Shown here: piece after piece, positions 1 through 64,000 of the stretch | Layout of the letters: each line of letters starts with the position of its first letter | Numbering within the stretch: position 1 is the stretch's first letter | Origin: Schmidtea polychroa | Taxonomy: Eukaryota | Length of the DNA: 64,000 bases | Assembly (NCBI GenBank): GCA_044892525.1 | Contig: CM097885.1 | Location: 14,262,001-14,326,000, forward strand | Direction: 5' to 3' | Program-made: the position numbers and the translations under genes | Notes under the pieces: model-generated | What the model was told of the DNA's origin: nothing | Databases searched by the model: none | What the model saw: only the letters and a program-made list of their open reading frames with translations

Positions 1-1
1 A

Positions 2-481
2 GAACAAGTTAGAGCCAAGCTCCACGAAGCTAAAGAAGGTGGCATTCTTCCATTAGCTGCTTTAATACCTGCAATCATTGCTGGTTTATCAGGTGCTGCT
101 GGAATAGCTGGAGGAATTGCAACTACAGTTCAAAAAGCTAAAGAATCTCAAAAGACAGACCTAGAAAAAGAAAAACTACAAACTGAAATCGATTCAATGA
201 AGAAGGTAGGGCAAGCTAAAGGGGGAGTGTCCGTTGGAAAGGGTCTCTATCTTAATCCATATGAGGGGAGTCGGCAAAAGTCTCAGGGCAAAGGTCTCTA
301 TCTTGATCCTTATAAAGGTAGAGGTTTAAATGATTTTTTAAAAAATCAAATTTCTACATCTGAATCTTTATCTTCAAAAGATAAAGAAGATTTAAAAAAA
401 ATATGTAAATCTTTAAAGAATGGATGCCTTTGTAAAACTAAAAATGGTAAAGGATTATACTTGAAGCCCTTCGAACTATGA
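2..481 (+). CDS. Polinton basic core/membrane-active virion protein (pX/pVII-like), 5' truncated by window edge
   Basis: Frame is open from base 2: KEGGILPLAALIPAIIAGLSGAAGIAGGIA, then three GKGLYLxP(Y/F) repeats, a pattern typical of Polinton/adintovirus core proteins. Confidence 0.7.
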   Translation, partial: EQVRAKLHEAKEGGILPLAALIPAIIAGLSGAAGIAGGIATTVQKAKESQKTDLEKEKLQTEIDSMKKVGQAKGGVSVGKGLYLNPYEGSRQKSQGKGLYLDPYKGRGLNDFLKNQISTSESLSSKDKEDLKKICKSLKNGCLCKTKNGKGLYLKPFEL

Positions 482-503
482 TACCATTTTTGATACCATT
501 AAA

Positions 504-1194
504 ATGGTATATGAAGAAAGATTAGCACTTTTAAAAAAATTACAATCAGAACAAGATAAATATAATAAAAAAGATACAACTCAACATGCTGAATCTATAA
601 TATTAAATGAGGTAATAACACAACAACAGGGGCCAACAATTAAAGCTATAAAAGAGTTGGAAGATTTCAATGAGCAAGCAAAATTTAAAGAGTTAGAAGA
701 TAAAAAACAAAAAATAAAAGAACTAGAGTGGCAGGATAAAGAAAAAGAATCCAGTGAAAACCATTCTGAAAGTCATTCTGAAAGAAATCAAAGAAAACGC
801 AGAAGAATTTCTAATGTGGAAGAAGAAGAAATGTTTTTAAAAACAAAAGCTCTTAAAGTTGATCCTAAAATTAGAGATGATTTACCTCCTTCAATTAGAC
901 CCACATTTAATACTAATACTGAAGGATATCAAATAATAACAATTAATAAACAAAACTTTACTTTATATTCAAATTCAGAAAATAAATCACGTATTCATTC
1001 ACAAAATGTTTATAATAATGAATATTTAGACTTTGAATTTACAGATGATTTTTATAGATTACTTTGTGGATATTCTTCAGATGATGTTGAAGAAATTAAA
1101 AAATATTTAAATTTAATAAAATTAATAAGAGCTAGTTCTAAAGCAAAATATATTCAAGATTTAAAGAATTATTTAAATAAAAATGAAAAGGGTT
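504..1194 (+). pseudogene. Polinton conserved protein, 5' part (disrupted by insertion)
   Basis: The stop at 1194-1196 is created by the insertion junction. Removing 1195-17497 gives …KNEKG-YVVTEG… in frame, 297 aa in total. Confidence 0.85.
1189..1194. repeat. 6-bp target site duplication AGGGTT (left copy)
   Basis: Identical hexamer at 17492-17497. Confidence 0.9.
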
Positions 1195-1549
1195 AGTAGG
1201 TAGTTAGTGGCCTACGGCAGCAATAGGGGGGGGGGGGGGGTAAAAATGTTGCAAACTTTTGATTGCATAACTTTTTCCGTAGACATTTTTTGATTACATA
1301 ATTGTTGCTGTAATGCCCAATGTTTTCTGGGATTTTAAATACAAAATTTTTTTTTTTTTTTTTCAATAAACAAGCCAAGGATAAATATTATTTGGGTGGG
1401 TCTCCTTGGTCCTGAGAATTTCAATAGAAAAAGGTAGTCTTCAATAAAAAAGCATGGATTTTTCACACTATAGTGAGGGGATCTTCTTGGTCATGAGAAT
1501 TTCAATAGAAAAGGTGGTTTACATTAAAAAACGCATAGTAAATTTTTAA

Positions 1550-2320
1550 AATAAAGCAAATTATGGTCCTAAAAAATTAAATTAAAGTAAATGATGGGTC
1601 TAAAAATTTAAGTAAATCAAGGTTCAGATTTATTTTTGAAATAAAGTAAATTATGGTCTAAATAAGTAAATTATGGGCTAAGATTTTTCAATTAAAGTAA
1701 ATAATGGTTCTAAAAAATTAAATTACAGTAAATTATGGTCCAAATTTTTAAATTAAAGTAAATTATGGTTCTTAAAAATTAAATTAAAGTAAATTATGGT
1801 CAAAATTTTTGAATTACAGTCCAAAAATTTAAATTAAAGTAAATTATGATCCAAATTTTTAAATTAAAGTAAATTAAAGTAAATAATGGTTCTAAAAAAT
1901 TAAATTAAAGTAAATAATGGTCCTAAAAAATTAAATTACAGTAAATAATGGTCAAAAATTTTAAAATTAAAGTAAATTAAGGTTCTAAAAATTAAATTAA
2001 AGTTAATTAAGGTCCAAATTTTAAAATTAAATAATCAATGGTAAAAAAAATTTAAATTAAAGTTAAATAAGTAAATTAAAGTAATATTTTTTAAATAAGT
2101 AAATTAAAGTAATGTAATAAGTAAATTAAAGTAAGATTTTAAAATTTATTAACAAAAAGTTGAAGGTGTTTGAGAATTGAAATTTTTTAATGGAAATTTT
2201 TATGAATTATTTTTTAAGTAATTTTTAATGGAAATTTTTAAGAATAATTTTCAATGATAATTTTAGATGGAAATTTTAATAGAATAATTTTTAAGATAAT
2301 TTTTAATGAAAATTTTTATG
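1550..2320. repeat. Subterminal AT-rich minisatellite (AAATTAAAGTAAATTATGGTC-like)
   Basis: Degenerate tandem units; mirrored at ~16380-17140; diverged copies at ~8100-9180, ~9510-10590 and ~50850-51400. Confidence 0.85.
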
Positions 2321-2321
2321 A

Positions 2322-2383
<62 letters not shown>

Positions 2384-2521
2384 TAATATTAATAATATAT
2401 CAACCAAATACTATACAACACATAAAAAATTAACTAAACACATAAAAATGAACTAGACACATAACAAACATAAAAATTTACCAAATAACAAATGTAAAGA
2501 TATAAAATTTATTCAATAAAA

Positions 2522-5500
2522 TTAGTCCTCATCGGACAAAATAACGTCATCGATATCGATGTCATCTTCTTCATTAAATTCTTCCTCATCTTCTCCATCA
2601 TTTTCTCCATCATTTTCTCCAACATTTTCTGAAACATTTTCTGCAACAATTTCTCCAACATTTTCTCCAATATTTAATTCACTTAATCTTACATGCCCAT
2701 ATGCAAGACTAGTATTTTTCCCCACCCAAACCCTTTTGTCATCTTTGTTAGTTAGTGCTATTTTTGTGTTTTTAATTGTAAAAATTTGATGATTTTTGCT
2801 TGTTATTTTAGTCTGAGGAACCGAAAAAATCTGGTTAGTGTTATAACAATCGAGGTATGACTGATGTTTTATGTCACTACCTTTCAATGTTACACCTTTA
2901 GCCTTTTTTGTTTCATCATCACCCAACAAGCTATAACATTTAGGTCTAAGAAAAACCCACTCCTTATATTTAAGACCTTTATTCTCGTCTTTGAACTTTC
3001 CAATGACTGAATCAAGGTTCTTGCTATATAAGGAATGACAACTATTGTAATTGGAAGTATCCAATAAATTATCTCGAATCATTGCAGGTAAAAGAACCTC
3101 AAGTTTGCAGTTAATGACTTCGAGGAAAAAAGAATCTGTATCACCAGCAACGATATTAATTTTACAATTAAACTCATTGCGAAATGATTCCAGATCCTTA
3201 TATTGCAATTCATACATTCTAAGTTTAGATAGATCAAGTACAGATTGACCAATGTAACTCGGTCTATCTAAACATATAGAATCTGAATTCAATAATGTTG
3301 CAATTAAATTATCTGCTATTTTAATAGATTTTTTAAAAGTCGGTTTTGACGAATATTTAACTAATTTACCGGCAGTTGTACAAAGACGAAGATTCATTCT
3401 TCTCTTTAAATTTTCAACTGTTTTGCCGTATAAACTGTTATTTAGCAATTTATAATAATTTTTATCTAAGTTATTTACGCTTTTTGATCTTAATTCGGTA
3501 TTTGTATCTATATATTTTTTAAAAATTGGTGATTGCTTAAATCTTACACCCCTATTTACACGTGTTACTTTAACACCAAGTTCCAAATATAATTTTAATA
3601 ATCTCCAATGAATAACATAATTAGATTTTGGAAGATGAGTTAATAATAATTTTTCAACCTTAGACCCAGCAGGTTTCATTTTTTCTGCAGCTACAGGGAA
3701 ATCATCCAACTTATCATGAAGCTCAGAAGGAATTACAAGATCAACTTCAAGTGTGTATCCATAAGACAAAGATTCAAGATTTAAATTCCTACATTCATCC
3801 ATTATTTTATCAAATCCATCAAGAACCCAACAAAATTCGCCACAAGGTAATGATTGACTTAAAGCCCACCCATAAAGATTATTAATATCTATATAAAGTA
3901 ACTCGGTGTTCTCGTCGGTTTTTACGTAATGCTTATTCACAAAAGTAAGACCGCCTCTTATTCCACCCTCATAAAAGCTAAACATTTCGTTTTCAGTTAT
4001 GAGTTCAATTGGTTCATTTAAAGATATTAATGCAGAAGACCAAGACATGCCTGGAATTCCGAAATAATTCAAAGGCTCTAATCTATTGTGAGCAATTGAT
4101 TTCAACCTAAACTGATGAAAGAAATCAGCCAAAAGAAAACAATCAAGTTTTAGGTAGATCATCATATAATCTAATAAAGTTCTGCAATTAGATTCTACCC
4201 AAATCTCCTGAGCTTTTTCATACTCAAGCTCAGTGACACCCTCCCAGATTGGTGGTAATTCATACGTAGTTTGTAGAACATCTAAAGAAGTGGCGAAATT
4301 ATAAGGGAAGATTCCTTTTTCACATACTATGGTGCCAGAAAAAGCAGAATTAGTAAAAGGCAAAGAATTCAAAGTTTTGACTGCTTTAGCCAAAGAATCA
4401 TTGACAAATTGATATGAATCAATGAATCTTATGCTAATTTTGCCTAAATGAGCAATCAAAGATATAAATTTTTCCGTAGTTATTGGGATGCACCCTAAAT
4501 TCCAATTTTTAAATTTATTTAATCCATATTTAAGTATATGATGCATATCGTATCCCTTCAAGTTGTGAAATACGATAGGCAAAATTTTATTTATTTTTCT
4601 ATTTACGTTACATGTGCTACAAGCTGCACCCAAGTATTTGCCCGTAAAATGATCGTGATCTCTAACAGGATCCACGATAGATTTCAAACAAAGATAACAA
4701 ACCGTTGAATTAATGAATTGTTGTTGCTCAATTTTAGTTAATTTAATCATTGGTTTCCTACCCATTTTATAATAAAAAGGAAGAACCTTATTTAATGCTA
4801 TATCCTCTATAGCACTTAAAAAACTCTCGACGCAATCTAAACCTATAAACTGTTGATAGGATTTAGATCCGTCAAAGTTATTTACTAGTAAAAGACCAGC
4901 AGATATTGGCATGTGTCGCTGAAAATGATCATTATCACAAGGTAAAATAGCCTCAAAATCGGCATAAACTACGAAAGGAGGAGTTACTGTTTTCGACCAG
5001 TCAGTAAACTGTAAGAATTTATTTTGAGGGAAAGTATAAAGAGTTGTTCCTAATTGATTGCGTTTGCATAATATTTCATGTTTTTCTAGTGCGTTTCTAT
5101 TATTAAACCCATTCAAACACCGATGGCACCATAATGAACGTATGCGTGTAGGACAACTAGTGTTTATGTGGCAATTCAGTAACCTATTTAAATTGCTTAT
5201 AGCAATGTAATGGAAATTGTTCCCTTTATTTAATAATAGTAAATTAATTACTGTTCCATTTAAAACTTTGGAACGATGTATAATGTCTAAATGGGGGTGT
5301 TTTAAAACGTAATTATCTATTAATTGTTTGTTATGGTCATAAGAAAAAACATTAATTATTAAACCAGGATTTTTGGCCTCGAATTTTCTAATATCTTTTA
5401 ATTTCATTGGTAAGTCTAATGGATTATATATTAACTCAGATAAATTATAACTAGATGTCCTATTTCTAGCATAACTACTAACCTCATCATATTTTAAAAT

Positions 5501-6925
5501 AGCTAAAATGCTATATAAAAAACACGAATCATCGGTGTTTTTTACATTAATTAAACAATATTTATTTTTTAGACAAGTAGGTAGTTCAATGAAACTCCTA
5601 CCACTTAATCTACTTAGCCTACTTATCTTTGTTATGGTGAAGTGAATTTCAGTTATTTTTTTTATGATCCAGCTACTTCCTAACTCTGTGATATTACTTA
5701 TTTTCTCGTTTAGTTCCCTAATGCCTTCGTCAAAAAATGAGGCAGTTAAAGGTTTTGCGTAATTCGAAATATTATTAACCTTTATTTCCCCGTCTTTTTC
5801 AAATTCGATTGTTATTCCGAATTGAATTTTGACGGAGCCTAATTCGTTAATAATATCTCGTAATTTTATAATTAATTGTTCAGGAAATATTATTTCCTTT
5901 ATATTCAAGTTACTTGTATTTAAACTTAATATTTGATGGGTACCCCTTAGATCTTTTTGTATTATGGGAACATTACCCCCTATTTGTATTATATTTAATC
6001 CATCCCAAGAATCAAAGGAATTGAATAATCCGACCTGGGATTCAACAAAAGGCAATCCGACCTGGGATTCAACAAAAGATAATCCGTCCTGGGATTCAAC
6101 AACCAATCCATCATTGGATTCAACAAAAGACAATCCAGCCTGGGATTCAACCTCTAATCCGACCTGGGATTCAAAAGAAGAAGTATCTAATTTAATTTTT
6201 TTATTTGTATTATTTTTTTCTATAGTTGATGGTCTTTTAAAAACACTATCTTTTTTAAAATTAAACCTATCTAAATGATGTTTATGTTTATTATAAAAAA
6301 CGCTATATGTTACAGGGTCACTAGTCTTACATATGGGGCATATAAAAAAAGTTTTATTATAATATTTTTTCGTGTAATAATTCTCCATTATAGAATGGCA
6401 ATTATTATCATGTTCTTTCGATGAACAATAATTTGGGTAAAGTATACCTATAAAATAAAAATTTAATAAAAAAATATATATATATATAATTTAAATGAAA
6501 TATTTTAATAAATGTTTACGCATAAATTTACAAATTTTATTTACTAAAAAAAATAAAAATTTACTAAATTAAAAATATTAACATTTAATTAAATAAAAAA
6601 TTATATTAAATTTCCTTTAAATTATATAAAAAAGTAATCAATACTTACATTGTAAATTTTCATTTCGATTTATTGACACATTGACATAATTTTTCTCTTT
6701 ATTCGTATTACCTAAATTATTAATTAATTAAATCAATAAATAAAAAATTATGTTTACTTTTTCTTTTCAAATTTCCTTTAATCTTCGATTTTAAATTGTC
6801 TTCATTAATATTATCTAAATTAATTAATAAATTAATTAATAAATTAATTAATAAATAAATTATAATTTACCAAATTCCTGAATTTTTCCTCGAACATTCA
6901 TAACGTTTTCTATTAAAGAATTCAT
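2522..6925 (-). CDS. polB: Protein-primed DNA polymerase B, left-arm copy; predicted exons 6925-6871, 6814-6758, 6711-6649, 6447-2522 (1366 aa)
   Basis: 1288-aa ORF with Exo I YADFE, Exo II HNLKGYD, Exo III YLKLD, Pol A DINNLYG, Pol B KLLNNSLYGK, Pol C DTDS and KCY; EndoVII-like DHDH…CSTCN insert; three GT-AG phase-1 introns restore an upstream ATG. Confidence 0.93.
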
Positions 6926-8099
6926 TTTTAAAGGTTAACTATTTGTTAAATGTGACTAATAATTGATTATTGTTTATAGATTATTATTGTTTATAGATTA
7001 TTATTGTTTATAGATTATTATTGTTTATAGATTATTATTGTTTATAGGAACAAATTCTAACCAATCAAAATCAAGGAAGGGTAGGGAAAAATATATTACG
7101 TTGCGGTATTTTAAAATTAAAATTTATTTTAAAAACACATTTTGACGTTAAAGTCGAGTTATGTAACAAAGACATAATAAACTTATTATTTACTACAAAT
7201 ATTTCACCTGTCAAATACCTAACTAGAGATGCTATATATTGATTGTTCATAAAAGCAAACTTAATCATAAATTTCTGTATATTATTTTGTAAATTATTTC
7301 TGTAAATTAAATTTTGTATATTATTTCTGTAAATTATCAAGTAAATTTAAAGTTCTTGATAAGGTTAACTGGTTTCTTAGCTTATGTTTTTTTTTAAAAA
7401 GTTCATCAATGTGTAAATATTCTTAGAAAATTATTGAAAAAAAAAATATTTAGTCAAATGCATTACAAAGTCATCTAAAATTAAACCAATTACTTAATTA
7501 TTAACATAACAGTCATTTAAAAAAAAAATTAATTTTTATTTAAAATTTAACAAATTATCAAGAAATTCAATTAAAATCATCATTAAAACTTTAAATTTTT
7601 TAATAAATCAACATGAAATTCTTAGAAATATGAAAAAAAATATTATTACAAAGTTATATCCTATCACATGATTATTAACCTGACTGTCATTAAAAATAAT
7701 TTTTATTTAAAAAAAAAACCAATCAATTAAAATGCATCCAATTATCAAGAAATTAATTAAATTTATTTAGAACTAACTTAAAATTTTTAAATATTCATTC
7801 AATAAACATGAAATTCACGAAAATGATAAAAATTCACAAAAACCATCAACTCTAAAAAAATAATTACTAATGAATACCTTAAACACCAAAATTTATCTAA
7901 ATAATCTTTCAAATTAATTCATTAAAATTGAAGACAACACGCTCTATTTTGTCATTACATTCAATTAAAATTAAATAAATCAAGATAAGAACTTTGATAA
8001 AAAATATTATTCTAAAATGGTAAAAATTAACACTGTAGTGTTAAATGAAAAGGTAATTATTCTTTAAATCTAATTAACTTAGTCATAATTTTCTTTAAT

Positions 8100-9180
8100 T
8101 TAACCCTTTATTTACTTAATTTAGTCCTTGTTTACCGAATATAGAAGTTTAAAATATAGACCATTGATTACTTTAATTTAAAAATGTATCCCTTAATTTA
8201 CATAATTTCAATCTAAAATTATTTCAAAAAATTTTTTCTAAAATTGTCATTGAAAAATATTTCATAAAAGTTTTCATTTAAAATTTTCATTGAAAAATAT
8301 TTCATAAAAATTTTCATTAAAAATTATCTTAAAAATTATTCCATAAAAATTTCATTAAAAAATTTCAATTCTCAAACACCTTCTATTATTTTGTTAATAA
8401 ATTTAAAATCTTACTTTAATTTGCTTATTACATTACTTATTTAAAAATTATTACTTTAATTTACTTATTTAAAATATTTGACCATTGATTACTTAATTTA
8501 AAAATTTGGACCTTAATTTACTTTAATTTAATTTTTTAGAACCTTAATTTACTTTAATTTTAAATTTTGAACCTTAATTAACTTTAATTCAAATTTGGAC
8601 CTTAATTTACTTTAATTGAAAATTTTAGACCATAATTTACTTAATTGAAATTTTAGACCTTAATTTGCTTATTTATCTTTAATTTACTTAAGTTTAAAAA
8701 TATATACCATAATTTACTTAATTGAAATTTTAGACTTTATTTTAGAACTTAATTGAAAATTTTAGACTTTATTTTAGAACTCAATTGAAAATTTTAGACC
8801 TTAATTTCATGTAAAATTTTAGACCATAATTTACTTATTTGAAAATTTTAGACCTTAAATTGCTTAATTGAAAATTTTAGACCTTAATTTGCTTATTTAT
8901 CTTTAATTTACTTTAATTTAAAATTTTAGACCATAATATACTTAATTGAAAATTTTAGACCATAATTTCATGTAAAATTTTAGACCATAATTTACTTAAT
9001 TGGAAATTTTAGACCTTAATTTGCTTATTTATCTTTAATTTACTTAAGTTTAAAAATATATACCATAATTTACTTTAATTGAAAATTTTAGACCATAATT
9101 TACTTAATTGAAAATTTTAGACCTTAATTTACTTAATTGAAAATTTTAGACCATAATTTTAATGTAAAATTGTCATTGAA
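8100..9180. repeat. Inner, diverged inverted copy of the subterminal minisatellite
   Basis: e.g. AATTCTCAAACACCTTC at ~8370 is the reverse complement of GAAGGTGTTTGAGAATT at ~2165. Confidence 0.8.
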
Positions 9181-9209
9181 AAAATTTTCATTTCTCAGGC
9201 GCTGTTTAT

Positions 9210-9481
9210 AGTAGGTAGATAGGAGCCCGCTGCAAATGCAAGCCTTTTTTTTTGCTGCAACTTTTTTTTGCTGCAACTTTTGATTACGCAATTGTTGCAA
9301 CTAGTTTTTTTTTGTTGTATTTTTTTTGTATTATTACGCAATTGTATTATTTTTTTTTCTAGAATTTTCAATACAAAAAAAAAACAAGTTGCAACAATTG
9401 CGCAATCAAATGTTGCAGCAAAAAAAAAGATGCAGCATAAAAAAAAGGCTTGCATTTGCAGCGGGCTCCTATCTACCTACT
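9210..9481. repeat. 272-bp imperfect central hairpin with its own AGTAGGTAG…CTACCTACT termini
   Basis: AGTAGGTAGATAGGAGCCCGCTGCAAATGCAAGCC at 9210 and its exact complement ending at 9481; scattered mismatches inward, then an unpaired loop near 9320-9370. Confidence 0.9.
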
Positions 9482-11730
9482 ATAAACAGCGCCTGAGAAA
9501 TGAAAATTTTTTCAATGACAATTTTACATTAAAATTATGGTCTAAAATTTTCAATTAAGTAAATTAAGGTCTAAAATTTTCAATTAAGTAAATTATGGTC
9601 TAAAATTTTCAATTAAAGTAAATTATGGTATATATTTTTAAACTTAAGTAAATTAAAGATAAATAAGCAAATTAAGGTCTAAAATTTCCAATTAAGTAAA
9701 TTATGGTCTAAAATTTTACATGAAATTATGGTCTAAAATTTTCAATTAAGTATATTATGGTCTAAAATTTTAAATTAAAGTAAATTAAAGATAAATAAGC
9801 AAATTAAGGTCTAAAATTTTCAATTAAGCAATTTAAGGTCTAAAATTTTCAAATAAGTAAATTATGGTCTAAAATTTTACATGAAATTAAGGTCTTAAAT
9901 TTTCAATTGAGTTCTAAAATAAAGTCTAAAATTTTCAATTAAGTTCTAAAATAAAGTCTAAAATTTCAATTAAGTAAATTATGGTATATATTTTTAAACT
10001 TAAGTAAATTAAAGATAAATAAGCAAATTAAGGTCTAAAATTTCAATTAAGTAAATTATGGTCTAAAATTTTCAATTAAAGTAAATTAAGGTCCAAATTT
10101 GAATTAAAGTTAATTAAGGTTCAAAATTTAAAATTAAAGTAAATTAAGGTTCTAAAAAATTAAATTAAAGTAAATTAAGGTCCAAATTTTTAAATTAAGT
10201 AATCAATGGTCAAATATTTTAAATAAGTAAATTAAAGTAATAATTTTTAAATAAGTAATGTAATAAGCAAATTAAAGTAAGATTTTAAATTTATTAACAA
10301 AATAATAGAAGGTGTTTGAGAATTGAAATTTTTTAATGAAATTTTTATGGAATAATTTTTAAGATAATTTTTAATGAAAATTTTTATGAAATATTTTTCA
10401 ATGAAAATTTTAAATGAAAACTTTTATGAAATATTTTTCAATGACAATTTTAGAAAAAATTTTTTGAAATAATTTTAGATTGAAATTATGTAAATTAAGG
10501 GATACATTTTTAAATTAAAGTAATCAATGGTCTATATTTTAAACTTCTATATTCGGTAAACAAGGACTAAATTAAGTAAATAAAGGGTTAAATTAAAGAA
10601 AATTATGACTAAGTTAATTAGATTTAAAGAATAATTACCTTTTCATTTAACACTACAGTGTTAATTTTTACCATTTTAGAATAATATTTTTTATCAAAGT
10701 TCTTATCTTGATTTATTTAATTTTAATTGAATGTAATGACAAAATAGAGCGTGTTGTCTTCAATTTTAATGAATTAATTTGAAAGATTATTTAGATAAAT
10801 TTTGGTGTTTAAGGTATTCATTAGTAATTATTTTTTTAGAGTTGATGGTTTTTGTGAATTTTTATCATTTTCGTGAATTTCATGTGGATTGAATGAATAT
10901 TTAAAAATTTTAAGTTAGTTCTAAATAAATTTAATTAATTTCTTGATAATTGGATGCATTTTAATTGATTGGTTTTTTTTTTAAATAAAAATTATTTTTA
11001 ATGACAGTCAGGTTAATAATCATGTGATAGGATATAACTTTGTAATAATATTTTTTTTCATATTTCTAAGAATTTCATGTTGATTTATTAAAAAATTTAA
11101 AGTTTTAATGATGATTTTAATTGAATTTCTTGATAATTTGTTAAATTTTAAATAAAAATTAATTTTTTTTTTAAATGACTGTTATGTTAATAATTAAGTA
11201 ATTGGTTTAATTTTAGATGACTTTGTAATGCATTTGACTAAATATTTTTTTTTTCAATAATTTTCTAAGAATATTTACACATTGATGAACTTTTAAAAAA
11301 AAACATAAGCTAAGAAACCAGTTAACCTTATCAAGAACTTTAAATTTACTTGATAATTTACAGAAATAATATACAAAATTTAATTTACAGAAATAATTTA
11401 CAAAATAATATACAGAAATTTATGATTAAGTTTGCTTTTATGAACAATCAATATATAGCATCTCTAGTTAGGTATTTGACAGGTGAAATATTTGTAGTAA
11501 ATAATAAGTTTATTATGTCTTTGTTACATAACTCGACTTTAACGTCAAAATGTGTTTTTAAAATAAATTTTAATTTTAAAATACCGCAACGTAATATATT
11601 TTTCCCTACCCTTCCTTGATTTTGATTGGTTAGAATTTGTTCCTATAAACAATAATAATCTATAAACAATAATAATCTATAAACAATAATCAATTATTAG
11701 TCACATTTAACAAATAGTTAACCTTTAAAA

Positions 11731-14700
11731 ATGAATTCTTTAATAGAAAACGTTATGAATGTTCGAGGAAAAATTCAGGAATTTGGTAAATTTTAATTTA
11801 TTTATTAATTAATTTATTAATTAATTTATTAATTAATTTAGATAATATTAATGAAGACAATTTAAAATCGAAGATTAAAGGAAATTTGAAAAGAAAAAGT
11901 AAACATAATTTTTTATTTATTGATTTAATTAATTAATAATTTAGGTAATACGAATAAAGAGAAAAATTATGTCAATGTGTCAATAAATCGAAATGAAAAT
12001 TTACAATGTAAGTATTGATTACTTTTTTATATAATTTAAAGGAAATTTAATATAATTTTTTATTTAATTAAATGTTAATATTTTTAATTTAGTAAATTTT
12101 TATTTTTTTTAGTAAATAAAATTTGTAAATTTATGCGTAAACATTTATTAAAATATTTCATTTAAATTATATATATATATATTTTTTTATTAAATTTTTA
12201 TTTTATAGGTATACTTTACCCAAATTATTGTTCATCGAAAGAACATGATAATAATTGCCATTCTATAATGGAGAATTATTACACGAAAAAATATTATAAT
12301 AAAACTTTTTTTATATGCCCCATATGTAAGACTAGTGACCCTGTAACATATAGCGTTTTTTATAATAAACATAAACATCATTTAGATAGGTTTAATTTTA
12401 AAAAAGATAGTGTTTTTAAAAGACCATCAACTATAGAAAAAAATAATACAAATAAAAAAATTAAATTAGATACTTCTTCTTTTGAATCCCAGGTCGGATT
12501 AGAGGTTGAATCCCAGGCTGGATTGTCTTTTGTTGAATCCAATGATGGATTGGTTGTTGAATCCCAGGACGGATTATCTTTTGTTGAATCCCAGGTCGGA
12601 TTGCCTTTTGTTGAATCCCAGGTCGGATTATTCAATTCCTTTGATTCTTGGGATGGATTAAATATAATACAAATAGGGGGTAATGTTCCCATAATACAAA
12701 AAGATCTAAGGGGTACCCATCAAATATTAAGTTTAAATACAAGTAACTTGAATATAAAGGAAATAATATTTCCTGAACAATTAATTATAAAATTACGAGA
12801 TATTATTAACGAATTAGGCTCCGTCAAAATTCAATTCGGAATAACAATCGAATTTGAAAAAGACGGGGAAATAAAGGTTAATAATATTTCGAATTACGCA
12901 AAACCTTTAACTGCCTCATTTTTTGACGAAGGCATTAGGGAACTAAACGAGAAAATAAGTAATATCACAGAGTTAGGAAGTAGCTGGATCATAAAAAAAA
13001 TAACTGAAATTCACTTCACCATAACAAAGATAAGTAGGCTAAGTAGATTAAGTGGTAGGAGTTTCATTGAACTACCTACTTGTCTAAAAAATAAATATTG
13101 TTTAATTAATGTAAAAAACACCGATGATTCGTGTTTTTTATATAGCATTTTAGCTATTTTAAAATATGATGAGGTTAGTAGTTATGCTAGAAATAGGACA
13201 TCTAGTTATAATTTATCTGAGTTAATATATAATCCATTAGACTTACCAATGAAATTAAAAGATATTAGAAAATTCGAGGCCAAAAATCCTGGTTTAATAA
13301 TTAATGTTTTTTCTTATGACCATAACAAACAATTAATAGATAATTACGTTTTAAAACACCCCCATTTAGACATTATACATCGTTCCAAAGTTTTAAATGG
13401 AACAGTAATTAATTTACTATTATTAAATAAAGGGAACAATTTCCATTACATTGCTATAAGCAATTTAAATAGGTTACTGAATTGCCACATAAACACTAGT
13501 TGTCCTACACGCATACGTTCATTATGGTGCCATCGGTGTTTGAATGGGTTTAATAATAGAAACGCACTAGAAAAACATGAAATATTATGCAAACGCAATC
13601 AATTAGGAACAACTCTTTATACTTTCCCTCAAAATAAATTCTTACAGTTTACTGACTGGTCGAAAACAGTAACTCCTCCTTTCGTAGTTTATGCCGATTT
13701 TGAGGCTATTTTACCTTGTGATAATGATCATTTTCAGCGACACATGCCAATATCTGCTGGTCTTTTACTAGTAAATAACTTTGACGGATCTAAATCCTAT
13801 CAACAGTTTATAGGTTTAGATTGCGTCGAGAGTTTTTTAAGTGCTATAGAGGATATAGCATTAAATAAGGTTCTTCCTTTTTATTATAAAATGGGTAGGA
13901 AACCAATGATTAAATTAACTAAAATTGAGCAACAACAATTCATTAATTCAACGGTTTGTTATCTTTGTTTGAAATCTATCGTGGATCCTGTTAGAGATCA
14001 CGATCATTTTACGGGCAAATACTTGGGTGCAGCTTGTAGCACATGTAACGTAAATAGAAAAATAAATAAAATTTTGCCTATCGTATTTCACAACTTGAAG
14101 GGATACGATATGCATCATATACTTAAATATGGATTAAATAAATTTAAAAATTGGAATTTAGGGTGCATCCCAATAACTACGGAAAAATTTATATCTTTGA
14201 TTGCTCATTTAGGCAAAATTAGCATAAGATTCATTGATTCATATCAATTTGTCAATGATTCTTTGGCTAAAGCAGTCAAAACTTTGAATTCTTTGCCTTT
14301 TACTAATTCTGCTTTTTCTGGCACCATAGTATGTGAAAAAGGAATCTTCCCTTATAATTTCGCCACTTCTTTAGATGTTCTACAAACTACGTATGAATTA
14401 CCACCAATCTGGGAGGGTGTCACTGAGCTTGAGTATGAAAAAGCTCAGGAGATTTGGGTAGAATCTAATTGCAGAACTTTATTAGATTATATGATGATCT
14501 ACCTAAAACTTGATTGTTTTCTTTTGGCTGATTTCTTTCATCAGTTTAGGTTGAAATCAATTGCTCACAATAGATTAGAGCCTTTGAATTATTTCGGAAT
14601 TCCAGGCATGTCTTGGTCTTCTGCATTAATATCTTTAAATGAACCAATTGAACTCATAACTGAAAACGAAATGTTTAGCTTTTATGAGGGTGGAATAAGA

Positions 14701-16134
14701 GGCGGTCTTACTTTTGTGAATAAGCATTACGTAAAAACCGACGAGAACACCGAGTTACTTTATATAGATATTAATAATCTTTATGGGTGGGCTTTAAGTC
14801 AATCATTACCTTGTGGCGAATTTTGTTGGGTTCTTGATGGATTTGATAAAATAATGGATGAATGTAGGAATTTAAATCTTGAATCTTTGTCTTATGGATA
14901 CACACTTGAAGTTGATCTTGTAATTCCTTCTGAGCTTCATGATAAGTTGGATGATTTCCCTGTAGCTGCAGAAAAAATGAAACCTGCTGGGTCTAAGGTT
15001 GAAAAATTATTATTAACTCATCTTCCAAAATCTAATTATGTTATTCATTGGAGATTATTAAAATTATATTTGGAACTTGGTGTTAAAGTAACACGTGTAA
15101 ATAGGGGTGTAAGATTTAAGCAATCACCAATTTTTAAAAAATATATAGATACAAATACCGAATTAAGATCAAAAAGCGTAAATAACTTAGATAAAAATTA
15201 TTATAAATTGCTAAATAACAGTTTATACGGCAAAACAGTTGAAAATTTAAAGAGAAGAATGAATCTTCGTCTTTGTACAACTGCCGGTAAATTAGTTAAA
15301 TATTCGTCAAAACCGACTTTTAAAAAATCTATTAAAATAGCAGATAATTTAATTGCAACATTATTGAATTCAGATTCTATATGTTTAGATAGACCGAGTT
15401 ACATTGGTCAATCTGTACTTGATCTATCTAAACTTAGAATGTATGAATTGCAATATAAGGATCTGGAATCATTTCGCAATGAGTTTAATTGTAAAATTAA
15501 TATCGTTGCTGGTGATACAGATTCTTTTTTCCTCGAAGTCATTAACTGCAAACTTGAGGTTCTTTTACCTGCAATGATTCGAGATAATTTATTGGATACT
15601 TCCAATTACAATAGTTGTCATTCCTTATATAGCAAGAACCTTGATTCAGTCATTGGAAAGTTCAAAGACGAGAATAAAGGTCTTAAATATAAGGAGTGGG
15701 TTTTTCTTAGACCTAAATGTTATAGCTTGTTGGGTGATGATGAAACAAAAAAGGCTAAAGGTGTAACATTGAAAGGTAGTGACATAAAACATCAGTCATA
15801 CCTCGATTGTTATAACACTAACCAGATTTTTTCGGTTCCTCAGACTAAAATAACAAGCAAAAATCATCAAATTTTTACAATTAAAAACACAAAAATAGCA
15901 CTAACTAACAAAGATGACAAAAGGGTTTGGGTGGGGAAAAATACTAGTCTTGCATATGGGCATGTAAGATTAAGTGAATTAAATATTGGAGAAAATGTTG
16001 GAGAAATTGTTGCAGAAAATGTTTCAGAAAATGTTGGAGAAAATGATGGAGAAAATGATGGAGAAGATGAGGAAGAATTTAATGAAGAAGATGACATCGA
16101 TATCGATGACGTTATTTTGTCCGATGAGGACTAA
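11731..16134 (+). CDS. polB: Protein-primed DNA polymerase B, right-arm copy; predicted exons 11731-11785, 11842-11898, 11945-12007, 12209-16134 (1366 aa)
   Basis: Translation identical to the left copy; introns of 56, 46 and 201 nt, all GT…AG and phase 1, with no stop in the joined frame. Confidence 0.93.
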
Positions 16135-16321
16135 TTTTATTGAATAAATTTTATATCTTTACATTTGTTATTTGGTAAATTTTTATGTTTGTTATGTGTC
16201 TAGTTCATTTTTATGTGTTTAGTTAATGTTTATATGTTTTGTTATGTGTCTAGTTATTTTTATGTGTTTAGTTAATTTTTTATGTGTTGTATAGTATTTG
16301 GTTGATATATTATTAATATTA

Positions 16322-16371
<50 letters not shown>

Positions 16372-17491
16372 TCATAAAAATTTTCATTAAAAATTATCTT
16401 AAAAATTATTCTATTAAAATTTCCATCTAAAATTATCATTGAAAATTATTCTTAAAAATTTCCATTAAAAATTACTTAAAAAATAATTCATAAAAATTTC
16501 CATTAAAAAATTTCAATTCTCAAACACCTTCAACTTTTTGTTAATAAATTTTAAAATCTTACTTTAATTTACTTATTACATTACTTTAATTTACTTATTT
16601 AAAAAATATTACTTTAATTTACTTATTTAACTTTAATTTAAATTTTTTTTACCATTGATTATTTAATTTTAAAATTTGGACCTTAATTAACTTTAATTTA
16701 ATTTTTAGAACCTTAATTTACTTTAATTTTAAAATTTTTGACCATTATTTACTGTAATTTAATTTTTTAGGACCATTATTTACTTTAATTTAATTTTTTA
16801 GAACCATTATTTACTTTAATTTACTTTAATTTAAAAATTTGGATCATAATTTACTTTAATTTAAATTTTTGGACTGTAATTCAAAAATTTTGACCATAAT
16901 TTACTTTAATTTAATTTTTAAGAACCATAATTTACTTTAATTTAAAAATTTGGACCATAATTTACTGTAATTTAATTTTTTAGAACCATTATTTACTTTA
17001 ATTGAAAAATCTTAGCCCATAATTTACTTATTTAGACCATAATTTACTTTATTTCAAAAATAAATCTGAACCTTGATTTACTTAAATTTTTAGACCCATC
17101 ATTTACTTTAATTTAATTTTTTAGGACCATAATTTGCTTTATTTTAAAAATTTACTATGCGTTTTTTAATGTAAACCACCTTTTCTATTGAAATTCTCAT
17201 GACCAAGAAGATCCCCTCACTATAGTGTGAAAAATCCATGCTTTTTTATTGAAGACTACCTTTTTCTATTGAAATTCTCAGGACCAAGGAGACCCACCCA
17301 AATAATATTTATCCTTGGCTTGTTTATTGAAAAAAAAAAAAAAAAATTTTGTATTTAAAATCCCAGAAAACATTGGGCATTACAGCAACAATTATGTAAT
17401 CAAAAAATGTCTACGGAAAAAGTTATGCAATCAAAAGTTTGCAACATTTTTACCCCCCCCTATTGCTGCCGTAGGCCACTAACTACCTACT

Positions 17492-17497
17492 AGGGTT
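17492..17497. repeat. 6-bp target site duplication AGGGTT (right copy)
   Basis: Identical hexamer at 1189-1194. Confidence 0.9.
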
Positions 17498-17700
17498 ATG
17501 TTGTTACAGAGGGAGAGGGATTAATTAGTGAAGGTGGTAAACCAAATCCCATCAATCTTTTTATTGAATTAAGAAAACTATTAGCTGCAAGGAAAGCAGG
17601 ACATAATAATTTAGATTCTGATATTTTAAAGATTTCTAAAGATTTGTTAAAACAAGGAATAATTTCAAAAGATAAATTTAATAAGTATACGAAGTTATAA
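17497..17700 (+). pseudogene. Polinton conserved protein, 3' part (67 aa plus stop)
   Basis: YVVTEGEGLISEGGKPNPINLFIELRKLLAARKAGHNNLDSDILKISKDLLKQGII…; the LxxLLAxxxAGHN…L…GII C-terminus is a recurrent Polinton motif; in frame with 504-1194. Confidence 0.85.
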
Positions 17701-17722
17701 ATACGAAGTTTTAAAATACAAA

Positions 17723-18187
17723 ATGACTCCTTCAATATTAGATTTTTTAAAAACATTTGGAATAAATGCAAAAACAAATTTTGATTTAAAAGATTATGCA
17801 AATTATTTAAATTTAAAAATTAAAATATTAATGAATGATGAATTATCAAGTCTGGAGAGTCCCCTGAATATAATAATCAATTATCAAAATTCAAATGAAA
17901 ATGGATCTCATTGGGTTTGTATATATAAGAAATCTATCTACTTTGATTCTTTTGGGATTAAACCTACTAAAGAAGTTGAAGATTATCTCTTGGGGGGTTC
18001 TCCGATTGATTCCCCAAATGGTTATACTTTTAACTCTTTACAAGTTCAACCTTTGAATACTAAAATATGTGGTATTTTAAGTTTATATGTTTTGTATAGA
18101 TTGAATAAGGGAGAGGGAAAGGGGCATACGCAGGATTTTGAATCTATAATTCAAGAAATTTATAATGATCTAGAATCTCTACTATAA
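17723..18187 (+). CDS. Adenain-like cysteine protease (Polinton PRO)
   Basis: GSHWVC…YFDSFG…QVQ…ICG, giving the His-Asp-Gln-Cys order of adenoviral C5 proteases. Confidence 0.92.
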   Translation: MTPSILDFLKTFGINAKTNFDLKDYANYLNLKIKILMNDELSSLESPLNIIINYQNSNENGSHWVCIYKKSIYFDSFGIKPTKEVEDYLLGGSPIDSPNGYTFNSLQVQPLNTKICGILSLYVLYRLNKGEGKGHTQDFESIIQEIYNDLESLL

Positions 18188-18235
18188 GGATTTTTACTAT
18201 AAGGATTTTTACTATATGAATTTACTACTAAAGAA

Positions 18236-19000
18236 ATGGAGCTTCACAACCCTCCGGAAGATAATTTAAAAAAAATGGTAAACATAATGTCAGATAAATA
18301 TTCAAGAACTTTATCTATAAATTCAAAAGAATCAGACTTTACTATAAACTTTCAAGATTCAATTAAATTAGATCAAAATTTAAATTATGAATTGGGGCTA
18401 TTATGGTTTTGTGCTTATAATACTATTTTTAATATAACTAAAGATAATAATAAATTTACTATTCAAACTCGTGATGGGCATAAACCAGAAATTATAACAA
18501 TAGAACCTGGGGCATATGAGATAAAAGATTTAAATGATATACTTTCTAAAAAAACAAATGAAGGTATTAAAATTAAAATGGATATACCAACTTCAAAATG
18601 TGTAATGACTTTGAAGAATATAAAAATTAGTTTTTTAGATAATTGTTTCTTTCACACAGTTTTAGGATTTAAACCTATGGATATAACAATAAAAGAAGAT
18701 AAAATAATAACATCAGAACATATTATAAAAATAATAAATACAAACACAATAAATATTCATTGCGATTGTATAACAGGTTCTTATAATAATGGTAAACAAA
18801 CAAATGTTTTATATTCCTTTCCCTCAAACACAGTTCCTATGGGATATAAAATAGTTGAAAGAATGAATCCTCCAAATTATTTACCTTTATGTAGAAAATA
18901 TATAATGGATATTAATTTTAAAATTCTTAATCAAGAAGGAGAATTGATTGATTTTAATGGAGAAGAGATTTCAATGTATTTACATTTGAAACAGGTTTGA
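18236..19000 (+). CDS. Minor capsid protein (penton, single jelly-roll)
   Basis: YELGL…YNTIFNI…PGAYEI…INIHCDCITGSYNNG…LYSF…GYKIVE…YLPL…IDFNGE pattern of Polinton minor capsid proteins; adjacent to the protease. Confidence 0.8.
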   Translation: MELHNPPEDNLKKMVNIMSDKYSRTLSINSKESDFTINFQDSIKLDQNLNYELGLLWFCAYNTIFNITKDNNKFTIQTRDGHKPEIITIEPGAYEIKDLNDILSKKTNEGIKIKMDIPTSKCVMTLKNIKISFLDNCFFHTVLGFKPMDITIKEDKIITSEHIIKIINTNTINIHCDCITGSYNNGKQTNVLYSFPSNTVPMGYKIVERMNPPNYLPLCRKYIMDINFKILNQEGELIDFNGEEISMYLHLKQV

Positions 19001-19024
19001 AGATTCATTTTAAATTATTAATAA

Positions 19025-20035
19025 ATGAGTTCTTATATTCCATGTAATAGAGGTGGTGGAACAATAAAAACAGGGTTTAATACAGAAGAAATATTAACTT
19101 TAACAGAAAATAAATATATTAATGAAAGAGGTGATTCAATGAAGGGTGATTTAATTTTAAATGGACACAAGATAAAAGAATTATCTTTTCCAACTGATGA
19201 AGCTGATGCAGTTAATAAGAAATATGTAGATGGTGTTAAAAAATATACTGATTTAACAACAACAAGAATTGAAAGTTCATTAACAACAAAAATTGATTCA
19301 ATGGAATCAAAGCTTAATAATATCGAACAACGATTTAATGATAAATTTGACAAGTTACAAAGTCTGTTAACTGAACAAGTTGTAAAGTTAAATACTGCTA
19401 TATTAAATTCTAAAGATAAACAAATTATGAATACTAAATTTAATACAATATATAAAATAATAAATGAGATGATTACATCATTTAATAAAAGAATTTCAAA
19501 TTTAGAGTCTCATGGAACACACATTAACACCACACATAGTATTAGAAAAAGAGCTGCTGAATTAGAACAGAATAAAACATTATTACCCCATACATATAAA
19601 CATTTTATAGAACCAAGTTTAATAACAACAAACAGTAAAGAATGGGGTGTTTTTATGGTTGTAAAAATTATTGATCCTTATTTCTTTTTGTTTGATGATG
19701 ATAATGAAAGAATGAAATGGTTTGTGAAATGTGATTATAATAGTAAGCTTGAAAAGGGTGATGTTATAATGACTAGTTATGATTTACCACACGGAGATTG
19801 GTATGTTAATACTCATTCACATGGACTACATAAAGTTAAAAGTAAGAATATTCATTTTTCTAGTTCACTTGTACAATATATAGATTTAATATTTTATGAA
19901 AAAAAGGTTGATGTTGATGAAGTTCGTAAAGCATTGAGAGAATTGTATAAAGATATCCTCTCAACAAGAGTTTCTTTTGATATCCGAGTATTGGTGCCAG
20001 ATGGTGCTCAGAAGAATAAAGTCTTATTTTTTTAA
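19025..20035 (+). CDS. Putative fibre/spike protein
   Basis: N-terminal GDSMKGDLILNGHKIKEL…PTDEADAVNKKYVD fibre-type repeat, then a coiled coil and an unrelated C-terminal domain. Confidence 0.6.
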   Translation: MSSYIPCNRGGGTIKTGFNTEEILTLTENKYINERGDSMKGDLILNGHKIKELSFPTDEADAVNKKYVDGVKKYTDLTTTRIESSLTTKIDSMESKLNNIEQRFNDKFDKLQSLLTEQVVKLNTAILNSKDKQIMNTKFNTIYKIINEMITSFNKRISNLESHGTHINTTHSIRKRAAELEQNKTLLPHTYKHFIEPSLITTNSKEWGVFMVVKIIDPYFFLFDDDNERMKWFVKCDYNSKLEKGDVIMTSYDLPHGDWYVNTHSHGLHKVKSKNIHFSSSLVQYIDLIFYEKKVDVDEVRKALRELYKDILSTRVSFDIRVLVPDGAQKNKVLFF

Positions 20036-20043
20036 TTATTAAA

Positions 20044-20640
20044 ATGGAAGAAGTAAGAGAAGAAAAAATTTACCCAGAATTGAGATCATCAGGATATTAT
20101 TCTTCCAAGGCCTCGGCTCCCACAGAACTTGAAATTATGAGAGTAAAAGAATTTAAATCAGAAACCTTACATTTACAAGATTTATTAAAGCATTATAAAA
20201 AAATTAAAAATAGATGGAATAAAGGGAATACAGTTTTAAAAGTTATAGGTTATTCTTTAGGATTTGCATCTGCAATATTAACAGTTATTTTACCCATAAC
20301 TTTACCAGTTGTTACTCTTGCACCTGTAATACTTGGAAGTATTTCTGTGGCTGATGGTTTCTTAACTGAAATAGTTTCATTATCTTATACTTCTAAAAAG
20401 AAAAGTTTATATAGAGAAGTTTGTTTATCAATAGAATTAGGAATCTCTAAATTATTTTTATTTCAATTAAAAGCTTTGGAAGATGGAATCCTGACAGACG
20501 AAGAAATAATGAAATCAAATCAAATAATACAAGATATAAAGAATGAGGTTATAAGATTAAAAAGGGAGGGCATGGTGGCTAATGTTATAAGTAATAAAAA
20601 AACATCTCGAGAAAAATGGTTAAAGAATTCTTACTTATAA
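20044..20640 (+). CDS. Polinton/adintovirus membrane protein (so-called gasderminX-like)
   Basis: IYPEL…SAP N-terminus, helical region, long hydrophobic stretch, KALEDGILTDEE motif. Confidence 0.55.
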   Translation: MEEVREEKIYPELRSSGYYSSKASAPTELEIMRVKEFKSETLHLQDLLKHYKKIKNRWNKGNTVLKVIGYSLGFASAILTVILPITLPVVTLAPVILGSISVADGFLTEIVSLSYTSKKKSLYREVCLSIELGISKLFLFQLKALEDGILTDEEIMKSNQIIQDIKNEVIRLKREGMVANVISNKKTSREKWLKNSYL

Positions 20641-20726
20641 AATGGGTGTATTTTTAAAAAAGTAGATCAAGTTGATATAGTTGCTTAAATTAATTGTCGA
20701 CATTTTATTATTAAATATCGTTGGTT

Positions 20727-23700
20727 TCAGTTATGGTTGAAAGCCAACCTATGAATCATTAATTTATGATCTTTAAATTCTTTATCACTTAGACCTTTTA
20801 TATATTCAGGATCAGTATTAAAATATTTAAGTTCTAAACATATAGGATTAAAAACTTGAGAATATAAAGGTTTCTCGATTTCTCTCTCGGGATAAATAAT
20901 TTCAACATTATAAATATCAAGATCAGTAATCTTTGTATCATATAACTTATTCAACTTTTCTAGATTTTTTATTATAGGGATTAAATTATTTCCAATAGGT
21001 AGAGTTGTCTTTAAATCACTTAGTATGAATCTCTTATCATCATAATTTGATAATGATACTTTTTGAGATTCTATCAAGTGAATATCATGGTTTTCACTTT
21101 TAAGTTGATGTACTTCATCAATTTTATCTTTATGATTTGGATTCAATGTATCTATATAATCTTGATGAGAAAGATTCTTTGCAACCACTCTCTGTATTCC
21201 TTTACATCTGTTATCCTTTACAGGTTTTTCTTCTTTAGGAAATATAGGATATCTATGTGTAATGGTTTCTTCTGTTTCTGGAGTTTTAAATATAAATGAT
21301 CTAGTTATAAATTCAGGGTTTCTAAATGTTTCGTATGAATATTGTTTAGCACGAATAAATATTCCATTTTCTATAGGAGTAAAAGGTTTTTCATCTTTAA
21401 ACGAAAATAGTTCTCCAGATGAATTTATTAAATTTGAAAGTATAGGATTTTCAGCTATATCTCTTTGTAAATCATGAGTTCTTATTGTTAAAAACATTGA
21501 ATCTGTATCCATTGCATGCATTGATATATTTGCTCCGTATATAGGTTGTAAGATGTTATAATATGTTTCATACATTTGTAATTTTGAAAGTTCTAAAATT
21601 GTAAACCCTATAAATATTGGTTTGTTATATGTTTTCTCATAATTTTTTAATTCTACTGCAGTAAGATTTTCAGAAAATACTTGTGCGTTTTTAAATGTAG
21701 GCTTTCCTAGCATGCGATTATAACGCTTAATATCTTTGGTAGTATTTGTTAGGAGTTCAATATTAGTATATTTATCAACATTCTCCATTGTTTTCCCAAA
21801 TACTGAATTGTTTAAAATTTTATAATTATTATCTTTAAAAAGGTTACCTTCTCTTTTTGCAATGTTTCGACACCTAATGTTCTCCTCGATAAAAGCTTTC
21901 ATGAATGGAGCTTGTTTAAATCTTATGACACTATGAACTTTTTTTAATATCATTCCTCGTGAGAGATAAAATTGGAGGAGTCTATAGTGACAAAGATAAA
22001 ACCTTCGATCTGTTTGATCACAAAGAAGTTTCATTGTTGGAGGTTTATCTTGTGAGATTTGCCATTCAGAAAGTTCGTTGATATCAATCTTTCTTCTTAT
22101 GGGAGCTAAAGGAAAATATCTTGTTCCTGATTTTATAACATCTGGATAGTCGAGGTCACATTCTATAAAGTAACCTATTGGAGAATCTTTCGATGTTGAA
22201 AGTATTTCTTTCATAAGGTCATCTGTTGGGTTCTCTATTTCAGTGAAATCACTCATTGGTAAATATTGAGTCATAATTCCTGAATATAAAGCTGTTGCAT
22301 CTATATAAAGTATAAATATAGGATTTTTCATTGTTTCTAATAATTCTTTTAATTCCTCATTGTTAATTTTCATATATGGATCATCAGGGTGTTTAGATAG
22401 TCTTCGGCTAGTAGTTATTGCATTTCTAGCTTTTATTTCTCTATTCCCCATTACTGAAGAGACTCCTCCTCTAATGTTTGTTTTAATTTGGTTAAACATA
22501 TCGAGGTTAGTTAAAAGATCTATAATTTTATCAGCATCTTCTATATTTGAAGTCCAAATGGTATATAACATAGTATCTCAAGCTAAAGAGGGTGCAGTTA
22601 TATAATTATAAGGTTTAAGAACAAAAGAGTTTGTAAATTCTTCAAAGCAATCTGCTAGAATATAAACATCTAAGGATAAATACATGTTGGTATATTCTCC
22701 TAAAGTTTTACACTTGAATAATTCCCACATTTTTAATGCTCGAGAATATTCTTGATCTGTAATCCCTGATTGTAGTAAGTTTGAAAAGAAATCTTCTTTG
22801 TTAGGAAGACTTGTTTCATTATATCTTTCAAACGAGTCAACATAGTCATAAGGATATATTCCTTTTGCTAAGCATGTAGGATATTCTTCTGGAGGATTAT
22901 TATTTTTTTCCAAGAATTCTCGAGTGATTTTAAAATTTTCTGGTTTCATTGTTTTTGCTACTGCATCTAGAGACATTTGGAGAAAGTTTAACGAGTCTAT
23001 AAATTTTAATTTTCCATATTCAACTGATTTATATTTTTCTTTTGTTAAGCCGATAACTTTGAAAGAGTTTTTAGCATTTGCTGCTAAATGTTTAATAAAT
23101 AGATGTATGTCATATCCAAAAAGATTATGAAATATAACAGGTATAAATTTAGGAGTATGGCAATTAAGATTGCAATTTTTATGAGCTGCTCCTCGATAAT
23201 TATTTTCCTTTTTTAAATGATCATGATCTATAACTTTTTCATCAGGAAGAATATTCTGTTTACACATCCAACAGTTGGAAGTATTTTCATATTCTTGTTG
23301 TTGTTGATTAGAAATATTTTGAGGATACTTTGTTTTTAATATTTTAAATATTTCATGTTCTAGATCATTTATATTTTTAGTAAAATGATTCAAGACTTCT
23401 TCAGGGGTACCTCCTAGAATTGAATATTCTCTAGATTCTATGAGTTCAGGATAATTACTTTTAAATAATAATTTATAAGCAGATGGTAATTGTTTAGTTT
23501 TTTTAACACTATTAGGTTTATTTCTTTTTCTTAGAAAGGCTTTCATCCTCTCTGGTTTCATCTTCTCTCCTGAGGAGTTCCATAAATCCATGAGTTTATT
23601 TTTTTCTATTATTTTTAAATATTGATAAACCAAATCTTGTTTATGGTTTATAGATTCAAAGTCACCATAAAGAACTCCAACTGTTTGTAGTAAATTTGAA

Positions 23701-25046
23701 AAATTTTTAAAATACATCTTGGGATTATTAGGCATATTTATTAAAGCTGGATCATCTTTTTCACAAAATCTTGTATGTTTAATCATAGAGTTTTTAGTTG
23801 TTGAATAATGAAGACATCTTTTACATGTTCCTCCTCCACTAGTTGGATTCTCTGGTGATGTAAAAGCTTGAAAGTTTTTTATTAAAACATAATGTTGATT
23901 ATTTTGTTGTTCCAAGATTAAAAGATATATCTCGTTGTCCTGTGCTCCGTTATCCTTGGTTCCACTATCTGAAATATAAATTGGAATAATTTCTTTCCCT
24001 ATAACATGTTCATAAATATTAAGTTTAAGATTATTTAATTTTTCAAATTCTGGAATGTCTTCTAGTTTCATTGGGTGTTTGAATCCTTTGGGAAATATTA
24101 ATTCATTTTCATATTGTTTGTATTTTGAAACTCTTTGGGGATTTGTTGCTTGAGGATGTAAATGTGCAAGTATTGACCAGATGAAACATTTGTTATCATT
24201 ATTCTGTACATTTATAACATTTTTAGATTTAAAGGGTGTAGGAATATAAGATTTAGGATTGGGTGGTAATCCTCTCCAATCATGAATCACTAAAGTTTGG
24301 AAAGAGTTGAATTCTAAGTTTGAATCTCCTAATTCATTTTCTACTTCCTCTTGTTTTGCTTCTGCTGCTTTAATTATTTCTTTGATGGTTTTATCAAATC
24401 CTTTAATTGAAAATAAATATTTAAAAGGTATTCCAATTTCAACATCTAAGGGTGTTGTCTTTTCTTCTGCTCCTCGCCAGTATTTTGCTTTGATTATAAT
24501 TTTATATTTTATAACATTATACCTTGTCGGTTTATAATTTTTTAAAGCTTCAGTGAAAGAATTTTTAATATTTTTTTTATTTTTATTTATATATTCTCCA
24601 GGAGTTGCAGGCCCATTAATTTTTAATTGAAATTCATCTATATGATTAAAATTATCCCAGTTATATTTTTCTCTTTCAACATGATCAGGTTCTCCTTCTG
24701 AATGACATTCCTCATCGTCAGAATTTTGTTTTTTATTTTTACATTCTTTTATATGTTCTAAATAATAGAAATTTAGTTTTGTTGAAAAGTTACAATGAGG
24801 ACATGTAAATATTTCTCTATTTTTCCATATACAATTTTCAAAATGTTTATTATATCCAGAATGTAGAAATCTTCCTTTACATTTAGGACAAACTTTTGAA
24901 TTTGTATCATTAAGATTGTTTTCTTTTAATAAATGAGCTTTCGATTTTAAGTGAGAAATTAATCCAGTTTTATTTTTAAAAACTTTATTACAAATATTAC
25001 AATTCATTTTTAGAAAAAAATTTTTTATTGGATACCCTGTTTTCAT
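20727..25046 (-). pseudogene. polB: Polinton pPolB with N-terminal C2H2 fingers, split by an in-frame TGA at 22580-22578
   Basis: Two ORFs in the same frame: …TAPSLA*DTML, where the family has W; motifs YGDFE, HNLFGYD, DATALY, KILNNSVFGK, DTDS. Confidence 0.9.
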
Positions 25047-25113
25047 TTTATTTTTTAAGATTTATATTATTCATTTTTTATAAATTAAAAATTAAAAAAA
25101 TGACAAAAATCCA

Positions 25114-25196
25114 AACCTTAATAGCGCAGTGGGCTAGACTGACACAGTGGTTCAAAATACTAGTGGTTCAAATCACATCTGAGGTTAGTTTTTTTT
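25114..25196 (+). ncRNA. tRNA-like RNA polymerase III unit
   Basis: A box TAGCGCAGTGG, B-box-like GGTTCAAATC, 7-bp terminal stem AACCTTA/TGAGGTT, ~74 nt, followed by a T8 terminator. Confidence 0.5.
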
Positions 25197-25358
25197 CAAC
25201 ATAAAATAATATTAAAAATTTGAAAATAATATTGAAAATAGTGTGGGTATCTTATATTTATAAAGTACTTGTATATTTTATTTTATTTATTTTATTTTAT
25301 TTTATTTTTTTTATAAATTAAAAATTAAAAAAATGACAAAAAAAAAAAAAAAAAAAGA

Positions 25359-25433
25359 TAGCGCAGTGGGCTAGACCGGCACCGTGGTTCAAATGGATAG
25401 CGATTCAAATCCTAACTGTGGTTAGTTTTTTTT
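25359..25433 (+). ncRNA. Second, diverged tRNA-like Pol III unit (tandem ~240-bp duplication)
   Basis: Same A box, GGTTCAAAT/GATTCAAATCC boxes and T8 run; 5' stem replaced by an A run. Confidence 0.4.
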
Positions 25434-26330
25434 CAACATAAAATAATATTAAAAATTTGAAAATAATAGTGTGGGTATCTTAGATTTATATTTTATTTTA
25501 TTTATTTTTATTTTATTTTATTTTATTTTATTTATTTTATTTTATTTTATTTTATTTTTTAAACATAAATATGAAAAAAAAATTATTGAAACGGGTGATG
25601 GTGGCGAACCGGTAATTATCGCCACCTGTCTTTCGAACACCCCCGGATCGATTCTTTAATGTGCACATTTATTTCTCAGTTGTTTTCGGACCTCTTTCGA
25701 ATTCACTTTCGAATTCATTTGTACTTTCGAGCAGCACACTTAAAACGCCGATGAAATCGTATTCGAGCGAGAAGCGAATAATAAGGTGTGCTGCTATTAT
25801 CGAATTGATTCTGATTATGAGCCTGGCCAGCTTGTATATTGGAAGAGATTTGATAAACGAAAGAGGTTGAATAAAAAAAAATGATCCGGATCAAAAAAAC
25901 TGTTGAGAGGACAGTGAAAAAAAAAATACCACTGTCCTCTCAGAGCAGTTTTACTATTTTCATAAAATTTTTTATTCTTCAAGACATCAAGATTAAGATT
26001 TCATTTATTTTTTTTAATTAGCCAATTAGCAACTTGCTAGTTGGCATCCTCAAGTAGCCTTCTTACTTTTTCATAATACCATTTTCTTTTCTATTCTCTT
26101 TATGTTTTTAGTTTGAAGCTTTTGAGTTTGAGGCTTTAAAGATTAAAACAGTTAGAGTCATTAAGGGTGGTTGTTTTCAAAATATAGGGTTAAAATACTA
26201 TAAAAGTATAAGTTTTAGGTTGTTTTTCTAATAGCTTAAGTGATTTGGAGGCATGTTTTGTTGGGAGGGCTGTTTTGGTTGGGTATATAACCACACTACT
26301 ATTTTATTTTATTTATTAAAAACCTTTTAG

Positions 26331-31669
<5,339 letters not shown>

Positions 31670-32099
31670 TAAATCTTTTAAAAACATTTATTTTGGCGTT
31701 CTATTTCATATTGTAGATAATTTTTATTTTCGAAAACTCGTTATAGTTTTCATTACTTTTTTCATCATTAGATATATTTTATAATAATATTGTTAGTAAA
31801 AAAAAAAAAACTCTATAAGTATCTAATGATGGAAAATGTAATATGGTTTAAAACTTTTTACAATGTATATTTGAAAATGTATGTTGCAGTCAGTATGCAG
31901 CTACATATATCTATAATAATAATTATAATAATACTCTTGCGACTTGTTGATAATAATAATAATAATAAATTTGAAAATATCTTTGAAAATAATAATAATA
32001 TTAATAATAATAATTATAATAATAATAATATCAATAATAATAATAATAATGATAGTAATAAATTCACAACATGGTTAATAATATCGTTATTTAGATAAA

Positions 32100-32921
32100 A
32101 TGTCACAAGAAAGAACTGAAGCCCCAAACAACGAAGTAAAAATCAATAAAGTACACAGAGAAAGATGGGCCAAAGTGATGGTACAACTAGCAAATCAGAC
32201 ACGAAACTATCTCGAAGAAGCAAGAGAACGGGAGAACCACCAATTCCAATGGTTGGTGCAAAATTTACGAGCAGAGGCAGAGGCATGTAAAAGAGCCGCC
32301 AAGTGGTCAGCATTAGAGAATACTCGACAGGAAGCTCACAGTCACTACCTAAAACAATTAGTACAGGAGTCGAGGAAAAGGCTAACTGATGAGAATAAAA
32401 AACGGGAAGTGGAAAAACAAAAAGAGGAAAGGAAAACCCGTCAACTATTGGCAGAAGCCAGAAAGTGGAAAAGGCAACATCGGGAAATTAAAAAAGAAAT
32501 GAAAGAACTACCGCAGAGGCTAGAATACGAAAGTGAGCAGGGAAAATGGGAAGAAAACCTTGATCAGAGAGAAGAGCTACGGAGGCTCAGAAAAATCGCC
32601 GCCCGAAGTCAAACTTGGCAGACCAAGGCCATGGAATTTGAAAGGCATCTGGCCATGAAATTATCTATGAAAGAACAGGAGAATACTGCCATGGAAGAGA
32701 TGATCCTGCAACAGTCGGGGAGAATCGTAGAACTCGTGAATAAGGTGGCAGACCTTGAACGAGACAATAACGGTTACAAAGGGGCACTAGAACAACGGAA
32801 CATAGTGCTAGCCGGAAAAAATAAAAAATTGGAAAATGAGAGGAAGATGTATGATGAAAACATCAAGAATCTTGAAAAAGAACTAAAAATGGGCAAACGG
32901 CGAAAAGATCACGGAAGTTGA
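32100..32921 (+). CDS. Coiled-coil protein of unknown function, 273 aa
   Basis: Intact ATG-to-stop ORF, E/K/R-rich and helical, higher GC than its flanks. Confidence 0.7.
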   Translation: MSQERTEAPNNEVKINKVHRERWAKVMVQLANQTRNYLEEARERENHQFQWLVQNLRAEAEACKRAAKWSALENTRQEAHSHYLKQLVQESRKRLTDENKKREVEKQKEERKTRQLLAEARKWKRQHREIKKEMKELPQRLEYESEQGKWEENLDQREELRRLRKIAARSQTWQTKAMEFERHLAMKLSMKEQENTAMEEMILQQSGRIVELVNKVADLERDNNGYKGALEQRNIVLAGKNKKLENERKMYDENIKNLEKELKMGKRRKDHGS

Positions 32922-33285
32922 AAATAATAATATTGATAATGATGTTTTATTAATAAATCTTTTAAAACATTATTTTGCATTCTATTTTATTATGTAGATA
33001 ATTTTTATTTTCGAAAACTCGTTATAGTTTTCATTACTTTTTTCATCATTAGTTACATTTTATAATATTGTTAATTAAACTCTTTAAGTATCTAATGATG
33101 GAAAAAGTAATATGGTATGTTTTTGTGTATGTTGCAGTCAAATAATTTTTAATATACTGCTTTATTTATATTACTACTGAAATAACATATGTTCTGATTG
33201 GTTGATATACTATAAAAATAGGAGTTTTGATTTGATACACCATGAAAACTAAATTCATATTGGTATAATGAGTGTGTGCTAAAAC

Positions 33286-33336
<51 letters not shown>

Positions 33337-33616
33337 CATTGCGAGTTGTTGAGAGTGAGCAGTACCCTTGTGAGCATTACCCATAGGGGGAACAAAATAT
33401 TTTGTCGGATAAACTCGGAGTATATAGATTAATACTAATACTAATAATAATTATATGACCTTGAAAATGGTCTCGGGAAAACGATAATAACTTTGTCAAT
33501 ATTAATGATGATGATACCTTCAACAGCTCATTCGAAAGGTCTGGCACTAAGCTTTAAAATGAGCTATCAAACGATGAAATAAAATGATTGGAACGACAAC
33601 TTTTGGGCAAACGAAA

Positions 33617-33921
33617 ACCAGGAGCCCGCTGGACCACTAATAATATTTTGAATAATAATAATAAAATAATAATATTTTTTAAAAATAATAATATGACCTT
33701 GATGAGTCATCACAATGAGTCATATGACCTTGAGAATGGTATTGATGAGTCATGGTCTTTGTTTAAGTGACCTTGATGAGTCATATGTCTTTGTTTAAAA
33801 TTTGACCTTGAAAAAAAAATGTACTTTTAGACTTAAAAATTTTTTTAAAATTTTCCGGCCGGGGGGGTGGTTATATGTGGTCCAGCGGGCTCCTGGTCTA
33901 GCGGGCTCCAATCCTTCTACT
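33617..33921. mobile_element. Probable right terminus of the second pPolB element
   Basis: Ends GCGGGCTCCAATCCTTCTACT, similar to GCGGGCTCCTATCTACCTACT at 9481; 21-bp perfect inverted repeat 33617-33637/33877-33897. Confidence 0.65.
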
Positions 33922-35279
33922 TATGTGGCATTACACCCTTTACATGTAAACTGATAAACGAGATCGGAACACAATTCGACCGGAGTTTTTGACTTATTAA
34001 TAAACATATTGCGTACTTTCCATGAAGTTGACACTATCCTATAGTTTAAATTCCCTAACTGCTTTCTTATCTTCACTTATTTATTTTCATTTGAAATCAT
34101 TTATCGGAATAGTTACTGTGGTCGTTGGGACTTGCTCTTTAGAAGATTGAGCAGCAAATAGGGACACCTCAAGAGCGGCGATAGTATCTCGTCGCTTTTG
34201 ATTCTTCTCAGGCCGTGAAGGGCGTTTTCGTTTCTTGGTATATGAGATAGAATGATCCGCATTGGGAACAGGTAGCGACGCATGAACAGTTCATGTGTGT
34301 GTCAAAGATATACTATTGGTCTTGGACGACCCGGATAGAATTGGGTCTACGAGCGGTGGAAAGTGACTCCCATGTCAACTACAACTAGAGTTTTTCGCTT
34401 GAGATTCTCCTTCCTGATGATGAACGGGGAACACGTTGATCCCATCTTTTATAGGGTATTTCTGGACCCTTCGCTGTATTTCTGCTTCTGAATACACCTT
34501 GTGTAGGGCCTCAGACTGGGCTTTGATTGTCAGTCGTTGACATCGGCTTTCTTCTAGGAGACTGTCTCGACAGTGCTCCAGCCGCAGTATTTTTGTCCTC
34601 TATTCTTTCATTTGTGGTGGGGAGAACCACGTACACTCATAATATTCCATTCGTTTTTTCAGAGCCCCGTTGATTTCTTGGAGTTTCTTAATATCTGCGT
34701 TTTTATCTGGGCAGGAAAAACATGGTCGAAGATCCTTAGACGGCCGACTTGGTTCACTTATTCTAAAAGGGAATTTTTTATAAGAGGTTTCATCGACATA
34801 CCGCAACACAATTAACTATTAACAAATTCGGTTTAGTTCTCAGGCGTAATTCTCTTTTATACATTACCGTATCACTTGCAACTTTCGTCGACACGTTCCC
34901 ATTGTACTATAATTTATGCGGGTGAAGATTTGATTAATGTGTATATTTAAAATATTTCCCACCGTCGATCCCTATGTTTGAAAAATATAATTAATGGGAC
35001 ATCTAAATTTAAGTTGCCCCAATAGAATGTTTTATTTAATTTCTTATGTAAGATTCAAACATAAAACAAAATTAAATCAAATTTAATTAGAAAAATCCTG
35101 GATCTTTAATTAAAAATTTATCCGATGTACGGTAAATCAGAATGTCGATTGCTCGTAATTTGTGTACTTTCCCGTATCTATCGCATGATCGTCGTTATGT
35201 CACTTGATTCAAATTCATCAACCGAATTTTTTGTCTTAATCTAGAAGGATGTGAGCCCGTCAGATACAAAGGGGGTATG

Positions 35280-36011
35280 TCAGTTACGTAATAATGACCG
35301 ATTACGTAATACACACATTGTTGCTAATTGACCAATCGCGTGGCTATTATGTAATATAAAGGTCAGTTGCTAATTGACCTCACGCATGACCTTTATGTAA
35401 TACACACATTGTTACTAACTGTCCACTAGTGTGTCCATTACGTCATATACACATTGTTACTAACTGACCACTCGCGTGTCCATTGCGTCATATACCAACT
35501 GTTCCTAACTGACCACTTACTAATGGATCAATACCATGGTAACTGGTTGCTAACTGTAACCACACACATCTAGGACACTGGTGGTCTATATCCAGTACTA
35601 TTCATACAACAACAACACACACACACACCGACTACTCTATATAAGGATCCAGTACTATTGACTACTCTATGTGAGGATCCAGTACTATTCATACAACAAC
35701 ACACACACATCGACTACTATTATGTGAGGATCCAGTACTATTCATACAACAACACACACACACATCGACTACTAGTACTAGTCTATGTGAGGATCCAGTA
35801 CTATTTATACAACACACACACATCGACTACTATTATGTGAGAGTCCAGTACTATTGATTACTCTATGTGAACATCCAGTACTATTGATACAACCGAGTAC
35901 GACCAATGCTAAAATACAACCACGATCACGATCACGACCACAACCACAACCACAACCACAACCACAACCACAACCACAACCACAACCACAACCACAACCA
36001 CAACCACAACA

Positions 36012-36046
<35 letters not shown>

Positions 36047-36090
36047 TACGACAGCGACAGCTACTACTACTACTACTACTACTACTACTA
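35280..36090. repeat. Tandem repeat cluster: ~55-bp units, GAGGATCCAGTACTATT units, (CAACCA)n, (CGACCA)n, (CTA)n
   Basis: Directly visible. Confidence 0.9.
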
Positions 36091-38115
36091 ATAGTTTCTA
36101 TGTATTATAAATGGATCATTTTCCTTGTTTTATACATTTCATAACGTTTGCATACCTTATATTAAAAATGGTCAATAGATGAAATTTTTCTATTGTTATT
36201 GAAAGGATACAACACAAAATAATTAATGAAATCACAAGGTATAATAAAATAAATCCCCAAATGGTCTGAAAATTAATATCAATTCTACTGCAGATTTTGC
36301 CTGACAGCGTTCAATGTCAATATTTACGTTAACTGGCATTTCTTTAAAGAAACCAATAGACGTTTTCAACTGAAGTCAGTAATTCACAGTCTGGATTTTG
36401 TTTATGTCATTCAATATCTACGCCTGTGAAAAATCAATTACCGTCATACGACATGCGCCTAATGAGCGGAGGTTTGTCGAGATAAAAATCAATTATCATC
36501 GATAATGGATAAATATTTTTCTTAATGAATCTACGATTGCAGAGATTTTATCGAAGCTCATAGTGTAGTTCGGATTTTCTATGGCGTCGAATGTGAATTT
36601 CTTACTGGAATTATGCCTAGTCAGATACTGGAAAATATTCAGATAATTTAGTCCTTGGAATTAAGATATCGACTACTGGATACTGATTGGTTCGAAGGAA
36701 AGATGACAGAAAATTCTTCACGTACCGGTGAATGCAGACTCTCAGAAATATTGTCTCAAACGAAATTCTCTTCGCGTTCTTACTGAAGTATGGATGTTAT
36801 AGCAAAGGAAAATACTGGCATTCAGTCAGCTTACGATCCTCATGGCTTATTGAATACTCTCGAAAATTAACGATTTACTGTCACTCGATGTGAACACTGG
36901 AATTTAGCAATTTGTTTCGTTTTCCTGACTTTATTATTGGCTCTTCTACCTGCCAGAACCCACCTAAACACCACCGGTATTGCTACCGACTGTCTTTAGA
37001 CCGTCCTGATCTACAGATTTACCGCACTCAAATTTATCAAAACAATAATAAAATTTTGTTCATGAAATATAAATACTTTGGATTTCTTTATTTAACCATA
37101 AAAGAAATTAATAAAATAAATTTTACCCGGCGACCATGTCCTTTGGAATCCGAGTATGAGGCAGCATTTACGAGGTTCCAGTATTGAACCGTTCAACGGT
37201 GATTTTCCAATTATACATCATAGACATTCTAAACCCGACACTCGTATTTTCTCATCATATCCATCTGAAGTCACTAATAAATCGAAATCCATACTGTGGA
37301 TCGAAAATTCTACAAATTTACGTAGTCCATCATACTCGGGGTTTCCAGACGGCATCGTCGCCGGTTCCATGAAGGCAAAAGCATGAGTCCGTATTGAAAA
37401 ATCATATTTTTATTATAGCATATATACAATATTAGTTATTATCATTGATGCATAAAATAAAATGTAAAAAGAAAATCAAACCATTACTTTTCGGCGGTCA
37501 ATAGCTGGATAGCTGAATGGATTTATCAAATCTTTTTTCCCTAATAGTTCGATAAGTAATCGATGTATGATCTCCAATAGTCCATTAATCAATGTCGCTA
37601 ATATATAATTCGTAAGTTCTCGTTGATTGCTCTGTTGTCGTTGGCTTGCGCTGCGTCGTTAGGTTTCTCTGTAGATTAGATTTTTTGAAGTTTTTTAATT
37701 AATCGTAAAAATTTTACCTGCAGATTAGATTTTTTGAAGTTTCTTAACTGACTTAACGGCCGCTTTATAAATTAAATTTTAACCAATCAAAATTAAGTTG
37801 GGTTGTTTTTTGGCTATTTTTCTATATTTCTTTATTTTTTATTGTTTTTCTTAGATATTGTTTTGTTTTATTTTTTTATTTTATTATTTTATTTATTTTC
37901 TTATATTTTTTACTAAATTTCACGTATTTCTGTTGACTTTTGGTTATATGGCGGCTTATTTTTAGTTTTCTTTCTGTTTTTACTTAATATTTCATGTTTT
38001 ATTTAAGTTTCTTATTTTTATTATTTTTTTCGCATGCAAAATCTATTTATTGCTCTATTCAATTATTTTATTTACTTTTTCTTTCCTGCTTCTTCATTCA
38101 GTTCACAACTATTAA

Positions 38116-38530
38116 CCATTTTCAGTCCACTTATATTTCGGAACATTAGAGTCAGTTAATTTAGATTTAATCCCGATAACAGGAATCTGCTCTCCTGAGA
38201 AAATTATAGAAATTGTCAATTCAAAATTAGAATCTTTTGGTATTAGTTTTTCCAACGATATTGTGACCACTAAGTCAGACGGTGCGAGCGTTACGATAAA
38301 ATATGGCAAATTATCAATTGCCCATTTACAAATGTGGTATAATCACGTTATCCATTTGGTGATTATGTCGGTTCTCTACTCACATAAAACAGACAATAAT
38401 GAAACCACCGATTACGACAATTCAAATTGTGATACAAACAAAGATGATTCATTTAATAGTGATTTCAATGAACAGCATTTCATTTCTCCAAGCGGTTTCA
38501 TAATCAATCCAGATCCCGATATAAATAATA
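38116..38530 (+). pseudogene. hAT transposase fragment (catalytic core middle)
   Basis: VNLDLIPITG…LESFGI…DIVTTKSDGASV…KYG…LQMWYNHVIHLVIMSVLY matches the hAT TDGAS…CxxH region. Confidence 0.7.
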
Positions 38531-39826
38531 TAAATAATAAATCTCTGGTTTGGGGTACTTGTGGAATGCCCAGACTGGTGGGTATGCTGGCTTTTGCAAC
38601 CACGCAGATGATTTCGGGCCGTAATGTAGAGATTTCTCCACGGGTCCGTCACTGTAAGAGTTTTAGTGGAACATAGGTTAGAATTAGAAATACAGGCAGA
38701 TCCCTGATCAAATTTTTGGAGGATAATTTGAATACTGTAGGAAGTATAGAATAACATTTATTAACAGAAAAATAAGGGCGGATCCCTGTGCTAAATTTTT
38801 GAAGATAACATGGGAAAACATCCAGAAGTGAGGGCCACAATAAAATTAATACATGATAATAATCCAACAATAGTGTAGATAATGAATAATGACGTAATAC
38901 CTTCTATTGGCATTCCAGAACCCGAAGATGAAAATATCATGAGGAATAGTTATAGTAATAGAGCTCACCTGCTCATGGATTTTCAGTCATTGTGTACAGC
39001 ACCAACATGGTCGTCGCCATTGGTACACAGATGGTATAGAGACAATAGTCATGAAAGCATTTAGGAAGGAGTTAATTATTAATTAATTATTAATTAATTA
39101 TTAATTAATTAATCTATAAGTACCCCTGACACATTTTAAAATAAATATGACACACCCATAAGCGACCCAATTATAGTCTCTGTATTTTAAAGTATTATTT
39201 TTTGAATAATCAATAAATTATATTTATTTATTTTAATTTTAAAATTTTAATTTTGAATAAAATTTAATGAATTTCTTTTTGTAAAATTCAATACTTTTTT
39301 ATTAGTAAAAAATATAGTTTAAATACTTGTATTATTATTAAATTGTATCAGCATTTGCTCGAAATATTTATTAGGATTTTTTCGAGATTTTTCGAGAAGT
39401 TTATTTTATCGAGAAATCACAACCTCTACCTCTAATATTGAGGATTTCGTAAATGAAGATTTATTAGAAATATATCCATCCAATGATACAAATACTCTAA
39501 ATTAAAAATCTGCTATTTGAATATATTCATAATTATCCAAATTTTATTTTAAATAATATAGTTTTTCATTAGCGATATAAACTGTCAATACTTGTATTTA
39601 TGTTAATATGATATTTCAAAAATGTTATTTTAATTTTATTTTTAAATAATCATTTGTTTAAATAATACCAATTTTGGTGTTTAAGATCTAATCAATGTCA
39701 TATAGACAATTTAACAAGTTATAATATTTTTAATTTGTTCAGATTAATTATTAAATATTTAGGAATTACAAGGTTATTTTTAATGAAAATTTCAGTATAA
39801 TAAATATAATAATTTTTATCATGTAG

Positions 39827-42800
39827 AATTACAAGAGTCACAAATATGGCAACAATAACACTAGTAACTTGTTAGAAAGATGTAAATTAAATATTTACTT
39901 TAGACATAGATAGTGATCTTCCTTCAAATGCGAACTACTATGATCCAAGTAAAATAAATTTTCCAGAAGTCAGTACACCAAGAGTAATAATGATTTTGAC
40001 TATTATTCTAAAATTTAATTTAGTTAAATTATTATGGAATTCCAAACCAATCATGCAATACTAATTCTTTTAATAAGATACGAATAAATATAAATAATAA
40101 TAATTTCACGCCAAATCCACCCATTTCAGCGGTTTTAACAGAATCTATCAAATCTAATCCACTGATCCTGGAGAATCCAGATAAAAGAAAAAATGAGTTA
40201 TCAGTGGAAGAAGCGCTAAAATTTTCATCAAACATTGAATTCGTTAACTTACCAGAAAAGAAATTGAAAGCTGAACAAAACTCGACAAATAGTGGCATTC
40301 GATTGGATGCGAAATGTTCGAGGAAAATTCGGCTGTTAAAGGAATTGGAATCATACGGCAAGGATTCGGCGAAAGTTGAGCGAGAAGTAAACGAGTTATT
40401 GGTGGATTATCGGCGTTTGGCAGAGGAAACTACGAAGAAATACGACGCGTACAGAGAGAAGAAAATCCAACAGAAAACATTGAAAGCGAAAATGAAAAAG
40501 ATTTGCCAAGGTTTGATAAATGGATTATTGGGATAAATTATTAATCGCGAGGGGGGCGGTGCGTTTCTATTAGCAATCGAGATTGAGGATGACTCTGAAT
40601 CAGATACGCCGAATATCGACCCGGTTGCAGTTGCGGTTGCGGATAGCAGTAGCAGCAGAAGTTCTCACGGTTCCGATGTCCAGCTGGTCGTATTGCCCCG
40701 TCCGGATCGACAGGATAGCCGCAACATATCCAGCAGTAGCAGCAGCAGCAGTTCTAATGATTCCGATATCCAATTGGTAGCGGTGGACGAGAGTAACCGA
40801 CGCTTTTCCATATCGTCATCGTCGAGTGACGACAGCGATGACGACAGCTCCAGCTCGGATGTCGAGGTTGTCAGTGGGCCACCGCCAATTACACAGCCTC
40901 CTGCCAGCTCCAACTCGGATGTCAAGGCTGTCAGTGGGCCACCGCCAATTACACAGCCTCCTGCCAGCTCCAGCTCGGATGTCAAGGCTGTCAGTGGGCC
41001 ACAGCCAATTACGCAGCCTCCTGCCAGCTCCAACTCGGATGTCAAGGTTGTCAGTGGGCCACAGCCAATTACGCAGCCTCCTGCCAGCTCCAACTCGGAT
41101 GTCAAGGCTGTCAGTGGGCCACCGCCAATTACACAGCCTCCTGCCAGCTCCAACTCGGATGTCAAGGCTGTCAGTGGGCCACCGCCAATTACACAGCCTC
41201 CTGCCAGCTCAGACAGCGGTCATCGGCACCAGAAAACGACATCAGTAGTCAATGGCAACACGACCAAGCCCGATCAGGTCCACAGTGCACGCATGGACAT
41301 TAAGGAATCACCACAGACCAAGCCGTCACTCTCCACCGGTAACGCTTGCAATCCGAAAATCACCTGCAATGATTCGTTTGTGGAGGAAAAACCCGAATCT
41401 AAAATCAATATTAAAAGTAAGTTGTAGTGATATTTGCTCGTGTCGAGAAATTATTATTTATTATCAATTTTTTATTTTCTTTTTTTTTAATAATATTTAT
41501 CATTTTTTTATTTTAGTATTTTTATTAATTATTAGCAATTTTTTATAATTTATTATCAATTTTTTTATTATTTTAATATTTTTTTTAATTTAATTTTATT
41601 AATATTTTTTTTTATTTTAATATTTTTTTAATTTATCATTTATTTATTTAAGTATTTTTATTAATTATTATCTTTTTTTTAGTTTAATTTTATTAATATT
41701 TTAATATATCATATTTAAAAAAATGACTGAGCCAGTACTGATATCTATGTTTTTTTAATAAATGAAATTGAAAAAGAAATGAAAAAGGGTGAAAATTGAA
41801 AAAAGTATTTATAATATTATTATATAATTGATAAATTAATAATTATAAAATTGAATAAATTTCAATAGAAAAGTCGATTTCCAAATAACATTAAAATACA
41901 AATGAAATATTGTTGATTAATTTATTCAATAAAATATTTATATAATAATAATTGATATAAATATGATTCAATAAAGAAATCAATTGAAATAAAAATGCAA
42001 TGTTGTCGATTAAATATATATTTATCATTTTTTAATAATATTTATCAATTTTTTATTATTTATTATGATTTTTTTAATTTATGATTTATTTATTTTAGTA
42101 TTTTTATTAATTATTATATACCGTATTTTAGCGCATATAACGCGCACGGTATCTGATTACAATAAACAATAATACCGATGGTAGGGTTACTGTCACATCA
42201 TAAAAATATTTCCACTGGCAATGCCGCCACGTGTAAAATATAAATCATAAAGCGCGCACCCACAGATACCGCGCATGGGGGGTGCACGGTTTGTAAAAAT
42301 GCGTATAACGCGCGCGTTATATGCGCTAAAATACGGTAATTGATAAATTAATAATTATAAAATTGAATAAATTTCAATAGAAAAATCGATTTCCAAATAA
42401 CATTAAAATACAAATGAAATTTTGTTGATTAATTTATTCAATAAAATATTTATATAATAATAATTGATATAATTATAATTCAATAAAGAAATCAATTGAA
42501 ATAAAAATGCAATGTTATCGATTAAATATATATTTATCATCTATCGTGCAATATTTCTCTCTCCCACAACAGCTAGATAACCTATTACAATTTCCAGATA
42601 CAATTCCCGAATGCGTTGACATTCCTCCCAAAGCCGATTTGTCGAATAGTTTGCCGGTAATGGTAAAAGCAGACGAACAAAATGGACTTTTCCATGCGAT
42701 TGAACCGAAATTGAACACGATAATCATAAGCGATGAAGAGAAAACCTTTATAACCGATATCAATGTGTTCAACAATCGCTTGTTTGTCAGTGCTTCACAC

Positions 42801-44176
42801 GGGTTACTGAGACAGTACCATTTGGGCACGCATGAGTGCATTATGGATTATAAAGGCCATCAATCATTGATCCATTGCTTATTGCCCACAGTTCTCCCGA
42901 TTGGTGCCAAGCGGATTCTCAGCGGAGGATTCGATAAGGCGCTCTTCGTTCATGATATCGATGTAAATCTTTCGCCTTTCCCCCACTCGTTCTATCTCAT
43001 TTCGTTATAGACCGGCGCCATTTTGCACAAAATTGAAAACGACAGCGCAATTCTATCGATCTGTGATCTGTTGGATTTCGTTTATTACGGCACTGCCGGA
43101 GGAAATGTTGCGACATTCTCATTGGAAAAGAATAGGAGAATGAGCAGTTTCCACGCATCCGATGGGGGCATTTCCTGCGTGAACGCAACAAAGGAAGGAA
43201 ATGTTCATCTCCTGTTTGTCGGTGCTAATGTAAATCCATCAATTGTGTCTATTACGGTGCTGTTACGGTTCTCTTTCTAGAACTGCGAATACAGCGTTTG
43301 GAACGCAATCACATATGTCAAACTAAAGATCATCACTCCAGTGTCCCACTTAGAAATCCCAATCGATTTCATAGTTCTCCAGAAGCAACGGCTGCTCGCA
43401 TACACTAAAAATCACGTCCATTTCATTCAATATGTTGTGAGTATTTATTTCTATAAAATCATTTATTAATTGCATTTAATACAAATTTATAATTTATCAA
43501 TTGATTTTTGAATATATTTTATATTGATAAAATAATAATTAATTTTTTATTTAAATTATAATATGGCTAAAATATCAATTGAAATTTAATTAATATTATT
43601 AATGCATTAATTTTTGAATATATTTTATATTGATAAAATAATAATTAATTATTATATGGTTAAAATATCGATTGAAACTTAATCTCAATAATTTCTATAA
43701 AATAATTTATCTATTGATTTATTTAATTATTATTATTGATTTTTAATATTATTTTATTTTTGTTAATATAAATTGGATTTAATCAGCATTTAATTGATTT
43801 CCTAGAAAACGAAGTCTACGTCATCGTTCAATCATTTCGATTCAATCAGTAGTTTGTGCTTGACTAGGAATTATGTAATCATCGGGGGATTATGTGGGAA
43901 AGTTTCGGTATACAAAATAAAAGTAAATTATCCTAACATGGAACAAATTATTATAATTATTAATGTATTTGTCATATTTCCAGGGCTCCCATATACCTAA
44001 GACTCCAATACGAACAATTGTCAACTCTAATACTTCTGTTATTTCGTTGACATTTTACAACAATACAGTAGGAGTTTTCCCGTAATTTCGCATTTCATTA
44101 ATAATTTCGCTCCTTTCAGATAATAAGCGGGGATAAAACTGGTAAAGTTTATTTTAATCGGTTGGTTGAATCGTAA
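39827..44176 (+). CDS. Host multi-exon gene, ZNF106-like C-terminal WD40 protein (5' end uncertain; approximate exons include 40574-41416, 42577-42962, 43011-43229, 43281-43436, 43806-43922, 43984-44067, 44120-44176)
   Basis: GT-AG introns join WD40 repeats: YKGHQSLIHCL…SGGFDKAL…YYGTAGGNVATFSLEKNRR…ISCVNATKEG…LLFVG, resembling the ZNF106 propeller as recalled; upstream coiled coil and S/D/P-rich region. Confidence 0.7.
40850..41210 (+). repeat. Six coding 60-bp tandem repeats (SDVKAVSGPPPITQPPASSN)
   Basis: Directly visible, near-identical units. Confidence 0.95.
42121..42336. mobile_element. Tc1/mariner-pogo-type MITE in an intron
   Basis: TIR CCGTATTTTAGCGCATATAACGCGC / GCGCGTTATATGCGCTAAAATACGG, with TA on both sides. 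Confidence 0.85.
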
Positions 44177-45280
44177 CATAGGGAGATTGGTATTTTTAGA
44201 TGAGATTTTTTATTTTTTTAGAGTTGTAAATAAAATGTCTGTCTTCCTATTGGTCAAATTGTTGTATTGTATCAAATTTTGGATTGTAATTATTTTTATT
44301 GGTGGAAAATTGTGATATTTTGTCCATTTGTTATTTACATAAAACCAAATGTTGAAATCGATGGCTGGAGATAACTTTGGACATCGCTAGTAATGAGGGA
44401 GTTTGTGTCTTCTATCGATAGGCCGTGGGGTTCTCAGCTTTATTTTTGGGTTCTACTCCAGTTGTCAGTGGTTATCAGTGAATAATTAATAGTATTTGTT
44501 AATTTATAGAAAATCGATTGGTTTCAATTCGAATATATTAGTTATACAAAATAAATTTACAAAATTATTTTTGTAAATTGCCGAAATCAGGAAGTAAGGA
44601 TTTTATTTATGAATTACACCAAAAATCCATAATTTTAAATTAGCATTAAAATGAAATAATGACATGCACGGCACACAAAATTTCGAAATCCATAAAAATA
44701 ATTGTTTTTATCACTAAATGTCTTTCAAAATGTACGTTGGTGGTTGTTGGTATATTGTGAGACTTATTGCGAGTACTGCTAATGACCTGACGAGCGCCTT
44801 GAATCATGGGTTACCATAGTAGGTGTCGTGCCTCCATCTTTTTTATGATTTTCCTAAGTTGTTGCTGTCTATTTTGGACTACAAATTATTCTAGGAGTAT
44901 AAATTCTCTTGGCCTCAAAAAACAAAACAATGTTATAACATCTTGTATTGTTAAAGCATCTAACATACTACTCATGTCAAGTTATTATGAAAAGTGAGAC
45001 AGCTGCAAGAAATATAAAATTCATCAATAGTATTAAATTAGAATAGAATATTAAAGTCATTTAGATCGGGTCAATGTAATTAAAATTATCGCAGATTCAT
45101 GCTCAAATATTTTTGGATAACACTGAATCTTGTAAGAAATCGAACGGGTGAAAGGGGCGGATTTTAACAGCTAACATGAAACAACATCACTATTATAAGA
45201 CAATTAAATCAAACATTTAAAACGGAAAAATAAAGGCGTGTTTCTACTCAAAGTTTTAAAAATTAACAGTGAATTTGGTT

Positions 45281-47193
45281 AATTACGTCACGCCAAAAAT
45301 GACCATTTTTGGCCCACCCTGTCACGCTTGGTCACATTTCTTCGAGGTCAGGAATCCATGGAGAATTACTACGTTGTTCCGAAGTAAAACTAAAAAAGAT
45401 CCAAACAGTTCAAACAGCGGTTTCCGGTTCACACAAGCGGGTGAACAGACGTGTTTATCTAAACTGTCGCTGGTGTATGCTACTTCTTCTTCAACTACTT
45501 CATTAAAAATTAATGTGGCATTCGTTTTTTGTCTACGACATATGCGATAATGATTTGTCTTGACAACAACAGTTGGAAAATTCATGCGACAAATCCACAA
45601 TGTAGATTGATGGACAATACAGATCAAATGGGTATGGCTGTCTGAGTTTGGTTTGATTCATAACATCCGGGTGAATATCTTGAAGTAAAAGAAGAACGGA
45701 CAGATGGCAAAAATGACGACCTGCTGGTATCGGATCCTTCGGAGGCAATGCATTAATCCCAAATTCAGTGTGCTCAAAAACACGAGGATATGGTAAAAAC
45801 CTGTTTGGTAAGATTTTCGAAATTGAGGATAGCTAAATGGTTTGCAGCAAGATACATTTGTACACTTGAACACTTGAAGCATGCACTTTGAACTCATTAT
45901 GTACTGCGACTGCCACAGTAGGTTTGCAACTTCTTGTCTGGAAACTCGCAGTGTTTCATTGCCTTCTGGTATTGGAATAGCCTCCGCATACACTGCATTT
46001 TTGTCCGGATGGCGTTTTGACAACATTTTCAAACCTTTCATCATCAACTATCCGTGTCATGACTGTAGGCATTTGATGTATCATGCTTTCCTGAACGTAT
46101 TGCTATATAAGTTAGCCCAGTGTTCGATATCCCGGTTGCCTTGTCGCCAACAATCTCATCGTTGATAGTTAGGAAGGGGACACTGAAGGTATCAATTTAT
46201 GTTTCTCGGCTACCACCCAATCGTGATCTGGCAATTTTACTCGGTAATCTGTACTCATATTAATTGGCTGCTCTTTACTTGCTGCTGCAATTCCAAGACC
46301 TATTCTAGCTTTATCGTCTGGCGAAAATAGCATTGTGTTTTGTGGACCAATAAATGTGCATAGTTCCATAACGAACCTGATAGCAGCCAAACCAAACTGG
46401 GCATCTTCATTTTTCTTCCGAGGTATTTTTCTTTTTTTTTCAAGCTAGATTTCTGTGCTCGAGAACGGTTAAGTCGAAGAGTTTGAATACTTGTTGGATT
46501 TTCTTTTTGCTAGTCTCCAAGTTCTTCAATTCCTTTCCTACAGCTTCTGAATCACCTAAACCTTTCTGTTGCTTTAATACAAGAAATGATATGTTGGCAT
46601 TTACTTCATCCAAACGTTTTTGTTCTCTTATTTCTGCTGGTGTATGACGTTTTATATCTTCCAACACATTCTGTTTTTCACTAGTGATGATTTTCGATTC
46701 GTCAACAACTGAAGTATGGCTGATTGTTTTGTCCATAACTGTCGGCAATAACAGTTCACCAGCAGATGATTCAACAGACACAGATGGAACTTCCTGCAAT
46801 AATGTTTTCTTTGCTGGAATGTTTGTCCAAAAACTCTTTGCTTTTCTTTTTGCTACAACTATTCTTAACTCGTTCAGTTTCGTTTGACATGTAGATGGTT
46901 CTGATTTTAATTCATTCCATAAAGCCTGCGCCTCTGTCAGCTGATCGTGCTTCGATTTGTCCGGATGTGCAAGAGTATACGTATTCACTAGATCTTGGTA
47001 TAGATCTGCCATTTTGTTAACTGTACTTTTCTTGAACATGTCTATAGTCATCCAATATTAAAAAGTTTTCTTTAATATTCTAATTTAATGATTTATTTAT
47101 ATTAAAATATAAACTAATAAATACAACTAGCGTGACGTCACGTTCAGCTCAACTCACCCACCTTCAAGTCTGACGTAATTATGCAATGACCCC
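45281..47193 (-). mobile_element. Zator-like DNA transposon, frameshifted and internally deleted
   Basis: Fragments SPDDKARIGLG…VKLPDHDWVVAEKHKLIPSV and TYIAIRSGKHD; terminus GGGGTCATTGCATAATTACGTCA next to TAA at 47194; partial inverted AATTACGTCA at 45281. Confidence 0.65.
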
Positions 47194-49928
47194 TAATGTT
47201 ATTAATATAGGAAATGTAAAACAAAACAGGGAAAGGTGGCAGAATCCATGTACAAAATTTTGATAAAAAGCGATGAGATTAGCGCAACCTAAAGCACCGT
47301 AGCGTAGTGACCCAGATTTAGTTGACTTACCGAACTTACAGCTAGGATTATCAACAACCCTAGATTGATATCACAACTGCAAACAATTAGGAAAATTTCA
47401 ATTAAGAATTCGATTCGTTTTCTGTTTTACTGTATTAATTAAAATACCTATAATTCTAATTTGACTTGTAAATTTACCAAGATAATGATAACAAGCAAAT
47501 AAATATATGTCAACCCCCATAACTCTGAAAACCTAACGAAAATTTTACAAAGATGTATGCATGAAAATGTAATTACCATCTTACATCTGCAAAATTAGAG
47601 AATTTTATTGGAATTTGAGGAACACGACAGGTGAGATAAGTTCATCGAGCACTCTACAATATCAATCATACCCAGGCCCCTGGAATGATTCAATTACTTC
47701 ACTCGACCTTTGCCGGTAGCGACGGTTTATAATTACACGCATTTTGTAACAAGGAAATATAACCACGACAAACGTTTCGCAAAGTTCCGTTAATTATTTA
47801 TGCCCACTAATTCAGTAAAAAATATAAAGAAAAAAATCAAATTTCATTTTAATAAATAATCCAGGCCTATTAAGTCATAAGGGAAGAAATTCTCAACCAT
47901 TCATTCTCTAAAACTTTAATATTATATGTAAATAATCAAAGTGAATGTCGGATAAGTTTTTTAGAAAATTTTCTGTCAAGTGGAGGTGGGACAACTTGGT
48001 TTGCAATCGATCGACACAACAACCCCTGTAAGAAACAACGCTAGAGGTCAGTTGGCATGGACTATAAGGAAATTTCCAATGAACACATCGGTGTACCAGT
48101 CCAGGTAAGCACACTAAATAATGAACCTGCCCACTTGTCAGAATATTTTGAAAGAGTTATATCCATATTTGGTGTTCAAATTAATTTTAACCTTAAATTT
48201 TTATGTACAAGTGTTAACTCAGTGGGATGATCAAGGTCAATGGACAACCAACGCAACGCAAGACCATAAAGAGACAAAATAAAATATGATAAATTTATCT
48301 CAATGAAATTATTCGACCATTGTAAAATATCCAGCAACAAATTTAACGAGTGCTAGTTGACATTACAGTATCAGTGTCAACCCGTACTCTAATAAAATTA
48401 ATAAAACTCCATTTGATGGAGTTTAAGATGGGGTCACACAATATAAATTTATAAAAAATTAATACATGCCGTCGATAAATGAAAAATTCATAGTGATTGT
48501 AAGAACACTTCGGCGCATGACAAGGAGAACACGATGATGTGTAATATGAAGAAGAGTGTAAAAGGAGGAAGTGAGAATGATGGTGATATATGGGTTGTTG
48601 GAATGCGTACGAGTAAGGACCATTTTAAATTATCTATTTAAGTTTCAGTACAAAAGGGAATACAGACCGAACCGACCAAGATTTGGGTGGATCACCACAA
48701 TTGGAAAGTAGCTTGGATAAAAGCTTGGAACCGAGGCTACTGAATTGAGTCTCATTATCAAGGAGCCAAAGTTTGAAAAGAAATTAGAAATCCAATGCTC
48801 AGATGATTGTGGTCAAAATCATGTACGCAGGCCAAACAGGTGGTTCAAGAGGCTGAGTCGCGTTGAGAGTGACATTCGGATACCGAAGTGAAAACCAAAC
48901 AGCGGAAGGATCACTCTGAGAAAGAGGACCAATTAAAATTCGTAAATCAGGAACTACAAATTCCCGAAGGTGTTCCCTGGTGCAATGAGGTTTTTCTCGG
49001 TCCAAGAGAACAACTAGACGATATTAATTTAGTTTAAATAGTAATAGTGCTAGGATCAATTTTATTAGAAATAAAATTTTATTATTTGATTTTGTTTGTA
49101 CACATGATATGATGAATGATGATAGTTCGAGTGATGGTAATTAATTCATGGAGAAATTTAGTGAGTGATAGTGTTGGGTTAAAACTTATTTTGAGCCCAA
49201 GCGGCTGAATCGTTACTTAAAGACGTCGGAATATAACACGCAGGCATAACATTAAGCTGACTCAAAATCAAACACGTCCAAACATCAATTAAACGAATAA
49301 GTAGAATTCACTCAACTCAAAAATAAACTTATATGAAACAAAAATAAGAGGTATTACATCAAATCCACTCAAAACACAACATGATACATAAAAAAGTAAA
49401 CAGATTTAAATTATTGGCGATGAGTAGAGATAGGAATGCAAATTGGAAAGATTTCCAGAAAATAACATTAAAAAATGAAGTAGAATATTTATAATTAAAA
49501 AAAAACTAGAATATTCTATAAAAAGGTCGAAATCCATCATGGCTGTCAAGTAGCTAGTAGGGATATCGATAAACCGATTAATCGGACGAAAATATCATTT
49601 TAAAAATATTTATAAATCGATAAATCGGTAAATAAACCAACACATAATTTTAAATTTCTGAAAATGTTTTTCAAAATTATCTATAGTTTAATTTTTCAAA
49701 ATTAAAAATATCAACAGTATGCAACACTAGGCTTTGTTTGTACACTTAAACTGTACAAAAATTTAATGGTTACTACTAGTAACTTATTAGAATATTTTGA
49801 AAAAATTGAAATTTTTTGTTTGTAAAATTGTTAAATTTAAACTTCTACATTTTGGTAAATTTTATAAAAGGTAACGATTTTTTTACGTGTTTTTATACGT
49901 GTTGAATACACTTGATATTTTTCAAGGC

Positions 49929-50464
49929 ATGGCGAATAATACAAATGTATGTGATAAGAATAAAGATTCACCGTGGAATTATTTTAGCCGCACTAAAGAT
50001 GGAAATGTAGGTATAATCACAATTCAAGGTTGCTAGAAAACCATAATATCTTTAGTTCTTAACGACTACATAAATTTATTGAAAAGAGATCAAAATTGTG
50101 GAATCTTGACCTCCAGCGAAATAAAAAATGTAAAAATATCAACCAAAGCGAATTTTTCTGGTAAAATTACAAAATTTTCCACCAAAACCATTGATAAATC
50201 TCTCTACCTGCAATAATATCTCAGATGAAAAGCAAAGACGGCCTAGCATTTAAAACATTTTGTACGTCATATGATTTAAGAGAGCTATTAAAAAGTAAAG
50301 GTCATCAAAAAATTCTTAAATCATCCAACACAATTAGAATATAGTTTTATCGTATTCCTAAAAGATATAAGATGAAAGGATAAATGAGTTATCTTCACGA
50401 ACTGTTTACGGCGAAAGATTTAGTATGAAATTTGAGGAGTGAACGTCTGTTAAAAATAACCGAT
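49929..50464 (+). pseudogene. Degraded hAT transposase 5' part, cut by the 50465 insertion
   Basis: DSPWNYF (BED start)…FCTSYDLRELL…SSNTIR…GERFSMKFEE*TSVKNNR, corresponding to RFSLTFDEWTS; several stops. Confidence 0.7.
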
Positions 50465-51410
50465 AGTATGTAGTTAGTGGCTCCCTGCAGCAATTACCCC
50501 CCACCGGGGAGAGGGGGTAAAAATTTGCTGCAGCTGGTTTTTTTATTATGTAATTGTTGCATGAAGCCACTCATATCTTTTTCAATACAAATAAAGGGGC
50601 CTATAGAAACAAAGGTCATCGCGGCAGTGGGCTACTCATATTTTTTTTCAATACGAATATTAGGGGCCTATAGAAAAAAGCCAGGATTTCTCTGACTATA
50701 GTGAAGGGGTCTCCTTAGTCCTGAGAATTTCAATACAAAAAAGGGTCTTCACTAAAAAAGCATAGAATTTTCTAACTATAGTAAGGGGGTCTCCTTGGTC
50801 CTGTGATTTTCAATACAAAATCCGACAATCAATAAAAAAGCATGGTAAATTTTTGAATTAGAGTAAATTAAGGGTTCAAATAAGTAAATTAAGGTCTAAC
50901 ATTTTAAATTAAAGTAAATAATGGGCTAAATTAAGTAAATTATGGTCTAATTTTTTAAATTAAAGTAAATTAAGGTCTAAATTTTTTAATTAAAGTAATC
51001 AATGTGCTTAAATAAGTTAATTATTTTCTAAATTTTTAAATTAAAGTAAATTAAGGTTCAAATTTTTAAATTAAGTAATCAATGGTCAAAAAACTTTAAA
51101 TTTAAATTAAATAAAGTAATAATTTTTAAATAATTAAATTAAAGTTATGTAATAAGTAAATTAAAGTAAGATTTTTAAATTTATTAAAAAAAAGATTGAA
51201 TAATCACCAACTTTTTGGAGAAATGTAATTTTTAATGAAAATTTGTAATGGAATTTGTAATGAAATAATTTTTTAAGATAATTTTTAATGGAAATTTAAA
51301 TGAAAGTTTTTTAAGTCAAATTTAAACATAATTTTAAATGAAAATTTTAATGGAATAATTTTAAATGGAAATTTTTATAAAATAATTTCAAAGGAAAAGT
51401 TAAATACAAA
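50465..51410 (+). mobile_element. Left terminus and subterminal repeat of a third relative of the palindromic family
   Basis: AGTATGTAGTTAGTGGCTCCCTGCAGCAAT resembles the 1195 end; GGGTCTCCTTGGTCCTGAGAATTTCAATA-like duplicated unit and the same minisatellite. Confidence 0.85.
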
Positions 51411-51428
51411 TTTTAGCTCTCTCACTAC

Positions 51429-54400
51429 TGATGGTTTATTGAGTTGGTGATGAATTTAAATGTTACTCTGACTCCAAACGTTTCTTTATACGATTCACAA
51501 ATAACACTTGACAACAGTAATCTTTATTGATAATCACAAATAAACTTTCTCTTTACACTGACAATCAAATCAACACTCTGCTTGGTGACTATACAATGCT
51601 TATTACAACACTCGGTGAGAAATAGCACTTGCGTATAACACCGGATTAAAATATCACAAATTACTGATTGGTTTATTAACTGGGACTTTGAGCTGGTTGT
51701 TTTCTTTGACCTTCTTCACAACTTTATTCAAATACTCAAATAACTTTTCGTTTAATTTTTCAACTAATTATTTTATTTAAATCTTCTCCAACAATTATTT
51801 TTCACAATTATTTTCTTAAAAATTATTTCTCACAAATCGTTTTCCAATAAGTTTTGTTCGACTCTGTCGAATTTTCTCTATTCTAGTCTCACTTTTGTCT
51901 CAATTTGCGTCACTCTTTGTCTCTAATTTTGTCTAATTTTGTCTCTGCTAGTTTCTCTTTATATAGTTTGCTTCTATCGTTGCACTCGAGATAATCAAGT
52001 GTTTTTCCACTTTCTTTCTCCTGCTTTCCCCAACTGTTCCATTTTTATCTCCGACGGCTGTCAAGTTATTTTCCCCTTTTCCTTTTTTGTTTGACTGCCA
52101 TTTCTGCTATCAATTCTTCCCAATTTCGAAATTCCTTTTCCTTTTTGTACTAATTAATTAGTACTGACCTTGGTTTTTATTTTCTTGTTTAATTTCTTTT
52201 GTTTCCTTCCTCTTCATCATTTCTTATTTCTTTTTGCTTCCGCCTTCTTTTCTGAGTTCCCATAGATCGTCCCGTTTGTCATGAGGTAATTTATTTATTT
52301 ATTATGTTATTTTTCATTTAGGTATCCTCAATTCTACCTAGTGAATTTTAGCTTGCTCTGTTCACATTAGTATCGTTTTTCCATTTGGGTGATGGTCTTT
52401 TTGATCGTTGGAATCTATTTCCTGAGTTTCAATTGTCTTGGGTTGAGGTTGTAGATCTCTCTCTTTGTACTGGATTTATCGCAAATACCTCACATTTATT
52501 TTTAGTGCTCTTTAGATTCAATTCAATTTTCATAGCCTTTTTAACTAGTTCATCGAAATTGTCGTAGTATACATAGCACAATGCCGTCTTTATCTATTTA
52601 TTTACTCCTGACAAAAATTGCTCTTGAATCAGCTCCTACATCTGTTGGGATAATCCTGGTGTTTCGCATCTTCTTCAAAGGATTTGATGACAAGGGTCGA
52701 TAAATAATATGCAAATTTGCTCACTGTTTCATTTGGATTTTGAACTCTATTATAAAATTTTTGGCACATTAATCTCTTAATATCTCTTCCAATAAGTTTA
52801 GCAGCCAATGCATCTTTCAACTTGGCCCAATTGGTGTGTTACGGGTAAGCATACATTTTACCTATTCGTGCTGTTTCTAACGTAACCCAGAATACAAACA
52901 ACATTTTCTCCTCTTGATACCCGTTGAGCGATCATCGTTGGTATTGTATCAAGAGGGTGAGTGCTCGCAAGAAGTGCGCGCGCTAGCCGCACTATAATTG
53001 TCGGGCACTCCTTGGGTTCACGGACTACCAATAGGAGGTTTATGTCCGATTTCCTATTCAGGTCCCCACCTATTCCTAAGAAATTTTAGTGATAAAAAGG
53101 TTCCTAGGGAAAATATTCTTTATGATTAGACCATATTTAGACAATAATAGTGTATTATAATAACACAAAACCATTTTAGTGGTAAGAGTCGCTCGCATGA
53201 ATGAGTAGTGATTAGATAAATAGCAATATTTACAATTTCAGATTAGAGATTAATAGGCTACTTTGCTTGGAACTGTGTCATAATTGAGTTTGGGATATTT
53301 CCCGTTTATATATTCTTAGTGGTGTGTGGTTCACCAAATTTTAAATGTTAGTTTAGGTGTGCCATTTACTTGCGAGAAATTAGTCGATTAATAAAAATTT
53401 GCTTATTTTCGTAGACTGTGCTCACTACGATAAGCCCTAATATCATGTAAGCAACGCAGCTACAGCCGAACCAAAAAGCCCGTTGTAACCGCAAATAAAT
53501 TAATTAGAAACATATTTATCACCAGACTAAGTTGGTCACCACGAAGTATCTTCAAGCAGATACACTACACCGTATAAACAGTGCTGTCAACCACCACTCC
53601 GGGTTGGTAATCATCTTAGTTCTTGTATTTGCAGTTTGTGGACCTTATATCATAGTATAGATGCCGGATTCATCTGTAAACATGATAACTCATATATTAA
53701 TGAAAAATCCTTACTTATCGGTTCTTTTCAAACTTTTCACAAAATTAGATTAGACAAAATAGAGTGTAACTTGTCAAAAAGAGTGAGTGTTTTGATTTTG
53801 GTAATAAAGAGAGTGTTTCGCTTTTGGAAAAAAGAGTGTTTTTGTGACTGAAATGCGTCTATATATATATATTATTTTTGGTGTGTTAGTTTGTGTGCAT
53901 GTGTTAGTGCAGTAAAAAAAATCAGAATTATTTTTAATTCTAGAATTTTCTATTTTTGATTTTTATTAATTTTCTTGGCCGTTTTATTTTTATTTGGATG
54001 TTTTAATTTTTTTTAAACATTTCATTCATGAACTTAGTTTTGGGCCTAGAAATCAATTATAGCCCAACACAATCATTGCCGATTGTTTTCCTGTCGATTT
54101 GTTGATTTGCTCCTTTAAGATATAAGGGTAATTTCTGAATCATGATTGCTTGAGACCATCCATAAGCCGTAATCGCTCATAAAATCAACAAAAATAACTG
54201 GATCTCCTCCATATTGCTCTACTGGCAATCTTTGACAACTGGCAAAATCATTATTTTCTTTAATAATTGAGACTGGTAAATCTTCACTACTCATTATCGG
54301 TTCTTGCTTCGTAAATTTAATCGATTCACTTTAATAAATTATCTTCTCAATTTCCACAAAATCTAAATCTCAAATTATTATTGAAATAAATAATTTACCT

Positions 54401-55176
54401 TTTCCAAATCACTTTAATAATTTCAATTTATCACACTTTATTTTCACAATTTTCTTTTCAACAATCTTTTCACCAACTTTTGATCACGCCGGGCTCACCA
54501 AAATATGTTGGGTTATTGAGTTGGTGATAAAATTGGAATTCTTACTCTGACTCCATGTGTGTCTTTGGCTGTCCCACAAATAAATATTAACACTGGAAAC
54601 ATTATTGAATATCACAAATATTTTCACAATGATACAATTGACCCAACAAGCTACTATTATACCGTACTTATTACTATGGTGCACTCGTATAACCTTGATT
54701 TGACGAATCTCTCACAACTGAGGAGTGTAATAATTGGTAATTTTAACTGGTTGTTTTCTGATTTTGACTTGGCTTACTCGCCTAACTTTACTCTATTGTC
54801 AACTAAATAAATCTGGCTGCTTCTCTTTATTTCTGTTTTCTCTTTAGTTTCTCGGCTTCAGTTCTATTCAAATTTTTCTTCCAAATTTTTCTTTCAATGG
54901 TTTTTCCAAACTGTTCGCTAATACAATTCTCCCACGTTCTCTTAATTTTCTAAATTATCCTCTGTATAGTTTCTGCTTGATTCTGCTGTGCCACCTCCTT
55001 TTATACCTCGTCAATTTGTGGTACTTCAGTTTATCTTCAATTCCACATTTTTTTCTCCAACATTATTTCTCAGTTTACCCTGCGACCGAGTTATCTTTGA
55101 CAGCTGTCGCAATATTTACGATATTTTCTTTTTGCGGCTCCAGCCTGTTTTTGTTTTGTTTCCATTATCTCTGACA
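51429..55176 (-). mobile_element. Ty3/gypsy LTR retrotransposon remnant(s)
   Basis: PBS-like TGGTGAGCCCGGCGTGA (54500-54484) next to an LTR-like block (54506-~55176); diverged similar block from 51429; gag-like FYNRVQNPNETVSKFAYYL at 52629-52820. Confidence 0.55.
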
Positions 55177-55980
55177 ACCTGTCAAGATAAGAATATTGCT
55201 GTTTTTCTATTTTCCCGATTACAAAATTCAAATTTTCTGATTTACATTTATTTAAAAAAGCTTTACTTATAAAATTTATATTTTTAAAATTTAATTTTGA
55301 TTATATTTTCTAAGACTTATATTTGAATATTTAACTTATTTTGAATGAAAAGGGTAAAATATATATTATTATCTTTTATGATAATTGTTTTTGAAATACA
55401 TAATGCAGATTAAAAGATTTTAGTAATAATTTGCAATTATTTTAGTCAAAAATTAAAAAAAAAAGACCTATTCCATATTTCTTAATCAAATACCACTCAC
55501 AGCTTGTTATGTAATAAAATAGTCGCGGCTTGTTATGTAATAAATTAGTTTAAAATAATTTAAATTACATATCCTTCTCACTTATATTCCCCCGATTCTC
55601 AATATTCCATTAATTCACTAATATCCCCCCGATTTCTCATTAATTATAACCCCCCACCCCCCGAAATTTAATCAATTATATTCCGCCGATTTTGATTAAT
55701 TATTCAATACATCCATTTTTATCAACCTTCATGTTATCTATGCCCATTCAATGATCCATTAATGAATTATTCTACCAATTATTTTCACCCATTTGAATTT
55801 ATCATCGAGTAATGAATAATTTCCTCACTTTAATGAAGATTCTTACCACCTTCATTGTTAATTTTATCAAAGTTTAAAGAATAATTGTCTTTTCATTGCT
55901 TACCACTTTAGAATTTTTATCAAAATTTATGATAATTTGACTAATTCAATGAAAAATTTGAATGAGTTAATTAATATATA

Positions 55981-58900
55981 CTCTGAGTTTATCCGACAAA
56001 ATATTCTGTCCCCCTATGGGTATTGCTCACAAGGGTACTACTCACATTCAACATGTCGCAAGGGTACTGATCATAAAGGTATTTAATGCTTTTATTTGAA
56101 TGATTATTTAGGCAAATTTGTTGTTTAAGGCATTCATTGATAATTTTTAGAGTTGATGGTTTTAGTAAATATTCAAGTAAATTTCTATAATTTCTATTAT
56201 TTTCATGAATTTCCGTAATTTTTTTGTGAATATCAGTAATTTTTGTGGATATCTGTCATTTTCATGAATTTTTATCATTTTTGTGAATTTCTTTGATTTT
56301 TGTAAATTTCTATTATTTTTGTGGATTTCTAACATTTTTGCAAATTTCATGTTTATTGAATGAATATTTAATAATTTAAAGTTAGTTCTAAGATAAATTT
56401 AATTAATTTCTTGATAATTGGATGTATTTTTAATTTTAAATAAAAATTATTTTCAATGAGGTTAATAATTAGAGTTTGTACAATAATCAAGTGATAGGAT
56501 AAATTTTTATGAGGATATTGAACAATTTTCTAAGAATTTCATGTTGACTGATAAATTTAATTGATAAATTTAATTAATTTCTTGATAATTAGTTGTATTT
56601 TATTGAATAGTTTTTAAATAAAAATTAATTTCATTGACAATTAGGTTAAAAATTAAGTGATTTTTGATGATAACTTTGTAATATATTTGACTAAATAATT
56701 TTTCAATAATTTTCTAAGAATATTTACACATTGATGCACTTTAAAAAACATAAGCTAAGAAACCAGTTAACTTTATCAAGGACTTTAAATTTACGTGATA
56801 ATTATTGTAGGATATACATAAATTTAGTTTGCTGTTATTGCTTGAAAATGATTGGTTGAATAGCTGAAGAATTATGATCAAACAATATATATCATCTCCA
56901 GTATTTGATGGTAAATATTTGTAGAAAATTTAGTGAATTTTGATCTTTTAGTGGGCTCTTATTATTTGTCTGGTACCTATAACAATTAATTAAAAGTCAT
57001 ATTTTTGAAGTTCTCTGAGGATTTTAAGAGGATTGATATATATTAAAGGGCTCAAGTGGGTGGAATCTTTAGGGAAAATAAGGGATATAATCGGATAGAT
57101 GTTTAAAGAAATATTTGCTGAGAGATCGGTTAAGATGGGATATTGTCGGTGAGATTTAATGAGAGATCGATTAAGATGGGAAAATATGATCTTTTAAGGG
57201 AGATATAGTCGGTTAGATTTAATGAGGGATAGGTTAAGATGGGAATATATATCATTGTAAGGGAGATATAGTCGATTGACTTTAATGAGAGATCGGTTAA
57301 GATAGGAATATATCATTGTAAGGGAGATATAGTCGGTTGATTTTAATGAGGGATGGGTTAAGATGGGAATATATGATTTTTAAAGGGATATAGTCGGTTA
57401 GATTTAATGAGAGATCAGATAAGGTGGGAATATATGATTTTTTAAGGGGATATAGTTGGTTAGATTTAATGAGAGATCAGATAAGATGGAAATATATGAT
57501 TTTTTAATGGGGATATAGTCGGTTAATATGGGAAATATTTCATTTTAAGAAAGATATAGTCGGTTGCTTTTAAAGAGGGAAGGGTTTCGATGATTATCTT
57601 TTGAATATTTACATGGGTAATGTTGGTAAAATATCAATGTTTTAAGGGAAATTGCAATTAGTCAGTTATGAATCAATAATAATGTGAAATTATATCGTTT
57701 TATTAGGTTGTGATTAATTCATTGTATATTAATTTAGATTTATGTTTTAGAACAATGTTTTATTAAATTTTCTTTTAATTATCCAGGGTTTTACTAAGTA
57801 GTGTTAATGACCGATTTACTTGGTTTTGACAATGAAATTTGGATTGATATCAACTTTAAATTATTTTTATCTTTATTTAAGGGAGAATGACAAAAGTTGA
57901 TAAATATGGACTTAAAACATCGACTAAAGAAAATTGATCTTTAATCGAAGAAATTTATCGGGTGATTTTAATTAGTAATTAGATCGGTTGAATATCGGTA
58001 AAAATGATCATTTGAAGAAATATATTTTATTGAATGGATAAATCTTTCAATGGGACCTAGTCAGTTATATTTATTTTAAATTTCGAGTACAGTGATTAAC
58101 AAAAATTTAATTATAACTGGTTTTATCAATAGTGAAATATGTATGATAATAGGAATTAAAGTTAGAATTATATTCATTTAAAGGGGATTTTAAGGAATCT
58201 TATTAGTCTGAGGGGAATATATGATCCTTAACAAGTACTTATCATTAAAATATCAATCTTTATAGATAGAGTTATTTCAAGGAAATTTGATACTTTTTGG
58301 ATGATATTTGTAATAATATGAATTAAGGGTTGAAATATAGCCATTTAAGGGATTTTAAGGAATCTTGTTAGTTTGAGGTGAATATATGATCTTTAACAAG
58401 TATTTATCATTAAAATACCAATCTTTAAATATTGATATATTTAGGGGGGAATGATTCTTTTTAGATGATTTTATTGGAGAATTCACTTGGATATACCAAT
58501 TATTGCCATTTAAATGAATTTACTGGTTTATTAGACGTTATCATTAGTTATCTAGTCTCTTTTGGAATTTAATGATAATTATTTTTATTGTAGATTGACG
58601 ACATTGATAATTGTAATGAATTTATACTGATTTTTTGAATATATTGAGCAATCAGTCAATCAATTTGAGTACATGTATTACTTTTAAAAAAAAATAATTA
58701 AAATTAATTTTATTTCAATTAATTTATTCAATCTAAATCAATTATTTATTAGATCTTATTTCAAAATTTTTATTAATTTATTATCTTAGTTGATTCAACT
58801 TGAATGATCAATATTTTTTTTATTTACTGGATGATTAGAATTCTTTCTTAATTACATTTTTATGATATTTATTTTGAATAATTTAAATTTTTATAATTAT

Positions 58901-59474
58901 TTAATCAATTTTTATCAAGTTATTGATGACTTGAGTTCAATTAATTTTTCATCCAATTTTTTCAAGTGATGAGTATTTTCTTTTAAAGATCAATTTGTTA
59001 GTACATAGTTGTTGGTTGTAAGTAGTTGGTTGACTTTTTAGATTTTGATAAGAAGATAGTGATGTGATGAAGAATATTTTGTATTTAATTGCTATTATTT
59101 TTATGTGTGGTTAGTTGATTGTTGGTACTTGGTATCTAGTTGATAGTATTTTGCTGATAGTGCTTGGTAACCTTTTGTAAGTACTTGGTATATAGTTGAA
59201 AATGCGTGTTCGTAAGTTACTGGTAGATGATACTAAGTTGTTGGTATCTTGTATTTGTTAATTGGTACAGTGTAGTTTACTGATTGTTGTTATATATTTG
59301 TAGGTTGATATTTGTTAATTTCTCTATGGGTTTTATGGTGATTGTTAGTATCTAGTTAATTGGTAGATGGGGGTTGAGTGTTAGCAATACCCTTACGACC
59401 AGTACCCCTACGACTAATACCCTTACGACCTGTACCCTTAGGGGGTCAAAACATCCTGTCGGATAAACTCAGAG
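55981..59474. mobile_element. Non-coding segment bounded by an 18-bp perfect inverted repeat flanked by TA
   Basis: CTCTGAGTTTATCCGACA at 55981 and TGTCGGATAAACTCAGAG ending at 59474; TATA on both sides. Confidence 0.6.
57100..57570. repeat. ~60-bp tandem repeat (GATATAGTCGGTTAGATTTAATGAG…)
   Basis: Directly visible. Confidence 0.85.
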
Positions 59475-59875
59475 TATATATAATAAAACTGATCAACAAT
59501 AAGTATTTATTGAATGCGATTTTTACTTTGCAATAATAAGTCAGTAGTAATCAATTAAAAGAAGAATGTTTTGTAAATTAGAATTCATTAGTCTTTCATT
59601 GTAATTTAAATTATCATCAATTCCACGTGGTGTTTTAAAGTGATTGAGTTGTGGTTTTTTGATGAAAATCAACATTTTTGTTAAATTTGAAAAGGTTTTT
59701 CTACTGATTGTAATTAAAATTATTATAGAAGCTGTATAAAAAAAATTAATTTTAAAAAGCATTTCATAAAATACAATAAAGAATATTTAGTTGATTGTAG
59801 GTAGTTAGTTGTAAGTATCTGGTTGTTTGAGAGTTAGTTAGTACGTGGTATCACGTTGAAAGTATTTGTTAGCAC

Positions 59876-62591
59876 TAGTGACCTGCCGAACTTTGATTTG
59901 AACTTCGATTCGGACCAAAGTTCAAACACTTCGGAAACTTCGGACTTCGGCAATAGACCCTGTACGATCCAAATAGTGAAATTTTGCTTGAGCGATAATA
60001 AATTATTATTGTTCCGTGATTATTTATTATACTTATTATTATTTATACTTATTATAAAATTATATAGAAATAATTGTGTCATTTTTCTGTCATAAAATTG
60101 TGTCTCATAAATGAATGATTTATTCATTAGGTAAAATATTAGACTGAGCAGAACTGCCAGTTGAGCATCCGATTCACTTTCCACATCATCACATGCGAAA
60201 ATCTCCATAGCTCATACCCCTCCCCAGTGTACATAATATATATAAAAGCCCATCAAATTTGAAATCGAAAATTTTAAATATATTTCTTTAACAAAATTAA
60301 TAAATTCGTTTAAATATTAAAAATAAATGAAATTAAATAAATATGGCTAATGCTATGAGAAGTAAAATTTGGAATTTCTTTGAAATCAACGCTGTGGATG
60401 AATCTTTTGCTAACTGTGGGACATGTAGAATGAAAATGAAACGTGGCGGCAAGGATCCAAGATCATACGGAACAACAACATTAATCAACCACCTACGTTC
60501 TAAACATCCGGACAAGTACAAAGAATATTCACAGGCGTGTGATTCTGCAAAGAAACGACAAGCTGAAGAGGAAGAAAATCAACTCAATGCCGCAGCTAAG
60601 AAGCCAAAGCTACAAACTCTGGATGCATGTATTGAACGTACACGTCCATTTGAATCGGACCATCCTCGTCAGATCCTCATAACGAAACTAATTGGTGAGA
60701 TGATAGCCTTGGATAGTCAGCCATTTTCGATTGTCAGTAACGAAGGATTCCGACGTGTTCTGCATCAATTGGTGCCCAGATACGTCATTCCAGACGAGAC
60801 TTATTTCTCAAGAACAATCATACCGGACATGTTTGCTGCAGTGAAGTCGAAAGTCAAGAATCTCATCGGAGATGCTAAACTTCTGTGCTTCACGAGTGAT
60901 GTGTGGACAACCACCAACAGCCTAAATGGATTCCTCTCTTTGACAGCACACTGGATCGACAACAATTGGGAACGCAAAATTGTGGTGCTGGCACTTCGAG
61001 GAATCAACGGACATCACACCGGTAAGCTGATTGGAGATACCATATTGGAATTGTTGAATGAATGGGACATTGATGCAGGCAGACGTGGAACCTTCGTTCG
61101 CGATAACGGGTCAAGCATGGTGAAGGCGCTAGTGTTGCAGGCTTATCAGATCTAGGCTGCTACATACACACGATTCAGTTAGTGGTGGGTGCAGGATTAA
61201 AGAAGACGCAAAAGGCTGTCATTGATGCAGTTGCAGCTTCCCGCAACATTGTAACCCACTTCCGGCATTCACCATTAGCCAATGATCGACTAGAAGAGAT
61301 TCAAAAATCTTTTCAGCCGGATGCTGCCGGAAACCCATATCCTGTCCACCGCCTGATACAAGATGTACAGACAAGGTGGAACTCCACGTTTTATATGTTG
61401 GAACGTTTAATCGAACAGAGAAAAGCAATAGCTCTCTACATCCAAGACAACGAAGTCACCAATCTGACAAACAATCAGTGGAACTTAATGGAAAGGGTCG
61501 TGTCGACATTGCGGCCATTTGAAGAGGAAACGCGGAATGCTAGTTTGTCAACTGCAACAAGCGGAATGATTATTCCAAGTTTGCGTGTACTTCAGGCAGT
61601 TTTGACGAGACCAGCAAAGAAGGGTGACGACTTCTGCATTCAAACAATGCGTGCTGAAATGCTTGCGGATCTCAGCCGCAGGTATGCTAACGTTGAAAAT
61701 AATAAGTTGTGCGTGTTATCTACTGCTTTGGATCCAGTGTACAAGCTTCGTCTCTTTCACGCGGAAACTGCTGCCACTGCAAAACAATGGCTTCTGGATG
61801 CAATGAATGCTGTAACGTCGACGGACAACTCGCGTGATGAGGTGCCAGCAGGCCCAACACCTTCCACATCATCTTCATCAGCCACATCTGCTTTGGATAG
61901 CTATTACGACGACATGCTTGGAGCTACACAATCCAACTCTACAGATTCCGGTAATCTCCAACAACAGCTCAATGCATATTTAACGGACGCGTGCAACCAA
62001 CGACACTCGCCTCCAAAAGATCCAATAGAATATAGGAAATCAAGGCAATACACCTATCCTCAACTTGCACTGGTCGCCAAACAATTCTGTGCTTCTCCTC
62101 CTTCCAGCGTGGATAGTGAAAGAACCTTCAGTTTGGCTGGTCTTATATGCGATGACCGTCGATCAAACTTAACACCAGCCAAAACTGAGATGCTTCTATT
62201 TTTAATGAAAAATCTCGATGTGGTCCGTTTTGACTACTAATAAACTAATGAAGATGTATATATTTATATAAACACATGTATTTTTTTATTTTTTCGTTTC
62301 ACGTTACTTTGCTTGTTGCGAACAGATCTATGTTATATAATTTACATCCATGTTTCAAAAGACAACAAAATGAACGCTTCTCAATATCTTGTATTATCAC
62401 CCATTGTATAATTTTTTCAGTTTTATTGATATGATTCATTTTAATAAATCGCCGTAGGTCATTGCAGTAGGTACAGGTCCCTAAATTATTTTCACGCACC
62501 AGACATTTGATTCGACTTCGGCTTCGGCCAAATAGTAATTTAAAAATTTGAACTTCGGATTTCGGCAAAAAAGTCACTTCGGCAGGCCCTA
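59876..62591 (+). mobile_element. Near-complete hAT transposon
   Basis: Imperfect TIRs TAGTGACCTGCCGAA / TTCGGCAGGCCCTA, subterminal CTTCGG repeats, partial TSD (TAGCAC). Confidence 0.85.
60343..62240 (+). pseudogene. BED-finger hAT transposase (ZBED1/ZBED4-like) with one frameshift near 61127
   Basis: BED finger (IWNFF…CGTC…LINHLRSKH), DVWT, DNG, CYIH in the shifted frame, TRWNST, SERTFS dimerisation domain. Confidence 0.9.
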
Positions 62592-62650
62592 GCACCTAGT
62601 TAAAAATATTTAGTAACCGATTGTTGGTAACTGTTGAATTATTATTATTA

Positions 62651-62741
<91 letters not shown>

Positions 62742-62743
<2 letters not shown>

Positions 62744-63120
62744 CATTAAAATTTCACTTTGACTTTGAAAAATATTTCATTGAAATTAACTTAAAAAATT
62801 ATTTCATTAAAATTTACTTTTAAAATTAACTTTAAAAAAAATTCCATTTAAATTTTTATTAAAAATTACATTTCTCAAAAAAGTTGGTGGTTATTCAATC
62901 TTTTGATAATAAATTTAAAAATCTTAGTTTAATTTACTTATTACATTACTTATTTAAAAATTATTACTCTAATTTACTCATTTAGCTTTAATTTAAAATT
63001 TGAACCATTGGTTACTTAATTTAAAATTTTGAACCTTAATTTACTTATTTAAAATTTTTAACATTAATTTACCTAATTATTCTTTATTTCTTAATTTTAC
63101 ATCATAATTTACTTAACAAC
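62742..63120 (-). repeat. Inverted partial copy of the 50850-51400 subterminal minisatellite, preceded by (ATT)n
   Basis: AAAAGTTGGTGGTTATTCAATC pairs with GATTGAATAATCACCAACTTTT at ~51195. Confidence 0.75.
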
Positions 63121-63159
63121 TAATTATAACCATTATTTTCATATTTAACCAATAATTTC

Positions 63160-64000
63160 ATGTGGTCATCTGGTTGGTATCTAGTTGACAGTGCTTAGTA
63201 CTAGGTATGTTGTACTTGGTTTTTAGTACTTGGTAGGTGGTTAATAATGCTTAGTACCTGGTTGTTGTTGGTTGTAAGTAGTTGGTAGCTAGTTGGTTGT
63301 AGGTACTTAGTAGTTGGTTAATAATGCTTAGTACCTGGTTGTTGTTGGTTGTATGTAGTTGGTAGGTGGTTGTAGGTAGTTGGTATCAGGTAACTGGTTG
63401 TTAGTAACTAGTTGTATGTACTTGGTATCAGGTAACTGGTTGTTAGTAACTAGTTGTAAGTACTTGGTATCTAGTTGTTAGCTGGTTGATAGTACTTGGT
63501 AGGTTGATAATGATTAGTACCTGGTTGTTGTCGATTGTGAGTAGTTGGTATCAGGTTGTTAGTAACTAGTTGTAGGTATCTGGTTGTAAATACATGTTCG
63601 TAAGTTACTGGTTGTTGGTACTAAGTTGTTGGTATCTGGTTGATGTTGGTTGTATGTACTTGGTGGGTGGTTGTAGGTACTTAGTAGTTGGTTGATGATG
63701 CTTAGTACCTTAGGGTTGTTGTTGGTTGTTAGTACTTGGTAGGTTGTATTTAGTTGGTTGTAGGTTGTAAGTAGTTGGTTGATAATGCTTAGTACCTGGT
63801 TGTTGACGGTTGTTAGTACTTAGTAGCTAGTTAATGGGTAGGTGGTTGTAGGTACTTGGTAGGTGGTTGTAGGTACTTAGTAGTTGGTAATTAATGCTTA
63901 GTACCTGGTTGTTGTCGGTTGTTAGTACTTGGTAGGTTGTAGTTAGTTGTTAGCTGGTTGTTGTGGGTTGTAAGTACTTGGTACCTAGTTGTTAGCTGGT
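63160..64000. repeat. GT-rich degenerate satellite (GTACTTGGTAGGTGGTTGTAG-like)
   Basis: Directly visible; similar sequence at ~59000-59380. Confidence 0.85.

What the first reader, a model, noticed from the sequence alone, without database searches (positions are those of the whole stretch)
1195..17491. 16.3-kb palindromic, polymerase-only element inserted into a Polinton gene: candidate satellite/hyperparasite replicon
Seen: the element is two ~8-kb inverted arms with AGT…ACT ends and a 6-bp TSD, and precise removal restores a 297-aa Polinton ORF. The only credible gene is an intact pPolB, present twice and pointing outward from the centre. Known: AG…CT termini and 6-bp TSDs are the signature of Polinton retroviral-like integrase, and Polintons normally carry integrase, ATPase and capsid genes with TIRs of roughly 1 kb or less. 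Inference: this is a self-replicating but integration- and packaging-dependent linear replicon that borrows a Polinton integrase in trans. Its polymerase is visibly a different lineage from the host Polinton's pPolB, so it is not a simple deletion derivative.
Basis: partly seen in the sequence, partly recalled or inferred. Interest (0 to 1): 0.95.

Follow-up and report, generated by a model that had tools for sequence, protein, structure and literature searches.

The report
Palindromic polymerase-only Polinton derivative family
A 16-kb mirror-image mobile element that carries only a virus-type DNA polymerase, twice, is real and multi-copy, but it is a stripped-down offshoot of a complete Polinton living in the same animal genome, not an unrelated replicon.

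Summary
Window 1195-17491 is a 16,297-bp near-perfect palindrome with AGTAGGTAG...CTACCTACT tips and a 6-bp duplication (AGGGTT). It splits an ORF of a 15.4-kb Polinton, and its only gene is an intact 1288-aa protein-primed polymerase (pPolB), present twice and pointing outward. It is not an assembly fold-back. The genome holds 13 tip pairs (seven of 15.2-16.6 kb), 39 further copies of the centre, and site-specific duplications (13 of 15 pairs exact).

No copy inspected has integrase or capsid genes, so integration must be supplied in trans. Variant codons among six copies are 26 synonymous to 25 non-synonymous, which indicates purifying selection on the polymerase. But the element is not an independent lineage. 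A complete 16.6-kb Polinton family ("A") in the same genome has closely related tips and a pPolB 92-93% identical in DNA.

New points:
- The two arms evolve in concert.
- The centre is an imperfect hairpin bounded by inner tip-like sequences.
- Inner tips are essentially never integration ends (38 of 40 carry the arm flank).
- Dimer length matches that of family A.

Best reading: a polymerase-retaining, non-autonomous Polinton derivative kept palindromic by replication-linked copy-back. No read or RNA evidence was obtained.

The parts
1189..1194 (.). left copy of the 6-bp target-site duplication AGGGTT
1195..1545 (+). outer terminus T1 (tip AGTAGGTAGTTAGTGG..., G run, unique 351 bp); no special fold
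   Evidence: dG -26.1, z +0.87
1546..2468 (.). subterminal tandem arrays: about 30-bp units (1546-2160), 13-bp units (2178-2330), AAT microsatellite, 19-bp units
2522..6388 (-). pPolB copy 1, 1288 aa, intact
6389..8214 (.). AT-rich non-coding spacer upstream of pPolB. 6389-6470 is shared with family A, 6470-7180 with subfamily P2 only
8215..9159 (.). inner tandem arrays (13-bp, then about 26 units of 29 bp), inverted relative to 1546-2330
   Evidence: (I5, I12, I16)
9210..9481 (.). centre C: bounded by inner tip-like sequences T2 (AGTAGGTAGATAGG... at 9210+ and 9481-); folds as one long imperfect hairpin
   Evidence: dG -118.6, z -23.7
9253..9438 (.). 186-bp imperfectly palindromic core, the only part not kept identical between the arms
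9524..10476 (.). mirror copy of the inner arrays
12268..16134 (+). pPolB copy 2, identical in coding sequence to copy 1
16256..17140 (.). mirror copy of the subterminal arrays
17141..17491 (-). outer terminus T1, right end (...CTACCTACT)
17492..17497 (.). right copy of the duplication AGGGTT
504..1193 (+). first 230 codons of the interrupted ORF of host Polinton H
17497..17700 (+). last 67 codons and stop of the interrupted H ORF
17498..26300 (.). rest of host Polinton H: four ORFs, pPolB 20727-25046(-) in two ORFs, right TIR ending ...CACTACT at 26300, duplication ATTTTA
26301..33921 (.). right part of outer Polinton X, into which H inserted: pPolB 27584-31669(+), ORF 32100-32921, right TIR, tip AGTAGAAGGATTGGAGCCCGCT, duplication TATGTG

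Best explanation
The element (called P here) belongs to a multi-copy, recently active family of non-autonomous Polinton/Maverick derivatives. The family has lost every gene except the protein-primed DNA polymerase. The basic unit is about 8.3 kb: T1 terminus, arrays, pPolB, spacer, arrays, T2 terminus. It descends from an A-like complete Polinton of the same genome. The integrated form is a head-to-head dimer of two units that share the 272-bp T2 fold-back as its centre, so both outer ends are T1. Shown: the anatomy, the copies, the duplications, the relationship to family A, purifying selection on the polymerase, concerted evolution of the arms, and the absence of integrated monomers. Inferred: (1) integration is done in trans by an rve integrase of a resident Polinton, most likely family A, which recognises the shared AGTAGGTAG tips and makes the 6-bp duplication. 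(2) P is copied by its own polymerase, primed at the T1 ends. (3) The palindrome is made and remade during that replication, either by snap-back of the displaced self-complementary strand or by copy-back through the T2 hairpin. That would keep the arms identical and leave only the central loop free to stay asymmetric.
For: Family and mobility: the exact 24-nt T1 tip occurs 36 times, forming 13 +/- pairs of 8.4-19.8 kb; seven are 15.2-16.6 kb. The 491-bp centre occurs in 39 other loci at 87-98%; 38 of the 39 cover nearly all of it. Duplications were exact in 6 of 6 pairs and 7 of 9 more; of the other two, one has one mismatch and one is exact after an extra ACT at the tip. Two of the nine are one insertion in a duplicated segment.
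Polymerase only. The five other T1-tip copies whose internal structure was read (C1:126.06M, C2:135.54M, C2:149.04M, C1:268.7M, and the two P2 copies) have no other Polinton gene.
Parent: family A copy of 16,607 bp with duplication TTGGTT, an A32-like ATPase, an rve integrase, a probable DJR capsid protein and pPolB. P versus A is 92-93% identical in DNA over window 1679-5988, with dS 0.116. All three Polinton families that carry an rve gene (H, X, A) have AGTAG tips and 6-bp duplications.
Selection: subfamily P1 versus P2 has 96.5 synonymous and 52.5 non-synonymous changes, omega 0.125. Among six independent intact copies there are 26 synonymous and 25 non-synonymous variant codons against 80% non-synonymous expected, binomial P = 8e-7.
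Concerted evolution: within one copy the arms differ by 0-1 nt in the 3.86-kb coding sequence. Copies of one subfamily differ by 3-13, and the subfamilies by about 150. Both arms of one copy share the same stop.
Dimer as the unit: 38 of 40 exact T2 tips carry the arm flank. The centre folds at dG -118.6 (z -23.7). T1 does not fold specially.
Against: No extrachromosomal form has been seen.
The neighbourhood has an assembly redundancy: the same left junction and 1,977 bp of the arm recur 31.5 kb upstream and end at a 500-N gap.
The sampled A copies are 7-8% diverged in DNA from P, so the immediate parent and the actual helper are not identified.
The rve ORF in the one A copy read in full is only 163 aa.
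The purifying-selection signal could partly be imported by recombination with A copies; a cluster of changes at codons 304-307 looks like a patch.
The pPolB distances give P1 closer to A (dS 0.116) than to P2 (0.14), which leaves open whether palindromes arose once or twice.
The P2 centre is 800 bp with direct, not inverted, internal repeats, and a simple copy-back does not explain it.
Why a trans-dependent nuclear element should keep its own polymerase under selection is unexplained.
Confidence: 0.6

Rival explanations
1. Satellite or defective-interfering genome of a Polinton virus. P replicates extrachromosomally and is packaged in helper capsids. Selection for helper-genome length favours the dimer, and integration is a side branch of that life cycle.
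For: Dimer lengths of 15.2-16.6 kb (7 of 13 T1 pairs) match family A: 13 of 21 A-tip pairs are 15.0-16.9 kb, and the copy that was read is 16,607 bp. The polymerase is retained under purifying selection. The architecture resembles a snap-back defective genome (PMC13506859, passages). Family A probably encodes a capsid protein: nearest Atlas clusters carry PF21738 in 14-30% of members, score 0.98.
Against: No particle, episome or expression data exist. Shorter T1-tipped forms (8.4-8.8 kb, 3 of 13 pairs) and short A-tipped pairs (5.0-10.5 kb, 4 of 21) also occur, so length is not strictly constrained for integration. Only one of the 21 A-tip pairs was inspected. The capsid assignment for A is only a lead: hhalign probability 4.8% and model pLDDT 42.
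Confidence: 0.2
2. Static inverted duplication. A single chromosomal accident, or one monomer inserted into another, made one palindrome, which is then merely moved or copied like any non-autonomous transposon with no replication-linked renewal of the arms.
For: All copies share the same asymmetric centre; each locus matches one orientation at 91-98% and the other at 83-91%. That fits descent from one founder.
Against: Arms within a copy are more alike (0-1 nt per 3.86 kb) than copies are to each other (3-13 nt). Subfamilies about 4% apart each have identical arms. A founder event followed by passive copying predicts the opposite. The flanks of the centre are reverse complements, not a direct duplication.
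Confidence: 0.1
3. Assembly or amplification fold-back artefact.
For: A duplicated contig end with the same junction, ending at a 500-N gap, shows the assembler had trouble here. No reads could be laid.
Against: The same architecture appears at many loci with different flanks and matching duplications. The arms in the window differ by substitutions and repeat-length indels. The centre is a conserved, specific sequence, not a random breakpoint.
Confidence: 0.03
4. Independent pPolB replicon lineage (linear-plasmid-like) that merely borrows a Polinton integrase.
For: The polymerase is only 28-29% identical to that of the Polinton it sits in. The best database relatives are 45-60% identical.
Against: At least 57 genomic pPolB hits are 99-100% identical in the 786-aa core, and many are single genes. 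The two that were fetched lie in Polinton A copies: one read end to end, one read over 9.9 kb with its 407-aa ORF and one tip. The tips and subterminal motifs are homologous to A and X.
Confidence: 0.05

Closest known systems
Polinton / Maverick self-synthesising transposons (polintoviruses)
   Same: Protein-primed family B polymerase (PF03175, with the Endonuclease-VII-like zinc insertion seen in animal Polinton pPolBs). 5'-AG...CT-3' tips. 6-bp target duplication. Terminal inverted repeats. Nested among three complete Polintons.
   Different: No integrase, capsid, ATPase or protease genes. By the definition quoted in the abstract of PMC5499653 (search listing), a Polinton encodes both polymerase and integrase. 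The inverted repeat spans the whole element, so the polymerase gene is present twice.
Non-autonomous (deletion-derivative) DNA transposons
   Same: Shares tips with an autonomous family in the same genome. Lacks the integration enzyme. Multi-copy, with that family's duplication length.
   Different: Keeps one large gene intact and under purifying selection. The unit that integrates is a head-to-head dimer whose arms evolve in concert.
Snap-back / copy-back defective viral genomes
   Same: Near-complete self-complementarity around a short non-complementary centre, attributed to polymerase turn-around (PMC13506859, passages).
   Different: Those are RNA-virus products without coding capacity. 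This element is DNA, integrated, heritable, and keeps the polymerase.
Adenovirus defective genomes with large inverted duplications of one end (recalled, not read here)
   Same: A protein-primed linear DNA virus related to Polintons. As I recall it, palindromic defective molecules of about helper length that carry the same terminus at both ends.
   Different: Not chromosomally integrated families. The comparison rests on memory only; PMC354034 was not held.
Foldback (FB-type) transposons
   Same: Long inverted arms built partly of short tandem subrepeats.
   Different: No polymerase. A different transposase and, as recalled, a different duplication length. The arms here are mostly unique coding sequence.
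Parvovirus dimer replicative form / poxvirus concatemer junction
   Same: An imperfect palindromic axis between two inverted genome copies; the axis equals one copy of a terminal hairpin.
   Different: No nickase or resolvase gene. The outer ends look protein-primed, not hairpinned. The resemblance is structural only.

Membership tests
Polinton/Maverick (autonomous) | [quoted passage not shown] | tested here: met
   PF03175 E 2.1e-31, 109.8 bits against a cut-off of 25.8. Groups with animal Polinton-type pPolBs.
Polinton/Maverick (autonomous) | retrovirus-like (rve) integrase encoded by the element | tested here: not met
   No ORF. tblastn with the rve proteins of A, X and H finds nothing.
Polinton/Maverick (autonomous) | capsid and packaging module (DJR capsid protein, A32-like ATPase, protease) | tested here: not met
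   tblastn with H capsid protein, the H/A/X ATPases and the 407-aa proteins of A and X finds nothing.
Polinton/Maverick (autonomous) | TIRs with AG...CT tips and a 6-bp target duplication | tested here: met
   13 of 15 pairs exact.
Non-autonomous derivative of a resident Polinton family | tips and internal sequence homologous to an autonomous family in the same genome | tested here: met
   Family A: tip identical over the first 9 nt and homologous beyond that (by eye). pPolB region 92-93% identical in DNA.
Non-autonomous derivative of a resident Polinton family | mobilised in trans by that family's integrase | not testable with these tools
   Inferred from the shared tips and the 6-bp duplications of the rve-bearing families H, X and A.
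Snap-back defective or satellite genome | whole-length self-complementarity around a short unpaired centre | tested here: met
Snap-back defective or satellite genome | exists and replicates as a free molecule and is packaged by a helper | not testable with these tools
   No read or particle data. The length match is only suggestive.
Foldback transposons | arms made of tandem subrepeats with little unique sequence; own or FB-type transposase | tested here: not met
   Subrepeats fill about 1.8 kb of each 8-kb arm. The rest is unique sequence and the polymerase gene.
Linear pPolB plasmids | extrachromosomal linear DNA with TIRs and terminal protein, not integrated | tested here: not met
   All copies seen are chromosomal with target duplications. 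A free form was not tested.

The most novel reading that the evidence does not exclude
P is the integrated stage of a snap-back, polymerase-only satellite of an animal Polinton virus. It replicates as free linear DNA by protein priming at its T1 ends and turns around at a T2 hairpin, which renews both arms each cycle. It is held at helper-genome length because it is encapsidated in the helper's capsid, and it re-enters chromosomes through the helper's integrase. It would then be a natural reporter of the never-observed extrachromosomal and virion phases of animal Polintons.
Probability: 0.2. Interest if true: 0.9.

Novelty: new variant of a known kind. Interest (0 to 1): 0.6.

Why it matters
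The proposed life cycle of Polintons, in which the element copies itself with its own protein-primed polymerase and then integrates, has little direct support in animals. This family has shed everything except that polymerase. It keeps the polymerase under purifying selection and keeps its two halves identical over evolutionary time, which is hard to explain without repeated polymerase-driven copying of the whole molecule. Its conserved hairpin centre and helper-sized dimer give concrete, testable predictions: snap-back DNA, 8-kb and 16-kb free forms, and presence in particle fractions. It also warns annotators that these palindromes are real family traits, not assembly errors. My searches of the held library found no description of a palindromic or polymerase-only Polinton derivative. 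Repbase and subscription journals could not be searched.

Tried and rejected

Capsid of family A: Pfam found nothing for the 407-aa ORF even at E 5. hhalign against the H capsid protein gave a collinear but weak match (E 0.0084, probability 4.8%). The AlphaFold model from a 2-sequence alignment had pLDDT 42, so no fold search was run. Only the Atlas lead remains.

Arm-versus-copy divergence by megablast over 6-kb arms was inflated by off-diagonal hits in the subrepeats. I used the coding-sequence counts instead.

Junction fetches for two short (8.4 and 8.7 kb) copies were uninformative. One had no match above 88%; the other lay inside pPolB at 91%. These forms stay unresolved.

The 19.8-kb copy was tested as a possible full Polinton with T1 tips. 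It is a dimer with a centre deletion and a 7.6-kb insertion without ORFs of 120 aa or more.

The promoter-like scan upstream of pPolB matched chance (13 found, 12.5 expected).

Earlier-findings look-ups returned nothing. Two papers were not held.

Insertion preference for Polintons: of the 27 T1-end loci where a tip was found (3 of 30 had none), 3 are this insertion. Of the other 24 ends, 9 (8 insertions) have H- or X-like sequence within 1.5 kb. With no measured genomic background I do not claim targeting.
Full report
OBSERVATION. Window 1195-17491 (16,297 bp) consists of two inverted arms that the repeat finder reports as four blocks of 99-100% complementarity, of 4589, 1865, 1153 and 407 nt. 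The ends read AGTAGGTAG...CTACCTACT and are flanked by AGGGTT on both sides. Outside the centre the arms differ only by repeat-length indels (7 G, 12 nt of AAT, 49 nt, 34 nt, 1 nt, 5 nt) and by substitutions at three places, four bases in all. Such differences are not expected from a read used twice. Each arm carries one intact 1288-aa ORF, at 2522-6388(-) and 12268-16134(+), pointing outward. Its C-terminal 828 aa match PF03175 (organellar and viral type B polymerase) at E 2.1e-31. Exonuclease and polymerase motifs can be read in the translation; the motif names are recalled. The 3 kb between the gene and the centre has 16-21% G+C and only three low-complexity ORFs of 49-86 aa.

CONTEXT. The window is C1:14262001-14326000 of a 781-Mb assembly with four contigs of 93-272 Mb. 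The closest named relatives of the polymerase come from insects and a mussel, so I treated the host as an animal. My guess of a planarian is recalled and untested. Three Polinton-type elements are nested here.
- X is the outermost, 17.7 kb without its insert. It has tips AGTAGAAGGATTGGAGCCCGCT, duplication TATGTG, an A32-like ATPase, an rve-plus-chromo integrase, and pPolB at 27584-31669.
- H sits inside X, 15.4 kb without its insert. It has tips AGTAGTGTGG, duplication ATTTTA, a TIR of about 1.2 kb, a DJR capsid protein (PF21738, E 1.9e-25), an rve integrase, an A32-like ATPase, and pPolB at 20727-25046.
- P sits inside an H ORF of unknown function.
The two pieces of that ORF are 230 and 67 codons. 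Stop to stop they add to 310 codons, the open frame of most of the 148 other matches listed (of 150; two are this locus and its assembly duplicate), all 98-100% identical. This confirms the 297-aa claim without joining anything.

A FAMILY, NOT AN ACCIDENT.
- The first 306 bp of P match 40 scored places at 97-100% identity (of 1522 first-look candidates).
- The exact 24-nt T1 tip occurs 36 times and forms 13 +/- pairs of 8.4, 8.7, 8.8, 13.8, 15.2, 15.8, 16.0, 16.3, 16.4, 16.4, 16.6, 19.8 and 19.8 kb.
- The 491 bp around the centre recur in 39 other loci; 38 of them cover nearly the whole query.
- Duplications were exact in 6 of 6 fetched pairs and in 7 of 9 more. One of the remaining two has a single mismatch, and one is exact if an extra ACT at the tip is allowed. 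Two of the nine are one insertion in a duplicated segment.
- Among copies read in detail: one is a full 16.0-kb dimer. One is a dimer with a deletion across the centre (13.8 kb). One is an arm plus a 1.28-kb inverted T1 (8.8 kb, one polymerase gene). One is a centre-deleted dimer with a 7.6-kb ORF-less insertion (19.8 kb). Two belong to a subfamily, P2, that is 92-94% identical, with arms matching window 1195-7180 and a different 800-bp centre.
- For five further pairs, the midpoint position of the centre or of the two polymerase genes shows symmetric dimers.
- None has an integrase or capsid gene. tblastn with 26 non-polymerase ORFs of A, X and H hits P only with the ORF that is really the N-terminal part of X's pPolB.

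ANATOMY OF THE UNIT. The tip motif also occurs inside the element, at 9210(+) and 9481(-). Each of 1195-9481 and 9210-17491 is therefore a complete unit bounded by AGTAGGTAG...CTACCTACT. Each unit has arrays of about 30-bp and 13-bp subrepeats at both ends in inverted order, with tip-to-array distances of 351 and 322 bp. The two units overlap in the 272-bp centre C. C folds as a single imperfect hairpin (dG -118.6 kcal/mol against -35.6 +/- 3.5 for shuffles). The outer terminus has no such fold (z +0.87). The perfect palindrome includes the first 43 bp of each inner tip; only 9253-9438 is asymmetric. This is the architecture expected if a unit whose T2 end can fold back is copied through that fold-back. 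It is not what ligation of two units would give, because then the inner tips would abut. Of 40 exact inner tips in the genome, 38 carry the arm flank. Integrated monomers or free T2 ends are therefore rare or absent, and the dimer with T1 at both ends is what integrates.

ORIGIN. It is not an orphan lineage, however.
- A search with the 786-aa core found 57 scored hits at 99-100% identity, of 18,727 first-look candidates; many are single genes.
- One such single gene lies in a 16,607-bp element, family A. That element has duplication TTGGTT, tips AGTAGGTAGATAGT..., a TBP-like gene, an A32-like ATPase, an rve integrase ORF, a 407-aa protein and a 1380-aa pPolB.
- The nearest Atlas clusters of the 407-aa protein carry the DJR-like capsid domain.
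- P and A are 92-93% identical in DNA from inside the T1 arrays to the start of the gene (window 1679-5988, and 87% on to 6470). A second A copy gives 92.8%.
- The T2 tip and its subterminal motifs are homologous to the TIRs of A and X.
- Proteins of A and X are related: ATPase 86%, 407-aa protein 67%, rve 71%.
P is thus a rearranged deletion derivative of an A-like Polinton that kept the TIRs and the polymerase.

SELECTION AND CONCERTED EVOLUTION.
- The polymerase ORF is intact at 7 of the 10 loci inspected. It is broken in both arms by the same stop at one locus, broken differently in the two arms at another, and interrupted at a third.
- P1 versus P2 gives dS 0.14 and omega 0.125. P1 versus A gives dS 0.116 and omega 0.18.
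- Among six independent intact palindromic or short copies, variant codons relative to the window copy are 26 synonymous and 25 non-synonymous, where 80% non-synonymous is expected (binomial P = 8e-7).
- Within a copy the two coding sequences differ by 0-1 nt. Copies of one subfamily differ by 3-13 nt and the subfamilies by about 150.
If a palindrome had formed once and been passively copied, its arms would be at least as divergent as the copies. The arms must therefore be renewed or homogenised repeatedly, or dimers must form recurrently. Either way, the palindrome belongs to the element's way of propagating.

MECHANISM (inferred). All three rve-bearing Polinton families seen here have AGTAG tips and make 6-bp duplications, and P has the same tips and duplications without an integrase. 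Integration in trans is therefore the economical reading, with family A the likeliest helper. The terminal reiteration (A-GTAG-GTAG) is the kind of repeat that protein-primed polymerases use for sliding back; that point is recalled. A displaced strand of P is self-complementary over 8 kb and would snap back with C as its loop. Mismatch correction in that stem, or turn-around synthesis at the C hairpin, would keep the arms identical and leave the loop free to stay asymmetric, as observed. I put 0.6 on this overall account. The weakest step is the replication-linked renewal.

THE SATELLITE IDEA. Seven of 13 T1 pairs are 15.2-16.6 kb. Thirteen of 21 pairs of A-type tips are 15.0-16.9 kb, although only one of those 21 was inspected. 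A dimer of helper length is what packaging in a helper capsid would favour, and it resembles snap-back defective genomes (PMC13506859, passages). It also resembles, from memory only, palindromic defective adenovirus genomes. Against this, short T1-tipped and A-tipped forms exist, and no free or packaged DNA has been seen. I give this reading 0.2.

CAVEATS.
- No reads could be laid, and no RNA holder was listed.
- The same left junction and 1,977 bp of the arm recur 31.5 kb upstream, 100% identical, ending at a 500-N gap. This is most likely a redundant contig end.
- The helper is not identified.
- The P2 centre has direct internal repeats that my model does not explain.
- P1 is closer to A than to P2 in the polymerase, so the palindrome may have arisen once or twice.
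- It is unexplained why an element that needs a helper anyway keeps its own polymerase under selection, when an almost identical enzyme is encoded by A.

VERDICT. P fails the definition of a Polinton because it has no integrase. It fits a non-autonomous Polinton derivative with two unusual properties: retention of the polymerase alone, and a whole-length palindrome that evolves in concert. My four literature searches found nothing like it among Polintons. Repbase and subscription journals were out of reach. I rate it a new variant of a known kind, interest 0.6.

Noticed in passing
G000 C1:14231204-14233680 (L040 1-2477), then N at L040 2478-2977: An exact duplicate (2477 of 2477 nt) of window 695-3171, with the same H flank, the same insertion site and the left arm of P. 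It ends at a 500-N gap 31.5 kb upstream of the window copy. Probably a redundant contig end where the assembler could not pass the palindrome.
   Followed up: partly
L042:9675-10000 (continues into L043), host Polinton H: An ORF next to the capsid gene matches the parvovirus-type phospholipase A2-like domain PF08398 (E 3.6e-5, 24.4 bits against a cut-off of 23.9). That is an entry function unusual for a Polinton.
   Followed up: no
L066:3358-3834(-) and L066:4710-5036(+), family A Polinton: Family A encodes a TATA-binding-protein-like ORF (PF00352, E 8.4e-16) and a small ORF matching adenovirus core protein X/mu (PF05829, E 2e-6).
   Followed up: no
genome-wide; query window 504-1193: The H Polinton family is very large and young. 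All 150 scored matches (of 2830 first-look candidates) are 98-100% identical in protein, and most have the full 310-codon frame.
   Followed up: partly
L035:7272-8073 (C2:8.27M copy, subfamily P2): The P2 centre is about 800 bp. It is bounded by inner tips AGTAGAGTAG... with X-like GGAGC...CCACATATACCCCC motifs, and it contains two direct (not inverted) copies of a unit of about 100 bp or more (extent judged by eye).
   Followed up: partly
L050/L051 (C1:249.80M copy): The right tip carries an extra ACT before the duplication CAAATT. This terminal triplet reiteration could reflect slippage at the end.
   Followed up: no
window 12268-12930 and 16000-16134; other copies: The polymerase has repeat-rich ends: ESQVGL-type repeats N-terminally and acidic GENV/GEND repeats C-terminally. 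Open-frame length varies from 1322 to 1449 codons among near-identical copies.
   Followed up: no
window 60343-62240(+): Two adjacent ORFs with a BED zinc finger (PF02892, E 1.5e-10) and a hAT dimerisation domain (PF05699, E 4.9e-13): a hAT transposase, probably split by an intron or a frameshift.
   Followed up: no
window 40785-41264; 57120-57620; 63196-63980: Tandem arrays: a 60-bp repeat inside an ORF (40838-41248), a unit of about 62 bp, and GT-rich units of about 77 bp with strong GC skew.
   Followed up: no
L001-L030 flanks: Of 24 T1 ends not belonging to this insertion, 9 (8 insertions) have H- or X-like Polinton sequence within 1.5 kb. One P copy sits inside another Polinton's polymerase gene (C1:126.06M). 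No genomic background was measured.
   Followed up: partly

Follow-up and report, generated by a model that had tools for sequence, protein, structure and literature searches.

A palindromic, pPolB-only Polinton dimer with a hairpin of two element termini at its centre in Schmidtea polychroa

A palindromic Polinton derivative in the window

The DNA analysed here, called the window throughout, is a stretch of 64,000 nucleotides from Schmidtea polychroa (contig CM097885.1, positions 14,262,001 to 14,326,000). It contains a palindrome of 16,297 bp (1195-17491) that is flanked on both sides by the direct repeat AGGGTT, a target site duplication (TSD) whose left and right copies lie at 1189-1194 and 17492-17497 on the plus strand. 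The left arm (1195-9209, plus strand) begins with an outer Polinton terminus of the kind that we call C-type, and the right arm (9482-17491, minus strand) is an inverted copy of it that finishes in the outer terminus of the other side; the two arms are 4 substitutions and some repeat-length indels apart. A single long open frame was found in each arm. The first, a pPolB frame of 1322 codons from stop to stop, occupies 2522-6490 on the minus strand and is directed away from the centre, and the second (12166-16134, plus strand) encodes an identical protein. Integrase, packaging ATPase and capsid genes were not found in the window element, and neither its open reading frames nor a Pfam search revealed a Rep/NS1 HUH nickase within it.

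Between the arms lies a central hairpin (9210-9481) made of two Polinton-type termini that flank an asymmetric loop. The first of these, the A end (9210-9305, plus strand), shows homology with free Polinton termini over their first ~95 bases, and the second, the B end (9385-9481, minus strand), is a degenerate inverted terminus and the putative annealing partner of A. The centre starts with AGTAGGTAG at 9210 and ends with CTACCTACT at 9481, and the same 9 bases stand at 1195 and 17491. By chance this 9-mer is expected ~0.19 times per 64-kb strand, and its only further pair in the window lies within the polB frame, at 5576 with a mirror at 13072. When folded as single-stranded DNA the centre reached -114.5 kcal/mol (z = -24.9), a value equalled by 0 of 200 shuffles. 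In contrast to the near-identical arms, its stem holds many mismatches as well as the loop, and the arms meet it in inverted orientation (GTTTAT on one side, ATAAAC on the other). These results bear out what had been noticed in an earlier, sequence-only reading of the window, namely outer 9-base ends repeated at the symmetry centre, an imperfect stem with a loop, inverted flanks and near-identical arms, and the fold proposed there as a check gave a strong hairpin.

The arms also contain subterminal repeats. A block at 1539-2327 (plus strand) matches 8218-8957 in inverted orientation at ~75%, and the inner block to which the latter belongs (8218-9171, minus strand) adjoins the centre and has its mirror at 9520-10473. 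Judged by their sequence, 1539-2327 and 8218-8957 appear to be the diverged terminal inverted repeat (TIR) pair of an ancestral monomer. A TATAAAC box spans the junction of centre and arm (9481-9487, plus strand; mirror at 9204-9210). TATAAAC boxes occur also in short repeats at 6978-7046 and 11644-11684, ~500 bp upstream of polB, and an ATAAAC box precedes four open reading frames of a complete Polinton.

We take the motifs of the encoded protein to be those of a family B exonuclease and polymerase. The protein scored 0.98 against clusters labelled DNA_pol_B_2/Endonuclease_7 in the Atlas and carries, near residues 594-629, an insert resembling endonuclease VII/HNH (PF02945, E 0.003, below the cut-off). 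A Pfam search of the protein returned this nuclease insert alone and no polymerase name, and a search of PDB gave no match. The insert is common across pPolBs in the Atlas clusters too, and it is described as widespread among pPolBs generally (PMC10748475). The same genome contains a complete Polinton (L119+L120) of 16,575 bp with 1.1-kb TIRs and the duplication ATAGTA; it encodes an A32-like ATPase and a capsid-like protein and shows a weak integrase-core match (E 4e-4, below the cut-off). One arm of the window element matches it with 93.8% identity over 4628 bp that cover pPolB, and the dimer is therefore a pPolB-only derivative of a Polinton. Its AGTAGGTAG termini are common to the complete family and it is flanked by a 6-bp TSD; these AGT-type ends and the 6-bp duplication agree with what is described for Polintons (PMC8097293). 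Thus, the element is a non-autonomous Polinton/Maverick derivative that has kept only pPolB, in two divergent copies. It shares pPolB, the AGT-type end motif and the 6-bp duplication with Polintons/Mavericks, but differs from them in being fully palindromic, with an inverted repeat of ~8 kb where published TIRs measure 100-1500 bp (PMC10748475), and in having two pPolB genes and four termini without integrase, ATPase or capsid.

Around the palindrome lies an open frame of another, more distant Polinton-like gene block (465-1194 and 17498-25061), whose own polB-like frames lie at 20727-25061. Another polB-like frame (28322-31669) shows 66% identity with the pPolB of the element, and 60337-62240 contains remnants of a hAT transposase (zf-BED and dimerisation domain).

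Conservation of the centre and integration of whole dimers

We found at least 109 copies of the centre in the genome, 91 by an exact 22-base loop pattern and 18 by a second pattern. Mirrored arms were present on both sides in 68 of the 91 copies, all of which were classified; the remaining 23 were damaged or ended on one side. A free MITE form of the 272-bp unit was found in 0 of 91 copies, none of which had foreign DNA on both sides, and in 0 of the 17 further centres examined from the second pattern, which rules out the reading of the centre as a free MITE. Wide occurrence as an independent MITE, with no other family copy carrying it at a centre or end, had been named beforehand as the outcome that would make the centre a one-off accident; the centre is instead a conserved feature of the family. 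In addition, contigs from two further studies cross a junction of centre and arm (X5 record 20 and X7 record 27).

Some copies carry other forms of the centre. Two (L060, L084) have turned symmetric, with the loop duplicated and B at both ends. In six older variants (L190, L193, L194, L196, L221, L222) the arm is joined two bases earlier on both sides, at GTTT/AGTAG instead of GTTTAT/AGTAG, a shift that strikes us as reminiscent of the dinucleotide processing carried out, we presume, by integrases.

Whole dimers were compared in 18 cases, chosen as having both outer ends listed; 13 have the window-type centre and 5 another. The 6-bp TSD was exact in 16 of the 18, one of which sits in an AT microsatellite, and had one mismatch in the other 2. 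The flanks were direct duplications in this sense in all 18 and were never mirrored. The dimer itself is the integrating unit. Five of the 13 dimers with the window-type centre have gene-less arms around it.

Arms were far more alike within a copy than between copies. Over the 3.7 kb of the polB arms, 0-19 substitutions separated the two arms of one copy, and medians of 81-169 separated them from other copies. Arms grouped by copy in 13 of 13 dimers, also in a tree, and copy-private variants were common to both arms. This pairing by copy indicates that arms are repeatedly re-copied from each other, which could take place during extrachromosomal snap-back or in the chromosome. In one copy (d87.50) the duplication contains a mismatch, yet the arms show 0 differences over 3744 bp, which favours some chromosomal conversion after insertion. 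In the 520 bp of arm next to the centre, a median of 10 events was counted within a copy and 36 between copies, figures swamped by changes in repeat number.

Asymmetry of the central ends and use of the A end

The two ends of the centre are not equivalent. A matches free Polinton termini over its first ~95 bases, and its alleles recur on free subfamilies; a C-run/G-run hairpin occurred at 49 of the 68 A ends and at none of the 68 B ends. The B end is degenerate and nearly invariant. In 52 of the 68 two-armed copies the ends of the centre diverge from base 14 inward or earlier. The centre in the window belongs to a minority: the first 43 bases of its A end (9210-9252) are a copy of the B end. 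Beyond base 13, B had overwritten A in 13 of the 68 copies, A had overwritten B in 2, both had occurred in 1 and neither in 52; because tract lengths and arm backgrounds vary, several separate conversion events must be involved. The tenth base of the central ends was A/A in 30 copies, A/T in 21, T/T in 17 and T/A in 0. Agreement thus takes both forms, with the A-type base at both ends in 30 copies and the B-type base in 17, and conversion is therefore two-way. In predicted folds, the 3′ A end paired with B in 5 of 5 unconverted centres.

Free A-type termini (L119:331-400, L106:470-540) contain a stem-loop that lies ~20 bases from the end and in which subfamilies differ by paired changes (CGGCAGCA/TGCTGCCG versus TGCAACAA/TTGTTGCA). 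Outer C-type ends are without this stem-loop.

Breakpoints followed the same asymmetry. In seven loci (L017, L022, L047, L188, L215, L216, L218) A is the exact point at which foreign or rearranged DNA takes over, and the only break exactly at B (L031) is an internal duplication. Two copies that end at the hairpin are flanked by a duplication, one of 8035 bp without genes (L017/L100, TAAATG) and one of 16,040 bp (L047, ATCAGC); both are chimeras. A thus works as a real end, and the polarity originally proposed, with the 3′ end at 9481 as the functional primer, has to be reversed: the 9210 side is the true Polinton terminus, and 9481 is degenerate. The accompanying view of the palindrome as two units with proper termini holds for 9210 (A), which is used as an integration end, and is not supported for 9481 (B).

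The search for monomers gave a mixed outcome. It yielded the A-ended copies above and a pPolB-only monomer of 8434 bp (L195, duplication TTTAGC) with an ordinary A-type end and without B, the expected kind of precursor; it yielded no clean 8.3-kb pPolB monomer with a hairpin end and a duplication. For L215, L216 and L218, the duplications expected had no nearby match among the first 100 of 389 (positions covered), and the far ends of L188, L216 and L218 were looked for and not found. Two apparent monomers were rejected, L043 being a dimer split by a TG...CA LTR-type insertion of ~15 kb with a 4-bp duplication, and L022 a dimer that has been rearranged and is flanked by an outer duplication of its own. 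As for flip and flop orientations, no flipped (9481-side) terminus was seen among the copies; the counts of 7 breakpoints at A and 0 at B with foreign DNA are a small sample, and orientation is undefined in symmetric dimers. A free mini-Polinton of 1.3 kb (L188:3730-5040, duplication ATGGTG) lies in a decayed, gene-bearing Polinton that ends in the central hairpin.

Origin and maintenance of the dimers

A second lineage shows a comparable layout. Five other pPolB palindromes, in one of which a terminus is deleted, have a centre of ~1 kb bounded by AGTAGAGTAGT...ACTACTCTACT with mirrored flanks. This lineage is more numerous than that of the window, its terminus giving 498 matches. Among the first 30 of these, 29 lie at an arm junction and the remaining one terminates a separate long-TIR element of 10 kb, which indicates that the second-lineage centre is a mini-element of a different family. 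An empty target site for either centre was not found among the fetched loci and 17 junction loci taken from the first 100 of 299 matches, and for this reason the origin of the centres as inserted mini-elements is one that we only infer. Palindromes also exist without such centres: gene-less palindromes of 15-17 kb had no termini at the centre in 3 of 3 examined. Central termini are therefore not needed for palindromy, to which these elements show another route. The same terminal family includes elements of 9-17 kb without genes that are palindromic or have long TIRs (L106+L107, L108+L109, L126+L127, L101), and 55234-55706 of the window resembles their spacer.

Because the centre is a hairpin of two element ends, a fold-back self-priming origin is suggested. 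On balance we hold it moderately probable that the dimer is a snap-back satellite of Polintons, seeded by fold-back at a hairpin end, spread as a dimer and re-homogenised. A linear pPolB-only monomer would have gained, either because a mini-Polinton inserted or because copy-back occurred locally, an end of ~270 bp that joins A, an intact terminus, to B, an inverted and degenerate copy of it. After strand displacement, the bottom-strand 3′ end at A (9210) of the freed single strand could anneal to B 270 nt away and be extended along the arm, which would give a palindrome with identical outer ends. The dimer integrates whole, with a 6-bp duplication; it may be copied by protein priming from its outer ends and, since it encodes no integrase, presumably uses the helper integrase of complete Polintons. 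Repeated re-copying of one arm from the other, through snap-back or a template switch at the centre, would explain why the two arms of a copy are so similar and why conversion tracts extend inward, starting at the arm junction. From time to time the internal A terminus is still used as a real end. Self-priming and a landed mini-element, first put forward as alternatives, largely merge here, for a hairpin of two termini probably seeded the fold-back; what falls away is the one-off event. Against this explanation stand the lack of a clean hairpin-ended monomer, the palindromes without central termini, the two-way conversion and copy d87.50.

The last three of these points would fit a different account, in which the centre is a passive spacer left by one copy-back template switch between nearby inverted termini in an intact molecule with no free end, and arms are kept alike by chromosomal gene conversion or because the polymerase stalls at the C-run/G-run of A. 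Such stalling would be expected to produce the bias of B over A as well, and the apparent monomer L043 is a mere LTR-type insertion beside A. We regard this account as unlikely, given that it leaves unexplained why two unrelated centres both start exactly at termini, why A is intact and B decayed, and why duplication-flanked copies end at A.

It is rather doubtful that the dimers pass through a regular hybrid cycle, cut or nicked at A in each round, with a helper integrase and the HNH/endonuclease-VII-like pPolB domain as candidate enzymes, into hairpin-ended monomers that self-prime back. Such a cycle would account for the homogenised arms in every copy tested, for the finding that, in 60 of 68 copies, the two arms agree throughout their first 60 bases with A and B still distinct, for the terminal hairpin and free-subfamily alleles retained by A, and for the seven breakpoints exactly at A; the nuclease-like insert in pPolB could supply the activity. 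The insert is general among pPolBs, however (PMC10748475), conversions of A to B occur, and gene-less palindromes do without central termini. With no clean duplication-flanked monomer, no flipped or B-terminal copy, no Rep gene and conversion running both ways, a regular rolling-hairpin cycle is unproven. The parvovirus-like dimer envisaged in the sequence-only reading survives in so far as the arms are regenerated from each other; no nickase, clean hairpin-ended monomer or flipped end was found to go with it. Equally speculative, and in our estimate improbable, is the boldest form of the idea, a satellite replicon that is primed in turn by protein at its outer ends and by its own hairpin at an internal terminus, is resolved by a helper integrase or the pPolB nuclease insert, has arisen at least twice in one genome, and acts as a polymerase-amplifying, virion-sized (~16 kb, two polymerase genes) snap-back partner of complete elements.

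A fold-back artefact of sequencing or assembly, or a one-off accident in the window copy, is very improbable: no short-read contig crosses the palindrome, and 31 kb upstream, beside an N gap, a locus (L110, G000:C1:14231704) repeats the left end of the element and its flank at 100% over 1977 bp, probably an assembly overlap and a sign that the local assembly is imperfect, but non-mirrored flanks with direct duplications in 18 of 18 dimers (two with one mismatch), arms that differ by indels and have copy-private variants in common, at least 109 centres and the junction-bridging contigs from two further studies exclude artefact or single accident at the level of the family.

Related systems and wider context

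Three known systems resemble parts of this picture. In the rolling hairpin of AAV2, the terminal hairpin primes synthesis and yields a mirrored dimer with a hairpin at its junction (PMC11575299). A terminal hairpin could likewise have primed a mirrored dimer here, but no Rep nickase, terminal resolution site or flip/flop was identified for the Polinton dimers, and the end product is a dimer instead of monomers. By the tests run (no Rep, no flip/flop), the Polinton dimer is not a replicon of the parvovirus type. AAV snapback molecules duplicate one genome end into a self-complementary, helper-dependent form, with the promoter region central in the head-to-head dimer (PMC8235507). These and other copy-back defective genomes share with the Polinton dimers the inverted duplication of one end and the loss of internal genes. 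In contrast to them, the Polinton dimers are integrated, heritable, many-copy transposons with ends of the protein-primed type, the point where they turn back consists of two termini, and the structure is known here from assembled contigs. The rDNA palindrome of Tetrahymena arises by fold-back priming at a 42-bp inverted repeat (PMC3734650, citing Butler 1995), again a case in which synthesis primed by fold-back at a short inverted repeat beside a free end produces a large palindrome; there the end is created by programmed breakage and acquires telomeres, whereas that of the Polinton dimer is a transposon terminus and the product integrates.

Titles and abstract openings in the literature searched mentioned no palindromic Polinton dimers; Repbase lay outside this search, and an entry may exist there. 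The available text of PMC6431247, PMC3014272 and bioRxiv 2024.01.15.575659 describes no such dimer. Polintons have been characterised primarily in silico (PMC10748475), and their replication has so far been deduced mostly from gene content. The dimer families look like fossil replication intermediates, with re-copied arms, directional tracts and an internal terminus that is sometimes used. A giant mobile palindrome seems to have arisen from a nested pair of termini at least twice, and ~100 copies of one centre together with ~500 terminus matches of another make fold-back, strand displacement and end recognition testable.

Termini of the family of the window element gave at least 1850 matches to one pattern across the genome, which indicates that family elements make up a large part of its repeats. 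A tandem array with units of ~4.6 kb (L208, G000:C1 0.6-1.34 Mb) lies near the start of contig C1, each unit consisting of the inner part of an arm and a truncated centre.

Follow-up and report, generated by a model that had tools for sequence, protein, structure and literature searches.

The palindromic element and its polymerase genes

The window analysed here (64,000 nucleotides of Schmidtea polychroa contig CM097885.1, with position 1 as its first letter) contains at 1195..17491 a palindromic Polinton-type element that is 16.3 kb long, has AG...CT termini, a 6-bp target duplication (AGGGTT on both sides) and a 186-nt non-paired centre. One arm carries a pPolB gene on the forward strand, with a predicted start at 11731 and an end at 16134, and the other arm carries a mirror copy of the whole gene on the reverse strand (2522..6925). 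These two pPolB copies are the sole long ORFs of the element; no integrase, packaging ATPase, capsid protein or protease gene was found in it, and it is therefore a non-autonomous Polinton derivative. The mirrored structure that the sequence-only reading placed at 6925-6389 is present and differs from the leader region (below) at 1 of 540 nt, but it cannot serve as independent support, since the two arms form a single palindromic element and the palindromic pPolB-only structure is a family trait. In the genome searched (781 Mb in 1,012 contigs), 28 of the 40 full family matches form 14 head-to-head pairs within 6 kb, and these pairs rule out an assembly artefact as the origin of the mirror copy. 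Inverted arms are present in 7 of 9 fetched locus pairs (among L187-L198 and L201-L202), 6 of the 9 having been picked because paired matches were already evident, and the fetched palindromic loci likewise have no long ORFs other than pPolB. Perfect 6-bp target duplications were seen at two further loci and a one-mismatch duplication at a third. A terminus-like motif that points inward is present at the centre of the window element and of L192, L193, L196 and L201.

The neighbouring sequences (1-1196 and 17498-25061) are parts of a distant Polinton, and the palindromic element sits inside one of its ORFs. This Polinton has a protease, a penton-like ORF and a C2H2-bearing pPolB (28% identity) with an internal stop, and its ORFs have in-frame ATGs close to their starts. 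The argument that the polymerase introns stand out against intronless genes of the neighbouring Polinton is consequently not supported, as the neighbours belong to a different Polinton lineage. Elsewhere in the window lie a low-complexity ORF (40537-41427) that contains acidic SIM-like stretches and a tandem repeat of 60 nt, and a hAT transposase in two overlapping frames with a BED finger and a dimerisation domain (60337-62240).

The main exon of the forward pPolB gene (exon 4, 12209..16134) encodes the remainder of a predicted double zinc motif, linker repeats, an inferred TP region, vOTU Cys/His motifs, Exo I and II, an HNH/EndoVII-like insert and Pol A/B/C; an AATAAA follows at 16143. Its catalytic motifs are intact (YADFE, FHNLKGYD, YIDINNLY, KLLNNSLYGK and GDTDS), and we take these to be the Exo I/II and Pol A/B/C motifs. 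The HNH-like insert in the exonuclease region matches PF02945 with E = 0.0032 and 17.8 bits, which is under the 23.6 cut-off. Homologues carry PF03175, and the window protein itself is below detection for that family.

A predicted spliced leader and the putative zinc motif it would complete

The first in-frame ATG of the long polymerase frame (12166-16134) is at 12268, with none upstream of it. Ahead of this frame lie three predicted exons on the same strand: exon 1 (11731..11785, 55 nt, 27% GC) starts with an ATG in an AAAATG context, exon 2 (11842..11898, 57 nt, 18% GC) is basic and has at its end a KRK that may be NLS-like, and exon 3 (11945..12007, 63 nt, 22% GC) ends with the first letter of a split Cys codon. 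The introns between them are 56 nt (11786..11841, GTAAAT...TTTAG, 4% GC), 46 nt (11899..11944, GTAAAC...TTTAG, 9% GC) and 201 nt (12008..12208, GTAAGT...TATAG, 8% GC) long; all three are phase 1, their donors and TAG acceptors are U2-type signals, and the position of the third is conserved across sister families (below). The joined exons contain no stop and add 78 codons before ATG 12268. Exon 3 has no in-frame ATG, so some upstream exon is required, and intron 3 has stops in all three frames. A predicted Pol II promoter (11624..11683) consists of a reverse CCAAT (GATTGG, 11624-11629) and three TATAAA boxes (at 11644, 11661 and 11678) in a 17-bp tandem repeat. Exon and intron coordinates, phases, the stop-free joining and the gain of 78 aa are exactly as the sequence-only reading had them, and the reverse CCAAT, which it put about 105 nt upstream, is 107 nt before the ATG by measurement. 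That reading also likened these introns to those of a host gene at 43-44 kb. There is indeed a predicted host gene there (42573-44150), WD40-like and with five introns that range from 38 to 369 nt, and its predicted introns (42963-44119; 48, 51, 369, 61 and 38 nt, with donors that include GTAAAT, GTGAGT and GTAATT) are similar in length and donor text, but they are richer in GC (42, 39, 12, 21 and 32%).

How readily such a chain arises in AT-rich DNA was measured with a frame-blind walker, which takes account of donor text and local GC, accepts the first suitable AG and ignores the reading frame. Started at ATG 11731, this walker, whose thresholds were fixed only after the sequences had been seen, returns exons 1-3 exactly; started at 1,289 ATGs in other window DNA it gives 6 three-exon chains, none of them stop-free. 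Dynamic programming on codon usage only, with splice-site scores left out, did not recover the three-exon model and chose one other exon (11440-11551, donor GTGTTT, score 1.7). The leader is intact in all 30 of the near-identical family copies fetched. Intron 3 has seven indel alleles, exons 1-3 have none and the first 122 nt of exon 4 have one, a contrast that is weak evidence because of slippage-prone sites.

Intron 3 splits a Cys codon, and the splice junction would create the first Cys of a predicted motif: the spliced N-terminus reads C-x6-C-x4-H-x3-C followed by C-x2-C-x14-H-x2-H, which is eight potential zinc ligands and, judged from this pattern, would bind two zinc ions. Six of the motif ligands are invariant in 10/10 sequences and a seventh is present in at least 9/10. 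The Met at 12268 is invariant in the same 10/10, as are the Tyr, Cys, His and Cys that precede it, and conservation of these four residues ahead of the called Met means that the protein must begin further upstream. In the metagenomic homologues L107 and P0009, which are 44-46% identical over the compared region, the Met and first Cys are contiguous with no intron between them, and the spacings after that Cys are C-x5-C and C-x6-C. Splicing would thus supply a residue that in intronless relatives is already part of the uninterrupted frame. The stretch L107:690-965, which precedes the contiguous homologue, contains a TATAAA, a small ORF that starts with ATG and a GT-AG phase-1 intron-like segment of 43 nt, and it is possible that this is a small spliced gene in a distant relative.

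The AlphaFold model of the zinc region, with a mean pLDDT of 57, was not good enough to search for similar folds, and the Pfam matches of the region were weak zinc-finger hits, none better than E = 0.014. A PDB sequence search with the family profile had no matches, and the profile search for longer proteins had one, P0009. Seventy-three pattern matches in IMG/VR included no confirmed relative, and of 80 loci kept from the JGI metagenomes only L107 reached the N-terminal motif; direct tblastn of these metagenomes with the motif region missed even L107. Another homologue, P0001, is available as a called protein only, and it was called from the Met equivalent to 12268.

Sister families and assembled contigs

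A second pPolB gene of the same clade lies in the window on the forward strand. It has an acidic, phase 1-1 leader exon (26331..26462, 132 nt), an intron that splits the homologous Cys codon (26463..27521, 1,059 nt, with AAT microsatellites) and a main exon (27522..31669) that is interrupted by an in-frame stop (28319-28321); neither its promoter nor its first exons could be found within the window. The gene has an AG at the homologous codon and shares the intron of the palindromic element's polymerase. A genome search with the N-terminal peptide of this second pPolB gave 4,577 candidates, of which 150 were scored and proved to fall into several subfamilies. In 50 sister-family loci (the top 30 of the ranked list and 20 picked across the ranking) an AG is present at the homologous acceptor site in 49, and the two letters after it are always GT or GC, which together with the leader make up a TGY codon.

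These acceptors bear on the possibility that the GT-AG pattern is chance in AT-rich DNA and that the gene is expressed unspliced from ATG 12268. Such a view agrees with the calling of P0001 from the equivalent Met, with the failure of the codon-only parser to find the model and with the lack of a direct exon 3-4 junction among the contigs described below. The 0/1,289 control, the 49/50 homologous acceptors, the conserved residues ahead of Met 12268 and the contiguous homologues that carry the first Cys all contradict it, and we regard it as extremely unlikely.

Twenty-two leaders were examined further. An ATTGG...TATAAA pair lies 85-119 nt ahead of the ATG in 13 of them, and these 13 were walked frame-blind (the 9 that lack the promoter motif in the DNA fetched were left unwalked). 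The walker stopped early in L095 and L098, overran in L096 and chose a doubtful first acceptor in L106. Phase 1 was found for 46 of the 57 introns in the walked leaders; the other 11 are all in four copies that have an exon-length indel relative to intact sisters or are otherwise frameshifted, and in the nine unshifted leaders 37/37 introns are phase 1. The window family has three leader introns, against 4 to 5 or more in six other leader types; wherever a leader is complete, its last intron splits the cysteine codon. First exons are 46-52 nt long in the sister families versus 55 nt here. The leader introns differ in length and sequence both among themselves and between families, and in L095 and L098 exons 3 and 4 are tandem duplicates together with their flanking introns. 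Compared by eye, exons 1-3 of the window family have no protein similarity to the sister leaders beyond a terminal Gln-Cys. Several of those leaders (L087, L093, L095, L097, L105 and L106) are acidic and contain repeated SIM-like motifs, among them IIIISDEEEE, IIITDDEE and DDVVFIG, none of which is present in the window family's own leader; we take these to resemble SUMO-interacting motifs, in which a hydrophobic core and an acidic tail bind SUMO.

We conclude that the leader introns are very likely real and that the spliced leader is very likely the true start of the polymerase, and put the probability that the leader is a real feature at about 0.85. One could still suppose that only intron 3 is functional, that exons 1 and 2 are miscalled or untranslated and that the protein starts elsewhere upstream: the two exons have no recognisable homologue among the sister leaders, exon 2 is only 18% GC and neither has usable contig cover. 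Against this, the frame-blind rule yields the full chain and produced no stop-free control chain, the promoter spacing, first-exon length and phase agree with those of the sister families, and 30/30 copies are intact, so that we consider it quite improbable.

Assembled contigs of four runs, none of which is recorded as RNA (X1 and X6 are RNA by guess only), were placed on 11500-12420, where run X7 contributed no contig; 11789-11947 was skipped as repeat, which excludes junctions 1 and 2 from this placement. A single X1 contig (depth 5.6) matches 11948-12009 without differences and then continues from donor 3 in foreign letters, which fits donor 3 joined to a foreign acceptor. The foreign tail matches another repeat at 14 places within 3 mismatches, and this repeat is preceded by TAG in 7 of the 12 loci fetched; the tail is 2-3 letters off every genomic match, its best fit is to five loci without an AG, and in the 10 kb upstream of the 14 loci there is no copy of the element. 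The source of the foreign sequence is a clustered repeat family (L031-L042, in G000 C1 at 5-11 Mb and in C144). One contig in X1 and one in X6 run unspliced from the final 12 nt of intron 3 into exon 4. An X1 contig that starts exactly at 12209 was considered as splice evidence and rejected, as its 31st letter is a variant at 12239 that explains the break. For the proposed junction 12007/12209 the contigs therefore point both ways, one leaving at donor 3 and two being unspliced, with no exon 3-exon 4 join among those placed. Splicing of the leader is strongly predicted from the genomic DNA.

The unspliced contigs raise the question of whether intron 3 is real but regulated, with retention or an internal start giving a shorter polymerase from ATG 12268 that would lack the first zinc site, as a tissue or stage switch. 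The third intron of the Drosophila P element, which is spliced in the germline only, is a parallel for such a switch. Contigs unspliced at acceptor 3 occur in both of the RNA-guessed runs that have coverage, and Met 12268 is invariant in 10/10 sequences; on the other hand, DNA or pre-mRNA from hundreds of copies explains such contigs equally well, and the stops in all three frames of the intron mean that a retained form could give protein only from a downstream start. This reading is compatible with a spliced leader and extends it, and we hold it to be possible though on the unlikely side.

Origin, proposed function and comparison with known systems

Polymerases that have the Cys-splitting intron in common are separated by 0.93 substitutions per site and show 55-59% identity over the compared region, so the intron predates the divergence of these families. 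The polymerase tree is rooted by midpoint only, and so gives no direction of intron gain versus loss, and it was built without nematode or oomycete references; in it P0002 may group with the window's family (83/80 support). Genes assigned by their motifs as ATPase, integrase, both capsid proteins and protease are retained in the intron-bearing relatives. Their adenain-like protease has an apparent 5-nt first coding exon (ATG GA) followed by a 33-39-nt phase-2 intron in 8/8 loci (L205, L208, L210, L212, L214, L215, L100 and L105), with AG at the intron's 3' end in seven and AA in L212. Two small accessory genes, read by eye in L205, L210, L212, L214 and L215, appear to begin with a short exon that is followed by a GT-AG intron of ~40-45 nt in phase 1, in 5/5 and 4/4 loci. 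The intronless-neighbour contrast thus finds no footing inside the intron-bearing clade either, where protease and two accessory genes look spliced as well as the polymerase. With capsid genes kept and other genes apparently spliced, introns are a trait of this clade and no sign of its leaving viral life. The long nuclear residence that had been deduced from the introns is upheld to the extent that the Cys-splitting intron predates the families; it is weakened by the capsid genes of intron-bearing relatives and by the splicing of adenovirus pTP and polymerase mRNAs, as described in the accessible part of PMC11304566.

A different origin would be capture of the leader from a host gene, by insertion of an element downstream of a host promoter, or recent insertion of the introns as introners. 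There are precedents for both in the available portions of two reports: nematode Mavericks have intronless core genes and hold intron-containing host cargo (wasp, krma) (10.1101/2022.07.12.499685), and introners occur in dinoflagellate Polinton-like elements (10.1101/2025.03.18.643946). Here, however, the promoter and leader exons lie inside the element termini and move with at least 40 copies, the introns are unlike each other and unlike between families, as those of a young introner family are not, and the last one interrupts a codon in a motif whose coding sequence is continuous in homologues. We judge this origin improbable; an ancient capture of host 5' exons may have occurred.

Our preferred reading, to which we give a probability of roughly 0.85, is that pPolB is transcribed from the CCAAT/TATA promoter, that the host spliceosome removes the three phase-1 introns, and that translation starts at ATG 11731 and would yield a predicted 1,366-aa protein in which the last junction forms the first cysteine of the predicted double zinc-binding motif. 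The leader and zinc module would precede the inferred terminal-protein domain, and if the vOTU cuts between TP and vOTU, both would stay on the protein primer at the DNA end. There a role in nuclear import would fall to the window family's basic leader, and SUMO binding to the acidic leaders of the sister families. As all leader exons are phase 1-1, they can be duplicated or lost without a break of frame, and such gain and loss would explain the 3 to 5 or more introns found among the families. A broader picture, in which a capsid-encoding Polinton clade has a host-style architecture with phase-1 micro-exon turnover, a poly-SUMO-binding leader in most families and a host-controlled splicing switch between two polymerase forms, is speculative and we think it rather unlikely.

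Intact vertebrate Polinton genes are described as lacking introns (PMC8097293, in the accessible part, citing Kapitonov and Jurka 2006), and intronless core genes are a described Polinton trait rather than a defining one. The accessible text on the HNH-bearing pPolB2 type (10.1101/2023.08.22.554363) has no mention of spliceosomal introns, nor has that on the domain order TP-vOTU-Exo-palm, in which cleavage between TP and vOTU is proposed (10.1101/2024.03.18.585575). The available portions of PMC6431247, 10.1101/2024.03.25.586562 and PMC8532177 contain nothing on a spliced pPolB, and we found no report of conserved spliceosomal introns in Polinton pPolB in the literature covered, of which the sources were in part accessible and which lies outside Repbase, most subscription papers and supplements. 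Annotation treats each Polinton core gene as a single ORF. If the leader is spliced, ORF-based catalogues truncate the polymerase of this clade, and probably its protease as well, and leave out both a zinc ligand and a leader on the terminal protein that evolves fast. Splicing would also mean that a virus-like element that encodes the full set of capsid genes can acquire the exon-intron structure of host genes and can evolve through duplication of exons, and that its expression is tied to the host spliceosome, which bears on host range, on horizontal transfer and on the origin of adenovirus-type spliced replication genes.

Like the HNH-bearing pPolB2 of Polintons/Mavericks, the window pPolB has Exo I/II, Pol A/B/C and vOTU Cys/His motifs, and its HNH/EndoVII-like insert, although below the Pfam cut-off, may be a further likeness; the element resembles them in its AG...CT termini and 6-bp target duplication, and its relatives in their ATPase, integrase, both capsid proteins and protease. 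It departs from them in its multi-exon pPolB leader with a predicted N-terminal double zinc motif, and in that the window family is palindromic and encodes pPolB only. Nematode Mavericks likewise have host-style introns inside the element, but theirs are in captured cargo, whereas those described here are in the core polymerase and apparently the protease. Dinoflagellate Polinton-like elements also contain spliceosomal introns; these introners are repeated, transposon-derived and mostly inserted after integration, in contrast to the apparently non-repetitive, position-conserved introns found here at the 5' end only. The adenovirus E2B genes (pTP and Ad-pol) are similar in that they encode related protein-primed replication proteins from spliced nuclear mRNAs with short 5' exons. 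Adenovirus, however, uses shared distant leader exons and alternative acceptors to make two separate proteins, while the polymerase gene described here would have short, local, phase-1 introns in the coding leader of one fused protein, with exon numbers that are specific to each family.
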